Of a stretch of 64,000 bases of DNA, positions 1 through 64,000 are shown one piece after another. The notes under the pieces are model-generated. The model saw only the letters and a program-made list of their open reading frames with translations. It did not search any database and was not told the DNA's origin. The translations under genes were made by a program, and so were the position numbers. The DNA comes from Rebecca billardiae RCC1528 (lineage: Eukaryota; Protista; Haptophyta): the NCBI GenBank assembly GCA_965240325.2, contig OZ251230.1, forward strand, positions 558,001 through 622,000, read 5' to 3'. Position 1 is the first letter of the stretch. Each line of letters opens with the position of its first letter.

Positions 1-515
1 TGCTTCCGGTTCCTCACGGTTCGGCAAGAGAGCAAGGACCCGTGACTAGGTGCTTCAGCTTCGTCCTCCGTTGCTCGCTCCCTTCAAGAGATCGGTGCAC
101 AGTGATCGGTGAGGAGTGAGGACTGTGCTGATGTCATGATGCTGAGGAAGCCGGACAAACACCAAGCAAGCAGTGCCGGACCGCCCCGGCCGGCGGTGCG
201 GAAGCACTGCGCGCAGGCGGGTCTACGATGCTTCGCCCTCGCCAAGGCGCGCGCTTCTTGCGGCCGCAGATCTCCCAGTGGATGCGGCGCGTGGTCGGTG
301 CCAAGGCGCATGCGGAATAGTGTGTGCCCCTCGTACCTGAACCTCACCCCGGCTGCTCGCCGGACCCAGCGCCATGACCGTTGCGCGCACCGCGTGCGCG
401 TGCGGCTCGCAGTCGCGGACGCTTCGTCCGCAAACCGCGGGCGGTCAGAAGGATGCAGCAGCTTCGGGAGGTGCCGCATCGGAGTGCCTGCTGCTTCGAG
501 CTGCTGCTTCTTGCT

Positions 516-600
516 TCTCCCACCACCTGCGAGCACTCCCACCACCTGCGCGCTTGCTTCTGCTTGCGGCTCCCACCACCTGCGCGCTTGTTTCTTGCGT
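516..600. repeat. short degenerate tandem repeat (CTCCCACCACCTGCG x3)
   Basis: Three copies seen directly, separated by CTTGCTTC-like linkers, immediately before the minisatellite. Confidence 0.75.
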
Positions 601-1060
601 GCAGCAGTACGGCATACCATGCACGCAGCAGTACCATACCATGCGCACAGCAGTGCCATACCATGCGCGCAGCAGTACCGCCAGTACCATACCATCATGC
701 GTGCAGCAGTACCATACCATGCACGCGGCAGTACCATACCATGCGCGCAGCAGCAGTACATACTCCTGATCATGCGTGCCGCAGCAGAGTACCATACTAC
801 CATGCGCACAGCAGTACCATACCATGCGCGCAGCAGTACCATACCATCATGCACGCAGCAGTACCATACCATGCGCGCAGCAGTAGGCCATAGCATAGAC
901 CATGCCGTACCATCATACCATGCACGCATCAGTACTCCACACTAGCTACAGTGCGCGCAGCAGTACCATACCATGCGCGCAGCAGTACCATACCATGCGA
1001 GCAGCACGGTACCGCCAGTACTCTGTCACTACTGGTACCATCATGCGTGCAGCAGTATTG
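601..1060. repeat. minisatellite, unit GCAGCAGTACCATACCATGCGC (22 bp; 25-bp variants with extra CAT)
   Basis: More than a dozen degenerate head-to-tail copies, with no unique spacers of regular length. Confidence 0.95.
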
Positions 1061-1133
1061 ATGAAGTCGTGGTGGCCTGGTATGTGGCGCGCGGCGCTGA
1101 CGGTCACAGAGCTGTAGGCCAGCGGGGCGAGCC

Positions 1134-1190
1134 CTGCATTCCGGTAGGACCGGGGTGAATGCAGCATTGCCGGGTGCAACCCGGCAATGC
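1134..1190. other. double hairpin; second is a perfect 12-bp stem (GCATTGCCGGGT-GCA-ACCCGGCAATGC, 1164-1190)
   Basis: Inverted repeats read directly: CTGCATT..CCGGT-AGG-ACCGG..AATGCAG at 1134-1164 and the 12-bp stem at 1164-1190. Confidence 0.85.
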
Positions 1191-1499
1191 CCGCCTGAAT
1201 GGTAAGTCTATACGCGTACTACAGTGAGTACAGTACTACTTCAGCTAGTCCGACGGCGCGCCGCACCGCGCTGCATAGTTAGTGCATGACGAATGATGAC
1301 GATTATTCGACGATATCGGCGGCGGTGGCCCCATCCGAGATTGGCCCATCAAGCATCTGCTATGTCTCTCTCTCGGACGATAGCGCTCATCTCTGCTAGT
1401 GGCACTACTCACTAGTCTCTCCCCGTCTCTCGGCCCGGCGTCTCTCGTCAGCCGTCGTCTCGAAGAGTCGTAGTCAGAGAGTCGTGTGCAGCGCCCCCG

Positions 1500-1788
1500 C
1501 GGGCGCGTGCCCCCGGGTGCCTAGGCACGTGCGCCATGTGCGCGCGGGCGACTATGAGAGGCAGCATATGCCCAGCTCGCGCCGCATGGTGCTGAGCAGC
1601 GCTCGCCCGGCGGCGGGTCGCGAGGGCACGCTGAAGCGCGCCCGCCCGACATGTCCCGCGCCCCATCTTGGCGATATATTCTTGAGCATGAGGTCCACCT
1701 CCGCGTTCCCCTTTCCGAACGCCCCAACGACGATCGGGATGATCTCGGGGAAGGTGCCGCGCCTCGTACAGGCCAACCGACTGCCCAA
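1500..1788 (-). pseudogene. possible degenerate C-terminal fragment of a restriction-like-endonuclease non-LTR retrotransposon ORF
   Basis: Translation FPEIIPIVVGAFGKGNAEVDLMLKNI...GRALLSTMRRELGICCLS resembles the end of RLE domains of CRE/R2-type elements. Interrupted by a stop; recognised from memory only. Confidence 0.3.
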
Positions 1789-2210
1789 ATACCATTTGAC
1801 ACGACAGCTTATTTATATTCAGCCTTGCTGCTGCCTGCGCGCCGACGGCGAGAGTCGCGTGTCAATACCAGCGCCGCCGCCGCCACCGACAGCACCGCGA
1901 GCGCGATGACCGCCGCTGCCATGGTCATCGCCGTTGGGAGTGCCTGTATTGACTGCTCGGCTGTCGATGCGGCGGGGCCGCTCACCCAGGACGATGACGG
2001 CGTGCCGGCCGAGAGCTCGGGGGCGCGCGTCTTGGAGGCGGCTATCCCACGGCGAGGCGAGGGCACGGCCCTGCATGCGGGACTTCATGATGAGGCGGCG
2101 GCATGGCCGGGCGGACGCGGCGACGCCGCCCCCCCGCGCGCACGCTCGCCGCCCTGCCTCGCCGCCCACCCCGCGGCCGTGGCCTCGCCGCGCCGCGCGC
2201 GCGTGCCGTG

Positions 2211-5200
2211 CTAGCACGTGCACTCAGGGCACACAAACTCGTCCCGGTCCGAGTAGCGTGAGACGTCGAGCCCGAGGCAGGAGCCGTGGTACCAGCGCTG
2301 GCACACGTCGCACGAGATCATCGCCTCGGCGTACTTGGTGCGGTCCCACACGCGCGCGCCGCCGTTGCAGATGCACATGCGCGGGCTCTCGCCCGCCGCC
2401 TTGCACGCGTGGTACTGGTGCGTGCGCAGCAGCTGCCGCGCCGCCTCCTCGCCGCTCTCGAGCGCGCCGTGCACGCACTGCGCCGCCACCTGCGCGCACG
2501 CCTCGCCGCCGAAGAAGAGGCGCGGGTGGTCGGCCGCGGGGCCCAGCCAGTCGGGCGCCTGCAGCTGCGCGCGCGTCTCCGCGCCGGAGCCTGCGCCGCG
2601 GGGACGGAAGCGGCGGCGCGCGGGGCGGGCCGCGTCGCGCGGGGCCGCTCAGCGCGCGTCGTCCCGGGCGCCGCGGCGCCGCTCTCGGCCGCGGCGGGCG
2701 CGCGGCCGTGGCGCGGGGCGCGCGCGCCGCGCACCGAGGGCAAGGAAGGAGTAGGAGCCTCTGCTGAAGGGCTCCGCCTCCCACCGCGTGACCACCGCCT
2801 CGAGCAGCCCGGGGATGCCGAGCTCGGCGGCGCCGCCGCCCTCGGCGCCGGCCGGTGGCGCGGTGCCGCCCGCCTCCGCCTCCGCGCCGCGGCCGGCGGA
2901 ACCGTTCGCAGCCCGCCGCGCGCCGGCCGGCGGGGAGGGCGTGCGCCGCGCGGCGGGGCGGCGCGGCGCCGAGCCCGCGCCGCGGCCGCGCGCGCGCGCG
3001 CCCGCCGCGCCCTCCTCCGGCTCCGGCTCCGGCTTCGCCTCCTTCGCCTCCGCAGCGGCGGCGGGCACGGCGGCGGCAGCCGCCTCCGCGCCGCCCGGCG
3101 CTCGCGGCTCTGGCTGCTGCGCAAACATGCGCCGCAGCAGTCCGTCCACCTCCGCCACCACCGCTGCGTCGCTCAGCCCGCCAAACCGGTCGGCAAACGG
3201 CGGGCCTGCGTGCGCGACGATCACGCCGTGCTTGCCGAACGCGTGCAGGTTGAGGAAGCGCACCTGCGCGCACGCACGCGCGGCGGCGGCGGCGGGGCGC
3301 GCGCGAGGCGCGCGTTGACTGCGCGCGCTCTCGGGCGCGTGGGCGCGGGCGGCGCGGCGGTGCGCGGGCGGGCGCGGCGCGCAGGCAGGGCACGCACTGC
3401 GCGCGCGCGCGCGCGGCGGCGCACCCGCGGGTCTGTGCACTGCAGGTAGGGCGTGGCGGGTGGCCAGAACGGCTGCGCATACTGCAGCACCACCTGCGCG
3501 CGCGACACGGCGCGCGGCGGCCGCTCCTCCGTCCTCAGTCAGCAGAGGCGGCGCGCGCGGCCGCCACGGCCGCGGCTTGGGCCGCCGCGCGTGCGAGTGC
3601 GCCGCCACCGCCACCGCACCTTGTTCTCGATGCCCACGCCCATCGCGTCGATGGCGGCGCGCTTGGGCGCGCACAGCGGCGGGTCGAAGGTGACTGTGTT
3701 CGACGGCAGCGGCTGCTGCAGCACGCCTGCGAGCGCGCGCACGGCGCAGGGCGCAGCGGCCGAGCGAGGCGCGCGCGCGCGTGATGGCGGGCGGCGCGGA
3801 GGCTGCGGCCGAGGCGGGCTGCGCGCGCGCGCGCGCGCCCGCGCGCCCGCGCGCCCGCCGCGCCCACGCGCACAGCGCACGCCCCCCACCGATGGGCAGT
3901 GTGCACACGACGTAGTCGCACTCGACAGCCGAGCCATCTGCCAGCAGCACGCGCGCGCACGCGGCCCCGTCCGCGCACGCGCCCGCACGCGCGGGCGCTG
4001 CTGCCGCCGCCTCCTCGCCGTCGCCCTCTGCGCCGCGCCGCGCGAGCTCGACGCGGCAGACTTGCGCGCCCAGCCTGTGCTCAATGCGCGCGGCGCACGC
4101 GCGCTCGCGCCGGCGGGCGTCGGCCGGGAGCTGCGCGCGGCGCGCGGCCGCCTCGGCGGCGCCGCTCGAGGCGCGAGCGCGCCGGGCGCGGCCCGCGCCG
4201 CCGCCGCCCTCGCCGCCGCCGCCGCCCTCGCCGCCCGCCGCGCCCGTCGGCACGCCGAGGGTGCGCAGCAGCAGCTGTGCGTACCCATCGGTCACGATGC
4301 CGTCGGACACGTCGCGGTCGTCCGCGCTGCTCGCGCCCGCGGCGGAGCGGCGGCCGCGCGGCGCGCGCTTGGCGCGCGCTGACGAGTCGGCGGCGGCCGG
4401 CTGCGCGCGGCGCCGCGCAGGTCGCGCCGCGCCGGCCGTGCGCGGGTGCGGGGGCGCGCGCGCGGACGCGGCCGGCGGCGGCGCGGTGCGCGCGTGCACC
4501 GTCGCCGCGCGCACGCCGCGCGCCTCCGCCATCACCGCCCGCTCCGACATCGGCGTCTCGCTGAGGTGCGGCCGCGCGCCGCCCAGCCGAATGCACACGC
4601 GCGCGAGCGCTGGGCCGGGGCCGCGCGGCGCGCGCGGCGCGGCGCGGCGCGGCGCGCTGCCCGGCGCGCGCGCGGACGGCGCCGGCTCGGGCGGCGCGCG
4701 CGGCGCGGCGGGCGCGCCGGCCGGCGGCGGCGGCGCGCGCTGCGAGCGCAGCAGCTCCAGCCTCGCGCGCACGCACGCCTCCCAGCTGGGCGCGAAGCGC
4801 AAGCGCGGCGGCGCCGAGGGCGGCGGCGCCGACGGCGCGGCCGCGGGGCGAGGCTCGGCCTCGCCGCCCGCCTCCGCCGCCTCCGCGCCGCCGCCCGCCT
4901 CTGCCGCGCCCGCCCGGCGCCACGCCGGAGCGGCGGCCAGCAGCCTGTGCCTCACGCTCAGCGCCCAGCTCGAGTCAAAGCGCACGCCGCTGCCCGCGCG
5001 GCCGCACAGCGCGCGCAGCTCGGCGGCTAGGCCAGGCATGGCGCACGCGCCGCGCGCCCACGCGCCGTGCAGCGGGCGTGGCGTGCGCAGGGGCGCCGCC
5101 CCGCGCAGCACGACGCGCACAGGCACGCGCAGCTCCTCCGCGGAGGCAGCGGCAGCCAGCGGCCCGCCGCCCATCGGCGCCGCGTCCGCCATCTCCGCGT

Positions 5201-8200
5201 CTGAGCCCGGGGCGTGTGTGGCAGAGGCGGCGCGTGCGGCCGGGCGCGCGCGACGATCGGCCGCACGCGCGGCGGCGGCGGGTGCTGCTGCATCGGCAGC
5301 TGCGTCGGCGGCGCCGGCTGCCGCGGCGTCGAGCGCGGCAAGTGCGCCGCCCTGCAAGCCCGCGCCAGCCGCCGGCGGTGCGCGGGTGGCGGCTGCGCGG
5401 CGCGGCGGCGGCGGCTGCGGCGGTGGCGCGGCCGGCGCCGGCGGCACGGCCGCCGATGCCTCGGCCGGCGCATGCGCGCCCAACCCCACGCCATCCGCCG
5501 CCGCCCCGTCGGCCTCGGCCGGCGGGTGGGACGCGGGCGCGGGGGCGGCGCTCGGTTCGGCCGCGGGCGCGCCGAGCGGCGCGCGCCGGCCAGCGTGCCG
5601 AGCGGAGCGCTTGCGCGGGCCGGGCGGCGCTGTGCCCGCGTGCCGCGCGCGCCCGGCGGCGGCGGCGGCGGCACCGCCGCTCGGCGCAGCACCAGCCGCC
5701 GCCGCCCCGCCCCCCGCCGCCGCCCCCGCCGCCGCCCCCGCCGCCGCCCCCGCCGCCGCCCCCGCCGCCCGCAGCTCCCGCCGCGCGCGCAGCACCGCGC
5801 CCTCGTCGACCTGCTCGATCAGAGCGTCCGCAGAGAGCTCGTGCAGCCGCGCGTTGTAGCCCCAGACGAGGACGTACGCGCTGCGCAGCAGCAGCAGCTC
5901 GAGGTCGGAGGGCGCCAGCCGCGGCGGCTCGCACAGCGCGACGGGCAGCAGCGCGTCGCACAGCGCGCCCACCGAGGTTCGAGCCCACGCGCCGCACGCT
6001 GCGCCGCCCGCGCCGCCCGCGCCGCCGCCCGCGCCGCCCGCGCCGCCGCCCGCGCCGCCGCCCGCGCCGCCCGCGTAGCCCGCGGCGGGCGCGGCCGCGG
6101 CCGCGCCGAAGCGGAGCGGGAAGGTGGGCGGCGGCGAGGCGCGGCCGCGCGCGCATGGCGGCGCGCACGGCGAGGGCGGCGGCGAGGCGCGCCGCGGCGG
6201 CGACGCCGGCGGCGACGCCGGCGGCGACGGCGTCCGCTCTCGCTTCAGAGCGCCCGCGCTCGCGCCGCCGGCCGCGCCGCGCGCCGCGCGCGCGCGCGGC
6301 GGCGCGTGCAGCGAGCGCAGCAGCTCGACCGCGTCCTCCCAGCAGTGGCTGCCCAGCGCGCCGACCGCCGCGCCGCGCGCCTCCGCCGCGCCGCCGCGCA
6401 GCACCCGCGCGTGCACAAGCGGAGACGGCGGCGCGCCCGCCCGGCGCGCTCGCTCCTCGCACTCGACCAGCGCGGCGCGCGAGCCCACCAGCACGACGGA
6501 CACGTCGTCGAGGAGGGTGGCGGGGGGCGGCGCGGAGGGGGGCAGCGGCGCGGGGGGTCGAGGGGAGCGCCCGGCCGCGCCGAGGCCGCTCGCGCCGCCG
6601 CTGCCCGCCGTGGCACACGAGCCCGCGCAATGCGCGCGCGGCGGCGCCGGCTGCGCGCGCGCCGACGGCGGCGACGGCGGCGGCACGCTCGGCGCGACTC
6701 GAGCCGGCGGCGCCGGCGAGGCAGCCGCCGCCGCGTGCGGAGCCGCTGCCGGTAGCGTCGGCGCGCCCGGCGGCGCGCGCGGCGCGCCCGCGGATCCCGG
6801 CTGCGCGCGCGCAACGGCTGTCGCGCCCGCCACCACCGCAGGCCGCGCCGCGCCCGGCGCGCGCGCGGCGCGCGGCCGGGCGCGCGCGCCGCTGCCCGCG
6901 GCGGGCGCGGCCGCGCGGTCGCGCGCGCCCGGCAGCGGCGCAGCCCCGCGCGGCGCGGTCGGGAGCGCCGCCGGCTGCGCGGGGCCGCAGCGGGGCGGCG
7001 CGCTTGCGCATCGCCTCGGCGGCGGGCGCGGTGGCGCGGCAACAGAAGCTGACGCGTCGTGCGCGGCCGCGGTGCGTGGCGCTGCCGCGTGCGTGCGCGC
7101 CGGCTGCGGCGGTGCGGGCCCGGCGGCGGCCGCCCAGCTGTGCGGCGGCGCTGCGGCGGCGTGCCGCAGCGCACCCGCCGCCGCTGCCGCCGGCGGCGGC
7201 GGCGCGCAGCCCGGCGGCCGCGCGTGCGCGAGCGCGTGGCTGTGCGCCGGCACCGCCACGCGCGGCAGGTGCGCGGCGGCGCGTGCGCCTTCGGCCTGCT
7301 GCTGGGCTGCGCCCCGCTGCTGCTGCCCAGGGGCGTTGGAGCCCTCCGCCGCCGCCATGGCGAGGATCGCCGTGAGCGCCGCCTCGCGCTCGGAGGCGGG
7401 CAGCAAGCCGAGCACCGCGCTCAGCGAGCGCTCGGCCGCCGCCTGCTCCGCGGCCAAGCGCTCGGCGGCAGCGCGCACCTCCCGCTGAGCCGAGGGCGCG
7501 CCGCCCGCGCCGCCCGCGCCGCCCGCGCCGCCCGCGCCGCCCGCGCCGCCCGCGCCGCCCGCGCCGCCCGCGCCGCCCGCGCCGCCCGCGCCGCCCGCGC
7601 CGTGCGAGCTCGGTACGCCGCTGCCGCGCATCAGCAGGCCGGCGGCGCTCGGCGGCCAGGCCGCCGCCTCGGCGTGCGCCGCGCGCGCGCACTCATCCGG
7701 CGCGCGCGCGTGCGCGCACACCGCCGGCGGCGCCCGCTGGCCGCTCGAATGAGCGGCCGCCACGCTCGCAGGCGCGTGCTCGCACGCGCCGCGTGCGCCG
7801 GCCGCGCCGACGGCGGCAGACGACGGGCGCGCGCACGGGAGCGGCTGCGGCTGCGCCGCGCCGCCGCTGCACCACGCCGCGTGCGCGCCCTCGCAGCGCG
7901 CTCGGCTGAGCAATGGCACCGTCGCCGGCAGCGCGCGTGCGCGCGCGCCGCACAGCACGGGCGTGCGCGCGTGCTGCGCGCCACCGCGCAGGTGCGCACT
8001 CACTGCCGCGGCGTGGGCGCTAAGCGGGGGCGGCTGCGGCTGCTGCTGCCGCTGCTGCTGCCGCTGCTGCTGCTGCTGCGGCTGCGGCTGCTGCTGCGGC
8101 TGCTGCGGCTGCTGCTGCTGCGGCTGCGGCGGCTGCTGCTGCTGCGGCGGCCGCGGCTGCTGCTGCGCGGCTGCGCCCGCAGCGCTCGCGCGACACGCCG

Positions 8201-10187
8201 CCCAGCGCCAAGGCTCGCCGTCGTCGCCCTCCGCCGGAGGCGCGTGCGCCGCCTGCTCCGCCGGCGGCGCGTCCGCGGCGGCGCCGCTGCCGCGCCGCTC
8301 GGCGCCCGGCGAGGGTGCAGGTGCGTCCGCGAGCGCGGCGGGCGGCGTCACGCTCGGCGGCGCGGCAGCCGCCGAGCGCTTGGCGCAGCCGCCGCCGGGC
8401 GCGGCCGAGGCCGCGTGCGCGCGGCGCTTCGCCGCGCCCGCGGCCCGCCTGGCCCCGCCCGCGCCGCCCGCGCGCGTCTGCGCCCCCTCAGGCGAGAGCA
8501 AGACATGAATGTGCATGCCCGCGCGCCAGCTCTCTGGCAGCATCAGCGCGCGCCGCTGCGGCGCGCCCGCGGGCGACCACCACAGCTCCACCCAGCAGCC
8601 GGGCTCCGCGTCGTCGGGGACGTGGGCGACCAGGGACAGGGCGCGCGGCGGCGTCGGGTGCAGCTGCAGCAGCGCGGCGCGCGCCGCCGCGAGGCCCTGA
8701 TCCGCGCCCGCCTCCTCCGCCTCCTCCGCGTCCGCTGGCGCGTCCGCGTCCGCGGACGCGGGCGCGGACACGTCCGCTCGATCGACGTCGGCGCGCTGAG
8801 TGCCCTCGGCGGCGCCGCCGTCGGCAGCCGGCGCGCGCGGCGGCGTGAGCTTCCGCCGCTTGGGCGCGCCGCCGCCCTCGCGCAGCGGGCTCGCCGGACT
8901 CCGCCCCGCCGCCGCCGCCGCCGCCGCCTCGCCAACCGCCGCCCCGTCCGCCCCCGTCGCGGCCGAGGCCGCGGGCTCCGCTGTCGGCCTGAGCGCCGGC
9001 AGCAGGGCGCGCGTGCTGGAGCTGCGCCGCGCCGTGGGGAGCGGCGGCGGCGGCAGCCCGAGCGCGCGCGCCGCGTGCGCGCGCGCGACCACACCGTCGA
9101 CCAGCTGGCGCACGCGCCGCAGGATCTCAAAGCTGCGCTGGACCGCCTGCGCTCGGCGGCGCCACAGGGCGCGCGGCGACGGGGGCGGGGGCGAGCGCGC
9201 GTCGGGCGGGGCGTCGGCGCATCGCGCGCGTCGGCGTCCGCGCGCATCGGCCGGGCGCGCCGCGCGCACCTTGGGCGGCACGACCGCCCCCGGCGGCGCG
9301 CCTGGCCTGAGGTCATAGTACGTGCAGCCCTCCGCCCACGCGCGCGAGTAGCCGCCGCGCCGCTGGTCGACGCGCGCGCCGAGCGACGCGGCCATGCGGT
9401 AGATCGGATTGTACTGCGAGCAGCCGTGGACGAAGGAGGCGCCGAGGTCGACGCGCGCGCCGGAGCGGAGGGAGACGGTGTGCACGCGCCCGCCCAGTCG
9501 GCTGCGCGCCTCAAGCACCACCACACGGCTCGCGCCGCCGAGCGCGAGCGCGCGCGCGGCGGCGAGGCCGGCGGGACCGCCGCCGATCACGGCCACCGTG
9601 AGGGCGTCTCTCGCGCGCTGCACGCGCCCCGCCTGGTTGCGCATGCCGCACGTGGAGCACACGGCGGCGGCAGCGGCGGCGGCGGCGCAGTGCGCGTGCA
9701 CCGTCGCGGCCGAGACAGAGCACGCGCACATCCACGCCTCCCGCTCCAGTGAGGGCACCGGCACGCCGCACAGTCGACACGCGCGCGAGCCCGCCGCCGC
9801 GCCCTCGGCCGCCGCGGGCCCGCCGTCGTCGCCGCCGCCGCGGCGCCGGCCGCGCTCGGCCGCGGCGAGCGCCTCGTCTTGCGACGAGTCCGTGTCGTCC
9901 GAGCCCTCAGCCGCGCCGCCGCCCGCGCCGCCGCCGCCGCCCGGCGCCGCCGCCGCGAGCTCGCGCTCCAGCCGCCGGCGCGCGCGCGCGGCGCGCAAGT
10001 CCGCGGCTGAGACGCAGCACAGCCCCTCGATGGCCGCGTCAGCGTCCATCGCCTCCTCGTCCGCCGCGCTCCACAGCCGGCACGCGCGGCCGGTGCGCCG
10101 TGCGCGGCGCAGCCGCCGCGCGTGCGGGTGCTGCGCCGAGATCGGCGGCCCGTCCTCCTCGTCCTCCTCGTCCTCCGCGTCCGACGA

Positions 10188-10239
<52 letters not shown>

Positions 10240-11114
10240 GTGTCGGAGGCCTCGCGCGAGGAGCCCTCGGCGGAAGAGGCGGGGGAGGCGGAGGCAGACT
10301 CGTCGCTGCTGCTCTCGCGCGCACCTGCGCGCGCCGGTCGGCGGCGCGAGCGCGCGCTCGCCCGCACGGCGGCACGCGCTCGGCTGCCGCTCCCGCCGCC
10401 GCCGCTGCCGCCGCCACCGCTGCCGCCGCCGCCGCCGCTGCCGCCACCCTTTGCCGCCGCGCGCGCGCGCGCGCGCGCAGGCGTCGCGGGCGGCGGCTCA
10501 GCGTCCGGCTTGTGGCCGCGCGCGGTGGCCATCGCCCGCCCGGCCCAGCCCGCGCTCGCCCGCTCGTCCGCGAGTGCGAGCAGGGCGGAGTGCTCCGCCT
10601 CGACCAGCTCGGCGAGCCGCGGCGGCCTGCGCACCGCGCGCCTCCGGCCGCCCTCGGCGTGCGCGCCCTCGAGCTGCTCGTGCGCGCGGATGGCCTCGGT
10701 GGCCTCGTCCTCGTTGAGGTCCTCCTCGTCGCCGTCGTCGTGCACCGCGTGCCACAGCGCGAGCGTGTCTTCCTCCTCCGCGCTCGCGGACACGGCCGCG
10801 GGCAGCCAGCGTGTGATCGTCGCCCGCACTTCGCTCGGCCCGCTCCCGGTGTCAAAATAGCGGACGATGCGGCGGCCGATCCACGCGTGGCCCTCCTCGC
10901 ACCAGCGCGCCTCGCCCGCCGCACTGTGCTCGCCCCGCGTGTGCGCCGTCCACGCCTCGGCCATCCGCGCGTACACGAGGCCGGTCGAGGGGGAGACCCA
11001 CACGCGCCGAGAGACGCCCTCGTCGCGCCGCGTGCTCACGCGCCAGCCGGCCTGGACGAGGATGCGCGCGCGCTGCGCGGCGCCCGGCTCGTAGCCGCCG
11101 CCTGCGTCCGCCAT
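2211..11114 (-). CDS. giant multi-exon FAD-dependent amine oxidase (LSD1/KDM1/PAO family) with N-terminal Tudor-like and RING-variant modules and C-terminal PHD finger
   Basis: Oxidase motifs: VAVIGGGPAGLAAA..VVVLEARSRLGGRVHT..VDLGASFVHG; CDYVVCTLPIGVLQ; AIDAMGVGIENKV; TRWEAEPFSRGSYS; LFFGGEA..CVHGALESG. PHD: CIC..MISCDVCQRWYHGSCLG..FVCPEC, stop at 2211. Tudor-like: WIGRRIVRYF..WHAVHDDGDEEDL. At least five GT-AG introns, e.g. 9147-9269. Confidence 0.85.
7497..7601. repeat. 9-bp coding tandem repeat GCGCCGCCC (Gly-Ala-Gly)n inside the oxidase insertion
   Basis: About 11 direct copies. Poly-Q (about 8035-8165) and poly-D (about 10197-10238) tracts also lie in this gene. Confidence 0.9.
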
Positions 11115-11418
11115 CGGCGCAACCCACCCGGCCGTGAGCGGCAGCCCTCGCCCAACCCCAAACCTTCTTGATGGTGACCCATCGCCGCCGCCTCTCGTTG
11201 GTCAAGCAGACCGGACCTCGCCGCCGAGCCGGACTGTAGGAGGTAGCGGTTTTAGCTGCTGCTACTTTAACTGTCGTGTGTACCGAAAGGATTGAAAGGA
11301 ATGAACACGCGACCGAATCGGACTGCAAGCTACTGTTTCCAGGTCTCTCTTCGGAGAGCGTGCGCTGAAGGATGGCGCGGCAACCTGCCACCGTGAGCCT
11401 TACGCACGTTAAAACAAA

Positions 11419-11476
11419 TAAACTGTAATCTCGCCTGCCTGAGCTGTGTGCGTCTCTTATTCTTAGTAAACTGTAA
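11419..11476. repeat. dispersed 48-bp unit, copy 1 (TAAACTGTAATCTCGCCTGCCTGAGCTGTGTGCGTCTCTTATTCTTAG plus repeated TAAACTGTAA)
   Basis: Same sequence found at 51534-51587 (inverted), 51776-51813 and 52012-52082. Confidence 0.95.
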
Positions 11477-11688
11477 GCTACTCGATGAATGACCACGACG
11501 AACGTATGGCCGACGGGACAAATGAGCAGCCTGCGAGTTGCAGTGCGTGCCGCGCCTGAGGCCTGAGCATCGCGAAAGCCTCCTTTCCAGAGTCTGCTGT
11601 CAGCGGTGGACCCCTCACTCCCCAGGCCTGCGCGCAGTCCTCGCCACGGCGGCCTAGGCCCACGCAGCCAGGCTGGACTCCGGCTCAC

Positions 11689-13296
11689 TCAGTCGTCGAA
11701 GCCGTCGAGGCGCGCGGCCTCAGCGAACGGGTTGTCCTCCGCGGTGTACTCGAACTCCATGCCCGCCACCTCCACGGTGTCGCCGTCGACTGCGCCCGCC
11801 CGCTCCAGCGCGGCGTTCACGCCGATGGCCTTGAGCGTCTTGTGGAAGCGCAGCCGCGCCTCGTAGTAGTCCCAGTTGGTGCGGCGGATCATCCGCTCGA
11901 TGCCGTCGCCGCGGATGCAGTACACGCCGTGGAAGCTCTTCGGCTCGACGGTGAAGTCGCGCAGCCGGATGCGCGCGTCGAGCTCGCCGGACGCGGCGAG
12001 CGGCAGCGTGCCGCCGAACATCTCCGCCGGCGTGCCCTCGCCGTCCGCGATCAGCTGCTCGAGCTGGCGCTGCGTGCGCCGCATCAGCTCGTCGATGCGC
12101 TCGCCGGTCGCCGCGCTCACCGCCGCGAGCCGCGAGTGGCCCGCCGCCTCGGCGAGCTTGGGGCGCAGCTCGGCGAGGCGCTCGCGCACGTGGGGCAGGT
12201 CGATCTTGTTGAGCACGACGATCTGCACCTTGGTCGCCAGCGCGGGCGAGAAGAGCTCGAGCTCGGCGTTCACCGCCTGCAGGTCGCCCACCGGGTCGGG
12301 CGAGTCCCCGCTCACGACGTGCAGCAGCACGCGGCAGCGCTCAATGTGCCGCAGGAAGGCGCGCCCGAGCCCGACGCCGTCGTGCGCGCCCTCGAGCAGG
12401 CCGGGGATGTCGGCCATCACGAGCGTGGGCTCGCCGGATCTCGCCTGCGCGCTGTCCGCCCGGGGCCACACGCCCAGATTCGGCACCACCGTCGTGAACG
12501 GGTAGTCCGCGATCTTGGGCTTGGCGTTGGTCGCGGCGGCGAGCAGCGTCGACTTGCCCGCATTCGGGCAGCCGATCAGCCCGACGTCGGCGAGGAGCTT
12601 GAGCTCGAGCACGAGCCAGCGCTCCGCCCCGTCGTCGCCCTTATCGGCGAGCCGCGGCGTGTGGTTCTGGTGCGTCTTGAAGAACTCGTTCCCCCGCCCG
12701 CCCCGCCCGCCGCGCGCGACGCGCAGCTCGTCGCCGGCCGCCAGCAGCTCGCCCACGACCGTGCCGTCCTCCTCGAGCGACGCGACGGTGCCGACGGGCA
12801 CGGAGACGTACGTGTCCTGCCCGTCCGCGCCGCGCATGCTGCTCCCCTTCCCGTTCGTCCCCGGCGAGCCCGTGAAGTGGATCCTGGGCGGGCGGAGCGT
12901 GTTCAGGTTGGCGTCACACCGCAGGTACACGGAGCCGCCGTTGCCGCCGTCGCCGCCGTTCGGACCGCCGCGCGCCTCGCTCTTCTCGCGCCGGAAGGCG
13001 ACGCATCCGTCGCCGCCCTTGCCACCCTTCACGAAGATTCGCGCCCGGTCGTAGAAGAGCCACTCGGGATCGTCCCCCGTGTCCGGCATCATCTCGTCCT
13101 CCTCGTCGTCCTCCTCCCATGGCAGCGTGAAGGACGCGCGAACGGCCGCGCGCGCGTGGCCGGCGGTGGCGGGTGCTGCTCGCGTCGCGGCGAAGGCTCC
13201 CCGCTGCGAGTGCCAGCCCGCCGATGGGGCTGGGCCCGCCGCCGCCCAGCCCGCCGCCAGCCAGGCCGCCGTCCACGAGCACGCAGCGAGGGGCAT
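11689..13296 (-). CDS. obgE: Obg/CgtA GTPase, probably plastid-targeted
   Basis: Gly-rich Obg fold (FYDRARIFVKGGKGGDG, GGPNGGDGGNGG), LELKLLADVGLIGCPNAGKSTLL, IADYPFTT, DIPGLLEGAH, NKID, C-terminal OCT domain. N-terminus looks like a signal plus transit peptide; intronless. Confidence 0.95.
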   Translation of the reverse strand: MPLAACSWTAAWLAAGWAAAGPAPSAGWHSQRGAFAATRAAPATAGHARAAVRASFTLPWEEDDEEDEMMPDTGDDPEWLFYDRARIFVKGGKGGDGCVAFRREKSEARGGPNGGDGGNGGSVYLRCDANLNTLRPPRIHFTGSPGTNGKGSSMRGADGQDTYVSVPVGTVASLEEDGTVVGELLAAGDELRVARGGRGGRGNEFFKTHQNHTPRLADKGDDGAERWLVLELKLLADVGLIGCPNAGKSTLLAAATNAKPKIADYPFTTVVPNLGVWPRADSAQARSGEPTLVMADIPGLLEGAHDGVGLGRAFLRHIERCRVLLHVVSGDSPDPVGDLQAVNAELELFSPALATKVQIVVLNKIDLPHVRERLAELRPKLAEAAGHSRLAAVSAATGERIDELMRRTQRQLEQLIADGEGTPAEMFGGTLPLAASGELDARIRLRDFTVEPKSFHGVYCIRGDGIERMIRRTNWDYYEARLRFHKTLKAIGVNAALERAGAVDGDTVEVAGMEFEYTAEDNPFAEAARLDGFDD

Positions 13297-13377
13297 CGCG
13301 CCGATGCCGGTCGCGGACGCTCGCCGTCGACGTGCCGTCCAAGCCTGCTAACGAAATCCCGTCAACACATCGACACG
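13297..13377. promoter_or_regulatory. 81-bp spacer between divergent start codons (putative bidirectional promoter)
   Basis: Head-to-head ATGs of the Obg and ankyrin genes; function inferred from position only. Confidence 0.45.
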
Positions 13378-13821
13378 ATGGCGGCAGACCTGGTGGCGGA
13401 GGGGTGCACTCAGTTCCAGCTCACCAGCCTCATGAAGGCGGCGGTGCACGGAGACGTCCGCGCGGTGCGCGAGACGCTGGGCTCGACAAGTGCAAACTTG
13501 GATGCCGTCGATGCGCAAGGGCGGACCGCCCTCATCATCGCCGCGCGTGGCGGGCATGAGGGCGTGATACGCGAGCTACTGGCAGCCGGGGCCGACTGCG
13601 AGCCCGTGGACAGCGACGGCCACACTGCCGCGACAGTTGCGGCGGACGCAGGACACGACGCAGCCGCACGTCTCATCACGAGCGAGGTGACACGACGAGC
13701 TGCGCTCCGAGACGCCGTGCTGAGCCGCGCAGGCGGCAGCTCGAGCACGGCAGGGTCCATAGCCGCCCTGTTGGCCAAAGCGGGAGGCTCGTCATCTGGC
13801 CCCGCGGAGAGCCCATTCTAG
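13378..13821 (+). CDS. small ankyrin-repeat protein (147 aa)
   Basis: ATG at 13378; TSLMKAAVHGD, GRTALIIAARGGHEGVIRELLAAGAD, GHTAATVAADAGH. Confidence 0.85.
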   Translation: MAADLVAEGCTQFQLTSLMKAAVHGDVRAVRETLGSTSANLDAVDAQGRTALIIAARGGHEGVIRELLAAGADCEPVDSDGHTAATVAADAGHDAAARLITSEVTRRAALRDAVLSRAGGSSSTAGSIAALLAKAGGSSSGPAESPF

Positions 13822-14786
13822 TAGTTGCATCATCCCCTCCTGTCGGTGGATGGAAAGGGCCAACGCTTGCAACCCGCATCGTCGTCGGGACGTACGACCA
13901 CTGCGGGCACGCGAGAAGCAGAGTCTCGTCCGGCGCCGGCGGATCAGTGCATCTCGCATCGTCATCATCACGTTTGTGAGTTGACGTCTGTGAGCGGCAG
14001 CATCGGCGTCATTACGGCTGACGAGAGCCTTGAGCATCGGGATCGCGCGCGGATCGCCGATCGGCCGCGTCATCAGTCAGAGCCCGCGCGGACCGGCGTC
14101 TGCGGTCTGGGACTGCCGGTCTGCCAGACGGCCGGCCCCACGCCTCACAGCGGGCTGCTCAGCACGGGGCCGGGCCAGACCGCGCCGCGCCCTGGCCCGC
14201 CAAACCGGGCGCCCTTGGCCGGCACACGGTCCCACAGCCACGGCCCGCGTCTCTCGTCCCGCAGCAGTGCTCAGTCGTGAGTCTCGGGGCGAGTCCGATC
14301 GTGACCGGCGCCGCTAGTCCGCATCGCCTCATTCATATCTGGTCATTCGGTACGACTTGTAACTACCTGCTACTAGTCTAGAGTAGACTATATAGAAGTA
14401 ACTAGTCGAGTACTCGCTGAGTGAGTCGTATACGACGGCGGTACAGTCGTATAATACTGGCGGCAGTAGCCAGTGAGCTAGGCTACTGTGATGTAACAGC
14501 AGTCGGCCTGTTGCAAATTGAATAAATACCAACATTACTGACTGACTAAGACTGCCGATGAGTCACTATGTCTATGTCATCGTCTATGACGATGGGGCGG
14601 CTCTGAGTCCGACGGCTCTGAGTCCGATCCGAGCTATGCCTACGTCGTAACTACCGGTACTGAGTGGCGTACGTTATACTAATACTACTATTAATATATA
14701 TATAAGAATAGTTTGATTATATATATAATTAATATAATATGATGGCCGGCCGGATCATGCCTTCACTGCTGCTAGCAGCGCATCAA

Positions 14787-14790
<4 letters not shown>

Positions 14791-14826
<36 letters not shown>
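14791..14826. repeat. (AG)18 microsatellite
   Basis: Directly visible. Confidence 0.97.
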
Positions 14827-14829
<3 letters not shown>

Positions 14830-14976
14830 CACTTGGCAGCATGACTTCATCATCAGCCCAGTGTCATGATCTGCTGATGATGATGGTGACGCGACGATGA
14901 TGATTGATCTGCCAACAGAGGGCCACCGAGGCAGCAAGGCCGGGACGAGCCCGGCCGACTTGCAGCGGCGGCTTCG

Positions 14977-17900
14977 TCATGACTCTTCCAGTGCGCCGTC
15001 AAAGTCCGCTTCCAGCAGCGCCTCGAGTGGCCGTGCAGCGTTCGCCTGCAACTGCAGCAGCGAAGACACCTGATGTGTGGCCGCGGCAGCGCACCGCGGG
15101 CGGGAGGGCGTAGGCGCGGTCGGCGGTGCGTTGTCGTGGACGTGGAGAGCAGGTGGTGCTGGTCAGCACCGCCCATGGCAGTCATCGCAGGTCGCGTGCG
15201 ATCGAAGGCGCCGGCGCGGCGCGCGGCGCGCCACGCACCCGCTGCTGCAGCTCCTGGGTCAGGTGGCTGGCGAAGCCAAACTTCTCCTGCCAGTGCTCGA
15301 CAGCGGGCTGCAGCGTGTGCAGCAGGTGCCGCCGGCGTGGCTGGTGCGCTGCGGCCATCTCACGGATCTTCGTCCAGAACTGCGGCCTGCGCTCGGTGAT
15401 CACATCGCCCTCCTCGCGCTCCAGCGCTAGCGCGTCGTCGACAAGCTTCCGCGCGTGGCGGGCCGCGCCGATCTCCGCTTCGACCCAGCTCATCAGCTCA
15501 CGCACGCGCGGCAGGTAGCGGCGGTGGTCCCGCACCTCGGCAGCGTCCACGTCCGCCCGCACCTCCTCCGCGTCGTCGCGCGTGATCGCCGCGGTGGCGG
15601 AGCGGTGCGAGCCGGGCCGGCCACCGCGCGTGGAGAGCAGCGTCTGCACGACGGCCATCTCATTCGCCTCCTCTCGCACCGCGTCGTCGAGCGGCGTGTT
15701 GCCAAATCTGGCCCAGAGGGAGATCGGCGCAAAAAGGGGGGGGGGGCGCCCGGGTAGCGGTGATGAGCGCATGCGCGTGCGTGCGCGCGCGCGCACGCGC
15801 GCGCGCGGCGTGGCGCGGCGGCGCTCGCGGCAAGGCAGAGGCGCGCGCACGCCCGTCGCCAGCCCCACGCCCCGCTCCGCGCGCACACCGGTCCTCGACG
15901 TTCAAGTCGATGGCTGGCAGGTCGAGCAGGAAATGGACGGCGTGCACGCGCCCACACGAGGCGGCGAGGTGCAGCGGGCGGCGGCCGTCGTGGTCGCCAA
16001 TGTTCGGGTCGCAGCGGTGGTCGACCAGCCGCTGCAGGGTGTGCACGTCATTGCACGCCGCCGCGGTGCAGAACTCCACCGGCGCGTCGAACGTGCCCAT
16101 GTGCGCGCCGTGCCGCAGCAGGAGCGCAGACACGTCTGCGTGCTGGCTGAGGAACGCCTCCTGCAGCGGCGTGCGCCCGCACAGATCGGACGCGTTCACG
16201 TCGGCGTGGTGGCCGATCAGCAGCCGCGCGTTGTCCACGCAGCCCTCCGCCGCGGCGATGTGCAGAGGCGTGCGCGCGCTGTAGTTGGCGGTGTTCACAT
16301 CTTCAGAGTCAAAGGCGACGAGGTAGCGCAGCTGCTCGTGCGCGCCCGCGTCGGCGGCGACGGCGCAGAGCAAGTCCGCGATGTGCGCGCACAGCCGCTG
16401 CGCGCCGTGCGCAAGCAGCAGCTCCGCTGCCGGGCCCTGCCGGTGCAGCAGCGCGTCGTGCAGTGGCGTCGTGCCGTGCCTGTCGGCAATATTGACGTCT
16501 GCGTTGCACGCGATGAGCAGCTCGAGCACGCTCACGTGGCCCGCGCATGCCGCGACGTGCAGGGGTCGTCGTCCATCGTAGTCGCCACGGTTCACGTCGA
16601 TCTCCCGCGCCGTGAGCAGCTGTCTCACCCTGTCCAGCTCGCCCTTGTTGCACGCGCCGCACAGCCGGACGACATGAAGATCCTCCCGCTTCTTCTTCGC
16701 GCTCGCGATGATCTGTGGAGCCGATGGAGGACCGGGGGATAGGGCGAGGGGCGCGTAAACCTCGCGGGCGCACGCGAACACGAGCGCGCGGCGCCGCGCG
16801 AACGCCTCGCGCGCGCTGGCGCGCGACGCCACCTTCTGGATGGTGCTGAGCCCCTCTTCGGCCGCCTCTCGGCCCGTGCTGCTCGCGCGTGACAGCGCGG
16901 AGCGGTGCGACCGCGCGCTCCGGTGCGACCGCATGCTCTTTGAGTCGTCGTGCCCGGAGGCCCTCGACTTGTGCGAGCGTGAGGAGAGGGGGCCTGCGTG
17001 CGAGCGCGCGCGCATGCCGGCGCGTGTGAGCTGGGCGTCGGCGCGCGTCGGGCAGCTGAGGGCGCGGTCGCGCGCGAGCGCTCACCTCCGGCTGCGCCCG
17101 CGTGCCGCATCGCGTTGTCCATGATCACGTCCTCCTGGTTGGGGAAGGATTTGAGCAGGAGCTTGTACCGCTCGGCCGTGAGTGCGAACAGCTTGGTCTC
17201 CTGCGCGTGCGTCGAGCGCGCGTTGCTCACGTGGCGCATGCCGAAGACGAACGGCAGCTCGGCGAGCGTCTCGCCCGGCTGCACGAGCTCGAGCGGCCCC
17301 GTGTCCGCGTCATCCGCGTCCTCCTCCTCGTCGAAGATCTCGACGACGCCGGTCTCGACGATGAAGAGCTCCTTGCACACGTCGGTCACGCGGAAGAGCA
17401 CAGTCTCGGGCTCGACCGTGCGCTCGCGCAGCAGCGACGAGAGCCGGTCGACGAAGCCGTCCGAGCATCCCTTGAAGAGCGCGCACTCGCCCACGAGCGC
17501 GCGGTTCGTGTACGCCGAGACCTCGATCTGCAGCGAGATCGGCATCTGCGCGTAGATCTGCTCGTCGGGCACGGCGGAGAGCGACGCGTCGCGCAGCCGC
17601 GCCTGAAAGAACCCGCCGATCTGCGCCTTGAGCCCAGCCGGCACCGTGAGCTGGTTGAGGTACACCTGCACCAGCTCGAGCTGAGCGCGCTTGGTGATGA
17701 TCTCGTCGTCCTGGCGCATCACGAGCGCCGAGATCTTGCCGACCGCGAACGCGTAGATGGTGAAGTTGAGGAGCATGAGGAACAGGCCGAAGCCGATCTC
17801 GTAGAAGTTGGCGGGCACCTGCGAGATGCCGAGCGTCGTGATCGCCGAGATACAGAAGAACATCGAGGCCACGTACCGCATCGCCAGGATCATCGCGGGC

Positions 17901-20900
17901 GAGGCGGCGGTGCCGTCCTCGAGCGCGCCGCCAGCAGCCACGACCATGTCGGCGGTCGTGCCGCCAACGGTCGCCGCGTTCGCGTTGAACTGCTGGGGCC
18001 ACGCGCTCTCCTCGAGCTGCGCGAGCGCGGAGTAGCCGAACACGTTCCACAGGCACGCGCACACGTGCGCCGTGAGCAGGATGATGCCGTTGTACTGCAC
18101 GAGCCCGACCAGCAGGTTGTCGTCCGTCTTGGCGCGCTCAAACGCGCGGTAGCCGCGCCACGCGTGCCGCAGGTTGACGAGCTTGAGCACGCGCAGCGCG
18201 AGGACGACGAGGCCGCGGTTGCCCAGCGCGAGCGCAAGCAGGTCGAGCGGCAGCGCGCCCGCCATGTCCATGCTGAAGTCGTGCGACAGGTAGTGGTGCC
18301 GGATCTCGAGCGGCCGGTAGATGGTGACCGACTTGGAGTCGACAAACGAGGTGCAGAAGCGCACGCCCACGCGCAGCAGGTAGAAACCGTCGAGCGTGTA
18401 GTACAGCGGCCAGACCCACGCGATGCGCTCGGCCTCGCGGGCGAAGCAGAGATGCACGGGCAGCTGCAGGCAGTCCCACACGACCAGCGCGAGGAACAGC
18501 GCGTCGAAGAGCCGGTACGCCCTCGAGGTGTGAGCGAGGACCCACCACGGCCGCGTGGTGCCGGCGCCTGCGCTGTCAGCCGCAGCGGCGGCGCCGCCGC
18601 CACCGCCCTCAGAGACCGCACTCGACTCGGCGCGATCAATCAGCCAGCGGCGTACGCACGAGCGCACGCGTGCGGAGAGCGAGACGCCCGCGGCCTCGCG
18701 CGCGCGCGTCTCCGCCGCCTGCTTCTGCAGCTGCCGCACCGCTTCGCGCAGAGCCCGCCTGAGCTGCTCCCACGTGCTGCCGGGGACGTCGGCGCTCGTG
18801 GCGGCGCCAGCGGCGTCAAGGGCGCCCGCGTCGCCATTGGCGCCGGGGGCCTTGGGTGCGACGAGAGCAGAGAGCTTGGCGAGGCTACTGCGCCTGCCGA
18901 CAGCGCGTGGCGCGTCGGTACCGTCAGAGCTCGCCGCGCCGTGCGCGAGGCTCTCGGTGGAGCCCGCCGGCTTCCGTGGCCCGGCATCCGGAGTGCCGCC
19001 GTCGGCGTCGTTGGCGGCGGGCGCACGGCCAGCCGCAGCCCCGGGCCCGTTGGCGGCGACCGCGGTAGCGGCAGCGGCGGCGGCAGCGGCGGCAGAGGTG
19101 CTGCCGATCCGCACGCCGGGCAGTCGCGCCGAGTACCACGCGGCGATCTCGGCCGTCGTGGCGGTGGCGGCGGCGGGCACAGCCGACTTGACAATCGCAG
19201 CGAACGCCGACGATGACACGGCAGCCTTTGGCTTCAGCTTGCCGCCGTCGATGCGAGTGCCGAGCGCGGTGCTCACGCTCACAAGCGCGTCCGTGCTCCC
19301 GAGCGCACGCGCAAGCGCGTCTGCGGCCGCCTCGGCCGCGCCCATCTCGTAGCCAGCGGTGTCATGCAGCCCGCCGCCTCCGCCGCCCGCGCCTGCAGCT
19401 GCGGGTGCCGCCTGCCGCCCCAAAGCACGCGCGTTGGTGCCCAGGCGAAGCGACGGCATGAGGATCTCGGCGGCTCCCTCGCCTTGCGCGGCGCGCGCCG
19501 TCTGCTCGTCCTCCGCCTGCTCCGCCTCAGCGTCGGCGAGCACCCACGCCGCCGCGCCCACGTAGAACTGCGAGGGGCTGAGCGCACGCGGCCGCGCGTG
19601 CGAGATTGAGATCTCATCGCTGGCGGCGGCGCGCGCGCTGTCAGCGCCGCTCGAGTCCACGTGCGCGTGGAGACTCTCGCGGCCACGCCGCCGGCCGTGC
19701 AGCTCGGCCGACGCGTCGATCAGGTGCGCCATCAGCGCGCGCACCTCCGAGCCGCCCAGCTCGCCCAGTCGGTCCTGCAGCTGGCGCACGTCCCGCCAGT
19801 GGACCGCACCGCGGCCGTGGCGGTCAAAGACACGGTACAGCTGGTGCAGCACGGACACGGTCTCGACGAGTGAGTCGGGAAAGCGCGAGGCGGCGGCGGC
19901 CGCGGCGGCGTGCTGCTCGGCTTGCTGCTCGGCCGCCGCGCGCTGTATGCGTGCGGCAATCGCCGTGCAAGGGCTGCGCGTCACCCCAAATCGGCCGCGC
20001 CGGCTGTCGTCGGGCGTGCTGAGGCTCGTCGCCGCTGGCGCGCGATCTCGCGCGGTGCTCGCCGCCGCAGAGGGCCCCATCGGGGCCACCGACGCGCTGC
20101 TGGACGAAGACATCTTCGAGAGCGACACTGCGCTGCTTCGCTCGTTGATCGCGCTGCCGCCGCTCTGCTCGCCCGGCTTGACTCTGCTGCCGCCGAGCGG
20201 CGAGGTTGACGAGTCGTTATCGAGGACCATGCAGCGCCGCCGCATGTCGAGCACCGTCGAGGCGGCCGAGCCGTGCTGGCTCGAGCCGTGCTGGCTCGCT
20301 CGCTCGTCCGACATGGCGGGAGGGCCAGCCCCCCGCTCGAAGCGCGAAGTTGCCGCTTGCGGACTCAGGTGCGTCGAGGCGGGCGCGGTCGACTTGCGCA
20401 TCCACGCCGCGACCGCGTCAGATGACGTGCGGAGTGCGCCGCTTCGGCGCAAGGCGGAGCTGCCCGAGCGCGCACCACCCCGCAGCGACCAATTGCTGTG
20501 CTGCGAGGCGGCAGGCGAGGCAAGCGCCGAGCCAGCCGCCGCCTCCTGCAGCGCGGTCGCCGCGTCCACAAGCGTTCGCACAAAGGTGGAGGAGAAGAAG
20601 ACGATGCCGTACCCGAGCTCGGAGAGGAACATCGGCAATCGCGCCGGCCGGCGAGGGAGGCTGTCCTGCTCGTCGGCCGGGACACTCCGTCGGCCGCGCT
20701 TCGGGCTGGCACCGGCCGACCGGCGGCCGCGCTTCGGGCTGGCACCGGCCGACCGGCGGCCGCGCTTCGGGCTGGCCCCAGCCGAGAGGCGCTCGCTCCC
20801 TGACGCATGTGCCACGGCGCTCGAGCACGCAGCCTGGAGCGTTGCCCACGACGCGGCCTGCTTCTCGCCCACATCCCCTGAGCTCGACTGCCACTGCGGG

Positions 20901-23900
20901 TCCGCGCTGTCGTCCATCTTCGCGCGCCTGGACATGTCGGGCGACTTGCGCGGCGGCTGCCGCCTGACCGTGTCAGGTGTCAGGCGTCCTGGCTGGCGCG
21001 CAAAGATCGAGCCACGGGGCTCGGCCCGCCTCATCGTGTTGGGCGACGGGCGCTGCGGCTGCCGCGCAAAGATGGAGCCGCGGCGCTCGCCGCGCCTGGC
21101 GTCCTCGTCAGCCGCCGCATCAGCGGCAATGCGCTTCGCGCTGCGCGGCGCGACGGGGCCGAGGCTCGCGGCGAGCTCGTCGTAGATCTCGGCGACAACG
21201 TGCTCGAGTAGCTCCGTGCCAAAGCCGCAGTCCGTGCTCAGGATCTCTCGGAGGGCCTTCTCCTCCGCGCGCTGCCGCTCGGCCGGGTCCAGGCCCACGC
21301 GTGCGGCCACGCTGAGCTTCAGCGAAAACGCTCGCTTGAGTAGGCTCAGTCCAGCCTGCGCTCTGGGCAGCCGGAGGACGAGCGGCAGAAATGCGGCGCG
21401 CGAAAAGCCCGCCTTGCTCTCGTTGGGCGGCGCGTCGACGCGGTGCAGCTTGCGCCCCGCGCCTGCGCCCGCGCCCTCAGCCACGGCCTGCGCGCATGCG
21501 TGCGTGCTCAGCGCGCCCGGCACACCCGGCGCGTCGCCGTGACGCGCGGGGCCTTCGGCTGCAGGCGCGATGCCCTCCGTCGACGCGGGGCCTCCCTCGC
21601 CACTGACCGCCCTGCCCTGTGCGCGGAACTCCAAGTCGCTCTCACTCTCACTCGAACCATCGTCCTCATCGATTGTCGCCCGGCCACGCCTACCGCCGTG
21701 CTCGCCGTCAATGTCCGTATCCAACAGCTCGTCCTCCAACGAGTCCTGCGAGCTCGCGTCGTCGAGGCCGTCGTTCACAGCGTACAGGCCGATCCAGTCG
21801 TCCACCGAGCGCTCGAGTAGCGCGAACAGCCTCGAATGCAGCCCGCCGAGCTCGGCGAGCGAGCGCGAGAGCGACTTGAGCTCGAGCTCGAGCTCGCACC
21901 TCGTGCGCTGCTTTGCGGTGAGTGTCTGCGCGCGATGCTGCGTGCGCACGTGCAGCTTGGTGAGAAGGTTGGCCATGTCGTAAATCCGCGTCACCTTGAA
22001 GAGCGCTTGCAGCTTGGCATCGCCCGCATACGCCTCCGGGATCTTCGCCGAGCACTGATGCACGAGCAGCGCCGCCACCTCGTTGTTGTGCTCGAGCGCG
22101 TGGACGAGCGCTGTGCTGCCCCAGCGGTCCACCGCGCGCACATCCGCCATCGCGGAGATCAGGCAGTGCGTCGTGGAGACCGAGCCGGCGCACACGGCGA
22201 GGTGCAACGGCGTGCGTGCGTCGTAGTCCGCCGCGTGGAAAGGCGCTCCCGCCTGCACCAAGAAGCGCACCTCGTCGACATCACCCGCGGAGGCGGACGC
22301 GCACAGTCGTGCAAAGACAGTCTTGGGGTTGGCGCGCGCTCCGCGCTGCGCGTGCAGCTGCGCGACGAGCTCGTGGCCGTTGTTGAGCGCGTCATCGATG
22401 GGCTTGTTGCCCCAGCGATCGCGAAGAGTAACGTCAGCAAGCGCGCCCACCAGGCTCTCCACCAGCCGCAGGTCACCCTCGGCCGATGCCAAGTGGAGCG
22501 CCGAGCGGCCGTCATAGTCCACGGTGTTGATGTTGATGCCGTGAGACAGGAGCGTCTGCACGTGCGCAACCGAGCCGCTGCTGACCGCCTCGAGCAAGAG
22601 CGCCGCGGGCCGCTCGAGATGCAGTGCCGCGCCGTGCGCCTTGAGTACGGACGCGACCTCGGAGTGGTCCGAGACGATCGCATCGCGCAGCGGCGTCGCG
22701 TTCCAGCGGTCTGTGAGGGACGTGCTCGCTCCTAGCTCGCACAGCAGCGCGACGACCTTGGCGTTGCCCTCAGCTGCTGCGAGGTGAAGCGTCGTGCGCT
22801 TGTCGTAGTTGCCAGCGTTCACGTCAAGGCCCTTTGCGGCGAGCGCGCGCACCGTCTCCACGTCGCCGATCGAGGCCGCGTAGCTCATCTGCGTGATCGC
22901 CTCCTCGTTCCCCTCCACGATCGTCTTCTGGATGACGGCGCGCAGGGCTGCGCGTGCGCGGCAGCGCGCGCGGCGCGATCCGCGAGGTGGCCGGGGCGGC
23001 ACGGCGTGAGGCGCGCGGCGAGCACATCTGCGGGCGCCGCCGTGCGTGTCCGCGGCCGTAGCCACCCGTACGACGCGTGCGGCGGCTCGCACCTTCAAAC
23101 TCCTCCTGCTCGTCCTCAGAGAGTGACCCGCCGAGGCCGGCGGCCGCTTCCGCCACTGTGCCCTGCCGATCGAGTCCAAACTTGCGCAGCATGTTGTGCA
23201 CGATCAAGTCCGCCTGCTCGGGGTACGACGCGATGATGTCATCGTAGTCGCTGCCGGTGATGACCAGCAACGTCACGTCGCCGGCAGCGGTGGCCGACAC
23301 CGTGAACGGCTGCTGGATGCCGAGGAAGAAGCACAGCTCACCCACCACCTGACCCGCACCCACGTCGGAGCGAAGGGTCGACGTGTGCACGTCCCCCTTC
23401 TTCACGTGCACGGAGCCGTTGGTCAGCCAGAGCAGCTCGCGCGAGCCCTCGCCCTGATGAAAGAGCACCTCGAGAGGCATCACATACCGCTCCCTGAGCG
23501 CGATCACGATCTGGTTGAGGAAGCGCGGGTTGCAGCCTTGGAACACCCACGTGCCCTGCACATGCAGCGAGTGGGTCGCCGAGGCGACCTTGACCCTGAG
23601 CGAGAGCGGCATCTGGTGGAAGATCGTCTCCGTCGAGCTCGAGCGCTTCGCATGCTGGAACTCGAAGTGCGAACGGATCTTCTTCGTGACCGACTGCGGC
23701 AGGCTGCGCCTCGCGCAATATTCATCCACTGCATGCAGCAGCTCCTTGAAGTACGCGGTGTTCTCGTCCACCCGGACCAGGTAGTGGAAGAGCGTACCGA
23801 GCACGAACGCGTAGAACACCTGGTCGTGCGCGTGCGTGCGTGCGTGGGAGCGTCCCGCGCAGCGCAGGGCGCAGCGGTGGTGGCGCGCCTCAGTCGGTGA

Positions 23901-25124
23901 TGAGTCAGACAACCCGACCGAGCCAACGCGATGAGCGCTGCAAGGCCGCATGCGCCCGCCCACTGACTGCGCGCACGATTTGCACAATGCAGATGAGAAT
24001 GGCGAAGGCGAGTTCGTTCATCTTGGTGATGACGAGCGTGCCGTACCCCAGCGCCGAGATGCCCGACCAAGCCATGTAGAGCGAGAGGAGGTAGCGCTGC
24101 CAGTCACTTGCGAGTGCGGGGTCGAACTGCGAGTTGTCGGCGAGCAGCTCAAACTGAGCACTCCACGACGGCAGCGAGAGCGTGGTGCCGTCGCCGCCGT
24201 ACTCGGAGATGAGCCACCAGAAGCACGCCACCCTGAGCGCGGTTGGGCGCGCGAGGAGGGGTAGGGATGCGCCGGGGCAGGGAGGGGGTACGTCGGTCAT
24301 GCAGGCGGCTGTCAGCTGCATCGCAGTGCTGAGCGCGTGAGGGCATGGCTTCCCCCAAACAGTGCACAGCAGACAGCCACCAACGCACGCAGTGGGCCCG
24401 TCTGCGAGACGCACCAGTGGGGCACGGAGTAGAGAAAGGCGCAGAACTTGTAGGTCGCAAGGAAGGCAACGTTGGTGGTCAGGTCGCCATTCATGTGCTG
24501 CACGTAGAGGACCAGGTCGTGCACGCGGCCGAGGCGCACGATCTGCCCGGCCCACCACACGTGCGGGAATGCCATGAGCAAGTACATGGCGCGCCCAACG
24601 TGGAGCACGAGAACGGTCAGCAGATCCCGTGCGAGCCGAGCGCACGTGTACATACTGCCCGTCGTCTCGACGCCGCGCGCCTCACGCCGCCGCCGCGCAT
24701 GCCTGAGCTCCTCGTGCACGCACGCGAGCTCAAAGGCATCAGCGACGACATCGACCACGATCACGACCGGCGTCAAGAGGAATGTCCTCGGGAAGGCGAG
24801 CCGAGCAGGGATGGCAAGCAGCTCGTACGTGAGCAGAGGGAGCCGCACCGTCTTGTACAGCGCCATCCACCATGCGCGCAGCTCGTTCTCCGCGTCGCGC
24901 ATGCGCTGCTCGACGTCGTCCTTGTTGTCCGCGGCAGTCCCGTCGCCGACGTTGCCGACCAGGCCCGGCAGCCAGGTCACGTGCAGGTGGCGCTTGGCGC
25001 TGCGGGTGCCGGCATGGCGGAGAATGCCACTGGTCTTGGCGGCACCATGTGCTGCCCCCGGCCGGTCGCGTCGACAGCAGCGCCACAACACGCGCTGCCA
25101 GAGCGGCGCAGCGGGATCCGCCAT
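14977..25124 (-). CDS. multi-exon two-repeat cation channel: [6TM pore-CNBD-ankyrin] x2 with long linker and EF-hand-like motif
   Basis: Repeat 1: pore YLLSLYMAWSGISALGYGT, C-linker KIRSHFEFQH, CNBD VVGELCFFLG, ankyrins NYDKRTTLHLAAAEG. Repeat 2: pore YVASMFFCISAITTLGISQ, CNBD LFKGCSDGFVDRL..LAELPFVFG, ankyrins DYDGRRPLHVAA. Last intron 15070-15238 gives a terminal exon ending TGA at 14977. Start codon uncertain. Confidence 0.88.
20691..20786. repeat. 33-bp coding tandem repeat x3 (SAGASPKRGRR)
   Basis: CGGCCGCGCTTCGGGCTGGC recurs at 20691, 20724 and 20757. Confidence 0.9.
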
Positions 25125-26049
25125 CAGCTGGGGCCTCCGTCGGCGACGCTGCGTCTTGAGCAGTCGTGATGCTCAGGAGTTGCTGCATCCGTTCGTGTTC
25201 GCGCGCGGTTCGCTGTCGTCGGTGTGGCCCGCACCCTCCTATCAACCGACCTTCAGATTCTTCGCGCCAGCCTGAGATTACAGGTACACACGGGTCCGCG
25301 TAATCATTCTGCGGGCGCGGTAACTTCCCGACAAGCCTGATGATCATGAGTGCCAAGATTCGATCGCCTAGATTCCCCAATTCACAACGGATCGTGCCCA
25401 ATCAGAGGGCCGGACTCTTAATTTGATGGGAATCCGCGCCAACCAGATTCAGGCTGTCCAATACTGAAACAACTACCTTGTAAATGCCGCCCTTTTACCA
25501 TAACGCCCCCAACAACCCCCACCCATCAAGCGGCCGCTTCTGAACCTGTGATGGAGGCCCTGCCGCACGCGCCCGTGCGCGGCGAGGGGTGGAGTGCGGG
25601 GCTGGCGGGCGTCGGGGTCGCCTCGAGAGAGTCAGGCCTGTTTTATTTCTACCAGAGCCCAACGGCGACATTCGCCAACGCGGTAAAATGGCGGCTTGCC
25701 CGCTGGTGGTGGGTACCGGCGCGATTGCGGAGTAGTGATGGCACGTCGTTGGCGCATGTTCGTACTAGGGCGCTGAGCTGTAGCTAAAGATCATGCCAAT
25801 GCTTGCTGCTAAGCCTTGCCATGGTGCTTCGCCATGACACAGACGGGTCACTCGCAGCGCACGGCAGTGTGACGATCGCCGCGCCGCGGCAGCAAACCGC
25901 GGTTGCGGGCGCGTTGCAAGCTGCAAGCACTCTGCCTTAGCTGCGTCGCGCCCGTGTCAGTTGGTGAACCAGGATTGTAGAACGACAGATGGACTGCAAA
26001 CGATACCAGCTCTACTCGCTCCGCCGCCACTTCCTTGTCGAGCGTGAGA

Positions 26050-26400
26050 TGTTTGCGCATGCAGCTTGCCGCCTGCATTTGAACGTTGTCACGGCAGGTT
26101 GGTGGGCCGGTTGTTCAGGCCTCCTCGGCGTAGATGACGACAAGGTGCGTGCCCCGCGCACCCATGGCGCGCAGAAAGGCGTGCACACGCGTCATCGCGC
26201 ATCTGGCAGGCTGCAGTCTTGGCCAAGATGATGAGAACAAGCCTGCCAGTGCCTCACCACGCGGGCGCGAGCGCGCAGAGAGATCTGGCTTCTGACCCGT
26301 GCTCTTCAGTGTACCTCGTGTGCGACGACGACGAGGCGGACGAGCGCCGCAACTGGATTCGTGCACTCACCGGTCACCGAGGAGTGCACGAATCGCATTC
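26050..26400 (+). CDS. possible small-exon gene or fragment with PH-domain-like C-terminal helix
   Basis: VYLVCDDDEADERRNWIRAL resembles the last strand and Trp-helix of PH domains. Candidate GT..CAG introns upstream; gene limits unclear. Confidence 0.3.
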
Positions 26401-27334
26401 CTCACGCACGTGGGGGCCGCCATCGGCCGTGAGAGGTACACTGAACGGGGCGTGACACCCATTCCCACTGGCGGGCACGGGTTTGTCGCCGTGACATAGT
26501 AAATGGAATCTGGTAGAAATAAAACAGGCCGTCAATGAGTCCCCCGCCCAAGCGAGGGCCACCGCCTCAGTCGGCCTCTCCGCGTCGCGCGCGTCGTCGG
26601 CGCGCAGGTGCTTTTGAGCCCTTGTGAAGGCACGCCGAGGTACGAGCAGTCGGCCACAGTGCGCTGATGCGGCCGCGGCCACTGGCGGAGCAGCCGCCAG
26701 CTCTCGCCCTTTACTCAGTTCTTCAAGAACGGATTTGTTCTGCTCAAGTTTGTCGTACACGACTGGTCCGTGGTCGTACCTGGGCTTGCCTTCACCTTCG
26801 GTACCAGACGTGGCGCGAAGCGGTCATCCTTTATGACCCAACCTCACCTCAAACCACTGACCGCGAGACCTGACACCACTCCACTGTCACTGTGGACAGC
26901 CAGCCTCCAGAGGGGGCGGAGGTATGCCATTGCCACCCTCGGGCCAGCCCCCAAGGCCCAACCAGTGAGTCAACCACGGCACCACAACCAGTGGCGACCG
27001 GCGGCCGAAGCCGCTCCAGCCCTACCCTGGCCAGCTGGGCACCCCAATGACCCAAGTCCCAACCACGGCACCACAACTCACAAGGCACAACGTGTCAACC
27101 AGTAGCACTATACAGGCATCACGCAGTAATATAATGACCGCGTTCCGCGGTCCTTTTCCGTAGAACGAACGTAGTTCAGGGCCCGCGGTGGCGGTGCACC
27201 CTCCATCGCAGTCGTCTATTGACAGACCCGGAGTTGCATGCCCGTACAACTAGACTCCAGCGGCGCGCCGCCGCCCGCCGCGCCGGGCGCGGGCCCATCG
27301 CACTTCGCAGCCGCCGGCGCGGCGCCGATTGTGT

Positions 27335-27661
27335 ACAGGCGGATGCGACGAGGCGTGATCGACGCATGAGCGCGACTCCACGTGCACGCCAGGCCACGCG
27401 AAGCTGACAGCCAGGGAGCACGGTGCGGGGCCGCGGATTCGTTCGGGCCGCTGCTGCTGACTGACCGGCTGTCCCGCGGGTCACCGCGCACCGGCAGCGC
27501 CAGGATAGTTAGATGATTTGCACTGGTCCGAGTAGGGTTCGACCAGCGCCTGCGCGACGGCCGACAGGCGGGCGCGAGGCGTGATCGACGCATGAGCGCA
27601 ACTCTACGTGCACGCCAGGCCACGCGGTCGGCGGTGCTGTCAGCCCGAGGGAGCACGGTGC
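27335..27661. repeat. pair of ~90-bp degenerate direct repeats (27335-27426 and 27564-27661)
   Basis: Shared core AGGCGTGATCGACGCATGAGCGC.ACTC.ACGTGCACGCCAGGCCACGCG and tail AGGGAGCACGGTGC. Confidence 0.85.
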
Positions 27662-29337
27662 CGAGGTGCGAGGGCACCAGGCATGGCATTGGCAAGGGCG
27701 GCGCGTGGTGAAGTCGGAGACTCCTAAGAGATCGATCAGTCCGGCATCAGGCGCCGGCTGGCGCCGCTGCCCCCGAGCTTGCGAGAGCCCGAATACAGGG
27801 CGGCTGCCGCGGCGCAGGCGCCGGCCCGACGCGCGGCGGACGCGCAGGCAGTCGACACAGGGCGGGCGGGGGCGCGCGGAGTGAGCGGGGCACGAACTCG
27901 ATGTCGCCCGTCAGTCGGGACCCGCCGCAGCCGCGCGCACCAGGCGCCACTCGCCGCGCGTACCTCCGATCGCGGGGCCATCGCCGTCCTCACCCGTCCC
28001 CTCGCGAGTGCGACGAGTCGGTCGCTCGTGGCTCGCCCCCTCGTCTTGCCTCTCGCAACTGACTGGCGTACCGAAAACGCGGCGGACACGGGCACACGCC
28101 GCGCGCGATACGGATAGCTGCGGCGGATATTTTTCAATGGCTCGCACTATTGGAGTTGGTTGGACTATTATGTCAACGGTCGTTCTTGGCATCTTGCAGC
28201 GGCGCACTACATGAACGAGAGTCTACCCACAATTACCCAGCCTGGCACACTTGGGCGTGGGTTTCGTTGATTCCTCTGACTATACAAAAGGGCCGGGCGC
28301 GACCTTTTTCGGCCGTGATGCGTGTTAGAGAGGGTCTCAAAATTCGAAACTCGGTCTCCTCCAGCCATGAAAATCGTCCCCCGTCCCTTTTTTCGTGATC
28401 AAAGATGTTAAGATCTTTTTGAAACGTGGTTAGGGCCCACGGAGCGGGCTCCACGCTGCGCGCTCCGCCCTGCACCGCGGGCCATAAAGTTATTAGCAGC
28501 GGTGATGACGATCATATGACGGGTACGAGTAACTACAGACTACTGCCAGATTTATTCTGATAATGATGTCGTTTGTCCGACTGGTACAAGTAGCAGTAGC
28601 TTACTGCCAGATTTCTGATATATCGGTTGTCCGACTCGGCTCACATTCGAAGTCCTCGAATTGCGATGATCAGCGTGCACTGCCTAATAGTCCGTAGTCG
28701 GTGTGCACGCAGAGCACGTGGCACATGAGCCGACAGCCGTCAATGGTCGTCACGTGACGTCACGCCAGCCATGGGCTTCATCACACTGTGGCCCGTCAGC
28801 GCTCGGGTACGGGGTAGCTTAGTGGTACTGGTAGTCGGCATGCTGATGCGCCGCCGACCCGTCACGTGCCATCACGGCTGAAATTGGCGGACGTGACAAC
28901 ACGTGATGGTCAGGTCACGACGAATTCTCAGCCCATAATTTAATAAATATTTAAATAATAATTTATTTATTATACAGCCGCAGCTGCCGTCTGCCGCAGC
29001 TGCTCGCCGCTAGGTCGGCGGGCGGCGACATTGACTACGACCTTACCCTCATCCAAGTGCTCCGGAAGGCGCTCGGCCGCGGCGGCATCTGCCGTCGCCG
29101 CCGCGTGCCCCAGGCTGAGGCGGTGCTCCATCCCGGCCCTGCTCCCTCAGAAGGGCAGGGCTGCGGGTGGCGCACTGCCTGACCTGGTTGGAAGGCGCGG
29201 ACGCATTCTATGTGCCGTCTGCTGCACTCTGAGCCTGACGCTTGCCCGCTGCATACCACGTCGTTAAATATGTACACATCAATCCTGCGCGCGCGAGTTA
29301 CTACATATTCCCTCCGCGCCGCTTAATTCCGGGCACG

Positions 29338-30246
29338 ATGGCGTCTGCGCCCTGGGCGGTGGCGCTCGTTTGCCTTCTCAGCTCGAGCACTGTCGCTCAG
29401 GAATCTGCGCAGGCTGACGGGCAGTGCGGACAGCCGGAAGGCGTGCAGCTTGTGCCGTTCAATCAAGTGCCCGAGACGCGCGTGTGGGATGTGAACTGCT
29501 CACACGAGCTGGATGAACTCCTCGCGCGCATCCCGGGCGAGTACTTGCAGCTGCAGGATCCTGTGGAGGAGATGCCGCTCATCGTGAAAGACGCCCGGCG
29601 CAAGCAGGGGTGCTTCCGCGAGCGCTGCTTCCGCTCCGTCCATGATGCCTTCGCGACAGAGGAAGAGTGCGCGGAGCTGCTCGAGCTGATCACGCCGGAG
29701 TACGGGTACACAGAGGAGTCACCGCCGGGCCAGAAGTACGTCACCATTGCGCGCCTGCACAAGCGTGACTCGCTGCTGCACAACATCACGCATCGGATGG
29801 CCGACATGCTCTCCTCCCAGTTCGGCGCGCAGAATCCCTACCCGCTGCACCTCAACTCGCGCGGCGAGTGGACGTGGGACGTGGCCGCGGCCGACGCGCC
29901 GGCCCAAGCCGCTCAGATTCGAGACGAGATACTGGACGGCTCCTACAATGGCAGGCAGGGGCACATCGACGCGGCACGCGCCACGGGGTGGCACTGGACA
30001 TGCCTGCTGTACATCGGCGACCACAACGACGACCACATGTCTGGCGGGCAGACGCTCCTCATCGATCAAGTAGATCACGGTAGTGGTGCCGCGAAGAGTG
30101 GCCTGCTTGTCGAGCCGCAGAGAGGCCGGCTGCTCAGCTTCACGAGCGGCCCGGAGAACGTGCACCACGCCATGCCCGTCGTACGTGGCCTTCGCTCGCT
30201 CGTTCAGATCTGGTTTGGCTGCCGCTCACATCCCGGAGATTGGTGA
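29338..30246 (+). CDS. secreted 2-oxoglutarate/Fe(II)-dependent oxygenase (prolyl-hydroxylase/OGFOD3-like)
   Basis: Signal peptide MASAPWAVALVCLL; HxD (GHID), WTCLLYI, GG, VEPQRGRLLSFTSGPENVHH, R-x-S..W. Confidence 0.88.
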   Translation: MASAPWAVALVCLLSSSTVAQESAQADGQCGQPEGVQLVPFNQVPETRVWDVNCSHELDELLARIPGEYLQLQDPVEEMPLIVKDARRKQGCFRERCFRSVHDAFATEEECAELLELITPEYGYTEESPPGQKYVTIARLHKRDSLLHNITHRMADMLSSQFGAQNPYPLHLNSRGEWTWDVAAADAPAQAAQIRDEILDGSYNGRQGHIDAARATGWHWTCLLYIGDHNDDHMSGGQTLLIDQVDHGSGAAKSGLLVEPQRGRLLSFTSGPENVHHAMPVVRGLRSLVQIWFGCRSHPGDW

Positions 30247-31559
30247 CCGGCCTGCGCGCGCCCGTGATCGGCGATGGTGCCGCATCAGTGCGGGGCAGTG
30301 CGGACGAGTCATCAGTCGTCCGCGGACGCAGCCTGTCCCTGTGGCCCCGATCAAACTACCGACTACGCGCCTGCGCGTAACTACGGACTACGGTACGCGA
30401 TACGTATATACAGTATTATTGTCGTAATTGTTTGCTGGCGGCGGCGCGACGTAGTTTACTAGCTACCGTCTGACTACGTCTACCGGTCGAGTGCCGTCAC
30501 TTAACTGCTTACTACCCGGTATATACCGAGTGAGTGTTCTGACTACAAGTAGCAGTACAAACGTCAAACACTACACGACTAATACTATACGACGTCTAGC
30601 TGGTCTCAGTAGTCGGGCTGAACCGCGCGTCACGGGCGTCAGTCCGGTCAGACCGTAGGCGTAGTATTAGTTAGACAGTCGGCACAGTCGCGTAACCGAG
30701 ACTGGCTGGCTTGTTGCATTTTGAAGTGAGACCAAACGCGACATCGGAGGGAATTTCGGCGAGCGAATTTTTTTCATGATGGCCGCTGCCGCGCTGCGGC
30801 GGCGGCCACGGGAGGCGCTCAGGAGGCGCGCGTCGCACCAGACGACGCGCGTCGACGCTTGCCTACGGTTCTAGACAGAGTGTGCGCCACGCTGCATGCT
30901 ATACAGTCACGGCACGCTCGGCAGTCAGGTCGACACTCGTCGACGCCGTCCGCGTGCAGTGCCGACACGAGTCGTGATCAAGCGCGTCGGCGCGCTCAGC
31001 CATCTGGTCGAGAATCATGCTGTGGTCTGCGGCCGAGAGAACGACCGGGATCTTCCTCAACGCCTTCCCCATCGTGCTCGAGTTGTGCGTAGTCTCGCCC
31101 GCGGGCGCGCTCGCAATCACCATCTGCAATCTGCGCTCGCCTTGCGGTGCAGCGCTCCTCGGAGTGCCACCACGAGAGCTCGCGGTACTTCTACTGGGTA
31201 TTGGAGGAGTCGAAGGTGCGCCAGCCAAGTAGATGAAGTCGACCACCTCGGTGCCAGCCACGATCAGTCCCCAGACGCCCCCAAAGCAGTGTCGGGGTCT
31301 AGAGGTAAGCGTCGAGGATCAGTAGAAGCTTACGGCGCAGTGTCCGAACGGTGCTCAACAGGACAGTACTGCAAGAGAATGAGATAGTACTCGTAGGATT
31401 CACTGTCATCAGACTAGTTGCCGCCGGCGTCATCCACGGCTGGGATGGCCCCGTTGTGACCGGGCTCAATGAGTGCCACGCGTCGCTGCTGGTCGTCCAG
31501 GAAGCGCTCTGCGAGCCAGTGTCAACCCGGAGCTGATGCGCTCGGGCCTCGGCGGCGCT

Positions 31560-31960
31560 CGAGGAGGGCGCCCCGCATTATCAGCTTCACCGAGGAGATC
31601 GCGCGCTGGCTGGGGACGGCCAAGCAAATGAACACGGAGCTGGGCGGCTCGGAGCTGATTATGAACCGCACGCGCGCGCAGCTCGCGAGGACGCGCGATC
31701 GTGTGGTGGTACCCTACGCCGAGATCACCGCGACTTTCCGGGGTACGACACAATCGACCCGGCGACGCGCGACGAGAAGCGCGCCCGCACTCAAGCCGGA
31801 AGAGCTTCCACAACCTGCGCATCGACCAGGCGGGTCGCATGTGGGTGTGTCGCTGGCCGTGCTCGTGCGCACCGTGCCGTGCCGCGCTCCCGCGCAACAT
31901 GCGCCCGACATCCGGTCCCTGCGCGCTCCGCCCCATCTTCAGCGAGCTCAACGACTGGCA
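31560..31960 (+). pseudogene. possible frameshifted C-terminal remnant of a DNA transposase (Sola-like)
   Basis: IISFTEEIARWL, then in another frame SFHNLRIDQAGRMWVCRWPCSCAPC, resembling the H..R..CxCxxC tail of some DDE transposases. No catalytic core or TIRs identified. Confidence 0.25.
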
Positions 31961-33140
31961 CGTCGCACGACGTGACGGCGCAGCTCCAGCGGAAGGCCGG
32001 CGCTGGAGCTGAGGACTCGGACGATGAGATCGAGGTCGACCGGGACTTGCGTAGCGCCTCATGCCCGCCTCCTCACGCGTCTTGCGGGCTGCAGCATGCG
32101 CTGAATCTTGAGCTCCAGCCCTTCTGAGCTTTCTTGCCGCGTCGACCGCGCGCGGAGAGCTTCTGCTTCCGCTTGGACATGAGGGGGTGCCCACTTGGAT
32201 GCAGAGTGTTCTCGACGTAGGTCACGCCCCAGCCTGGCGCAAGTGGATTGCTGCACTCACGACAACCTCAGGGGTGCAGCGATCGCGTTCCCCGCGGTCC
32301 AGACGCCATCCTCGTCGAGAACACTCTGCATCCAACCGGGCGTCACGCGGATTCCCACTGGGATGTCGCCGTCACATATTTGTTTAACAGTAGTAGTACG
32401 ACTCATAAGCATCACGGGCTGGTCGAGCGCTTCGATTAGCTATATGATGCTGCTGCGTAGTATATGATTCGAGCCGCCACTTCGTGTCCGAGACGCTCGA
32501 GCAGCTGCAGGAATGAGGAAGTGACTCAGTGAGGAGCTTCTGCCGCGGGGCCGCCGGTCGCAACGCCCGTCGTGTGCCCCGTCTACATCACTCTACACCA
32601 CTGGCGTCTACCACGGCGCCTCAGTCGCCGGGCTCGGGCCGCCCAAATATCCGGGCATATAAGCCGTCCATCAGTAGAAATTTCCGGAGGGGGGGTGGTA
32701 GTGGCCTGGCGCCGTCCGGAGGCCGCGGCAGATTGCGCGGAGATTAAGCTGCCAAAAGATTTGTCGTCACATAGGAACAATTCATTTAAGCCTCGACCAA
32801 TCTGAGAGGCGGCTCGCTCAGTGCCGTTACAGCCGCGCCATCTTAGTATGTATAGACATTAATTAGTTAATAATAACGGCCAAATGTTTGCTATACTAAA
32901 AATCGCCGGCCCGCATACATATATATATATAGCTATATATATATCAGATATATTGATGATGATGTCTATACGATCGACTGCTGATATATATGCATATTTA
33001 TGCTGTCAGCATTACTCGACTGCGACTACTGCATGCTGTAGTTAGACGATGAGTGACAGAGTGTCCGATATACTCGGCGCCGCCTACTGGCGAGTACTGC
33101 TGCTGACGCGGGCGGCTCCGACCGGCGGTGGACTCACGGC

Positions 33141-36100
33141 TCACCAACCGGAAATCCAAAAGTCCCCAGTGTTCCTGTTCTTCACCACGAACTGCCGCTT
33201 CTCGTCCAGCCACACGGGTTCGTCGAAGCCGGGGTTGAACTTGGGCGAGCAGAACTCGCGGATGGTGGGCGCGTGTTCCTGAGAGCGATCGCGCTCCTTG
33301 TACAGGCCGTTGGAGCATGTCCATAGCTCCACCTGCTTTGGCTCGAACTCCTCGCCGTGCGAGAACTCGTTCTGCCGGTCGGAGCAGCAGCAGTGCGTGG
33401 TGAAATCCCGCCACCCCTCGAAGCCGACAAACTCGTTGCGCTTGAGGAGCTCCTCGAGCTCGCACTCCGCCGTGCCCGGCACGCCGGCGAACTGGTTGCC
33501 GAGCCCCTCGCCCGTCGGCGCGACCACGTTGGCGGTGGCCGCCTGCCAGAACTGGCCGAGCAGCAGGACGGCAATCGAGATGAAAGCGGCGGCGGCCATC
33601 GCGGCGAACACGAGCAGCACGTACTGCAGCGTCACGGTGTCGAGCTCGTGGTCGAGCTCCCGCCGCGCCTTCTCGATCTTCATCTTCTGCTCCTCGCTGA
33701 ACCCCTCCTCAATCTTGGACGACTTCTCCTGGAGTTGCTTCTTGTGCCTCACCGAGCAGACCCAGCCGATCCCGAGTGCGCAGAACGGCACGACGAAGTT
33801 GATGAGGATGATGAAGCCGCCCAGCGCAGCCTGCGGCATCCGGTGCGCGACCCCCACGAACGTGAACACCACGATGAGCGGGTTGATCGCCGACGCGAAC
33901 GAGCACGCCACCGCGAGCGCATCGGACTTCGGGTCGAAGTAGGGCCGCGTCCATGCCTGGAAAAGCAGGACGAGGAAATGGAAGATGCAGACCATGATGG
34001 AGGCCGCGAACAGGAAGTCGAAGAGGAAGATCACGATGGCGATGATGAGCAGCTTCTGCATCACGATGAAGAGCTGTGGCCACGCGAGCGGCGGCCGAGG
34101 CGCCGTGCGGCGCGAGCGTGAGCGCGCGTGCGGCGCGCGTGAGCGCAGGAGCGCGGAGTGCCCGGGCTGGGGTCCGGGTGTGAGCGCGCACCTTCATGTA
34201 GCGGAACTGGTACTCGAAGACCGAGTAGAGGGACTTTGCGCGGTTGCGCGAGCCCGACACGCGGTAGTCCCACTCGACGTCGCCCTGCTGCTTCTTCTGC
34301 CCCTCGGTGAGGATACGCGAGGAGCGGATCTCAATCTTGTTGAAGAGGCGCGTGTGCCTCGAGATGATCTGGTAGTAGAGGTACGGCACGCCCACCGTGA
34401 AGCCGATCAGCGTGATGATCGACGCGGGACTGCGCGCGGCGGGGGGGGAGGCCACACACGCGCGAGCAGAGGGCGCAGGCGCGTGCGTCGCGACGCGGCC
34501 CGTCAGTCACCGCCCGTCGGCATGCGGCCGTGGGCTGGGGGGCGGGCGCGCCCAGCCGCGTGTGGGCCCACACCCAGTGCAGGCCGTGCGCGCTCGAGGC
34601 CGCGGCGACGCGCTGCCCTGTCCGACGGCCTCCCCGCGCACCGCGCCGAGCGCGCGCCCCGTGGCTGCTGGCGCGCGCACCCGAAGAAGGGCAGGATCAT
34701 GCGGTTGTAGTCGAGCCGCACGTCGTTGCGCGCGCGGAAGACGACCTCGCCGGGGCAGAAGCGGGCGGAGCACTGCGCCGGAGTCTCGAACATGAACTCC
34801 CAGCTCGTCTTCCAGTCGTTCGGGTCGTAGAAGTCGCACGGCTCGCACTTGACGAGGCCGGTGGCGAGCCACTGCGACGCGGCCGAGTTGAGCTCGTTGG
34901 CAAACTCGGGGAAGCGCTCGCCCGGCTGGCACTCGACGGCCTTGGAGAGCCAGACGGCGAAGAGCATGCGCGTGACGGGCATGTAGAGCACGGTGAGGAG
35001 GAGGAGGAACGACGAGACGGCCGTGCGGTCGATCAGCGAGTGCAGCTCGCGCAGCCAGATCCGCCCCTTCTCGAAGAAGGAGAAGGCGTTGTACACGGCG
35101 GTCGTGACCCCAAACAGGCCGAGCATCAGCGAGAGCGCAAACCCGAAGCGGAAGATGGTGAGCGGGCGGGCCCAGTTGTCGAAGGCGGCGAAGAGCAGGC
35201 AGAGGAAGGTGACGCCCACGTTGCGCACGTAGATCCACACCGGGTACGGCTTGGGCGGCCCCTCCTCCTTCACCTCGCCCTTGATGAACTTCTTGAGGTC
35301 GGTCGTGTTCGCCTTGCCGATCGCCGAGCCCACGATGTCCAGCCGCTGCTGCGCGATGCGCAGCTCGATGTAGATGTTGAAGGCGCGCCAGAGCAGGTAC
35401 GCGACGATCATGCCGGCGAAGAGGCCGATGCCCACGTACAGCATCGTGTCGAGCAGCCGCGGCGTGAGCGTGCCACCGCCGACCACCTGCAGGCGCGTCT
35501 GGTCGAGCAGCGCCTTTGCGAGGATGGTCGAGAACGTGAGCACGATCCCAAACACGAGGATGAAGAGCCAGAGCACCTTGTACAGCGGGCGGAAGAGGAT
35601 GAGCGTGACGAACGAGATGATCAGCGGGATCGCCGCCGTCACGAGCAGGTACAGCGCGGGGAACGGCAGCGATGCGAACGACTCGACGAACGCGGGCACG
35701 CCGAGCGTCGCCGCCCACTCGGCCACCGCCTGCAGGTCGATGTTGAAGATGTTCATCCAGCCGAGGTAGACGTTCCAGTCGATGAGGATCTGCGGGATCT
35801 CGAAGGGGAAGTTGAGCTCGGGCCAGCGCTCGACGAGCGAGAACGTGAGCATGTTCGTCAGCGCGGTGAACTGGAAGAAGGAGAAGAGGATCTCGAGGTC
35901 GTTTGAGCTCGGCAGCACTGTGCACGCCGTCTCCCACAGCGCACTCATGCGCTGGTCGGGCGCGGCGCGCGCGTTGTGCTGCGCGCGCATCTCCTCGTTG
36001 ATCATGATGCCGTCGACGGCGTTGCCGCCGCCCTGCGCGGCGAGCTCGCCCATCGCCGCGTAGTTCCGCCGCGCGCCCGCCTTGGTCTTGGTCGGGCTGT

Positions 36101-36792
36101 GGATGTGGATCTCCTTCTGCGCCGTCTCGGTCGCAAAGTACGTGCCCGCGCCGACCGCGATCGCCGGGCCCATCGCCTTGAGCAGCCGCGCCGCCTCGGA
36201 GGCGAGCAGGGGGTCGTGGCTCGTCTTCGCCTGCTCGAGCGTCTCGCGCAGCACGGGCAGCGACGTCACGTGCTCTTTCGCCTTGGCTGCGGCCTCCTTG
36301 ACCGACTTCTTGGGCGGGAAGCGGCCCTGGTACTCGTCCATGTCGGCCTTGTGCCGGTAGTTGACGAGTACGAACTCCTCAAAGTCGATCTTGCCGTCGT
36401 GGTTCCGATCGGCCACGTTGAACGCCTCCGCCACCCACTCGTTCGTGCGCGGCGGGTCGCCGCGCTCGACGGCGCCGAGCGTGACGAGGTTGCGGAACTC
36501 CTCCATGTCGATCGCGCCGTCGCCGTTCGCGTCGATGTTCTTGAACATCTCGTGCCACTTCTTCAGCTCGTCGTTGTCGAACCTGATCTCAGGCATGCGC
36601 TCCGCAGGCTCATCGTCCTCGGGCTCGCCCTTGCCCTTGGCCTGCGCGGCGGCGTGCCCGCGCGCGCGCGCGCCGCGCGATCGCGTCAGGCCCCGCGCCG
36701 CGCGCAGAGTGGTGGAGCGCGGGGCGTACAGCGCGCGCGCGCAGGCGGCGCACCGCCTGCCCACTGGCCGGGGCGAAAATGCTCTGGAACAT
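33141..36792 (-). CDS. EF-hand-containing multipass membrane protein with TRP-like (DUF907-type) C-terminal TM bundle
   Basis: EF-hands DANGDGAIDMEE and DRNHDGKIDFEE; many hydrophobic helices; LYSVFEYQF..QKLLII..RPYFDPKSD motif. Three GT-AG introns (near 36640-36753, 34430-34680, 34074-34191). Confidence 0.85.
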
Positions 36793-37537
36793 GGTGTGCG
36801 CGCGCCCCCGCGCGATTCAGCTGCTGTGCTGCTCGGCGTGCACGCCCACGGGTTGGCCGCCGGCCCCGCCGCAAAGATAGAGCGAGGATGCCGAAATGGG
36901 ACGATGGGGTTTCAACGTCCGCGACCGCGACGCGTGGTTACCCTCTTTTTCCTGTTACCGTCCAGGGCTATGATATTCATCCACGGAGCACCGGCGCGCG
37001 CTGGGAGGCGCAAGTATTATACGCAACCGCCGCCGTACCCGCTCGTACGAACTCGTATTGAATTTTGGGCGCCCCCATGGAAACGAAACTTCTGGCTTGG
37101 CAGCAGTTGATAGAAGTTGGTTTAGGGACTACTAGGGGAGCGCGAGGAAACGCATATTCGTGCCTATGTGAGTGTAACCGACGACACCGCAAGAAACATT
37201 CAGGAACTTTGCCAACCGTCGTCGTCTTCGTAGGACAAGACAGTCGCTGTGTGACAAATCCAAAACTGACGATCGGCGGTTACGTAGTAGTTACCCGGCC
37301 TGCCGGCCATATCAGTACTGACCGACACTGAGCCCCGGCGTTGGCGGGCCGCCGAGGGCTACGAACACCCGCTTGTCACCAGCACCGCGTCGCCCGTGGC
37401 CGCTCTCTGCTAGGCCCACTTTTGGCCAAGGCGGGTCACGTGCCGACGCTGCGCTGAGAGCGGCGGCTCGGACGGACAGGGAGTAATTGCGCTGCGGGCG
37501 CGTCAGCCTCGCTGCCCGCCCGGCGCGGGCGGTGTGC

Positions 37538-39511
37538 TCAGCTCAGCCTGCTCAGGTACAGCTGGATCGCCACCCCCTCGCAGTCGAGGTCGCACTGCTG
37601 GTACGCGCGCTCCGCCTCGAGCACGTCGTCCACCAGCCCGCTCTCGTCGAGCGCGGCGCGCAGCTCGGCCTCTCGCGCGCGCCGCGCCTCGGCCGCCGCC
37701 TCGTCCGAGGCCGAGGCCGAGCGCGGCGCGGGCTCGGCGTCGGTCGCGCCGTCGTGCCCGGCCGGCGGGCTTCCCGCGCGCGCGGCGCCCTCGGCCGCGG
37801 GCGCGGCCGCGCCGCCGCCCACCAGCGCGCCGAGCGCCGCCGCCGTGTCGCCCGCGTGCGCGTGCAGCGCCGCGCGCGCGCTCGCCTCGTCCGCGCCCGC
37901 GGCCGCGGCCAGCTCGGCGACTCGCGAGGCCTCGAGCTCGCCCTCGCTCTCGCGCGTGGCGAGCTCGAGCTCGAGCGCGGCGCGCGCGTCCTCCGAGGTG
38001 AGCAGCGCGAGCGCGCCCTCCAGGCTGTTGTCCCCGCGCCGCAGCGCCTCCGCCGCCACCGCCCTCGCAAAGCCGAGGTCGGTGAGCTCGGCGAGCACGC
38101 GCATGTCCAGCAGCGCGCCGCGAGCCGTCCTGCCAAACGCGCGCGCCTCGCGCCGCTCTGCGCGCCGGCGGCGCGCCTCGTTGCGCGAGCGCTCCCACTC
38201 CTCGCGCGTCGCGAGCGCGTACCGCGCCGCGCGCTCCACGTCCTTGTTGCACGCGAGCAGCGCGCGCCGCGCCTGCGAGTCGGTGAAGCCGAGCGACAGC
38301 AGCTGCGCGAGCGCGGAGTCGTCCTCTCGCGTGATGGTGAGCTGCGCGCGCAGCTCGGCCGCCGAGCGCAGCAGCGCGCGCGCCGCGTCGAGGCGGCCCT
38401 CGTGGAAGGCGACGACGCCGAGGAGCAGGCGCAGGCGCACGTACGTCGCGCGCGCCTGCCCAAAGTCGTTCTCCTCCGTCCCGCTGCGCGCGCTCGCCGC
38501 CAGCCTGTCGAGCTTCTCGAGCGCAGGGCCGTGCAGCGCCGCCAGCAGGCGCTGCGCGGCGCTCAGCCGCGAGCGCGCCGCCTCGAGCGAGGCGTGCGTG
38601 AAGCCGGCGCGCGGGGGCGCGCCCGCGGCGTGGCAGGCGGGCGCGCCCGCCGCCGGCCCCGCCCCGCCCTCCGCCCCGCCGGCCCCGCCGCTGCCCTCCG
38701 CGCCGCCGCCCCCGCCGCCGCCCCCGCCCAGGTCTGCGAGGAGCGCCGCCCACGCCGTGTCGATGCACACGAGAGCGTAGTTGTCGCCCAGCTCGAGCCA
38801 CTTGCGCTCGACCGCGTCGAAGGCCTGCTGCGCGGCGTCGAGGAGGCTGCGCGCGTCGTCGACGAGGAGCGCGGCCTCCGCCGTCGCCGTCGGCCCGCTC
38901 GTCGCGCCCTCGGCCGACGGCGCACCCGCCGCGTCCGCCGCGCCGTCGGCGGCGGCGGCGGCGGCCGCGCGCACCGGCTCGGCGGCGGAGCGCTTCGGCG
39001 GCAGGCCGAGTAGCGTGCGCTGGGCGCGCGCGAGGAGGGTCTTCGCCTTGGCGTGCAGCAGGTATCCCAACGTCAGCCCGCGCCGGTCCACCTCGGGCAT
39101 CTCGACGGGCTGCCCGCGGTGGTCGAAGATCTCGAGCTGCGTCTGGTGAGACGTGTCGTCGGCGTCGTCGTCGTCAATGTTGGCCGAGATGAGCCGCGCG
39201 GCCTCGGCGGCCTTCTCGAGCTGCGTGCGCCGCGCGGCGGCGGAGGCGGCGAGCGCGTCCACCGTCTGCGCCGCCGCCGCCGCGCCCGCGCGCAGCATCA
39301 CGATGCCCGTCGTGCCGTCGCCGACGCCGAGCGCGGAGAGCGGCTCGGCCGCGCGCGCCACGTCCAGCCGCTTGCCCTTGCACAGGATGGAGACATCCGC
39401 CGGGCTGCGGCCGGCAGCGTTCGCGACGGCGTCGAGCAGCGTCGAGAGCGGCGCGTCGTCCGGCACCACGGCCTCTGTGAGCGCGGGCAGCTTCACGAGC
39501 TTCACGCGCAT
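37538..39511 (-). CDS. NUB1: NEDD8 ultimate buster 1-like protein (UBL plus UBA domains)
   Basis: N-terminal UBL (ILCKGKRL); LEIFDHRGQPVEMPEVDRRGLTLGYLLHAKAK; DNYALVCID; YVRLRLLLGVVAFHEG; UBA repeats LLSLGF..ARRALLAC and LTDLGF..AAEALR. Confidence 0.88.
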   Translation of the reverse strand: MRVKLVKLPALTEAVVPDDAPLSTLLDAVANAAGRSPADVSILCKGKRLDVARAAEPLSALGVGDGTTGIVMLRAGAAAAAQTVDALAASAAARRTQLEKAAEAARLISANIDDDDADDTSHQTQLEIFDHRGQPVEMPEVDRRGLTLGYLLHAKAKTLLARAQRTLLGLPPKRSAAEPVRAAAAAAADGAADAAGAPSAEGATSGPTATAEAALLVDDARSLLDAAQQAFDAVERKWLELGDNYALVCIDTAWAALLADLGGGGGGGGGAEGSGGAGGAEGGAGPAAGAPACHAAGAPPRAGFTHASLEAARSRLSAAQRLLAALHGPALEKLDRLAASARSGTEENDFGQARATYVRLRLLLGVVAFHEGRLDAARALLRSAAELRAQLTITREDDSALAQLLSLGFTDSQARRALLACNKDVERAARYALATREEWERSRNEARRRRAERREARAFGRTARGALLDMRVLAELTDLGFARAVAAEALRRGDNSLEGALALLTSEDARAALELELATRESEGELEASRVAELAAAAGADEASARAALHAHAGDTAAALGALVGGGAAAPAAEGAARAGSPPAGHDGATDAEPAPRSASASDEAAAEARRAREAELRAALDESGLVDDVLEAERAYQQCDLDCEGVAIQLYLSRLS

Positions 39512-39764
39512 GTCGACAGAGCCTCGGCGGACGGGTTGTGGGGCTCGGGCGCTGGCGAGTGGCGACAGGTCCGAGCCATGAAATCAAAGATCCCCTGCGT
39601 CAGCCAATGAGGCCGCGTAGGAGGTCGGGAATCCCTGCGCCGAGATTCCCCTACCCATACAACTCTACAAGCCTACACATGATGATACAATATCCACCAG
39701 TAACTCGGCGGCGGGTATTGTAGCCCGGCAGGCCGCCATCGCCCTCGTTGCGCGCGACCGGGGG

Positions 39765-42431
39765 ATGCCGCGCAAGAAGCGCGGCGGCGGCGGCGACGCG
39801 GCCGAACGCGGCGAGTCCGCCGGCGAGGCCGCCACCGTCCCCGCGCCACCAGCCGGTGGTGGCGTGGTGGGCAAGCTGTGCGCGCTGCCGGACGCGCTCG
39901 CGCCCGCCGCCGGGGACGTGTCGGCGCGCGGCGTGCACCTGAGCTGGGAGCTGCTCGCACAGCTCGGCGCGACGGTGGGCGAGCACGTCGAGGTGGCGCG
40001 ACGAGGCGGGGGCGAGTCGGTTTTCGCGCGCGCGTGGGCATCGCGCAAGCTCAAGCCCGCCAGCATCGGCCTCGGCCGCCGCGTGCGCGCCGCGCTCGGC
40101 CCTGACGTGCGGGAGCCCCCACTCGAGCTGCTCGTCCGCCGGCTTCGCGCGCCGCCGGCGCGCGCGCGCGCGCTGGGGCTCGAGCTGGACGAGGGCTCGG
40201 CGTTCGCGCCGAGCGAGACGCTCCGCGAGTACGCGCACGCCTGGCTGGACGGCGCCGTGCTGCGCGAGGGCGGCGCCGTCGTCGTGCCGTACGGCGGCCG
40301 CGATGTGCTGCTGCGCGTCAGCAGCGCGCTCGCGGCGGACGCGGCCGACAGCGGCGGCAGCGGTTCGGCTGAGCGCGGCGAGGAGGCGGCGGCGCAGGCC
40401 GAGCGCGGCGCGGGCGCCCAGCACGCCGACGGCGCCGCGCCGCTCCTCGTCACGCGCGACACCGCAGTGCACCTCGCCGCCGGCCGCTGCGCGAGCGCGG
40501 CCGCGCGGCCCGGTGCGGCGGACGGCGGCGTCGGTGGCGGCGTCGGTGGCGGCGCCGGTGGCGACGGGTGCGCGACGGGACGGGCGGCCGCCGGCGTGCC
40601 CCGTCGGCCGTGCGGCCTCGACGCGCTCGGCGGCCTCCCGCCCGAGGCGCACGCCGCGCTCGCCGACCTCTCCATCTCGCTGCTGCGGCCGCACGCGCTC
40701 ACAGCGCTGGGTGTGCGGCCGATGGGCGGTTGCCTGCTGCACGGCGCGGCCGGCGTGGGCAAGAGCGCGCTGCTGTGGGCGATGGCGGAGGCGCTCGAGG
40801 CGAGCGGCGCGCGCGCGCTGCGCGTGAGCGCGGCGCAGCTCCTCGCCGAGCGCGGCCCGGCCGCCGCCGACGGCGCGATCCACGCGCTCTTTGCGCGCGC
40901 GCGCGCGGCCGCGCCCGCGGTGGTCGCCATTGACGAGCTCGAGCTGCTGGCACCGCGCCGGGGCGGCGGCGGCGGCGGCGGCGCGGCCGAGGCGGAGGGC
41001 GGCGCGCGCGCCGTCGCCGCGCTGCTCACGTGCGTCGACGGCGTGCGCGGCGCCGCGCACCACCGCGTCGCGCTGCTCGGCACCGCGCGCGCCGCGGACG
41101 CGCTCGAGCCCGCCCTGCGCCGGCCGGGCCGACTGGACGTGGAGGTGTGCGTGCGCGCGCCCGGCAGCGCCGAGCGGGCGGCCATTGTGCGCGCGCTCGC
41201 GGCGCGCGGCGCGGCCGGGGCGGGCGGCGAGGGCCGCGCGCTGCCCGAGGCGTGGGTCGGCGCGCTCGCCGCGCGCACGCACGGCTACGTCGCGGCCGAC
41301 CTGCACGCGCTGCTGCGCGAGCTCGAGCAGGCGGCCGCGGCCGAGGGCGGCGGCGGCGGCGCCGCCCTCGCCGAGCCCGCCTCCGATCGAGGCGCGGCGC
41401 TGCTGGGGCGAGTGCTCGCGCGCGTGCCGCCGAGCGCGCTGCGCGAGTCGCAGCTCGAGATGCCGAGCGTGCGCTGGGCGGACATCGGCGGGCACGCCGA
41501 CACGGTCGGCGCGGTGCGCGAGGCGGTCGAGTGGCCGCTGCGCCACGCGGGTGCGTTTGCGCGGATGGGCGTGCGCCCGCCGCGCGGCGTGCTTCTGTAC
41601 GGCCCGCCCGGCTGCTCCAAGACGCTCACCGCAAAGGCGCTCGCCACCGAGTCCGGGCTCAACTTCGTGGCGGTGAAGGGGCCCGAGCTGCTGAGCAAGT
41701 GGGTGGGCGACTCGGAGAAGGCGGTGCAGGCGCTCTTCGAGCGCGCGCGCGCCGCCGCGCCCGCCATCATCTTCTTCGACGAGATCGACGCACTCGCGCC
41801 CGCGCGGCAGCACGGCGCGGGCGGCTCAGGCGTCGGCATGCGCGTGCTCGCGCAGCTGCTGCACGAGATGGACGGCGTGGGCGGCGCGGGCGGCGAGCGC
41901 GCGCACGTCGTCGTGCTCGGCGCGACCAACCGCCCCGACCTCGTCGACGCCGCGCTGCTCCGCCCCGGCCGCTTCGACCGCCTGCTGTACGTCGGGCTGC
42001 CGGACGAGGGCGCGCGCCGAGCGGTGCTGGCGGTGCACACGCGCGCCACGCCGCTCGCGCCCGACGTGCAGCTCGACGCGGTCGCGGCGCGCACGGCGGG
42101 GTACTCGGGCGCGGAGCTGGCGGCGGTGTGCCGCGAGGCGGCCATGTGCGCGCTGCAGCACTCCGCCGACGCGCCGCACGTCGAGGCGCGCCACGTCGAG
42201 GCCGCGCTGCGCGCGGTGCAGCCGCGCACGCCGCCGGCGCTGCTACAGCTATACGAGCGCTACCGGCAGAGCGCGCGCGCCGCCGCCCAGGCCCAGCCCG
42301 GAGCGCCGGGCGCCGCCGCCGCCGCCGAGCCTGGCGCGCCGCAGGTAGACGCGGCGGCGCGCGCGGCCGACGGCGCGGACGGCTCGGCGGAGACGGCCGC
42401 CGCTGCGCTGTCCGAGCTGCGGCTGTCGTGA
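39765..42431 (+). CDS. AFG2: type II AAA+ ATPase, AFG2/Drg1/SPATA5 family
   Basis: D1: GAAGVGKS, IDELE, LRRPGRLD. D2: WADIGG, GVLLYGPPGCSKT, KGPELLSKWVGDSEKAV, FFDEID, ATNRPD, RPGRFDR. GCSKT is typical of AFG2/SPATA5. Confidence 0.88.
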   Translation: MPRKKRGGGGDAAERGESAGEAATVPAPPAGGGVVGKLCALPDALAPAAGDVSARGVHLSWELLAQLGATVGEHVEVARRGGGESVFARAWASRKLKPASIGLGRRVRAALGPDVREPPLELLVRRLRAPPARARALGLELDEGSAFAPSETLREYAHAWLDGAVLREGGAVVVPYGGRDVLLRVSSALAADAADSGGSGSAERGEEAAAQAERGAGAQHADGAAPLLVTRDTAVHLAAGRCASAAARPGAADGGVGGGVGGGAGGDGCATGRAAAGVPRRPCGLDALGGLPPEAHAALADLSISLLRPHALTALGVRPMGGCLLHGAAGVGKSALLWAMAEALEASGARALRVSAAQLLAERGPAAADGAIHALFARARAAAPAVVAIDELELLAPRRGGGGGGGAAEAEGGARAVAALLTCVDGVRGAAHHRVALLGTARAADALEPALRRPGRLDVEVCVRAPGSAERAAIVRALAARGAAGAGGEGRALPEAWVGALAARTHGYVAADLHALLRELEQAAAAEGGGGGAALAEPASDRGAALLGRVLARVPPSALRESQLEMPSVRWADIGGHADTVGAVREAVEWPLRHAGAFARMGVRPPRGVLLYGPPGCSKTLTAKALATESGLNFVAVKGPELLSKWVGDSEKAVQALFERARAAAPAIIFFDEIDALAPARQHGAGGSGVGMRVLAQLLHEMDGVGGAGGERAHVVVLGATNRPDLVDAALLRPGRFDRLLYVGLPDEGARRAVLAVHTRATPLAPDVQLDAVAARTAGYSGAELAAVCREAAMCALQHSADAPHVEARHVEAALRAVQPRTPPALLQLYERYRQSARAAAQAQPGAPGAAAAAEPGAPQVDAAARAADGADGSAETAAAALSELRLS

Positions 42432-42721
42432 CGTGGCGCTGCAAGACGCCGACCGACGCGACGCGGCATGCCTGACGCCGCACGCCGCGGACGTGCTCGG
42501 ACTGCTCGGCGCCTCATGCCGTCATGGGAATTATTATAATGATGGCTGACGACGCACGGCGGCGACGATGAATGTTATTGCTCGCCGATCGAGCGCCGTT
42601 ATTAATTATTTTATATTGCCAATAATAAAGTAGCGGTATATTACGACCGTACATTGACCGGACATCGCCGCGCGAGCATAAGTCGCGGCGTGATGAGAGT
42701 AGTATTCGAACTATAAGAGTA

Positions 42722-44184
42722 TTACTCGGCGCTGCCCTGAGCAGCAGCGGCCTGATCGTGCCCCTCGCCCGCCATCTCCACAGCGTCGGCTGCATCCGCG
42801 GGAGCGGCAGCATCGAGGTTGTCGTCATCGTCCTGCTCGGAGTCGTCGTCGACCAGCTCGCCGTCGTCGTCGTCGTCCATGACGACATCCTCGACGAACT
42901 CGTCGTCGGTATCGTCCTCGACCAAGCCAGGCTGCTCCTGCAGGAATTGCGCAAGCATTTGCTGCGTGGGGGTCGCCGCGCGCGCGCGGCGTGGGCGAGC
43001 GTGAGACAGACGCGCGGCCGAGCGGGAGCGCGAGCGACTCCGGGCGCGAGGTGCGCGCGCCGTGCTGCGCGACGCACGTGTGGGATGCGGTGGACCTGCC
43101 CGCCCAAGCGCATCATGACGAAGCTCTCATTCGCCGGCGGCGCCGGCCCCTGCCCCGCCTCCCCCACCGAGTCAAAGCAGCCCGCCGGGTAGGGGATCGA
43201 GACGCCGGCGTTGAACGCGCCCGCCTCCAACCCCTGCGTGCCAATGCTCACGCGGCGCGCGAGCGCCGAGTCGTCCTCGAGGTCGAGGCACTCGCCACGC
43301 CGCGGCAGGGGGAATGAGGTGGCGAAGCCCCAGCAGTTCTGCATCACGAACCCCCAGTTGGGCGCTCGCGACACGACCATCGTCGGGAACTCACGCCCGC
43401 CCAGCCGCACGCGCAGCAGGCAGGAGCCCGCGTGGTCGGCCGCGCACGGGGCGCACGCGCCTGCCGGGGCGTCCGCGGCGGTAGGCGGCCCCGCGGGCGG
43501 GCGCGGGGCCGCGTCGGCGGCATCGCCCGCCGAGCTCGCCGCACCGCCCGCCTCAGCCGCCGGCGCCGCTGCGAGCGGCAGCCCCTCGCCGCCGCCGTCG
43601 TGCGCCAGCGTCGAGACCCCGCGCGGGTGCCACAGGAAGCGCCAGTTCCCGCGGTGCCGGATGATGTGCCCGTCGGCCGTGGCCTCGCTCTCGGCGGCGC
43701 CGGTGAGGGAGGCGTACGGCGAGTCACTCGCACGCGGCTCCACGAAGTCGACCGTGCCGTCGGCGTGGAAGCGGCGCGAGCGCGACGGCTTGTGCTGCCA
43801 CCACGGGTCGGAGCCAGTCCAGCCGGGCCCGGAGGCGGTCTTCATGCGCGTGGACCACTCGAACGAGCAGAGCTCGGCACGCGTGATGTGGGTGCGCCTA
43901 CTGTCCACGATCGATTCGGCGTACGCCCGCCGCGCGTCACGCTCGCGGAGCTCCCTCGCCTGTGTGGGCACGTACACCTTGTCTGCCCAGAGCGCGTCAC
44001 ACAGCGGCTGCCACACCTCCTGCCCGAGGCCCACGGTGTGCCAGTAGCGCGAGACGGCGCAGCAGGCGGCGAGATCGGCGGCTGTGAGGTGCGAAAAGAC
44101 CGACGAGAGTATCTCGTCGGCCCGCGCTTCGTGGACGAGCGCGAGCACGCGCGCGCCCCGCGCAACACCTCCTTCGACCTGCAT
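42722..44184 (-). CDS. F-box protein with acidic C-terminal tail, two exons (intron 42962-43077)
   Basis: DEILSSVFSHLTAADLAACCAVSRYWH..VWQPLC. GT-AG splice joins RIPH to QMLAQFL in frame. Confidence 0.82.
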
Positions 44185-44436
44185 GTTCCACCGCGAGCGC
44201 CCAACGAGCTGAATTGAGCGGCCTCTAATTACGACGAGATATACCGCCTTTGATGGGCTGGATCCTGCTCGGGTGAAACTAGTCGGTGGGGTATGTCGTT
44301 TCACTTCAGGCCTATTCATCATCACAGTCATTCATTGTCTCGATCGGCCCAACCAAAGTCTGGCCGCGTAACGGGATTCGCGCGGATTCACGTGCTTCCA
44401 GACGCCCTGCGCACCCTTCCGACTTCCCATCATCAC

Positions 44437-44745
44437 ATGCCCGGCATGATGGGCGGCAACGAGGACGCACTGGCCGAAGTGATGGGCGCAATCAAGCGGT
44501 ATCAGCAGACGCACGGCGTCGACTTGGAGCTCGTCTTCAAGGACGCTGGCGGGAACCGCGCCGGCGTGATCACAAAGCCGAAGTTCTTCTCGGCGCTGAG
44601 TGTCGGGTTCCACAAGCTGCAGCTGACACCTGACATCATGGCCACCGTGGCGCGGGCCTACGGCACAGGCCCAGAGGATGTGCGGATGGGGGGCTTCCTC
44701 GAGGTCCGCTGGCGCGACTTTGTGACCGATGTGCTTGCCGCCTGA
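44437..44745 (+). CDS. small EF-hand-like protein (102 aa)
   Basis: LELVFKDAGGNRAGVITKPKFFSAL and VRWRDFV resemble a degenerate EF-hand pair; coding-like codon use. Confidence 0.6.
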   Translation: MPGMMGGNEDALAEVMGAIKRYQQTHGVDLELVFKDAGGNRAGVITKPKFFSALSVGFHKLQLTPDIMATVARAYGTGPEDVRMGGFLEVRWRDFVTDVLAA

Positions 44746-45515
44746 CAGCCCACCTAGCCCGTTTGCGCACTGCCTGGCGCTAGGTCACTTGCATGGGGCA
44801 GCTCTGGGAGCGGACTGGCTGCAGCGACCGTGCAAAGTTGTGCGCCTGCGCGCTGCACATCTCCAGGCGCTCGTGCCGCAACCAGCTCTCCAGCGGCCTC
44901 TGGTTGGCAGTGCTGCTTGCGGCTGTCGGAGAGGATTCAGTTGCTGGCGGCCTGAAGCCTAGACTCCCATCAAGCTGATTGCCACCAGCCGTGGGACGGG
45001 CTCCGATGGCGCTCCGCCGCTCCGACAATAGCGGACAATCCGAGGCTGCCGATCGACCGAGTGCGCGGTTGGCGCCCGGCTTTCGCGGACCCTATCTAGC
45101 AACGGTCACAGTACGTGGCATCTTGGGCTTGATGGACGGTCCGCCCGGCGACTCCAAATACTACTAGCAGTCAGCACATTGTAAAAGTTCACTATGCTTA
45201 ACTACGACTGACTAACTAGCCTACTTAGTCTTACTGACGGTTTAGAAGCCAGTGACCGCTAGTACTCACCGGCGGGGCGGCGGCGGGCTGCTTTGCTTCC
45301 GGGGACGGGGAGTGCTCAGTTGGACTACTCAGTCTACTGGCACTCGGCCACGGTACCGTGGCGCTAAGCGTAAAGCGGCTGATGAGTTACGTGGCCTCAG
45401 ATGACTGATACCGCCGCGTCATCACTCTGACTGCTCGCTCAGTCTGCGAGTAAGTGGCAAGTATTCACTAATGAGTCACTATATCAGTCTCGGCGTAGCC
45501 TCTGATACGGCTTCA

Positions 45516-45535
45516 GAGAGAGAGAGAGTAGAGCC

Positions 45536-45567
<32 letters not shown>

Positions 45568-45596
45568 GAGACGAGAGAGAGAGAGAGAGAGAGAGA
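45516..45596. repeat. interrupted (GA)n microsatellite
   Basis: Directly visible. Confidence 0.93.
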
Positions 45597-45855
45597 CTAG
45601 ACCGTAGTATCTGATTGAGCCAGATCGAGCCAGCAGTGAATTTCACGCCTCGGAACTGCCGCGCACAACTCGGTAGTGGCAACGCGCGTGCACGTTCAAT
45701 TAATCTTAGTCATCGTCATCAACTGTCCTGCCTCATGGCCGGGGCCAGCGCACCCAGTGCCGAATGCCGGCCCTCAGCCCTGTGGCCGTGCCAGGCATGC
45801 TGATGCAGAGGGCAGCGCTGTACTCAAGCGTGTCGCGCCCACTCATCCTTCCAGC

Positions 45856-47933
45856 CTAGCGCAGCTTGAGGTCCTGGGCGAGCATGTGCTGGGCGATCGG
45901 GTGGTAGTTGGCGCGCCAGGCCTGGAAGGTTTGCAGCGCCGCCTCGCGCGTCTCCTCGCGCGAGAAGAGCGCGCGGTACAGGGGCCGCACGTACTTCATC
46001 CGCCCGTTCGAGCGCAGGAACTTGAGCGTGTCCTCGCGCACGAAGGCCGCGCCGCACGCGATGCACAGGCGGTAGTACCGGAACGCCTCCTCGCAGTTCA
46101 CGCGCCCGCCCGCGCTGCCACCCGCAAAGCCGTACAGCTCGCCCAGCCGGCGCAGGGCGCTCTCGTCACAGAGCGCGGCGGGCGCGCCCGCCGGCGCCGC
46201 CGCGTCCTCGTGCAGCGCGTCGAGCAGCAGGCAGCGCTGCAGCGAGCTCCAGCCGTGCACGTCGGATGCGGCGCACGCGGCCGTGTCGCCCGCCGCCCAG
46301 CGCCGCGCCAGCGCGGTGCACGCGTCGGTGAGCGACGCGTCGAACGCGCGCGTGACGGCGGGCATGCCCGGCGCCTTGAACCAGCCCGACCAGTCGACGC
46401 GCGACGCGTCCACGCCGCCCTCGGCGCACCAGTCGAGGAAGCACGCGCGGAACTGGTCGGAGGTGACGGTCTGGCGCTTGAAGCGCTGCACGTACGCCTG
46501 GAAGAAGGAGAGGAACTTCGCGTCGCCCCCCGCCACGTCGGCGAGGTGGCAGAGCAGGTTGAACCCCTTCTCGTACGGCACGCGGCTGAACGCGTCGTCC
46601 GGGTCCATGTCGGCGCTCAGGTCGGGCACGAGGCAGGTGAGCGGGCTGTCCGCGCCCAGGTGGCCGACGACGTCCTCCCGCAGCGCCTGGAGTATAGGGG
46701 AAGCGAGGGGGAGACGGGGGGGATGAGTTCGCCGAAGGCCAGCTGAGCGCACGCGCCGCGCTCGGGCCGAGCTCGGCCGGGGCGTCCCACGCACGGTCCA
46801 ACCTACCTCTTCGCGGACACAGCGGCACTCCGCGGGCGGGGGCACTGCAAGCAAGGGGCGGGTGCGCGCACCTTGAGGCCCGAGAGCGCGTGCAGGTCGA
46901 GGATCTTGGGATCGCCCGCGGCGCGTGCGAGGATGTTCCGCTCGAGCCACACCGTCCACCCCTCGTTCAGCCAGAAGTGCTCCCACGTCTTGTTCGTGAT
47001 CAGGTTGCCCGTCCACGAGTGCGCGATCTCGTGTGCAATCACGCCGACGAGCGAGCGGTCGCCCGCGAGGAGCGTCGGCGTGCAGAAGGTGAGGCACGGG
47101 TTCTCCATGCCGCCGTACGGGAAGGACGGGGGGAGGCAGAGCACGTCGTAGATACCCCACGCGTACGGCTCCCCCGAGATCGCCTCCGCGTGCTGCAGGA
47201 AGCCCTCGGTGTCCTGCCCAAACTCAGACGCCACCGCCTCGATCATCGACGGCTCAGACCACGCCGTGGAGCGCGGGCCGATCGGGCGGCCCTCGAGCTC
47301 GCCCACGGCGATGGCGAGCAGGTACGAGGGGATCGACACCGGCTGCTCGAAGCGGAACTCGTGCAGGCCCGCCTCACCGCCCTTGGTCGCGCCGTCGCCG
47401 GCGCGCCGAGCGCTCATGAGCGCGGTCGCCCAGCTCGGCACTCGGAGCGCGGCGTCGTACGTGAACTTGGCGGAGGGGCTGTCGTGGCACGGGACGAGCG
47501 CGCGCGCGTGGATCGCCTGGCACTGCGTGAACATGTACGGGTGCTTCTTCCCCGCCGTCTGCTCGGGCGGCAGCCACTGCACCGCAGTGCTCGCCGACGT
47601 GGCCACGTACTCGATGGCGAGCTCAAACGTGGTGCCGTGCGTGGCCTTTGCGGCGGGGATCGGCACGCTCAGCGCCGTGCCGAGCACATCACTCTCTGCA
47701 ACCGTTGCCGGCTCGACCGCCTCGCCGTCGATCGCGATGCCTCCAATCTCGAGCCGCTTGACGTCGAGCACGACTGCGCGAGCGCCGCCTTTGGCGACGA
47801 CGCGCACGCGCCACTTGGCGACGCCGCCCAGGGACGAGTTGGCGAAGTTCACCTCCAGAGCGAGTGACAGATGCTCGAGCGCGACCTCCTCATAGTTTGC
47901 AGCCGACGAGTGGTCCACTGTGGACGCCGCCAT
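45856..47933 (-). CDS. LTA4H: leukotriene A4 hydrolase-like M1 aminopeptidase, two exons (intron 46687-46871), about 630 aa
   Basis: PYMFTQCQAIHAR, PSFPYGGMENP, HEIAHSWTGN..WLNEG, FSRVPYEKG, GRMKYVRPLY; phase-0 GT-AG intron. Confidence 0.95.
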
Positions 47934-48270
47934 GCTGCTTTCGGCGCGTGCTGGGTCTTGCCGACGACGACCCGCGCGCTGGTCGTCACTGGGCAGCCGC
48001 CGTGCGCCCAACCGGCCCGAGTCCGGACTCACATTCTATGATTTAACGACACAGGTAGGACGGCGCAGGTCTCCTGATTCGTCGTCGGCAGTGCCCGATC
48101 GTCGACACGAAGTCGGCGCTGGTGGCAGAGCATAGCCTGAACCGCGATCGAATGGCTTGAGCGCGGCCTTGAGCTGCTGGAGCGCGATCCACCTGCGCTG
48201 CGCGGCTCGCATGGACCTGCTGTGCCCCGAGCGAGGGCGAGGGTGCAGGTCCGGATGTCAGACGGCCGTC

Positions 48271-49056
48271 TCAGCCGCTGGGCCCTGGCGGGTGATCCGG
48301 CGGTGATGTAGTCGTCCCCGTGTGCCCTGCGCGGCCGCGTGCGCGCTTGCCGCTCTGCTCAGCTGGCTTGCTGGCGGCGGCTGGCGCTGCTGCGGCGTGC
48401 AGGGTACGCTTTGCCCCCGACTGCTGCGCATCCTCGTCGTCCGAGTCGTCGTCCATGGACGAGTCTCGGTCCGCGTGGGGGACAGCAGCTGGAGCAGGCG
48501 CAGGTGCTGCGGGCAGAGAGGCCGCCAGCCGCGCCGCCTTGCGCTCCTGGCGTTTCTCGACGGCGCGCCGCGACGAGGTGCGGCGGCTCGATGGAGATCG
48601 AATCCGCCTGCCTTGCGCGTCACGCCGAGGCCCGCGCTTCCCGCGCCGAGGCTTCTTCTTCCGCTTCTGAGAGTGCTGCTGCTCGCCGTTTGCAGCCTGC
48701 ACTCCAGTACCCGAGCCCTGCGCGGCGAGCGCGCGCGCCGGCGGAGCCGACTTGCGCGCTCGGCGCGGGGCGGGATGCAGGGGAGCTTTAGAAGGCGCGC
48801 CACCACCTCCCTCGCGCCGCTGGCTGCCACCAGCGGGGGTTCCCTGTGGAGAAGCATCAGGCCCTTGTGCATCAGGCGGACGCACAGACACCGTCAGACG
48901 GACACTCCCATCTGGCAGGAGGGAGATGTGCACCGCGCGCGGGAGGCCGTCGGCGGCGGTGAGCCTTGCTGCGTCACGCCAAAGGCGGACGTAGAGGCGC
49001 ACCCAACGATCCGACAGCCCCTCGGGCAGCAGCGCAGTCACGTCGAGGTCGTCCAT
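48271..49056 (-). CDS. hypothetical basic/disordered protein (261 aa)
   Basis: ATG-initiated ORF with a folded-looking N-terminus, a KRKKKPRRGKR basic cluster and an acidic patch; family not recognised. Confidence 0.45.
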   Translation of the reverse strand: MDDLDVTALLPEGLSDRWVRLYVRLWRDAARLTAADGLPRAVHISLLPDGSVRLTVSVRPPDAQGPDASPQGTPAGGSQRREGGGGAPSKAPLHPAPRRARKSAPPARALAAQGSGTGVQAANGEQQHSQKRKKKPRRGKRGPRRDAQGRRIRSPSSRRTSSRRAVEKRQERKAARLAASLPAAPAPAPAAVPHADRDSSMDDDSDDEDAQQSGAKRTLHAAAAPAAASKPAEQSGKRARGRAGHTGTTTSPPDHPPGPSG

Positions 49057-49182
49057 GCGAGCGTCGCCATGTACACGTGGACAGGGTATTCACACTGGCC
49101 AGGCGGTAAGAAAATGATTGGCGGAAATCCGGAATCCTCATCAGATCCCACCCGTTGGAAACGATGGCGGTGAAGGATCCTC

Positions 49183-50364
49183 ATGCAACACGGGCGGCGT
49201 GAAGCACGGGGCGTTGCACTCCTCGTGCTCGCCGCTGCCGCCCCGCGTCCAGTGGCGCTCAGCCCGTCTGTCTCTGACGACGTGGTGGCGTGCGCGTGCT
49301 TCTCCGTCTGCGGGATGTCGTCCGTCGACAATGGCACCGACGCGTGCTTTGACGCGACGCGGCTGTGCGAGCCGACCATCCCGCGCTTCACGCCGGCGCA
49401 TGGGCGGTATTCGCTCGCCGTCCTGGCACACAACACCGTCTACCGCGTCTCGGATATCCTCCGCCAGCGCGGCTCCCGTTGGCGCCTCGACGCCATCACG
49501 GTACTGTGCGAGCCGCGCTACCGATCGACGGCGCTGCGAGGCGCGCTGGTCGCGACCTCCAAACTCGACAGCCGACCGATGAGCCGCGTGCGCGATGACG
49601 TCCTCGAGGCGAAGCTGCGTCGGCGCTCGGAGTCGTCGATCAACCGCACCGAGCGCGTAGGCTACGCCAAGCTGCGCGATGAGGACGGCCCGAACGGCGT
49701 GTACCTCGGCCTCCCTGGCGATTCGATCCGTGCGTTCGCGAGCGAGCTCGGCGCGCTGCGCCGAGCGGGCGAGTGCCCCGCGGCCGGCGACGAGACGCTG
49801 GTCGTCGTGGTGCGCGCGGGCGACGCCCAGGAGAACGTCACGGCGCTGATCGAGCGCGTGGACGCCCACCTCTCCACGCTCCGCGCCGCCGGCGCTGCCG
49901 TCAAGCAGCTGCTCGTGTCCGCGGTCGCCATGTACGCCAACAACCCGCTGCAAGGCTTCCCGCACGTGCGCAAGCGCACGGCGTACAGGCACAGAGACTC
50001 GGGGGATCTGGCCTCCGCGAAGGCGGTAGACGAGGTGCTCGAGTACGCGCGGGAGCGCGGGCTGAAAGGGGGCGTGCGCTCCGTGCCAGACGCGGATGCC
50101 GACCTGTGCTTCTACGCGCACTCGTCGCACCTGGTCGCGGGCGCTCGCCACGGCTTTGCAGACTTTGTGCGCGCACTCCGCGCGCTGCTGCACGGCGCGC
50201 CTGCGGCCGACGAGGTGGCGACACTGCCCATCTTGCACGTCCCGCCGGGCGAGCTGCTTCCCAAGTCCCGCAGACGTAGGGAACGCAGGGGCTCAGTCAC
50301 TCAGCGCGAGCCGAAGCTGCGTCATTTGATGACATTGATGGCATCAAAGTCATCAAACCGGTGA
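49183..50364 (+). CDS. secreted/ER protein with fucosyltransferase-like (GT11/GT23-type) motifs
   Basis: Hydrophobic N-terminus; LVVVVRAGD (cf. HxRxGD) and [24 protein letters not shown] (cf. D..L....FS). Confidence 0.55.
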
Positions 50365-50395
50365 GCCAGTCGACACGGGCGGTCCGTTAATAGTC

Positions 50396-50722
<327 letters not shown>

Positions 50723-50876
50723 GTACCGCGGTACAGGCTTCTGTCTCACGGAGTCCGTAGCGCTAAGCGCTGCAATGATGCGCTGCATGATGATGACCGC
50801 TTCGACGGAGCTATACTGTATATGCTGATGACTAACTGCTACACTACTCTGTAGCTTATTAGTACCGTCGATGAAT

Positions 50877-50938
50877 AGTTAAGCTGCTAGCCTTATACCG
50901 TTGTAAAAGTTAAGCTGCTAGCCTTATACCGTTGTAAA
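50877..50938. repeat. perfect 31-bp tandem duplication AGTTAAGCTGCTAGCCTTATACCGTTGTAAA
   Basis: Copies at 50877-50907 and 50908-50938. Confidence 0.95.
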
Positions 50939-51033
50939 GTTGAATCCCGGACCATGATGCTGAGTTGTTGAGTGTTGACTTGTTATTGCTGCACACATGT
51001 CCGATGTCACTTGGTTCAGGCAAAGGTCACAGG

Positions 51034-51489
51034 TCAGGTGTCGACGATCCCGAGAGTTGAGCTCCGGATGGCATCGCAGTCTTCCTCGGGGTGCTCACGA
51101 CAGTACTCATCGACGCGCGCCGCAAGGGAGAGAAACCAAAGGAGAAGGACGACCACGGATATCACGTATAGAAAGCTGGACATGCTGAGGAGTACCAAAT
51201 TCGCCAATAGCTTCGAAGTGATGTCGGGTGCATCCCTCGTGGCGCAACAAACCATGATGGACGCTGCAACCACGCCCAGGATGCCGGCAAGCCCTGGCAG
51301 CACGTCCCACGCAAAGGCCATGACGCTGAGAACGCTGAAAACGAGGATCGCGACATTCAGCGAGTACGCGATGTGGTGCTCGCGCGGCACACCCTGCTGC
51401 TCGATGCACATCGTGCAGGCCCAGCGCGGACGGCAGCAATCACCAAGCCGGAGCACTGGATTCTCTTCGAGAGAATGCGAGCGGTACAT
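51034..51489 (-). CDS. small multi-TM membrane protein, possibly truncated
   Basis: Three hydrophobic helices followed by a Cys loop (YCREHPEEDCD), then a stop before an expected fourth helix. Confidence 0.55.
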   Translation of the reverse strand: MYRSHSLEENPVLRLGDCCRPRWACTMCIEQQGVPREHHIAYSLNVAILVFSVLSVMAFAWDVLPGLAGILGVVAASIMVCCATRDAPDITSKLLANLVLLSMSSFLYVISVVVLLLWFLSLAARVDEYCREHPEEDCDAIRSSTLGIVDT

Positions 51490-51533
51490 ATCACCCACAT
51501 CCGGTAACGATCGAAAGTGAGCTATCTACTGAG

Positions 51534-52082
51534 TACAGTTTACTAAGAATAAGAGACGCACACAGCTCAGGCAGGCGAGATTACAGTAGACTCTACTCAT
51601 TCTATGATTTAAAGACACAGGCAGGGTCACTCACTGCACCATTATTGTTATTGTACAAATATACCGCACTAGCTACGATACGTACAAGTTCGTATGGCGA
51701 AGCATGCCTGGCGTCGGGGATGGTAGCCGGATGGTGGTGAGTCCGCCGGAGGCGGGTCGATTTATTTCTTTTCCCAATCTCGCCTGCCTGAGCTGTGTGC
51801 GTCTCTTATTCTTGTGCTGCAAACACGTCGCAGCCGCAAGTACCCTGGTGGCACAGTGGGCTGCAACCACTCGGGCCTCCACTTGGAGGTATCCCAACTG
51901 TCGACGACGTCGCCGATCTGGTGACTGCGTAGCAGTGGGCATAACATACTACATCGTCATATTACATTGGCATTGCCGATCATGCGGCGAACAAGGAACA
52001 AGGACCGCTTGTTCTTAGTAAACTGTATCTCGCCTGCCAAGTCAGAGCTGTGTGCGTCTCTTATTATTCTTAGTAAACTGTA
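51534..52082. repeat. dispersed 48-bp unit, copies 2-4 (51534-51587 inverted; 51776-51813; 52012-52082 variant)
   Basis: All match the unit at 11419-11476. Confidence 0.95.
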
Positions 52083-52546
52083 TCATTCTGACACTGACAG
52101 AGGTGCAAGGCCCGCGACATGCCCACTGGCGCAAGGTGCAGGCGGCATAGCGCGCGGCCACACTGGCCCTGCCTCGCCCGCACGCGCCTCGCGCGCTGGG
52201 CCGACCAGGTCGCGACGCACATGCGCAGTCACGGCTGAGATTGCCCCTGCTGCCGGGCGGTGCGGCGCTCGCGTGCGCGCTGGTCGCAGGCGCGGAGACG
52301 GCGACGACGAGCGAAGCGCGCGGGGCAGAGAGGAGGGCAGTGGCCTCCTACAGCAGCGCCGCCGGGCGCGCCGCCGTCGCGCGCACCTCAGCGCCCGCAG
52401 CGGCTCACGCCGTGCGCGCCACACCGCCCCTCCACGGCGGCGGCGGCGGCGAGTGCCGCTGCGCCGCGGGAAGCTTTTGGACCCAAGCTCCAGCTGCAGC
52501 CCAACTGGACGTGCTGTACCCTGACTCCCCTTGGTACACTGGGTAA

Positions 52547-54108
52547 TCACGGACGGCTCCACCTCGTGCGCGCGCGGCGCCGCCTCGCCCGCGTCGGTGC
52601 CGCACGGCGAGCCGCCCGAGAGCGTGCTGAGCGGCCAGACGCAGGCGTGCGCGCGCGGCGCGTGCGCGCGCAAAAGGTCCTGCAGCTGGCGCGCGCACTG
52701 CGCGAGCGCGGGCTTCGACGCCTGCCGATGACGCTGCGACATGCTCTTGGCGGAGCGGCCGTCGAACTGCATGAAGAGCACGGCGAGCGCGTCGTCCACC
52801 GGCAGGCACAGTTCGCTCGCGTGCTCGTCGAGCACGGCGAGCAGCCGCGCGCGGCCCTCGGCCCCGAGCGCGCGCTGCAGCGCCGCCGGCCACACGCGCG
52901 CCTCGCGCGGCGCGCCGCGTGCGCCCGGCGCGCTCGCCACCGAGTCGGTGGCGCGCGGCCGCTTGCCGGCGGCTGGGCGGCGAGGCCGCTCGACGCTCTT
53001 GGCCTGCAGACGCTCGAGCGCGTCGGCGCACTCGCCGCGCAGCAGGTTGTGCAGCGCCCAGCGATGCGAGCGGCACTGCTGGGCCTTGAAGTCGGCGAGG
53101 AGCGCGTGGCCGCCCGGCGGCGCGCCGACCACGCCCGTCTCCAACACCGCGAGGCTCTGCTCGAGCGAGAAGAGTTGCGACTGCGAGCGCGAGCTGATGA
53201 GCGCGCACACGCGCGCATGCGCCCCGGCACCGAGAACCTCCAGCAGCAACGTGGCCGGCGGCGGCGAGATGGCGCTCCCGTCAGCCTCCGTCTGCGTGGT
53301 GGATGGACCCCGCGTCGTCGAATCCGACCGCGTCAGGTGGGGCGCGCAACGGTCAGCGGCTGCGGCGCCATCGCGCGTGCTCGGGGCACGGTGCGCGTCG
53401 TTCCGCGTGGCAGCAGTCGCGCCCGAGGCGGATGGAGCAGCGCCGCCGCGTGCGCTCGAGGCGCGGTGTAAGTCCAGGCGCGTAGCGGCGGCGGGTGCGT
53501 GCTCCGCCAGCAGCGCGCGCAGGCGAGTGCGGTGCCTGTGGCACTGGTCCAGCGAGACATTGCTCAGCGCGGGATGCTGAGCGGTCGCGCCGTAGCTCAG
53601 CCCGCTCTCGAGCACGGCGAGGCTCTGCTCGGCCGAGAAGAGCGTGGACTCGGAGCGCGTCGTGATGACGCTGAGCACGTCAGCCAGCCCGTCCGCGCCC
53701 AGCACCTCGGCCAGCGATGCGCCGCCTCCGCGCACGCGCGCGCTGAGCTGGCTGCTGCCGTCCGCGTGCGCGCCGGGGCGCGCCGCCAAACTTGGCGCCA
53801 AGGGCCCGCCCTGCTCGCCAGCTCCGCACGGTCGCGCCGTGTCCGCCTCACTCGCCGCACGATCACGATGCGGCGCGCCGACGTGCGCGCACGGCACCGC
53901 GTACAGCACGTCCGCCGCCACGGGCGCTGGGCGGCCCACGCGCGAGGCGCAGCCTGCCGCAGAGCAGCAGCCCGAGGCTGCCCGCGAGGGCTGCCCGGCA
54001 GAGGTCGACGCGATGCGGTCGTGCGACGGCGGCAGCTGCGGCGGCGGCGTCGACGCGAGCTCGGCGCCGGCGATCGCACCCGGCGCGTACGCCATCGGCG
54101 TGTAGAAG
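52547..54108 (-). mobile_element. copy A: fragment of the 5' coding region of the Helitron2-like element
   Basis: Collinear with 62470-64000. Homology stops abruptly at 52547, abutting an unrelated plus-strand ORF. Confidence 0.9.
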
Positions 54109-57100
54109 AGCGCGCTGGCTCTCGGTCGTGATTGGAGGAGCTAGCCACCTAGCCGGTGCATGTAACGAAATCCCTTTATTATCGTGAAGGATCTCCACCG
54201 TGCAGAGATGTCCAAGGCGGACTTCATTAGCCCAAGACCGCCCAGTCGCTGGCGTACCTGGTTGAGTACGTTAATGAATAACTAAGCGCAAGCGCCGTCA
54301 CAGCAGCCGAGCGCGCCACGCCCGCCACTTCGGTGGCATGCGCATCCGTGTGCACGACGTCGGGGGCACAGCCGGGCGTGTAGCGCAGCTCGGGGAGCAT
54401 GTGCCGCGCGGGCTCGCTCGGCTCCTGCGCGCCGGCCAGCGCCTCGAGCAGCGCGCGCATCTGCGCAGAGCGCGCCACGGGCGCCTGCAGTGCCAGGGCC
54501 TGCGACCACTCGCGTCTCGCGCGCTGTTCGCGCCGCAGGCTTGCCGCGTCGGAGCGCTCGGCGTCGCCAAGGCCGGCGGCGGGGGCGGCGTGCTCGTTGC
54601 TGGACGGGGCGGGCGGCTCGCCCTCGGGGCTGGCCTCCTCTGCCTCGTCGAGCTCGACGTCGCCGCCGGCAGCCTCGGTGTCGAGAGCGCCGCTGCTGAC
54701 GTCGTCGGCATCGACGGGCGCTGAATCGACGTCGGCCGCGTCAGCGTCTGCGTCCGCGCGTGCAGTTTGGTCGTCCGCCGGGGCGGCGACGGCGGGTTGC
54801 GATGAGAGCGACTGATCGCTCTCGAGCGAGCTGCGCCCGTGCACGCCCTCTGCTGCCACCTCGTTCACGCGCGCACGGTGCAGCCCGACGAGCGCAGGCG
54901 CCAGCAGTGTCGGATACGCCCGCGTGAGCTCAGCGATGGCCGCCTCGGACCGGCGGCGAGGTGGACCGACGCCACGCAGAGGCACACGGGCGCGCAGGGC
55001 CGCGGCGAGGAACTCCCGTGCCTCCTGCTCGCCCACCATCGAGGCGAGTCGCGCAAATGACCCCGCACGGGCGCGCGAGGCGGCGGCCATCGTGTAATGA
55101 TGGTGCTGCTAGCACCGCAGGTCAGCAGCATTTTCGGAAAAGAAAATCCCCACCCCTTGCCCACCCGCAATTCTCATCCTGGCCGATACACACCCTTACC
55201 GCTCTGCGCATGGGGAACCCATGCTCGCAGAGCGGCCGGGGCGAATCTCAGGGGCCTGAGGCGGTCCCGGACGCGCGCCCCGCGGCCACACCTGAGGGTG
55301 CGGGCGGGCTCTTCGATCATGTTGGTGAGCTCTCCGCCATCGGGGCGCGCTTCATTGCGCCGCCTCGCCTCGCGTACGGCGTTCCCGTCGTGCTCGCACT
55401 GACAAGGCTGAGCAGAGCGTAGAGAGTGCCATCATGATTGCATTCGGTTCCAACTTGCTCGCCAGCCACTTCCAGCCAGGTGCGCGCGGCTTGGGAGTAG
55501 ACGATTAGTTCCGTGTGCCCGGGCTCGTCGTGACACCGGCATGCCGATCCCTCCCCAGCCGAGATGTCAGAGCGCGTGCGCACAGGCAGTCACAGGCAGT
55601 GCGCACTGGTAGCCAAGTGGACGCGTGTGAGCGACGACAAGCCACGACAAGAAAACGGCCGCATCCAACCTTCTCACATACCACTAGACCACCGCGCAGA
55701 ATGCGTCTGAGCCCGCCCATTCCCGCCCATAACGAGTTACAGCGGCTCGATTGTGAGGCGGGTGCAAAGGCGGCGGGTGAAAGCGAGCCCCGCGCGGGCG
55801 GCGAGAGAGACGCGCGTGCATAGACCTGATGCGGGAGTGCCCGAACAACGTGAAGGTGCGTCCATCTTCCAAGCGCGCGACCGGTCCGACACCGCGCCAC
55901 GCCAAACGAGCACCACGCGTGTCGCCCCCCAGCGCCGGCCACGCGTCCCGAGGCGCTGCCATGTTTCGTCACGGGCCCGATCTCTGAGGTTAGCCCCGGC
56001 CGCTCTGCGAGCGTGGTTCCACCACGCGCAGAGCGGCCGGGCACCGTGTGTATCGGCCAGATTCTCATCATTGCTTGGGGCGACCGCCGAGCAGCGCCGC
56101 GCGCTCGACGGCGTGCGCGCAGCAGTGGAGTTCGCGGACGGTGATGGGGCAGAAGGCGCACGACGCGAGGCGTGGGTCGCGAGCGTGCGCGCCGCGTGCT
56201 CGGCGTTGCGCGTGCCCGACGCTCGCACGCTCGTCTCCACCGACGACGTCGCGCTGCTCGACGTGGCGATGATGACCGTCGCGCGCGCTTGGCTGCTCCG
56301 ACACGGCCGCGCGCCGCCACCGCATCTGCTCGAGGCACCAGCCGCGGCTGAGCTGCGAGCGCTCTCCGCTGTCGCTCGCGCCTCGAAGGCGGAATCGGGC
56401 TGGCGAGACGTGGCGTTCGCCGTCGCTCACGCGCGGCTACGACGCCAGCGAGCCGCGCGCGCCATCCAACGGCGCGCACGCCCGCTCTGGCGCATCCGCG
56501 GCACCGCCGCTGGCGCGAGTGTGGAGTTGGGCCGGGCGCCGCGGCGCGTGGGCGCGGTGCGCGGTGCGCTCGGCATCGTCTGCATGGAGCGGCGGCGCGC
56601 GCGGCTGATGGCCGACGAGGAGATGCTCATGCCCGGTGGTGACTACTTCTACACGCCGATGGCGTACGCGCCGGGTGCGATCGCCGGCGCCGAGCTCGCG
56701 TCGACGCCGCCGCCGCAGCTGCCGCCGTCGCACGACCGCATCGCGTCGACCTCTGCCGGGCAGCCCTCGCGGGCAGCCTCGGGCTGCTGCTCTGCGGCAG
56801 GCTGCGCCTCGCGCGTGGGCCGCCCAGCGCCCGTGGCGGCGGACGTGCTGTACGCGGTGCCGTGCGCGCACGTCGGCGCGCCGCATCGTGATCGTGCGGC
56901 GAGTGAGGCGGACACGGCGCGACCGTGCGGAGCTGGCGAGCAGGGCGGGCCCTTGGCGCCAAGTTTGGCGGCGCGCCCCGGCGCGCACGCGGACGGCAGC
57001 AGCCAGCTCAGCGCGCGCGTGCGCGGAGGCGGCGCATCGCTGGCCGAGGTGCTGGGCGCGGACGGGCTGGCTGACGTGCTCAGCGTCATCACGACGCGCT

Positions 57101-57517
57101 CCGAGTCCACGCTCTTCTCGGCCGAGCAGAGCCTCGCCGTGCTCGAGAGCGGGCTGAGCTACGGCGCGACCGCTCAGCATCCCGCGCTGAGCAATGTCTC
57201 GCTGGACCAGTGCCACAGGCACCGCACTCGCCTGCGCGCGCTGCTGGCGGAGCACGCACCCGCCGCCGCTACGCGCCTGGACTTACACCGCGCCTCGAGC
57301 GCACGCGGCGGCGCTGCTCCATCCGCCTCGGGCGCGACTGCTGCCACGCGGAACGACGCGCACCGTGCCCCGAGCACGCGCGATGGCGCCGCAGCCGCTG
57401 ACCGTTGCGCGCCCCACCTGACGCGGTCGGATTCGACGACGCGGGGTCCATCCACCACGCAGACGGAGGCTGACGGGAGCGCCATCTCGCCGCCGCCGGC
57501 CACGTTGCTGCTGGAGG
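53237..57517. repeat. 872-bp inverted repeat (arms 53237-54108 and 56646-57517; spacer 2537 bp)
   Basis: Arm ends mapped by eye; equal lengths and identical translations. Confidence 0.93.
54227..55090 (-). CDS. hypothetical protein (287 aa) inside the inverted-repeat spacer
   Basis: ATG-initiated ORF with an acidic central region; family not recognised. Confidence 0.45.
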   Translation of the reverse strand: MAAASRARAGSFARLASMVGEQEAREFLAAALRARVPLRGVGPPRRRSEAAIAELTRAYPTLLAPALVGLHRARVNEVAAEGVHGRSSLESDQSLSSQPAVAAPADDQTARADADADAADVDSAPVDADDVSSGALDTEAAGGDVELDEAEEASPEGEPPAPSSNEHAAPAAGLGDAERSDAASLRREQRARREWSQALALQAPVARSAQMRALLEALAGAQEPSEPARHMLPELRYTPGCAPDVVHTDAHATEVAGVARSAAVTALALSYSLTYSTRYASDWAVLG

Positions 57518-57558
57518 GTACCCATCGCCGTGCGTGGTCGGCAGGCGGAAGTCGGTGA
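55753..57558 (+). pseudogene. copy B: N-terminal part of the Helitron2-like ORF, truncated at 57517
   Basis: Open frame runs into MAYAPGAIAG... 56646-57517 is the reverse complement of 53237-54108. An IQ-like AARAIQRRAR lies upstream of the shared part. Confidence 0.75.
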
Positions 57559-60500
57559 TGATGCCAATCTCCTTCGCGCGCGCGACGACGAAGAGCGAGC
57601 CGGGCGTGGGCGGCGTGCGCGAGGTCGGCTCGCGGTACGGCAGGATCTCCTCGTCCGCCGCGGCGCCCGCCTCGATCGCGAGCGCGTTCTCGCGCTCGAG
57701 CTGCTGCCGCGCGCGCGTGGCCGCCTCCGCGCCCAACGGAGGGACGACGCGCTCGGCGGGGGTGACGTCCTGCCGTCGGCGCGCGTACTCGTCCGCGCGC
57801 AGCAGGCAGGGCAACGCGTCGGCGCGCTGCGCGTCGCTGAGCTGCGCGTACGGCTTGACCTGGTACCGCGCGTGGAACGCCGGGTACGTGAAGCTCTGCA
57901 GCACGCGCGGCCGGCGCTGGTAGGCCTCGATCGGCCCATCGCTCCATCGCGTGTCGCCGGCGTCGACAGCGCCGCCACGTTTGAGGCCGCGCATGCGGCG
58001 CTCGGGCAGCGCGGTCGGCAGCCGCATCGCGCCCTCGCCGCGAGCGATCGCCAGCCCGAGCGTGCGCGTCACCATCTCGGGCGCGGCGACCACGCGGTTG
58101 GTGAAGCGCAGCTGCCGGCTGAGCGCCGAGCGTCCGGCGCGCCTGCGCATGCCGCTCGTCTCGCGCGTCGCGCCCGTGCCCTCCGGCTTGGCGATGTACT
58201 TGGCGATGTACTTGAGGAAGACGACGCCGCGCACGGCCTGCACGTTGATTGCCGCGCCCCATGCGGCGAGCCAGAGCGGGACGTACGGCGAGATGCGCCG
58301 ATCCTCCTCGCGCTCGCAGGTGTACACGAAGCGGCCGGTTTGCGCGTTGAGAGAGTTCGGCCGCAAGCCGGCCGCGCCGACCGTGAGCGGGAACGGGTAC
58401 GCGCTCTTGCAACGCCGCAGCGTCGCGCCCTTCTTGCCGCGGGTGCACTTGGGCACGCACTCGTGCGTCTGCCACCTGCGCACGCACTCGCGCCAAGCGT
58501 GCTGCGCCGCCGTGCGCGGCTCGCGCGGCAGGCAGTGCGTGATGGCGGCGATGCCCGGCGGCGGCTCGTCATCGGCGCGCGGCCGCGGCGGCGCCCCCTC
58601 GGCCTCGCCCATCTCGGCGTCGCCGGCCGCGTCGTCAGCGCCGTCGGCGCGGTCGGCAGTCGGTTCTTCGACCCACACCGCCATGTGCACGTGCAGCGAG
58701 CCGCGCGCCTGGTCCTCGTGGCGCAGAAACGTGTGCGTGATCTTGCCGAGCGGCGAGAGCACGCCTCGACTCAGGTAGCGCTTGAGAAACAGGTCGAGCC
58801 GGTGGTGGTAGTGCCGCGTCGCCTCGACGTACGCCTTTTCGTGGTGGTGGCCCCAGCAGGCGTTCGCAAGGTCGCACCAGCCCGACTCGTTCGCGGTGAG
58901 CGTCACAAAGTATTGCGGTGTGCGGTACTGCACCGCCATCGCCATCAGCTGGTGGTAGCGCTCGCGCCAGTAGCGCAAACTCCCCACGACGGCGCTGCCG
59001 ACGCGCCGCCCAAACGTCTCCTCCGTGGCGATGTGCTGCGCAGCGCCGGGCGCGGCGCCGTCGAGCGCCTGCGCGCGCTCGCGCACCTCGCCATCGAGCT
59101 TCGCCAGCTGCTCGGGCGTCAGCTTCGCCGCCACGTCGCCCTGCGCGAGCGTCACGCCGCCCGCGTGCATCGCGCGCTTGTTCGTCCGCTGATGCAGATA
59201 CATGAGCACCTCGGGCGCGCGCGCGAGCTGCACGTTGGGCGACGTGAGGCGAATGCGCTTGTAGTGGCCGAAGGAGACGTGACGGCGCTTGCGCGCGCCA
59301 TATCGGTCGCTGCCGAGGCAGCCGGGCGGCGGCGGCGCGTCGTCCGGATCCCCGTCCGAAGCCTCGTCGTCGGCGCGCCCTCCGGCCGACGCCGCCCAAA
59401 GCAGCGCCGCGTCGTCATCGTCGGCCGCGCCCTCGGCGCCGCGCTCGGGCTCGCGCACGTCGGGCTCGCGCCAACCGCCGAGGCCGTACCGGTACCACGC
59501 GGTGAGCACGGCCGTATCCGCTGTGCCGTCGTACGCGCCCGTCGCCGGCTCGCCCACCGCGCTGAAGGGCGCCGGGCGCGGCGGGCGGCGCTGCGCCTCG
59601 GCCGCCGCCGCCTCGGCGCGCGAGACCACCGTGCCGAGCGTCTGGTGGCGAAGCGCGTTGTGCGCGAGCAGCGCCTGCGGGTCAGGCTCGACGCCCGACT
59701 CGAGCACGCCCTCGAACGCGAAGGGTACGCCGTCGCCGCTCGGTCGCGGCGGTGGCGGCGCCGCCGGGTCGACCGCCTCCGCCTCCGCATCGGCGAGCGT
59801 CGCGTCCTCATAGTCGGCGATTGGCAGGCCGCTCGCGGCGAGCTGGTCGCCGAGCGCGCCCTCGGCCGGCGGGAACGGGTCTCGTAGGTTGCGCAGCAGC
59901 TCGCGCTCGAGGCACACGAGCATGTCGCGCACGAGCGGGTGCGTGCGCTTCAGCTCGTCCAGCGCGGCGCGCAGCCGGCGATCTCGATCGGTGCACGGCA
60001 TGCCCTCGCGACGAGAGGCCAGGATGACGTCCGACCAGCCCGCAAAGTCAGCGGGCAGCAGCAACCCGCCGCCGCCCATCGAGTCGTAGCCGTTGCCCAT
60101 CCTGCCCGCATAGCCTCGAAAGAGCGCGGACTCCATCTTCAGCACGGACAGCGCGAGCCGCTCCTCGACGGTGAGCGCAGCGAGGGCGGGCGGCAGCGGC
60201 ACGCCCAGGCCGGTGGGCTTGAGCTCGCCCTCGATCGAGGTGAAGCCGTCGCACAGGTCGAGGCGCGACGTCGACGTCGTGTGCACCGCAAACGGCTCGG
60301 TCGGCAGCTTGGTGGCCTGCGCGCACGGCGTGCACGACCACGCGGTGTGGTACTGCCGCCGCGAACGGCGCGTGTCGTAGCTGTTCTGCAGAAGCATGCG
60401 CGCCGCATACGCGCGCTCCTTGCCCTCCGCCTCCTCGTCCGGCGCAAAGTTGAAGAGGTCGGCGGCGACCATGGTGTGCTCGCGCTCGAGCTCGCGGATG

Positions 60501-63500
60501 AACGGCTGGTACACGCGGTACGCGCGCAGCGACTCGAGCGAGGTGGCGCCGACGACGGTGACGCGCCTGGCCTCCTTCGCGTACATCATCGTGCCGCAGC
60601 TGAAGCACACGCGGCACGGCCGATCGTCGTACATCGCGAGCGTCTCCGCGAGCACCCCCCACTGCTTCTCGTCGAGGTCGAGCTGCATGCTCCCGCCGAG
60701 CTGTTCGCGCTCGGCGGCGAGCGCGCGCACGGTGGAGAGGTGCTCGAGGCCCGACCCCACCGCCGCGTAGTACGCCGCGTGCGCCGAGCGGCGCCGCACC
60801 GCGTAGAGCGACTGGTCGCCGATCGCGTACGTCGTCACGATCACCTCGGGCGCGAGGTTGAACAGGTCCGCGTCGGCGGCCGTGCTGTCGGGTGGCAGCT
60901 CGCGCATCGTCGTCCGTCCGGCGCCGTCGTGCGAGACGTGGACGAGACGCAGCGGAGGCACCGCGCTCGCGTTGGCCGCGTCGCCCCCTCCCGCCGCCGC
61001 GACCGCCGCCGAGAGCTCCGCCACGATCGCGCCGATGGTAGTGTCGGCCGTCACGTCCGCGACCGTGATCGCCTCGCGCGGCGCGGGCGACGCGAGGAAC
61101 TGATCGGCGTGGACGCACGCCTCGCACGCCGAGCACACCTCGAGCGCGGTCGTGGCGCACGACGCGGTCTCGCCGCGTCCGTGCGCGCCACCCGCGCCAG
61201 CGCGTCCCGAGCCGCCGCCGTCGCCGCCGACCGTCGGCACGCCGCGGTCGCCCGTCGCAGTGCGGTCGCTCGCGTCACCGCCGACTCCGCCGCCGCCTGC
61301 TGCCGCGCCCAACCCCGCACCGCTGGCGCCGCCGGCCGCCCCTGCGGCGCGGCCCTCCGCGCCGCAGCTGCGCGGCTCGGAGCCGTCGCTCGAGTCCCCG
61401 CCGCCCCCGCCGCCGCCCGCGGCCGCACCCGCGCCGCCGGCCGCCGCCGCGTTGCAGCGCGCCGCGCCCCCAACGCCCATCGCAGACCCGTCACCCGAGT
61501 CATCGTCGCCGTCTCCGCCGCCGCCCGCGGCCGCGCCGGTCGCGCTCGCGCTCACGGCGGGGCCGACGCGCAAAAGGCACCGGCGCGCGCAGCACGTGCA
61601 GTCACCAATCGTGTCGGCCGTGCACGCCGACAGGATGATCTGCTCCTGGACCACGGTGAACGGAAACTCGTACGGAATGGTCGCGCGCTGCCGGCGACGA
61701 TCGATGCGCGCGCCTGGCGCGTAGTGCGCGCCCGGCTCGAGCGGCGTCCACACGCCGTGCAGGAGGCGCGTGCGCGGGCGCGAGTAGTCGACGCGATCGA
61801 CGGCCTCGGGGGGCTGCGCCGTGTCGAACTCGACGCGCAGCAGCCGCAGCGCCTCCGCCCGGTGCGCCTCGGGCATCCCGGCCGTGGCCGCGCGCAGCGC
61901 GGCAGTCGCGCTCGGCAGCTCGCCCGTCTCGGCCTCACACAGGCGCGCGCGCTCGGCAGGATCGGCGCAGCGTCGGACGAGCTCGCGCAGCTCGTCGTCT
62001 GCGTCGGCGGGGAAGAGCGTCGCGAGCAGCCGCGGCTCGAGCCTGTCCACGACCTCCCGCAGCCGCAGCAGCCGCTCCTTGCACGCCCTCGGCGTCTTCC
62101 CCTCGAATGCGGGCCACGCGCGCTGCGGTGTCGCGTGCAGCACGTGAGCATACTGCGTCTGCAGCAGGCCGATGTCCTGCTCGATCGTCCACGACGAGTC
62201 GTTCTGCGTGTAGAATCGCAGGACGCGCTCGTCGTGCATGGTGCGCAGCGCGGCGTGCAAGCGCCCGAACGCGCGCTCGGGCGAGTCCTCCGGCGAGAGC
62301 TCGCCCTGCGGCTCGGTGCCCGGCTGCCGCTCCCCCTGCGCGCCGCGCGCCGCCTGCGCGCCGCGCGCCGCGTGGGCGTCGACGCCCTCACAGCCGGTGG
62401 GCAACGAGGCCTCGGCCGTGTCGCCGAGCTGCGCGGCGGCGGGGCTGGTGGGGTCGACGTCCATGTCGGTCACGGACGGCTCCACCTCGTGCGCGCGCGG
62501 CGCCGCCTCGCCCGCGTCGGTGCCGCACGGCGAGCCGCCCGAGAGCGTGCTGAGCGGCCAGACGCAGGCGTGCGCGCGCGGCGCGTGCGCGCGCAAAAGG
62601 TCCTGCAGCTGGCGCGCGCACTGCGCGAGCGCGGGCTTCGACGCCTGCCGATGACGTTGCGACATGCTCTTGGCGGAGCGGCCGTCGAACTGCATGAAGA
62701 GCACGGCGAGCGCGTCGTCCACCGGCAGGCACAGCTCGCTCGCGTGCTCGTCGAGCACGGAGTGCAGCTGCGCGCGGCCCTCGGCCCCGAGCGCGCGCTG
62801 CAGAGCCTTGGGCCACGCGTCGCGTGCGCCCGGCGCGCTCGCCACCGAGTCGGCGGCGCGCGGCCGCTTGCCGGCGGCGGGGCGGCGAGGAAGCTCGACG
62901 CTCTTGGCCTGCAGACGCTCGAGCGCGTCGGCGCATTCGCCGCGCAGCAGGTTGTGCAGCGCCCAGCGATGCGACCGGCACTGCTGGGGCTTGAGGTCCG
63001 CGAGGAGCGCATGGCCGCCCGGCGGCGCGCCGACCACACCCGTCTCCAACACCGCGAGGCTCTGCTCGAGCGAGAAGAGCTGGGACTGCGAGCGCGAGCT
63101 GATGAGCGCGCACACGCGCGCATGCGCCTGGGCGCCGAGGACCTCCAGCAGCAACGTGGCCGGCGGCGACGATATGGCGCTCCCGTCAGCCGCCGCCTGC
63201 GTGGTGGATGGACGCCGCGTCGTCGACTCCGACCGCGTCAGGTGGGGCGCGCGGTGGTCAGCAGCTGCGGCGCCATCGCGCGTGCTCGGGGCACGGTGTG
63301 CGTCGGTCTGCGGGGCAGCCGTCGCAGCCGATACGGATGGAGCAGCGCCGCCGCGTGCGCTTGAAGCGCGGTGCGCGTCGAGCCGCTGGACGGCGGTGGG
63401 TGCGTGCTTCCCCAGCAGCGCGCGCAGGCGGTGACGATGCCTGCGGATCTGGTCTGGCGCGACACGGCTCAGCGCGGGATGCTCAGCGGCCGCGCCGTAG

Positions 63501-64000
63501 CCCAGCCCGGTCTCGAGCACGGCGAGGCTCTGCTCGACCGAGAAGTTCGAGGACTTGACGCGCGCCACGATGATATCGCGGACGGTTGCCAATCCGTCCA
63601 CGCCCAGCATCGCTGCCAGCGATGCGCCGCCGCCGCGCGCGCGCGCGTTGAGCCAGTCGCCGTCCACGTGCGCGCCGGGCCGCGCCACCAAACTTGGCGC
63701 CAAGTGCCCGCCCTGCTCGCCAGCTCCGCACGGTGGCGCCGTGTCCGCCTCGCTCGCCGCACGATCACGATGCGGTGCGCCAACGTGCGCGCACGGCACC
63801 GCGTACAGCGCGTGCGCCGCCACGGGCGCTGGGCGGCCCACGCGCGCGGCGCAGCCTGCCGCAGAGCAGCAGCCCGAGGCTGCCCGCGAGTGCTGCCCGG
63901 CAGAGGTTGACGCGATGCGGTCGTGCGACGGCGGCAGCTGCGGCGGCGGCGTCGAAGCGGGCTCGGCGCCGGCGATCGCACCCGGCGCGTACGCCATCGG
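57518..64000 (-). mobile_element. Helitron2/Helentron-type rolling-circle transposon (copy C), HUH Rep ORF truncated before the helicase
   Basis: GSLRYWRERYHQLMAM..PQYFVTLTANESGWCDL (motif 1); EDQARGSLHVHMAVW (HUH); QTHECVPKC..CKSAYP; ISPYVPLWLAAWGAAINVQ..YIAKYIAKPE (YxxxY); RVVAAPE; YQRRP. Upstream: CxxC pairs, PPALAALTVEE and LRAALDELKRTHPL (DUF6570-like). The element continues past the window end. Confidence 0.92.

Follow-up and report, generated by a model that had tools for sequence, protein, structure and literature searches.

The minus strand at one end of the window, the 64,000-nucleotide stretch of DNA analysed here, carries a single open frame of 2242 codons (57269-63997) whose ATG start lies right at the window edge. 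Residues 1 to ~2157 of this frame are element sequence, which ends at 57518, and the last 85 codons are read in antisense through a stretch of the element's 5' part that is present here again in inverted orientation. The preliminary description had reported about 2150 codons with the Rep motifs in order, and both points hold: the 2157 element codons include YFVTLT (aa 1696), HVH (aa 1769) and YIAKYIAKP (aa 1930), in that order. Stop codons are expected about 0.014 times per codon in 75% GC DNA, and a 2157-codon frame at 75% GC is far beyond chance. GC at the first, second and third codon positions of the ORF is 0.75, 0.58 and 0.91, and GC3 stays at 0.91 throughout all modules of the element ORF and drops to 0.75 past the breakpoint. 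Long plus-strand ORFs (e.g., 59939-63364, 1141 aa) are high-GC antisense artefacts, since codon-position GC matches the minus strand. The features of the element and of the additional copies of its 5' part are collected in Table 1.

Table 1. Features of the element and its rearranged copies, in the order of the element's reading direction; positions are those of the window.
Feature	Position	Strand	Basis or remark
Element-derived ORF part (N-terminal extension and Rep, without helicase)	57518..63997	-	GC3 0.91
Unit U1, aa 117-215, core NFSVEQSLAVL	63353..63649	-	BLASTP; strongly diverged between copies A and B
Unit U2, aa 272-371, core LFSLEQSLAVL ... QQCRSHRW	62885..63184	-	41% identical to U1, BLASTP 4.5e-15
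Unit U3, aa 390-482, core LPVDDALAVL, weaker copy	62552..62830	-	BLASTP
Unit U4, aa 572-668, WTIEQDIGLL ... GKTPRACKERLLRL	61994..62284	-	Structure model, Atlas, VIA, profiles
Conserved linker 'seg', aa 705-795	61613..61885	-	Directly precedes UBL in relatives
G/A/D-rich low-complexity insert, aa 797-975 (~180 aa)	61073..61609	-	Not in relatives
Predicted ubiquitin-like (beta-grasp) domain (UBL), aa 976-1066	60800..61072	-	AF2 model, Foldseek, VIA, alignment
Cys motifs conserved in the clade (CRVCFSCG ... CTPC), likely zinc-finger-like region	60308..60625	-	Alignment of relatives
Conserved 'LTVEERLALSVLKM' region upstream of Rep, at HLE2 DUF6570 position	59873..60265	-	Alignment of relatives
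HUH Rep endonuclease domain, aa 1573-1945 (motif I, HVH, YIAKY)	58163..59281	-	Pfam Helitron_like_N, Helraiser alignment, Rep tree
Copy C, inverted fragment of element 5' coding part	56646..57517	+	100% identical to 53237-54108
Copy B, 5' fragment only (aa 1-509)	52547..54108	-	DNA 91% identical to copy A

Truncation of the element by an inverted copy of its own 5' part

The long frame (copy A) is truncated at 57517/57518, where it adjoins copy C; homology with relatives breaks off precisely at the end of this 872-bp inverted copy. A PIF1-like helicase follows Rep in the collinear metagenome relative L001 and in P0002 but is absent at this locus, and tblastn found no helicase anywhere within the window; its loss here is due to the junction, at which a 5' piece of the same element lies in inverted orientation. 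The preliminary description mentions neither the missing helicase nor the rearrangement. The element's 5' end lies beyond the window edge and its 3' part is deleted. The locus is best read as what is left of a Helitron-like rolling-circle transposon, rearranged and non-autonomous, and copy A is a truncated member of a RepHel family. All three in-window copies have the same ATG start and keep the frame.

The Rep domain and the order of modules in relatives

The preliminary description named a Helitron2-type HUH Rep with an unusual N-terminal array; that the frame encodes a HUH Rep of Helitron-like kind, preceded by a long and unusual N-terminal part, is borne out by a Pfam Helitron_like_N match (1.6e-19), by the ordered motifs and by an alignment with Helraiser, the bat Helitron1 transposase. 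A library search with the Rep gave 710 matches, 196 of them below 1e-10, and the only PDB sequence match was Helraiser (7LCC). This last match is a very weak one (E 6e-4, 21 bits); the motif order (motif I, HUH, two-tyrosine) is shared, and the two-tyrosine motif reads YIAKYIAK here versus KYLFKYIYK in Helraiser. The Rep looks intact and has two predicted catalytic tyrosines. A word-index protein search with the Rep region returned no match, a blank that means little, the index being probably swamped by words of low complexity.

The order unit, 'seg', UBL, CxxC region and Rep (with PIF1 behind it in some cases) recurs in metagenome relatives at 25-31% identity, and alignments A2 and A3 place the UBL plus the CxxC region in 10 relatives. 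L001 is collinear with window residues 971-2050 and then runs into the PIF1 helicase, and L004 and L005 are collinear as well; L001, L002 and L003 proved to be a single metagenome locus, and no element boundaries come from them. Because L001 is collinear and continues into PIF1, this front end goes back to the clade's ancestor rather than to a fusion at this locus, and the suggestion that the N-terminal part might be a host gene fused at this locus only, which the preliminary description had named as a possible refutation, fails on the recurrence of the module order. A word-index search with alignment A2 found only two proteins, a result that means little given an index probably swamped by low-complexity words.

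Candidate Myb/SANT-type units and a predicted ubiquitin-like domain

About four related units had been proposed for the N-terminal extension. Their cores are at aa 151, 307, 424 and 603, and pairwise BLASTP (U1-U2 4.5e-15, U1-U3 2e-3, U1-U4 1e-3) makes U1 and U2 clear repeats and U3 a weaker one, which gives three solid units, while the place of U4 is marginal, since an HMM of U1-U3 fails to recover it. Resemblance to Myb/SANT is strongest in U4, which also has counterparts in relatives, and none was detected for U1-U3 in any relative; U4 is probably the ancestral unit common to the relatives, and U1-U3 a lineage-specific expansion.

Several signals, each of them weak, agree in suggesting helix-turn-helix units of the Myb/SANT type. 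The unit motifs are W/F-S/T-x-E-Q...L-L and P-x-Q-C-R-x-(H)-R-W/L, and Myb/SANT domains (c-Myb R2R3, TRF1/2, ISWI/CHD1 SANT-SLIDE) have the same helix-1 motif (W/F-[ST]-x-E-[EQ]-x2-L) and the same helix-3 motif ([KR]-x-P-x2-C-[KR]-x-R); the window units are likewise predicted to form three-helix cores in tandem, but they are ~85-100 aa long, have an extra N-terminal helix and give no match past Pfam or structural thresholds. Atlas features of U4 are dominated by Myb families (0.68-0.80), and an Atlas shape search with U4 returned SANT/SLIDE clusters at TM 0.52-0.55. The U4 model has a pLDDT of 72, and its alignment, A4, mixes weakly related sequences, because the HMM of U1-U3 misses U4. With this model VIA-wide put ~15 SANT/Myb chains in the top 35, with Z of 4.0-4.7 to the SANT/Myb domains of DMAP1, ISWI, TRF2 and CHD1 and most of the target covered; VIA Z values for U4 are ≤4.8, and by the tool's own guidance scores in this range carry no information on helical folds. 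Unit profiles place v-Myb at rank 1-2. In the relative L005 the U4-equivalent position reads AWTKEEDAIL, Pfam Myb_DNA-binding reaches E 0.046 (14 bits, below the cut-off of 24.4), and the six best PDB sequences for this unit are all Myb.

From these signals we infer that the helical units are most likely degenerate Myb/SANT-type helix-turn-helix units and probably not a new fold. They could instead be a new repeat that has nothing to do with Myb/SANT, perhaps one that serves oligomerisation or protein-protein contacts, and bear Myb-like motifs by coincidence: Pfam, applied module by module, gave no match, the window's own units included, no Myb/SANT signal is significant, Foldseek with the U4 model against PDB and the Swiss-Prot AFDB and the PDB profiles returned nothing significant, the VIA scores stay in the range just described, the language-model features of U2 are not Myb-dominated (weakly wHTH and HNH_repeat), and a word-index search with aa 110-800, in an index probably swamped by low-complexity words, found no homologue. 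Independent weak methods nevertheless all put Myb/SANT first or nearly so, and the WTKEEDAIL helix of L005 is near-canonical and at the equivalent position, so that we hold a new repeat to be unlikely, if still worth keeping in mind. Capture offers a different account of the front of the protein, in which the leader and U1-U3 would be a host gene fragment taken up in frame and contributing nothing to transposition. Helitrons are known for gene capture (PMC11417382), the lack of detected counterparts of U1-U3 in relatives would fit, and dN/dS between copies A and B (0.075/0.116) is not low overall. On the other side, U1-U3 share the motif skeleton of the clade-ancestral U4, which internal duplication fits better, their GC3 of 0.88 is coding-like, and the ATG and frame are kept in the three window copies; we regard capture as quite improbable.

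The parallel to ubiquitin drawn in the preliminary description is upheld at the level of a model, in which aa 976-1066 are predicted to adopt a beta-grasp fold (AF2, pLDDT 74, pTM 0.63, from an alignment of 11 sequences). VIA matched this model to 209 chains at Z≥5, with Z up to 6.8, and the top 50 matches are all beta-grasp/ubiquitin-like (Z 5.9-6.8; 63-78 residues at 2.5-3.2 Å). The best-ranked Foldseek matches are mostly ubiquitin, RA, FERM-F1, RAWUL and parkin UBL, mixed with unrelated folds, at E-values of only 0.27-0.8. The segment is kept in at least 10 relatives, and the pattern in 10 relatives follows the ubiquitin element order: a strand, a T-T-[VI]-x2-[VIL] helix, an L-x-L strand, a D-L-[FY]-N turn and a V-V-T strand. 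A C-terminal Gly-Gly for conjugation is absent (the window UBL continues ...VIVTTYAIGDQ and relatives have VVT-x-LP), and the UBL would be an integral domain rather than a cleavable modifier. In this it resembles integral UBLs that act as docking modules (parkin, Rad23, USP7/USP11, Ring1B RAWUL, FERM F1, RA), in which a beta-grasp is embedded in a larger protein, as predicted here; it differs from them in having no sequence-level relationship (15-25% identity in structural alignments) and in that the first strand is not modelled, so that matches begin at ubiquitin residue 9. No equivalent UBL is evident in Helraiser, as the listed structural matches of the UBL model do not include 7LCC, and we found no described counterpart of a UBL set between putative DNA-binding units and a Rep nuclease.

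It is doubtful that this assignment is an AlphaFold artefact of the shallow alignment and that the segment is simply an alpha/beta linker conserved in the N-terminal domain of Helitrons. The pLDDT of 74, the missing first strand, the Foldseek E-values (≥0.27) and the lack of a Pfam ubiquitin match for the segment would suit such an artefact; against it, beta-grasp domains make up all of the top 50 VIA matches and most of the better Foldseek ones, with nearly the whole target covered, and the element order of ubiquitin is seen in the conserved pattern of the relatives themselves. Two Cys clusters noted earlier as zinc-finger-like, CTCCARRC (aa 800) and CSACEAC (aa 955), are indeed present, the one opening the low-complexity insert just before the UBL and the other near its end, but zinc-finger ligands are not conserved, the insert is missing from relatives, and the clusters are not a family feature. 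A short duplicated sequence (TADTIG / TADTTIG) borders the insert on both sides. The insert might not be translated as read, being an intron or a non-functional expansion that is open since stops are rare at 78% GC; its absence from relatives, the duplication on both sides, and a G/A-rich, high-GC composition that makes an accidental 540-bp open frame plausible are in keeping with this. We think this unlikely, as the GC3 of the insert (0.89) is like that of the rest of the ORF, no GT...AG pair was found that would restore the frame over its length, and P0158/L005, alone among the relatives, has a CxxC ~20 aa before the UBL that resembles CSACEAC.

Placement among Helitron-like elements and a possible role

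In the Rep tree, which included no HLE1 reference, the window belongs to a 21-member clade with 100% support on a branch of 1.03 from all other matches, and the matches outside it include those bearing DUF6570, UCH or VTD. Helitron2/HLE2 elements are recognised by short asymmetric terminal inverted repeats, hairpins at both ends and T|T insertion (PMC3627910, PMC11417382), and HELIANO found DUF6570, UCH, AP endonuclease and VTD to be almost exclusive to HLE2 and OTU to occur in both groups (PMC11417382). The window element shares with HLE2 (Helitron2/Helentron; PMC3627910, PMC11417382) the two-tyrosine HUH Rep and a long N-terminal region with CxxC, and its relatives fuse a PIF1-like helicase; an 'LTxxERLxLS' block stands here where HLE2 proteins have DUF6570. 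Unlike HLE2, its Rep belongs to a clade of its own with full support, on a branch of about 1 substitution per site; Pfam gave no DUF6570 match, whether in aa 1076-1566 of the window (E≤10) or in 10 relatives from the clade (E≤0.05), and AP endonuclease (Exo_endo_phos) is not in the window and has no Pfam match in the ORFs downstream of the L001 helicase. Marker-bearing long RepHels among the distant library matches carry DUF6570, UCH, AP endonuclease, VTD or OTU. We found no usable residue-level rule separating Helitron1 from Helitron2 Rep motifs in PMC6213432 and PMC8788227. HELIANO lists 20 accessory domains, and Myb-like units and a UBL are not among them (PMC11417382); we found no Myb/SANT or UBL accessory described in the Helitron literature searched, which agrees with the earlier impression that neither the repeat module nor the UBL is a known accessory. 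That the window element and its marine relatives form a deep, undescribed branch outside or basal to HLE1/HLE2, with built-in UBL and Myb-type units and a UBL that couples transposition to the host ubiquitin/SUMO machinery, is a reading to which we give little credence.

The reading that we favour, and think probable, is that the locus is a rearranged Helitron-like remnant encoding the N-terminal three quarters of a RepHel with Myb/SANT-type units, an integral UBL and Rep. The protein would run from a leader through four Myb/SANT-type units, a linker, the UBL and the CxxC...CxxC region to the HUH Rep. In intact copies Rep would nick and covalently bind the transposon end and the helicase would unwind it, as has been shown for Helraiser; the Myb-like array may give sequence- or chromatin-specific DNA binding, and through the UBL the transposase may dock to a partner encoded by the host or the element, possibly one of the ubiquitin/SUMO system. 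A precedent for Myb-type DNA binding in a DNA transposon exists in PIF/Harbinger elements, which have Myb-like proteins; there the Myb-like protein is separate and accompanies a DDE transposase, whereas here the units are fused to a rolling-circle Rep. The array is a testable candidate for end or target recognition by a rolling-circle transposase.

Helitrons have repeatedly acquired ubiquitin-system enzymes, among them OTU, UCH, herpes-tegument-like DUBs and Ulp1 (PMC9741609, PMC11417382). A transposase clade with a conserved ubiquitin-fold domain would be a second, independent handle on the link between Helitrons and ubiquitin, which other Helitrons engage through OTU, UCH, VTD or Ulp1 proteases. 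Public runs gave contigs of only 150-280 bp, which show diverged variants. Since marine metagenomes otherwise show the clade in fragments only, full-length and possibly active copies may best be sought in this genome.

Reading frame and Rep core

The preliminary description had placed a Helitron2-type Rep protein at this end of the window and its coordinates were correct; a single open frame of 2242 codons is present, whose ATG lies three bases from the window edge (features are collected in the table below). Since the G+C content of this region is 72–78%, open frames are by themselves weak proof, and several long antisense ORFs overlap this one. Codon-position composition is decisive for the coding frame of aa 1–2157 (GC1/GC2/GC3 = 0.75/0.58/0.91); GC3 is 0.84–0.99 in each module and only 0.75 in the last 85 codons, which are outside the element coding sequence.

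Coordinates of the element copies, protein modules and nearby features
Feature	Protein (aa)	Window (nt, strand)
Open frame, 2242 codons		57269-63997 (-)
Copy A, main element copy		57518-63997 (-)
Copy B, second element copy		52547-54108 (-)
Part of copy B repeated in copy C		53237-54108
Copy C, inverted		56646-57517 (+)
Helical unit U1, copy A	117-215	63353-63649
Helical unit U1, copy B		53460-53750
Helical unit U2	272-371	
Helical unit U3	390-482	
Helical unit U4	572-668	
Conserved linker	705-795	
G/A/D-rich stretch	797-975	
CTCCARRC	800	
CSACEAC	955	
Short duplication, TADTIG / TADTTIG		61625-61605 / 61051-61030
Ubiquitin-like segment (UBL)	976-1066	
Rep domain	1573-1945	
Pfam Helitron_like_N	1664-1772	
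Motif I, YFVTLT	1696	
HUH motif, HVH	1769	
Two-tyrosine motif, YIAKYIAKP	1930	
Microsatellite		50387-50788

The Rep domain matches Helitron_like_N with E = 1.6e-19, and the Rep motifs are in order as first read; all three can be aligned with their counterparts in Helraiser (7LCC; E 6e-4), the sole solved structure reached by sequence. Exhaustive HMMER searching of 1.84 billion representatives with aa 951–2150 gave 710 matches (196 below 1e-10), of which the best are only 40–47% identical, and none of the close homologues is longer than 1079 aa: all are fragments, which come from marine metagenomes, Tara data, Logan assemblies and one NCBI assembly. In a tree of the Rep core (IQ-TREE quick, 76 rows, without an HLE1 reference) the window protein belongs to a 21-member clade (SH-aLRT 100%), and a branch 1.03 substitutions per site long sets this clade apart from all other homologues. 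Accessory markers in distant RepHels (Rep-helicase fusions) hint at an affinity to HLE2: four of the 17 long ones scanned carry DUF6570, UCH, AP endonuclease or a herpes-tegument DUB, which HELIANO found almost exclusively in HLE2 (PMC11417382), two carry OTU, and two have weak matches to Herpes_Helicase, a domain that HELIANO associated with HLE1 (PMC11417382). Neither the window protein nor any of ten clade members gave a Pfam match to DUF6570, and the window contains no element terminus.

Myb-like units and ubiquitin-like segment of the front end

About four related N-terminal units had been proposed. Judged by sequence, U1 and U2 are unambiguously duplicates (41% identity over 82 aa, BLASTP 4.5e-15), while U3 and U4 match U1 with pairwise E of only ~1e-3; three units are solid, and the fourth is marginal, as an HMM built from U1–U3 does not recover U4. 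All four have the skeleton [WF]-[ST]-x-E-Q-x-[LI]-x-[VL]-L followed by P-x-[QA]-C-[RK]-x-(H)-R-[WL]-x-L (FSLEQSLAVL...KPQQCRSHRWALHNLL in U2, WTIEQDIGLL...GKTPRACKERLLRL in U4), which reads like the Myb/SANT repeat; the Myb consensus is W-[ST]-x2-E-[DE]-x2-L ... R-[ST]-x2-Q-C-[RK]-x-R-W. When the unit profile was run against 177,635 PDB sequences, v-Myb took the first or second rank (E 0.28–0.38). The predicted U4 model is all helical (pLDDT 72, pTM 0.60) and resembles SANT/Myb domains of DMAP1, ISWI, TRF2 and CHD1 (VIA-wide Z 4.0–4.7; about 15 of the 35 top rows) and SANT/SLIDE clusters of the ESM Atlas (TM 0.52–0.55), and Myb families dominate its language-model features (0.68–0.80). The relative L005 carries AWTKEEDAIL at the equivalent place and matches Pfam Myb_DNA-binding at E 0.046; Myb proteins take the first six places among its PDB sequence matches. 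Foldseek found no significant match for the U4 model in PDB or Swiss-Prot AFDB, Pfam none in U1–U4, and the U2 language-model features are not Myb-like. None of the tests that point to Myb/SANT is significant by itself, but they agree with one another, and the units are probably Myb/SANT-type HTH domains.

An AlphaFold2 model of aa 968–1075 from an 11-sequence alignment (pLDDT 74, pTM 0.63; core blocks 85–90) likely captures a ubiquitin-like fold. Its best-ranked Foldseek matches are mostly ubiquitin, archaeal ubiquitin, RA, FERM F1, Ring1B RAWUL and the parkin and sacsin UBLs (E 0.27–0.8, TM by target up to 0.58), with superoxide dismutase, gelsolin and other unrelated folds in between. Upon VIA re-alignment Z reached 6.8, with 209 chains at Z of at least 5, and the top 50 were beta-grasp domains only, typically with 63–78 residues aligned at 2.5–3.2 Å. 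The matched part of ubiquitin starts at residue 9; the first strand is therefore either absent or located upstream. As the terminal Gly-Gly is lacking, this is an integral domain and not a modifier.

Conservation in relatives and possible roles

Could the front end be a host gene that was joined to the element in this one place? Ten relatives share the UBL segment at 22–31% identity (72% in P0089), with conserved CxxC...CxxC motifs and the LTxxERLxLSVxKM block downstream of it; upstream they have the conserved linker preceded by one or two helical units. Window aa 971–1367, 1421–1511 and 1596–2050 have collinear counterparts on L001, a metagenome contig of 11.6 kb, which then runs on into a PIF1 helicase; L004 (GCA_902585555.1) and L005 are collinear too. 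These counterparts argue against a one-locus fusion for U4, the linker and the UBL, and by sequence comparison the front end is a family trait. No counterpart of U1–U3 was detectable in the relatives; they look like a lineage-specific expansion. The Cys clusters CTCCARRC and CSACEAC, singled out initially, fared less well, as they bracket a G/A/D-rich stretch that is missing in the relatives and has the UBL's opening residues, in a short duplication, on its two sides; a CxxC ahead of the UBL occurs in just one relative, and the clade-conserved Cys motifs (CRVCFSCG...CTPC) lie downstream of it.

Pfam recognizes nothing in the ORFs of 353, 250 and 512 aa that lie downstream of the L001 helicase (6429–11218); they could be additional accessory genes of the element or host genes next to it. 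In a run that bears another organism's label (X2, "organism B"), one contig of 282 bp matches window 60012–60293 without a difference, so a second labelled source has the family or a very close relative; diverged U4-region variants are also present there.

Intact copies would be mobilized by their Rep-PIF1 core through a Helraiser-type rolling-circle mechanism, the Myb-like array might recognize DNA or chromatin, and the UBL could be a docking surface, plausibly towards ubiquitin/SUMO-pathway proteins. OTU, UCH, VTD and Ulp1 proteases have been repeatedly acquired by other Helitrons (PMC9741609, PMC11417382). Our literature search found no paper joining RepHel with Myb, SANT or ubiquitin-like domains, and neither kind is among HELIANO's 20 accessory domains (PMC11417382); Pfam is blind to both here, so a Pfam-based survey would have missed them.

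Truncation and rearrangement of the window copies

Copy A is stopped at about aa 2157 (...THGDGY) by the inverted copy C. In a comparison of the window with itself, copy C proved 100% identical to part of copy B, which comprises only the element's 5' part and matches the initial 1.55 kb of copy A at 91% identity. No helicase is encoded anywhere in the 64-kb window, and the element copy there cannot be autonomous. The two identical segments form a perfect 872-bp inverted repeat of the 5' coding part with arms ~2.5 kb apart, whose identity sets in 13 bp ahead of the shared ATG and breaks off precisely at the copy A junction. Such complete identity speaks for a rearrangement that happened very recently; an artefact of the assembly is a possible alternative. 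U1 differs between copies A and B much more than its flanks do, at synonymous sites (dS 0.23 against 0.05–0.14) and at non-synonymous ones (dN 0.24 against 0.02–0.03). This speaks for recombination or gene conversion involving a more distant member of the family rather than for positive selection confined to U1.

Elsewhere in the window, a long compound (TG)n/(TA)n microsatellite occupies an AT-richer island (GC 0.44–0.50) between GC-rich blocks, and at 4001–8000 G+C reaches 0.85–0.87 over several kilobases, extreme even for this window.
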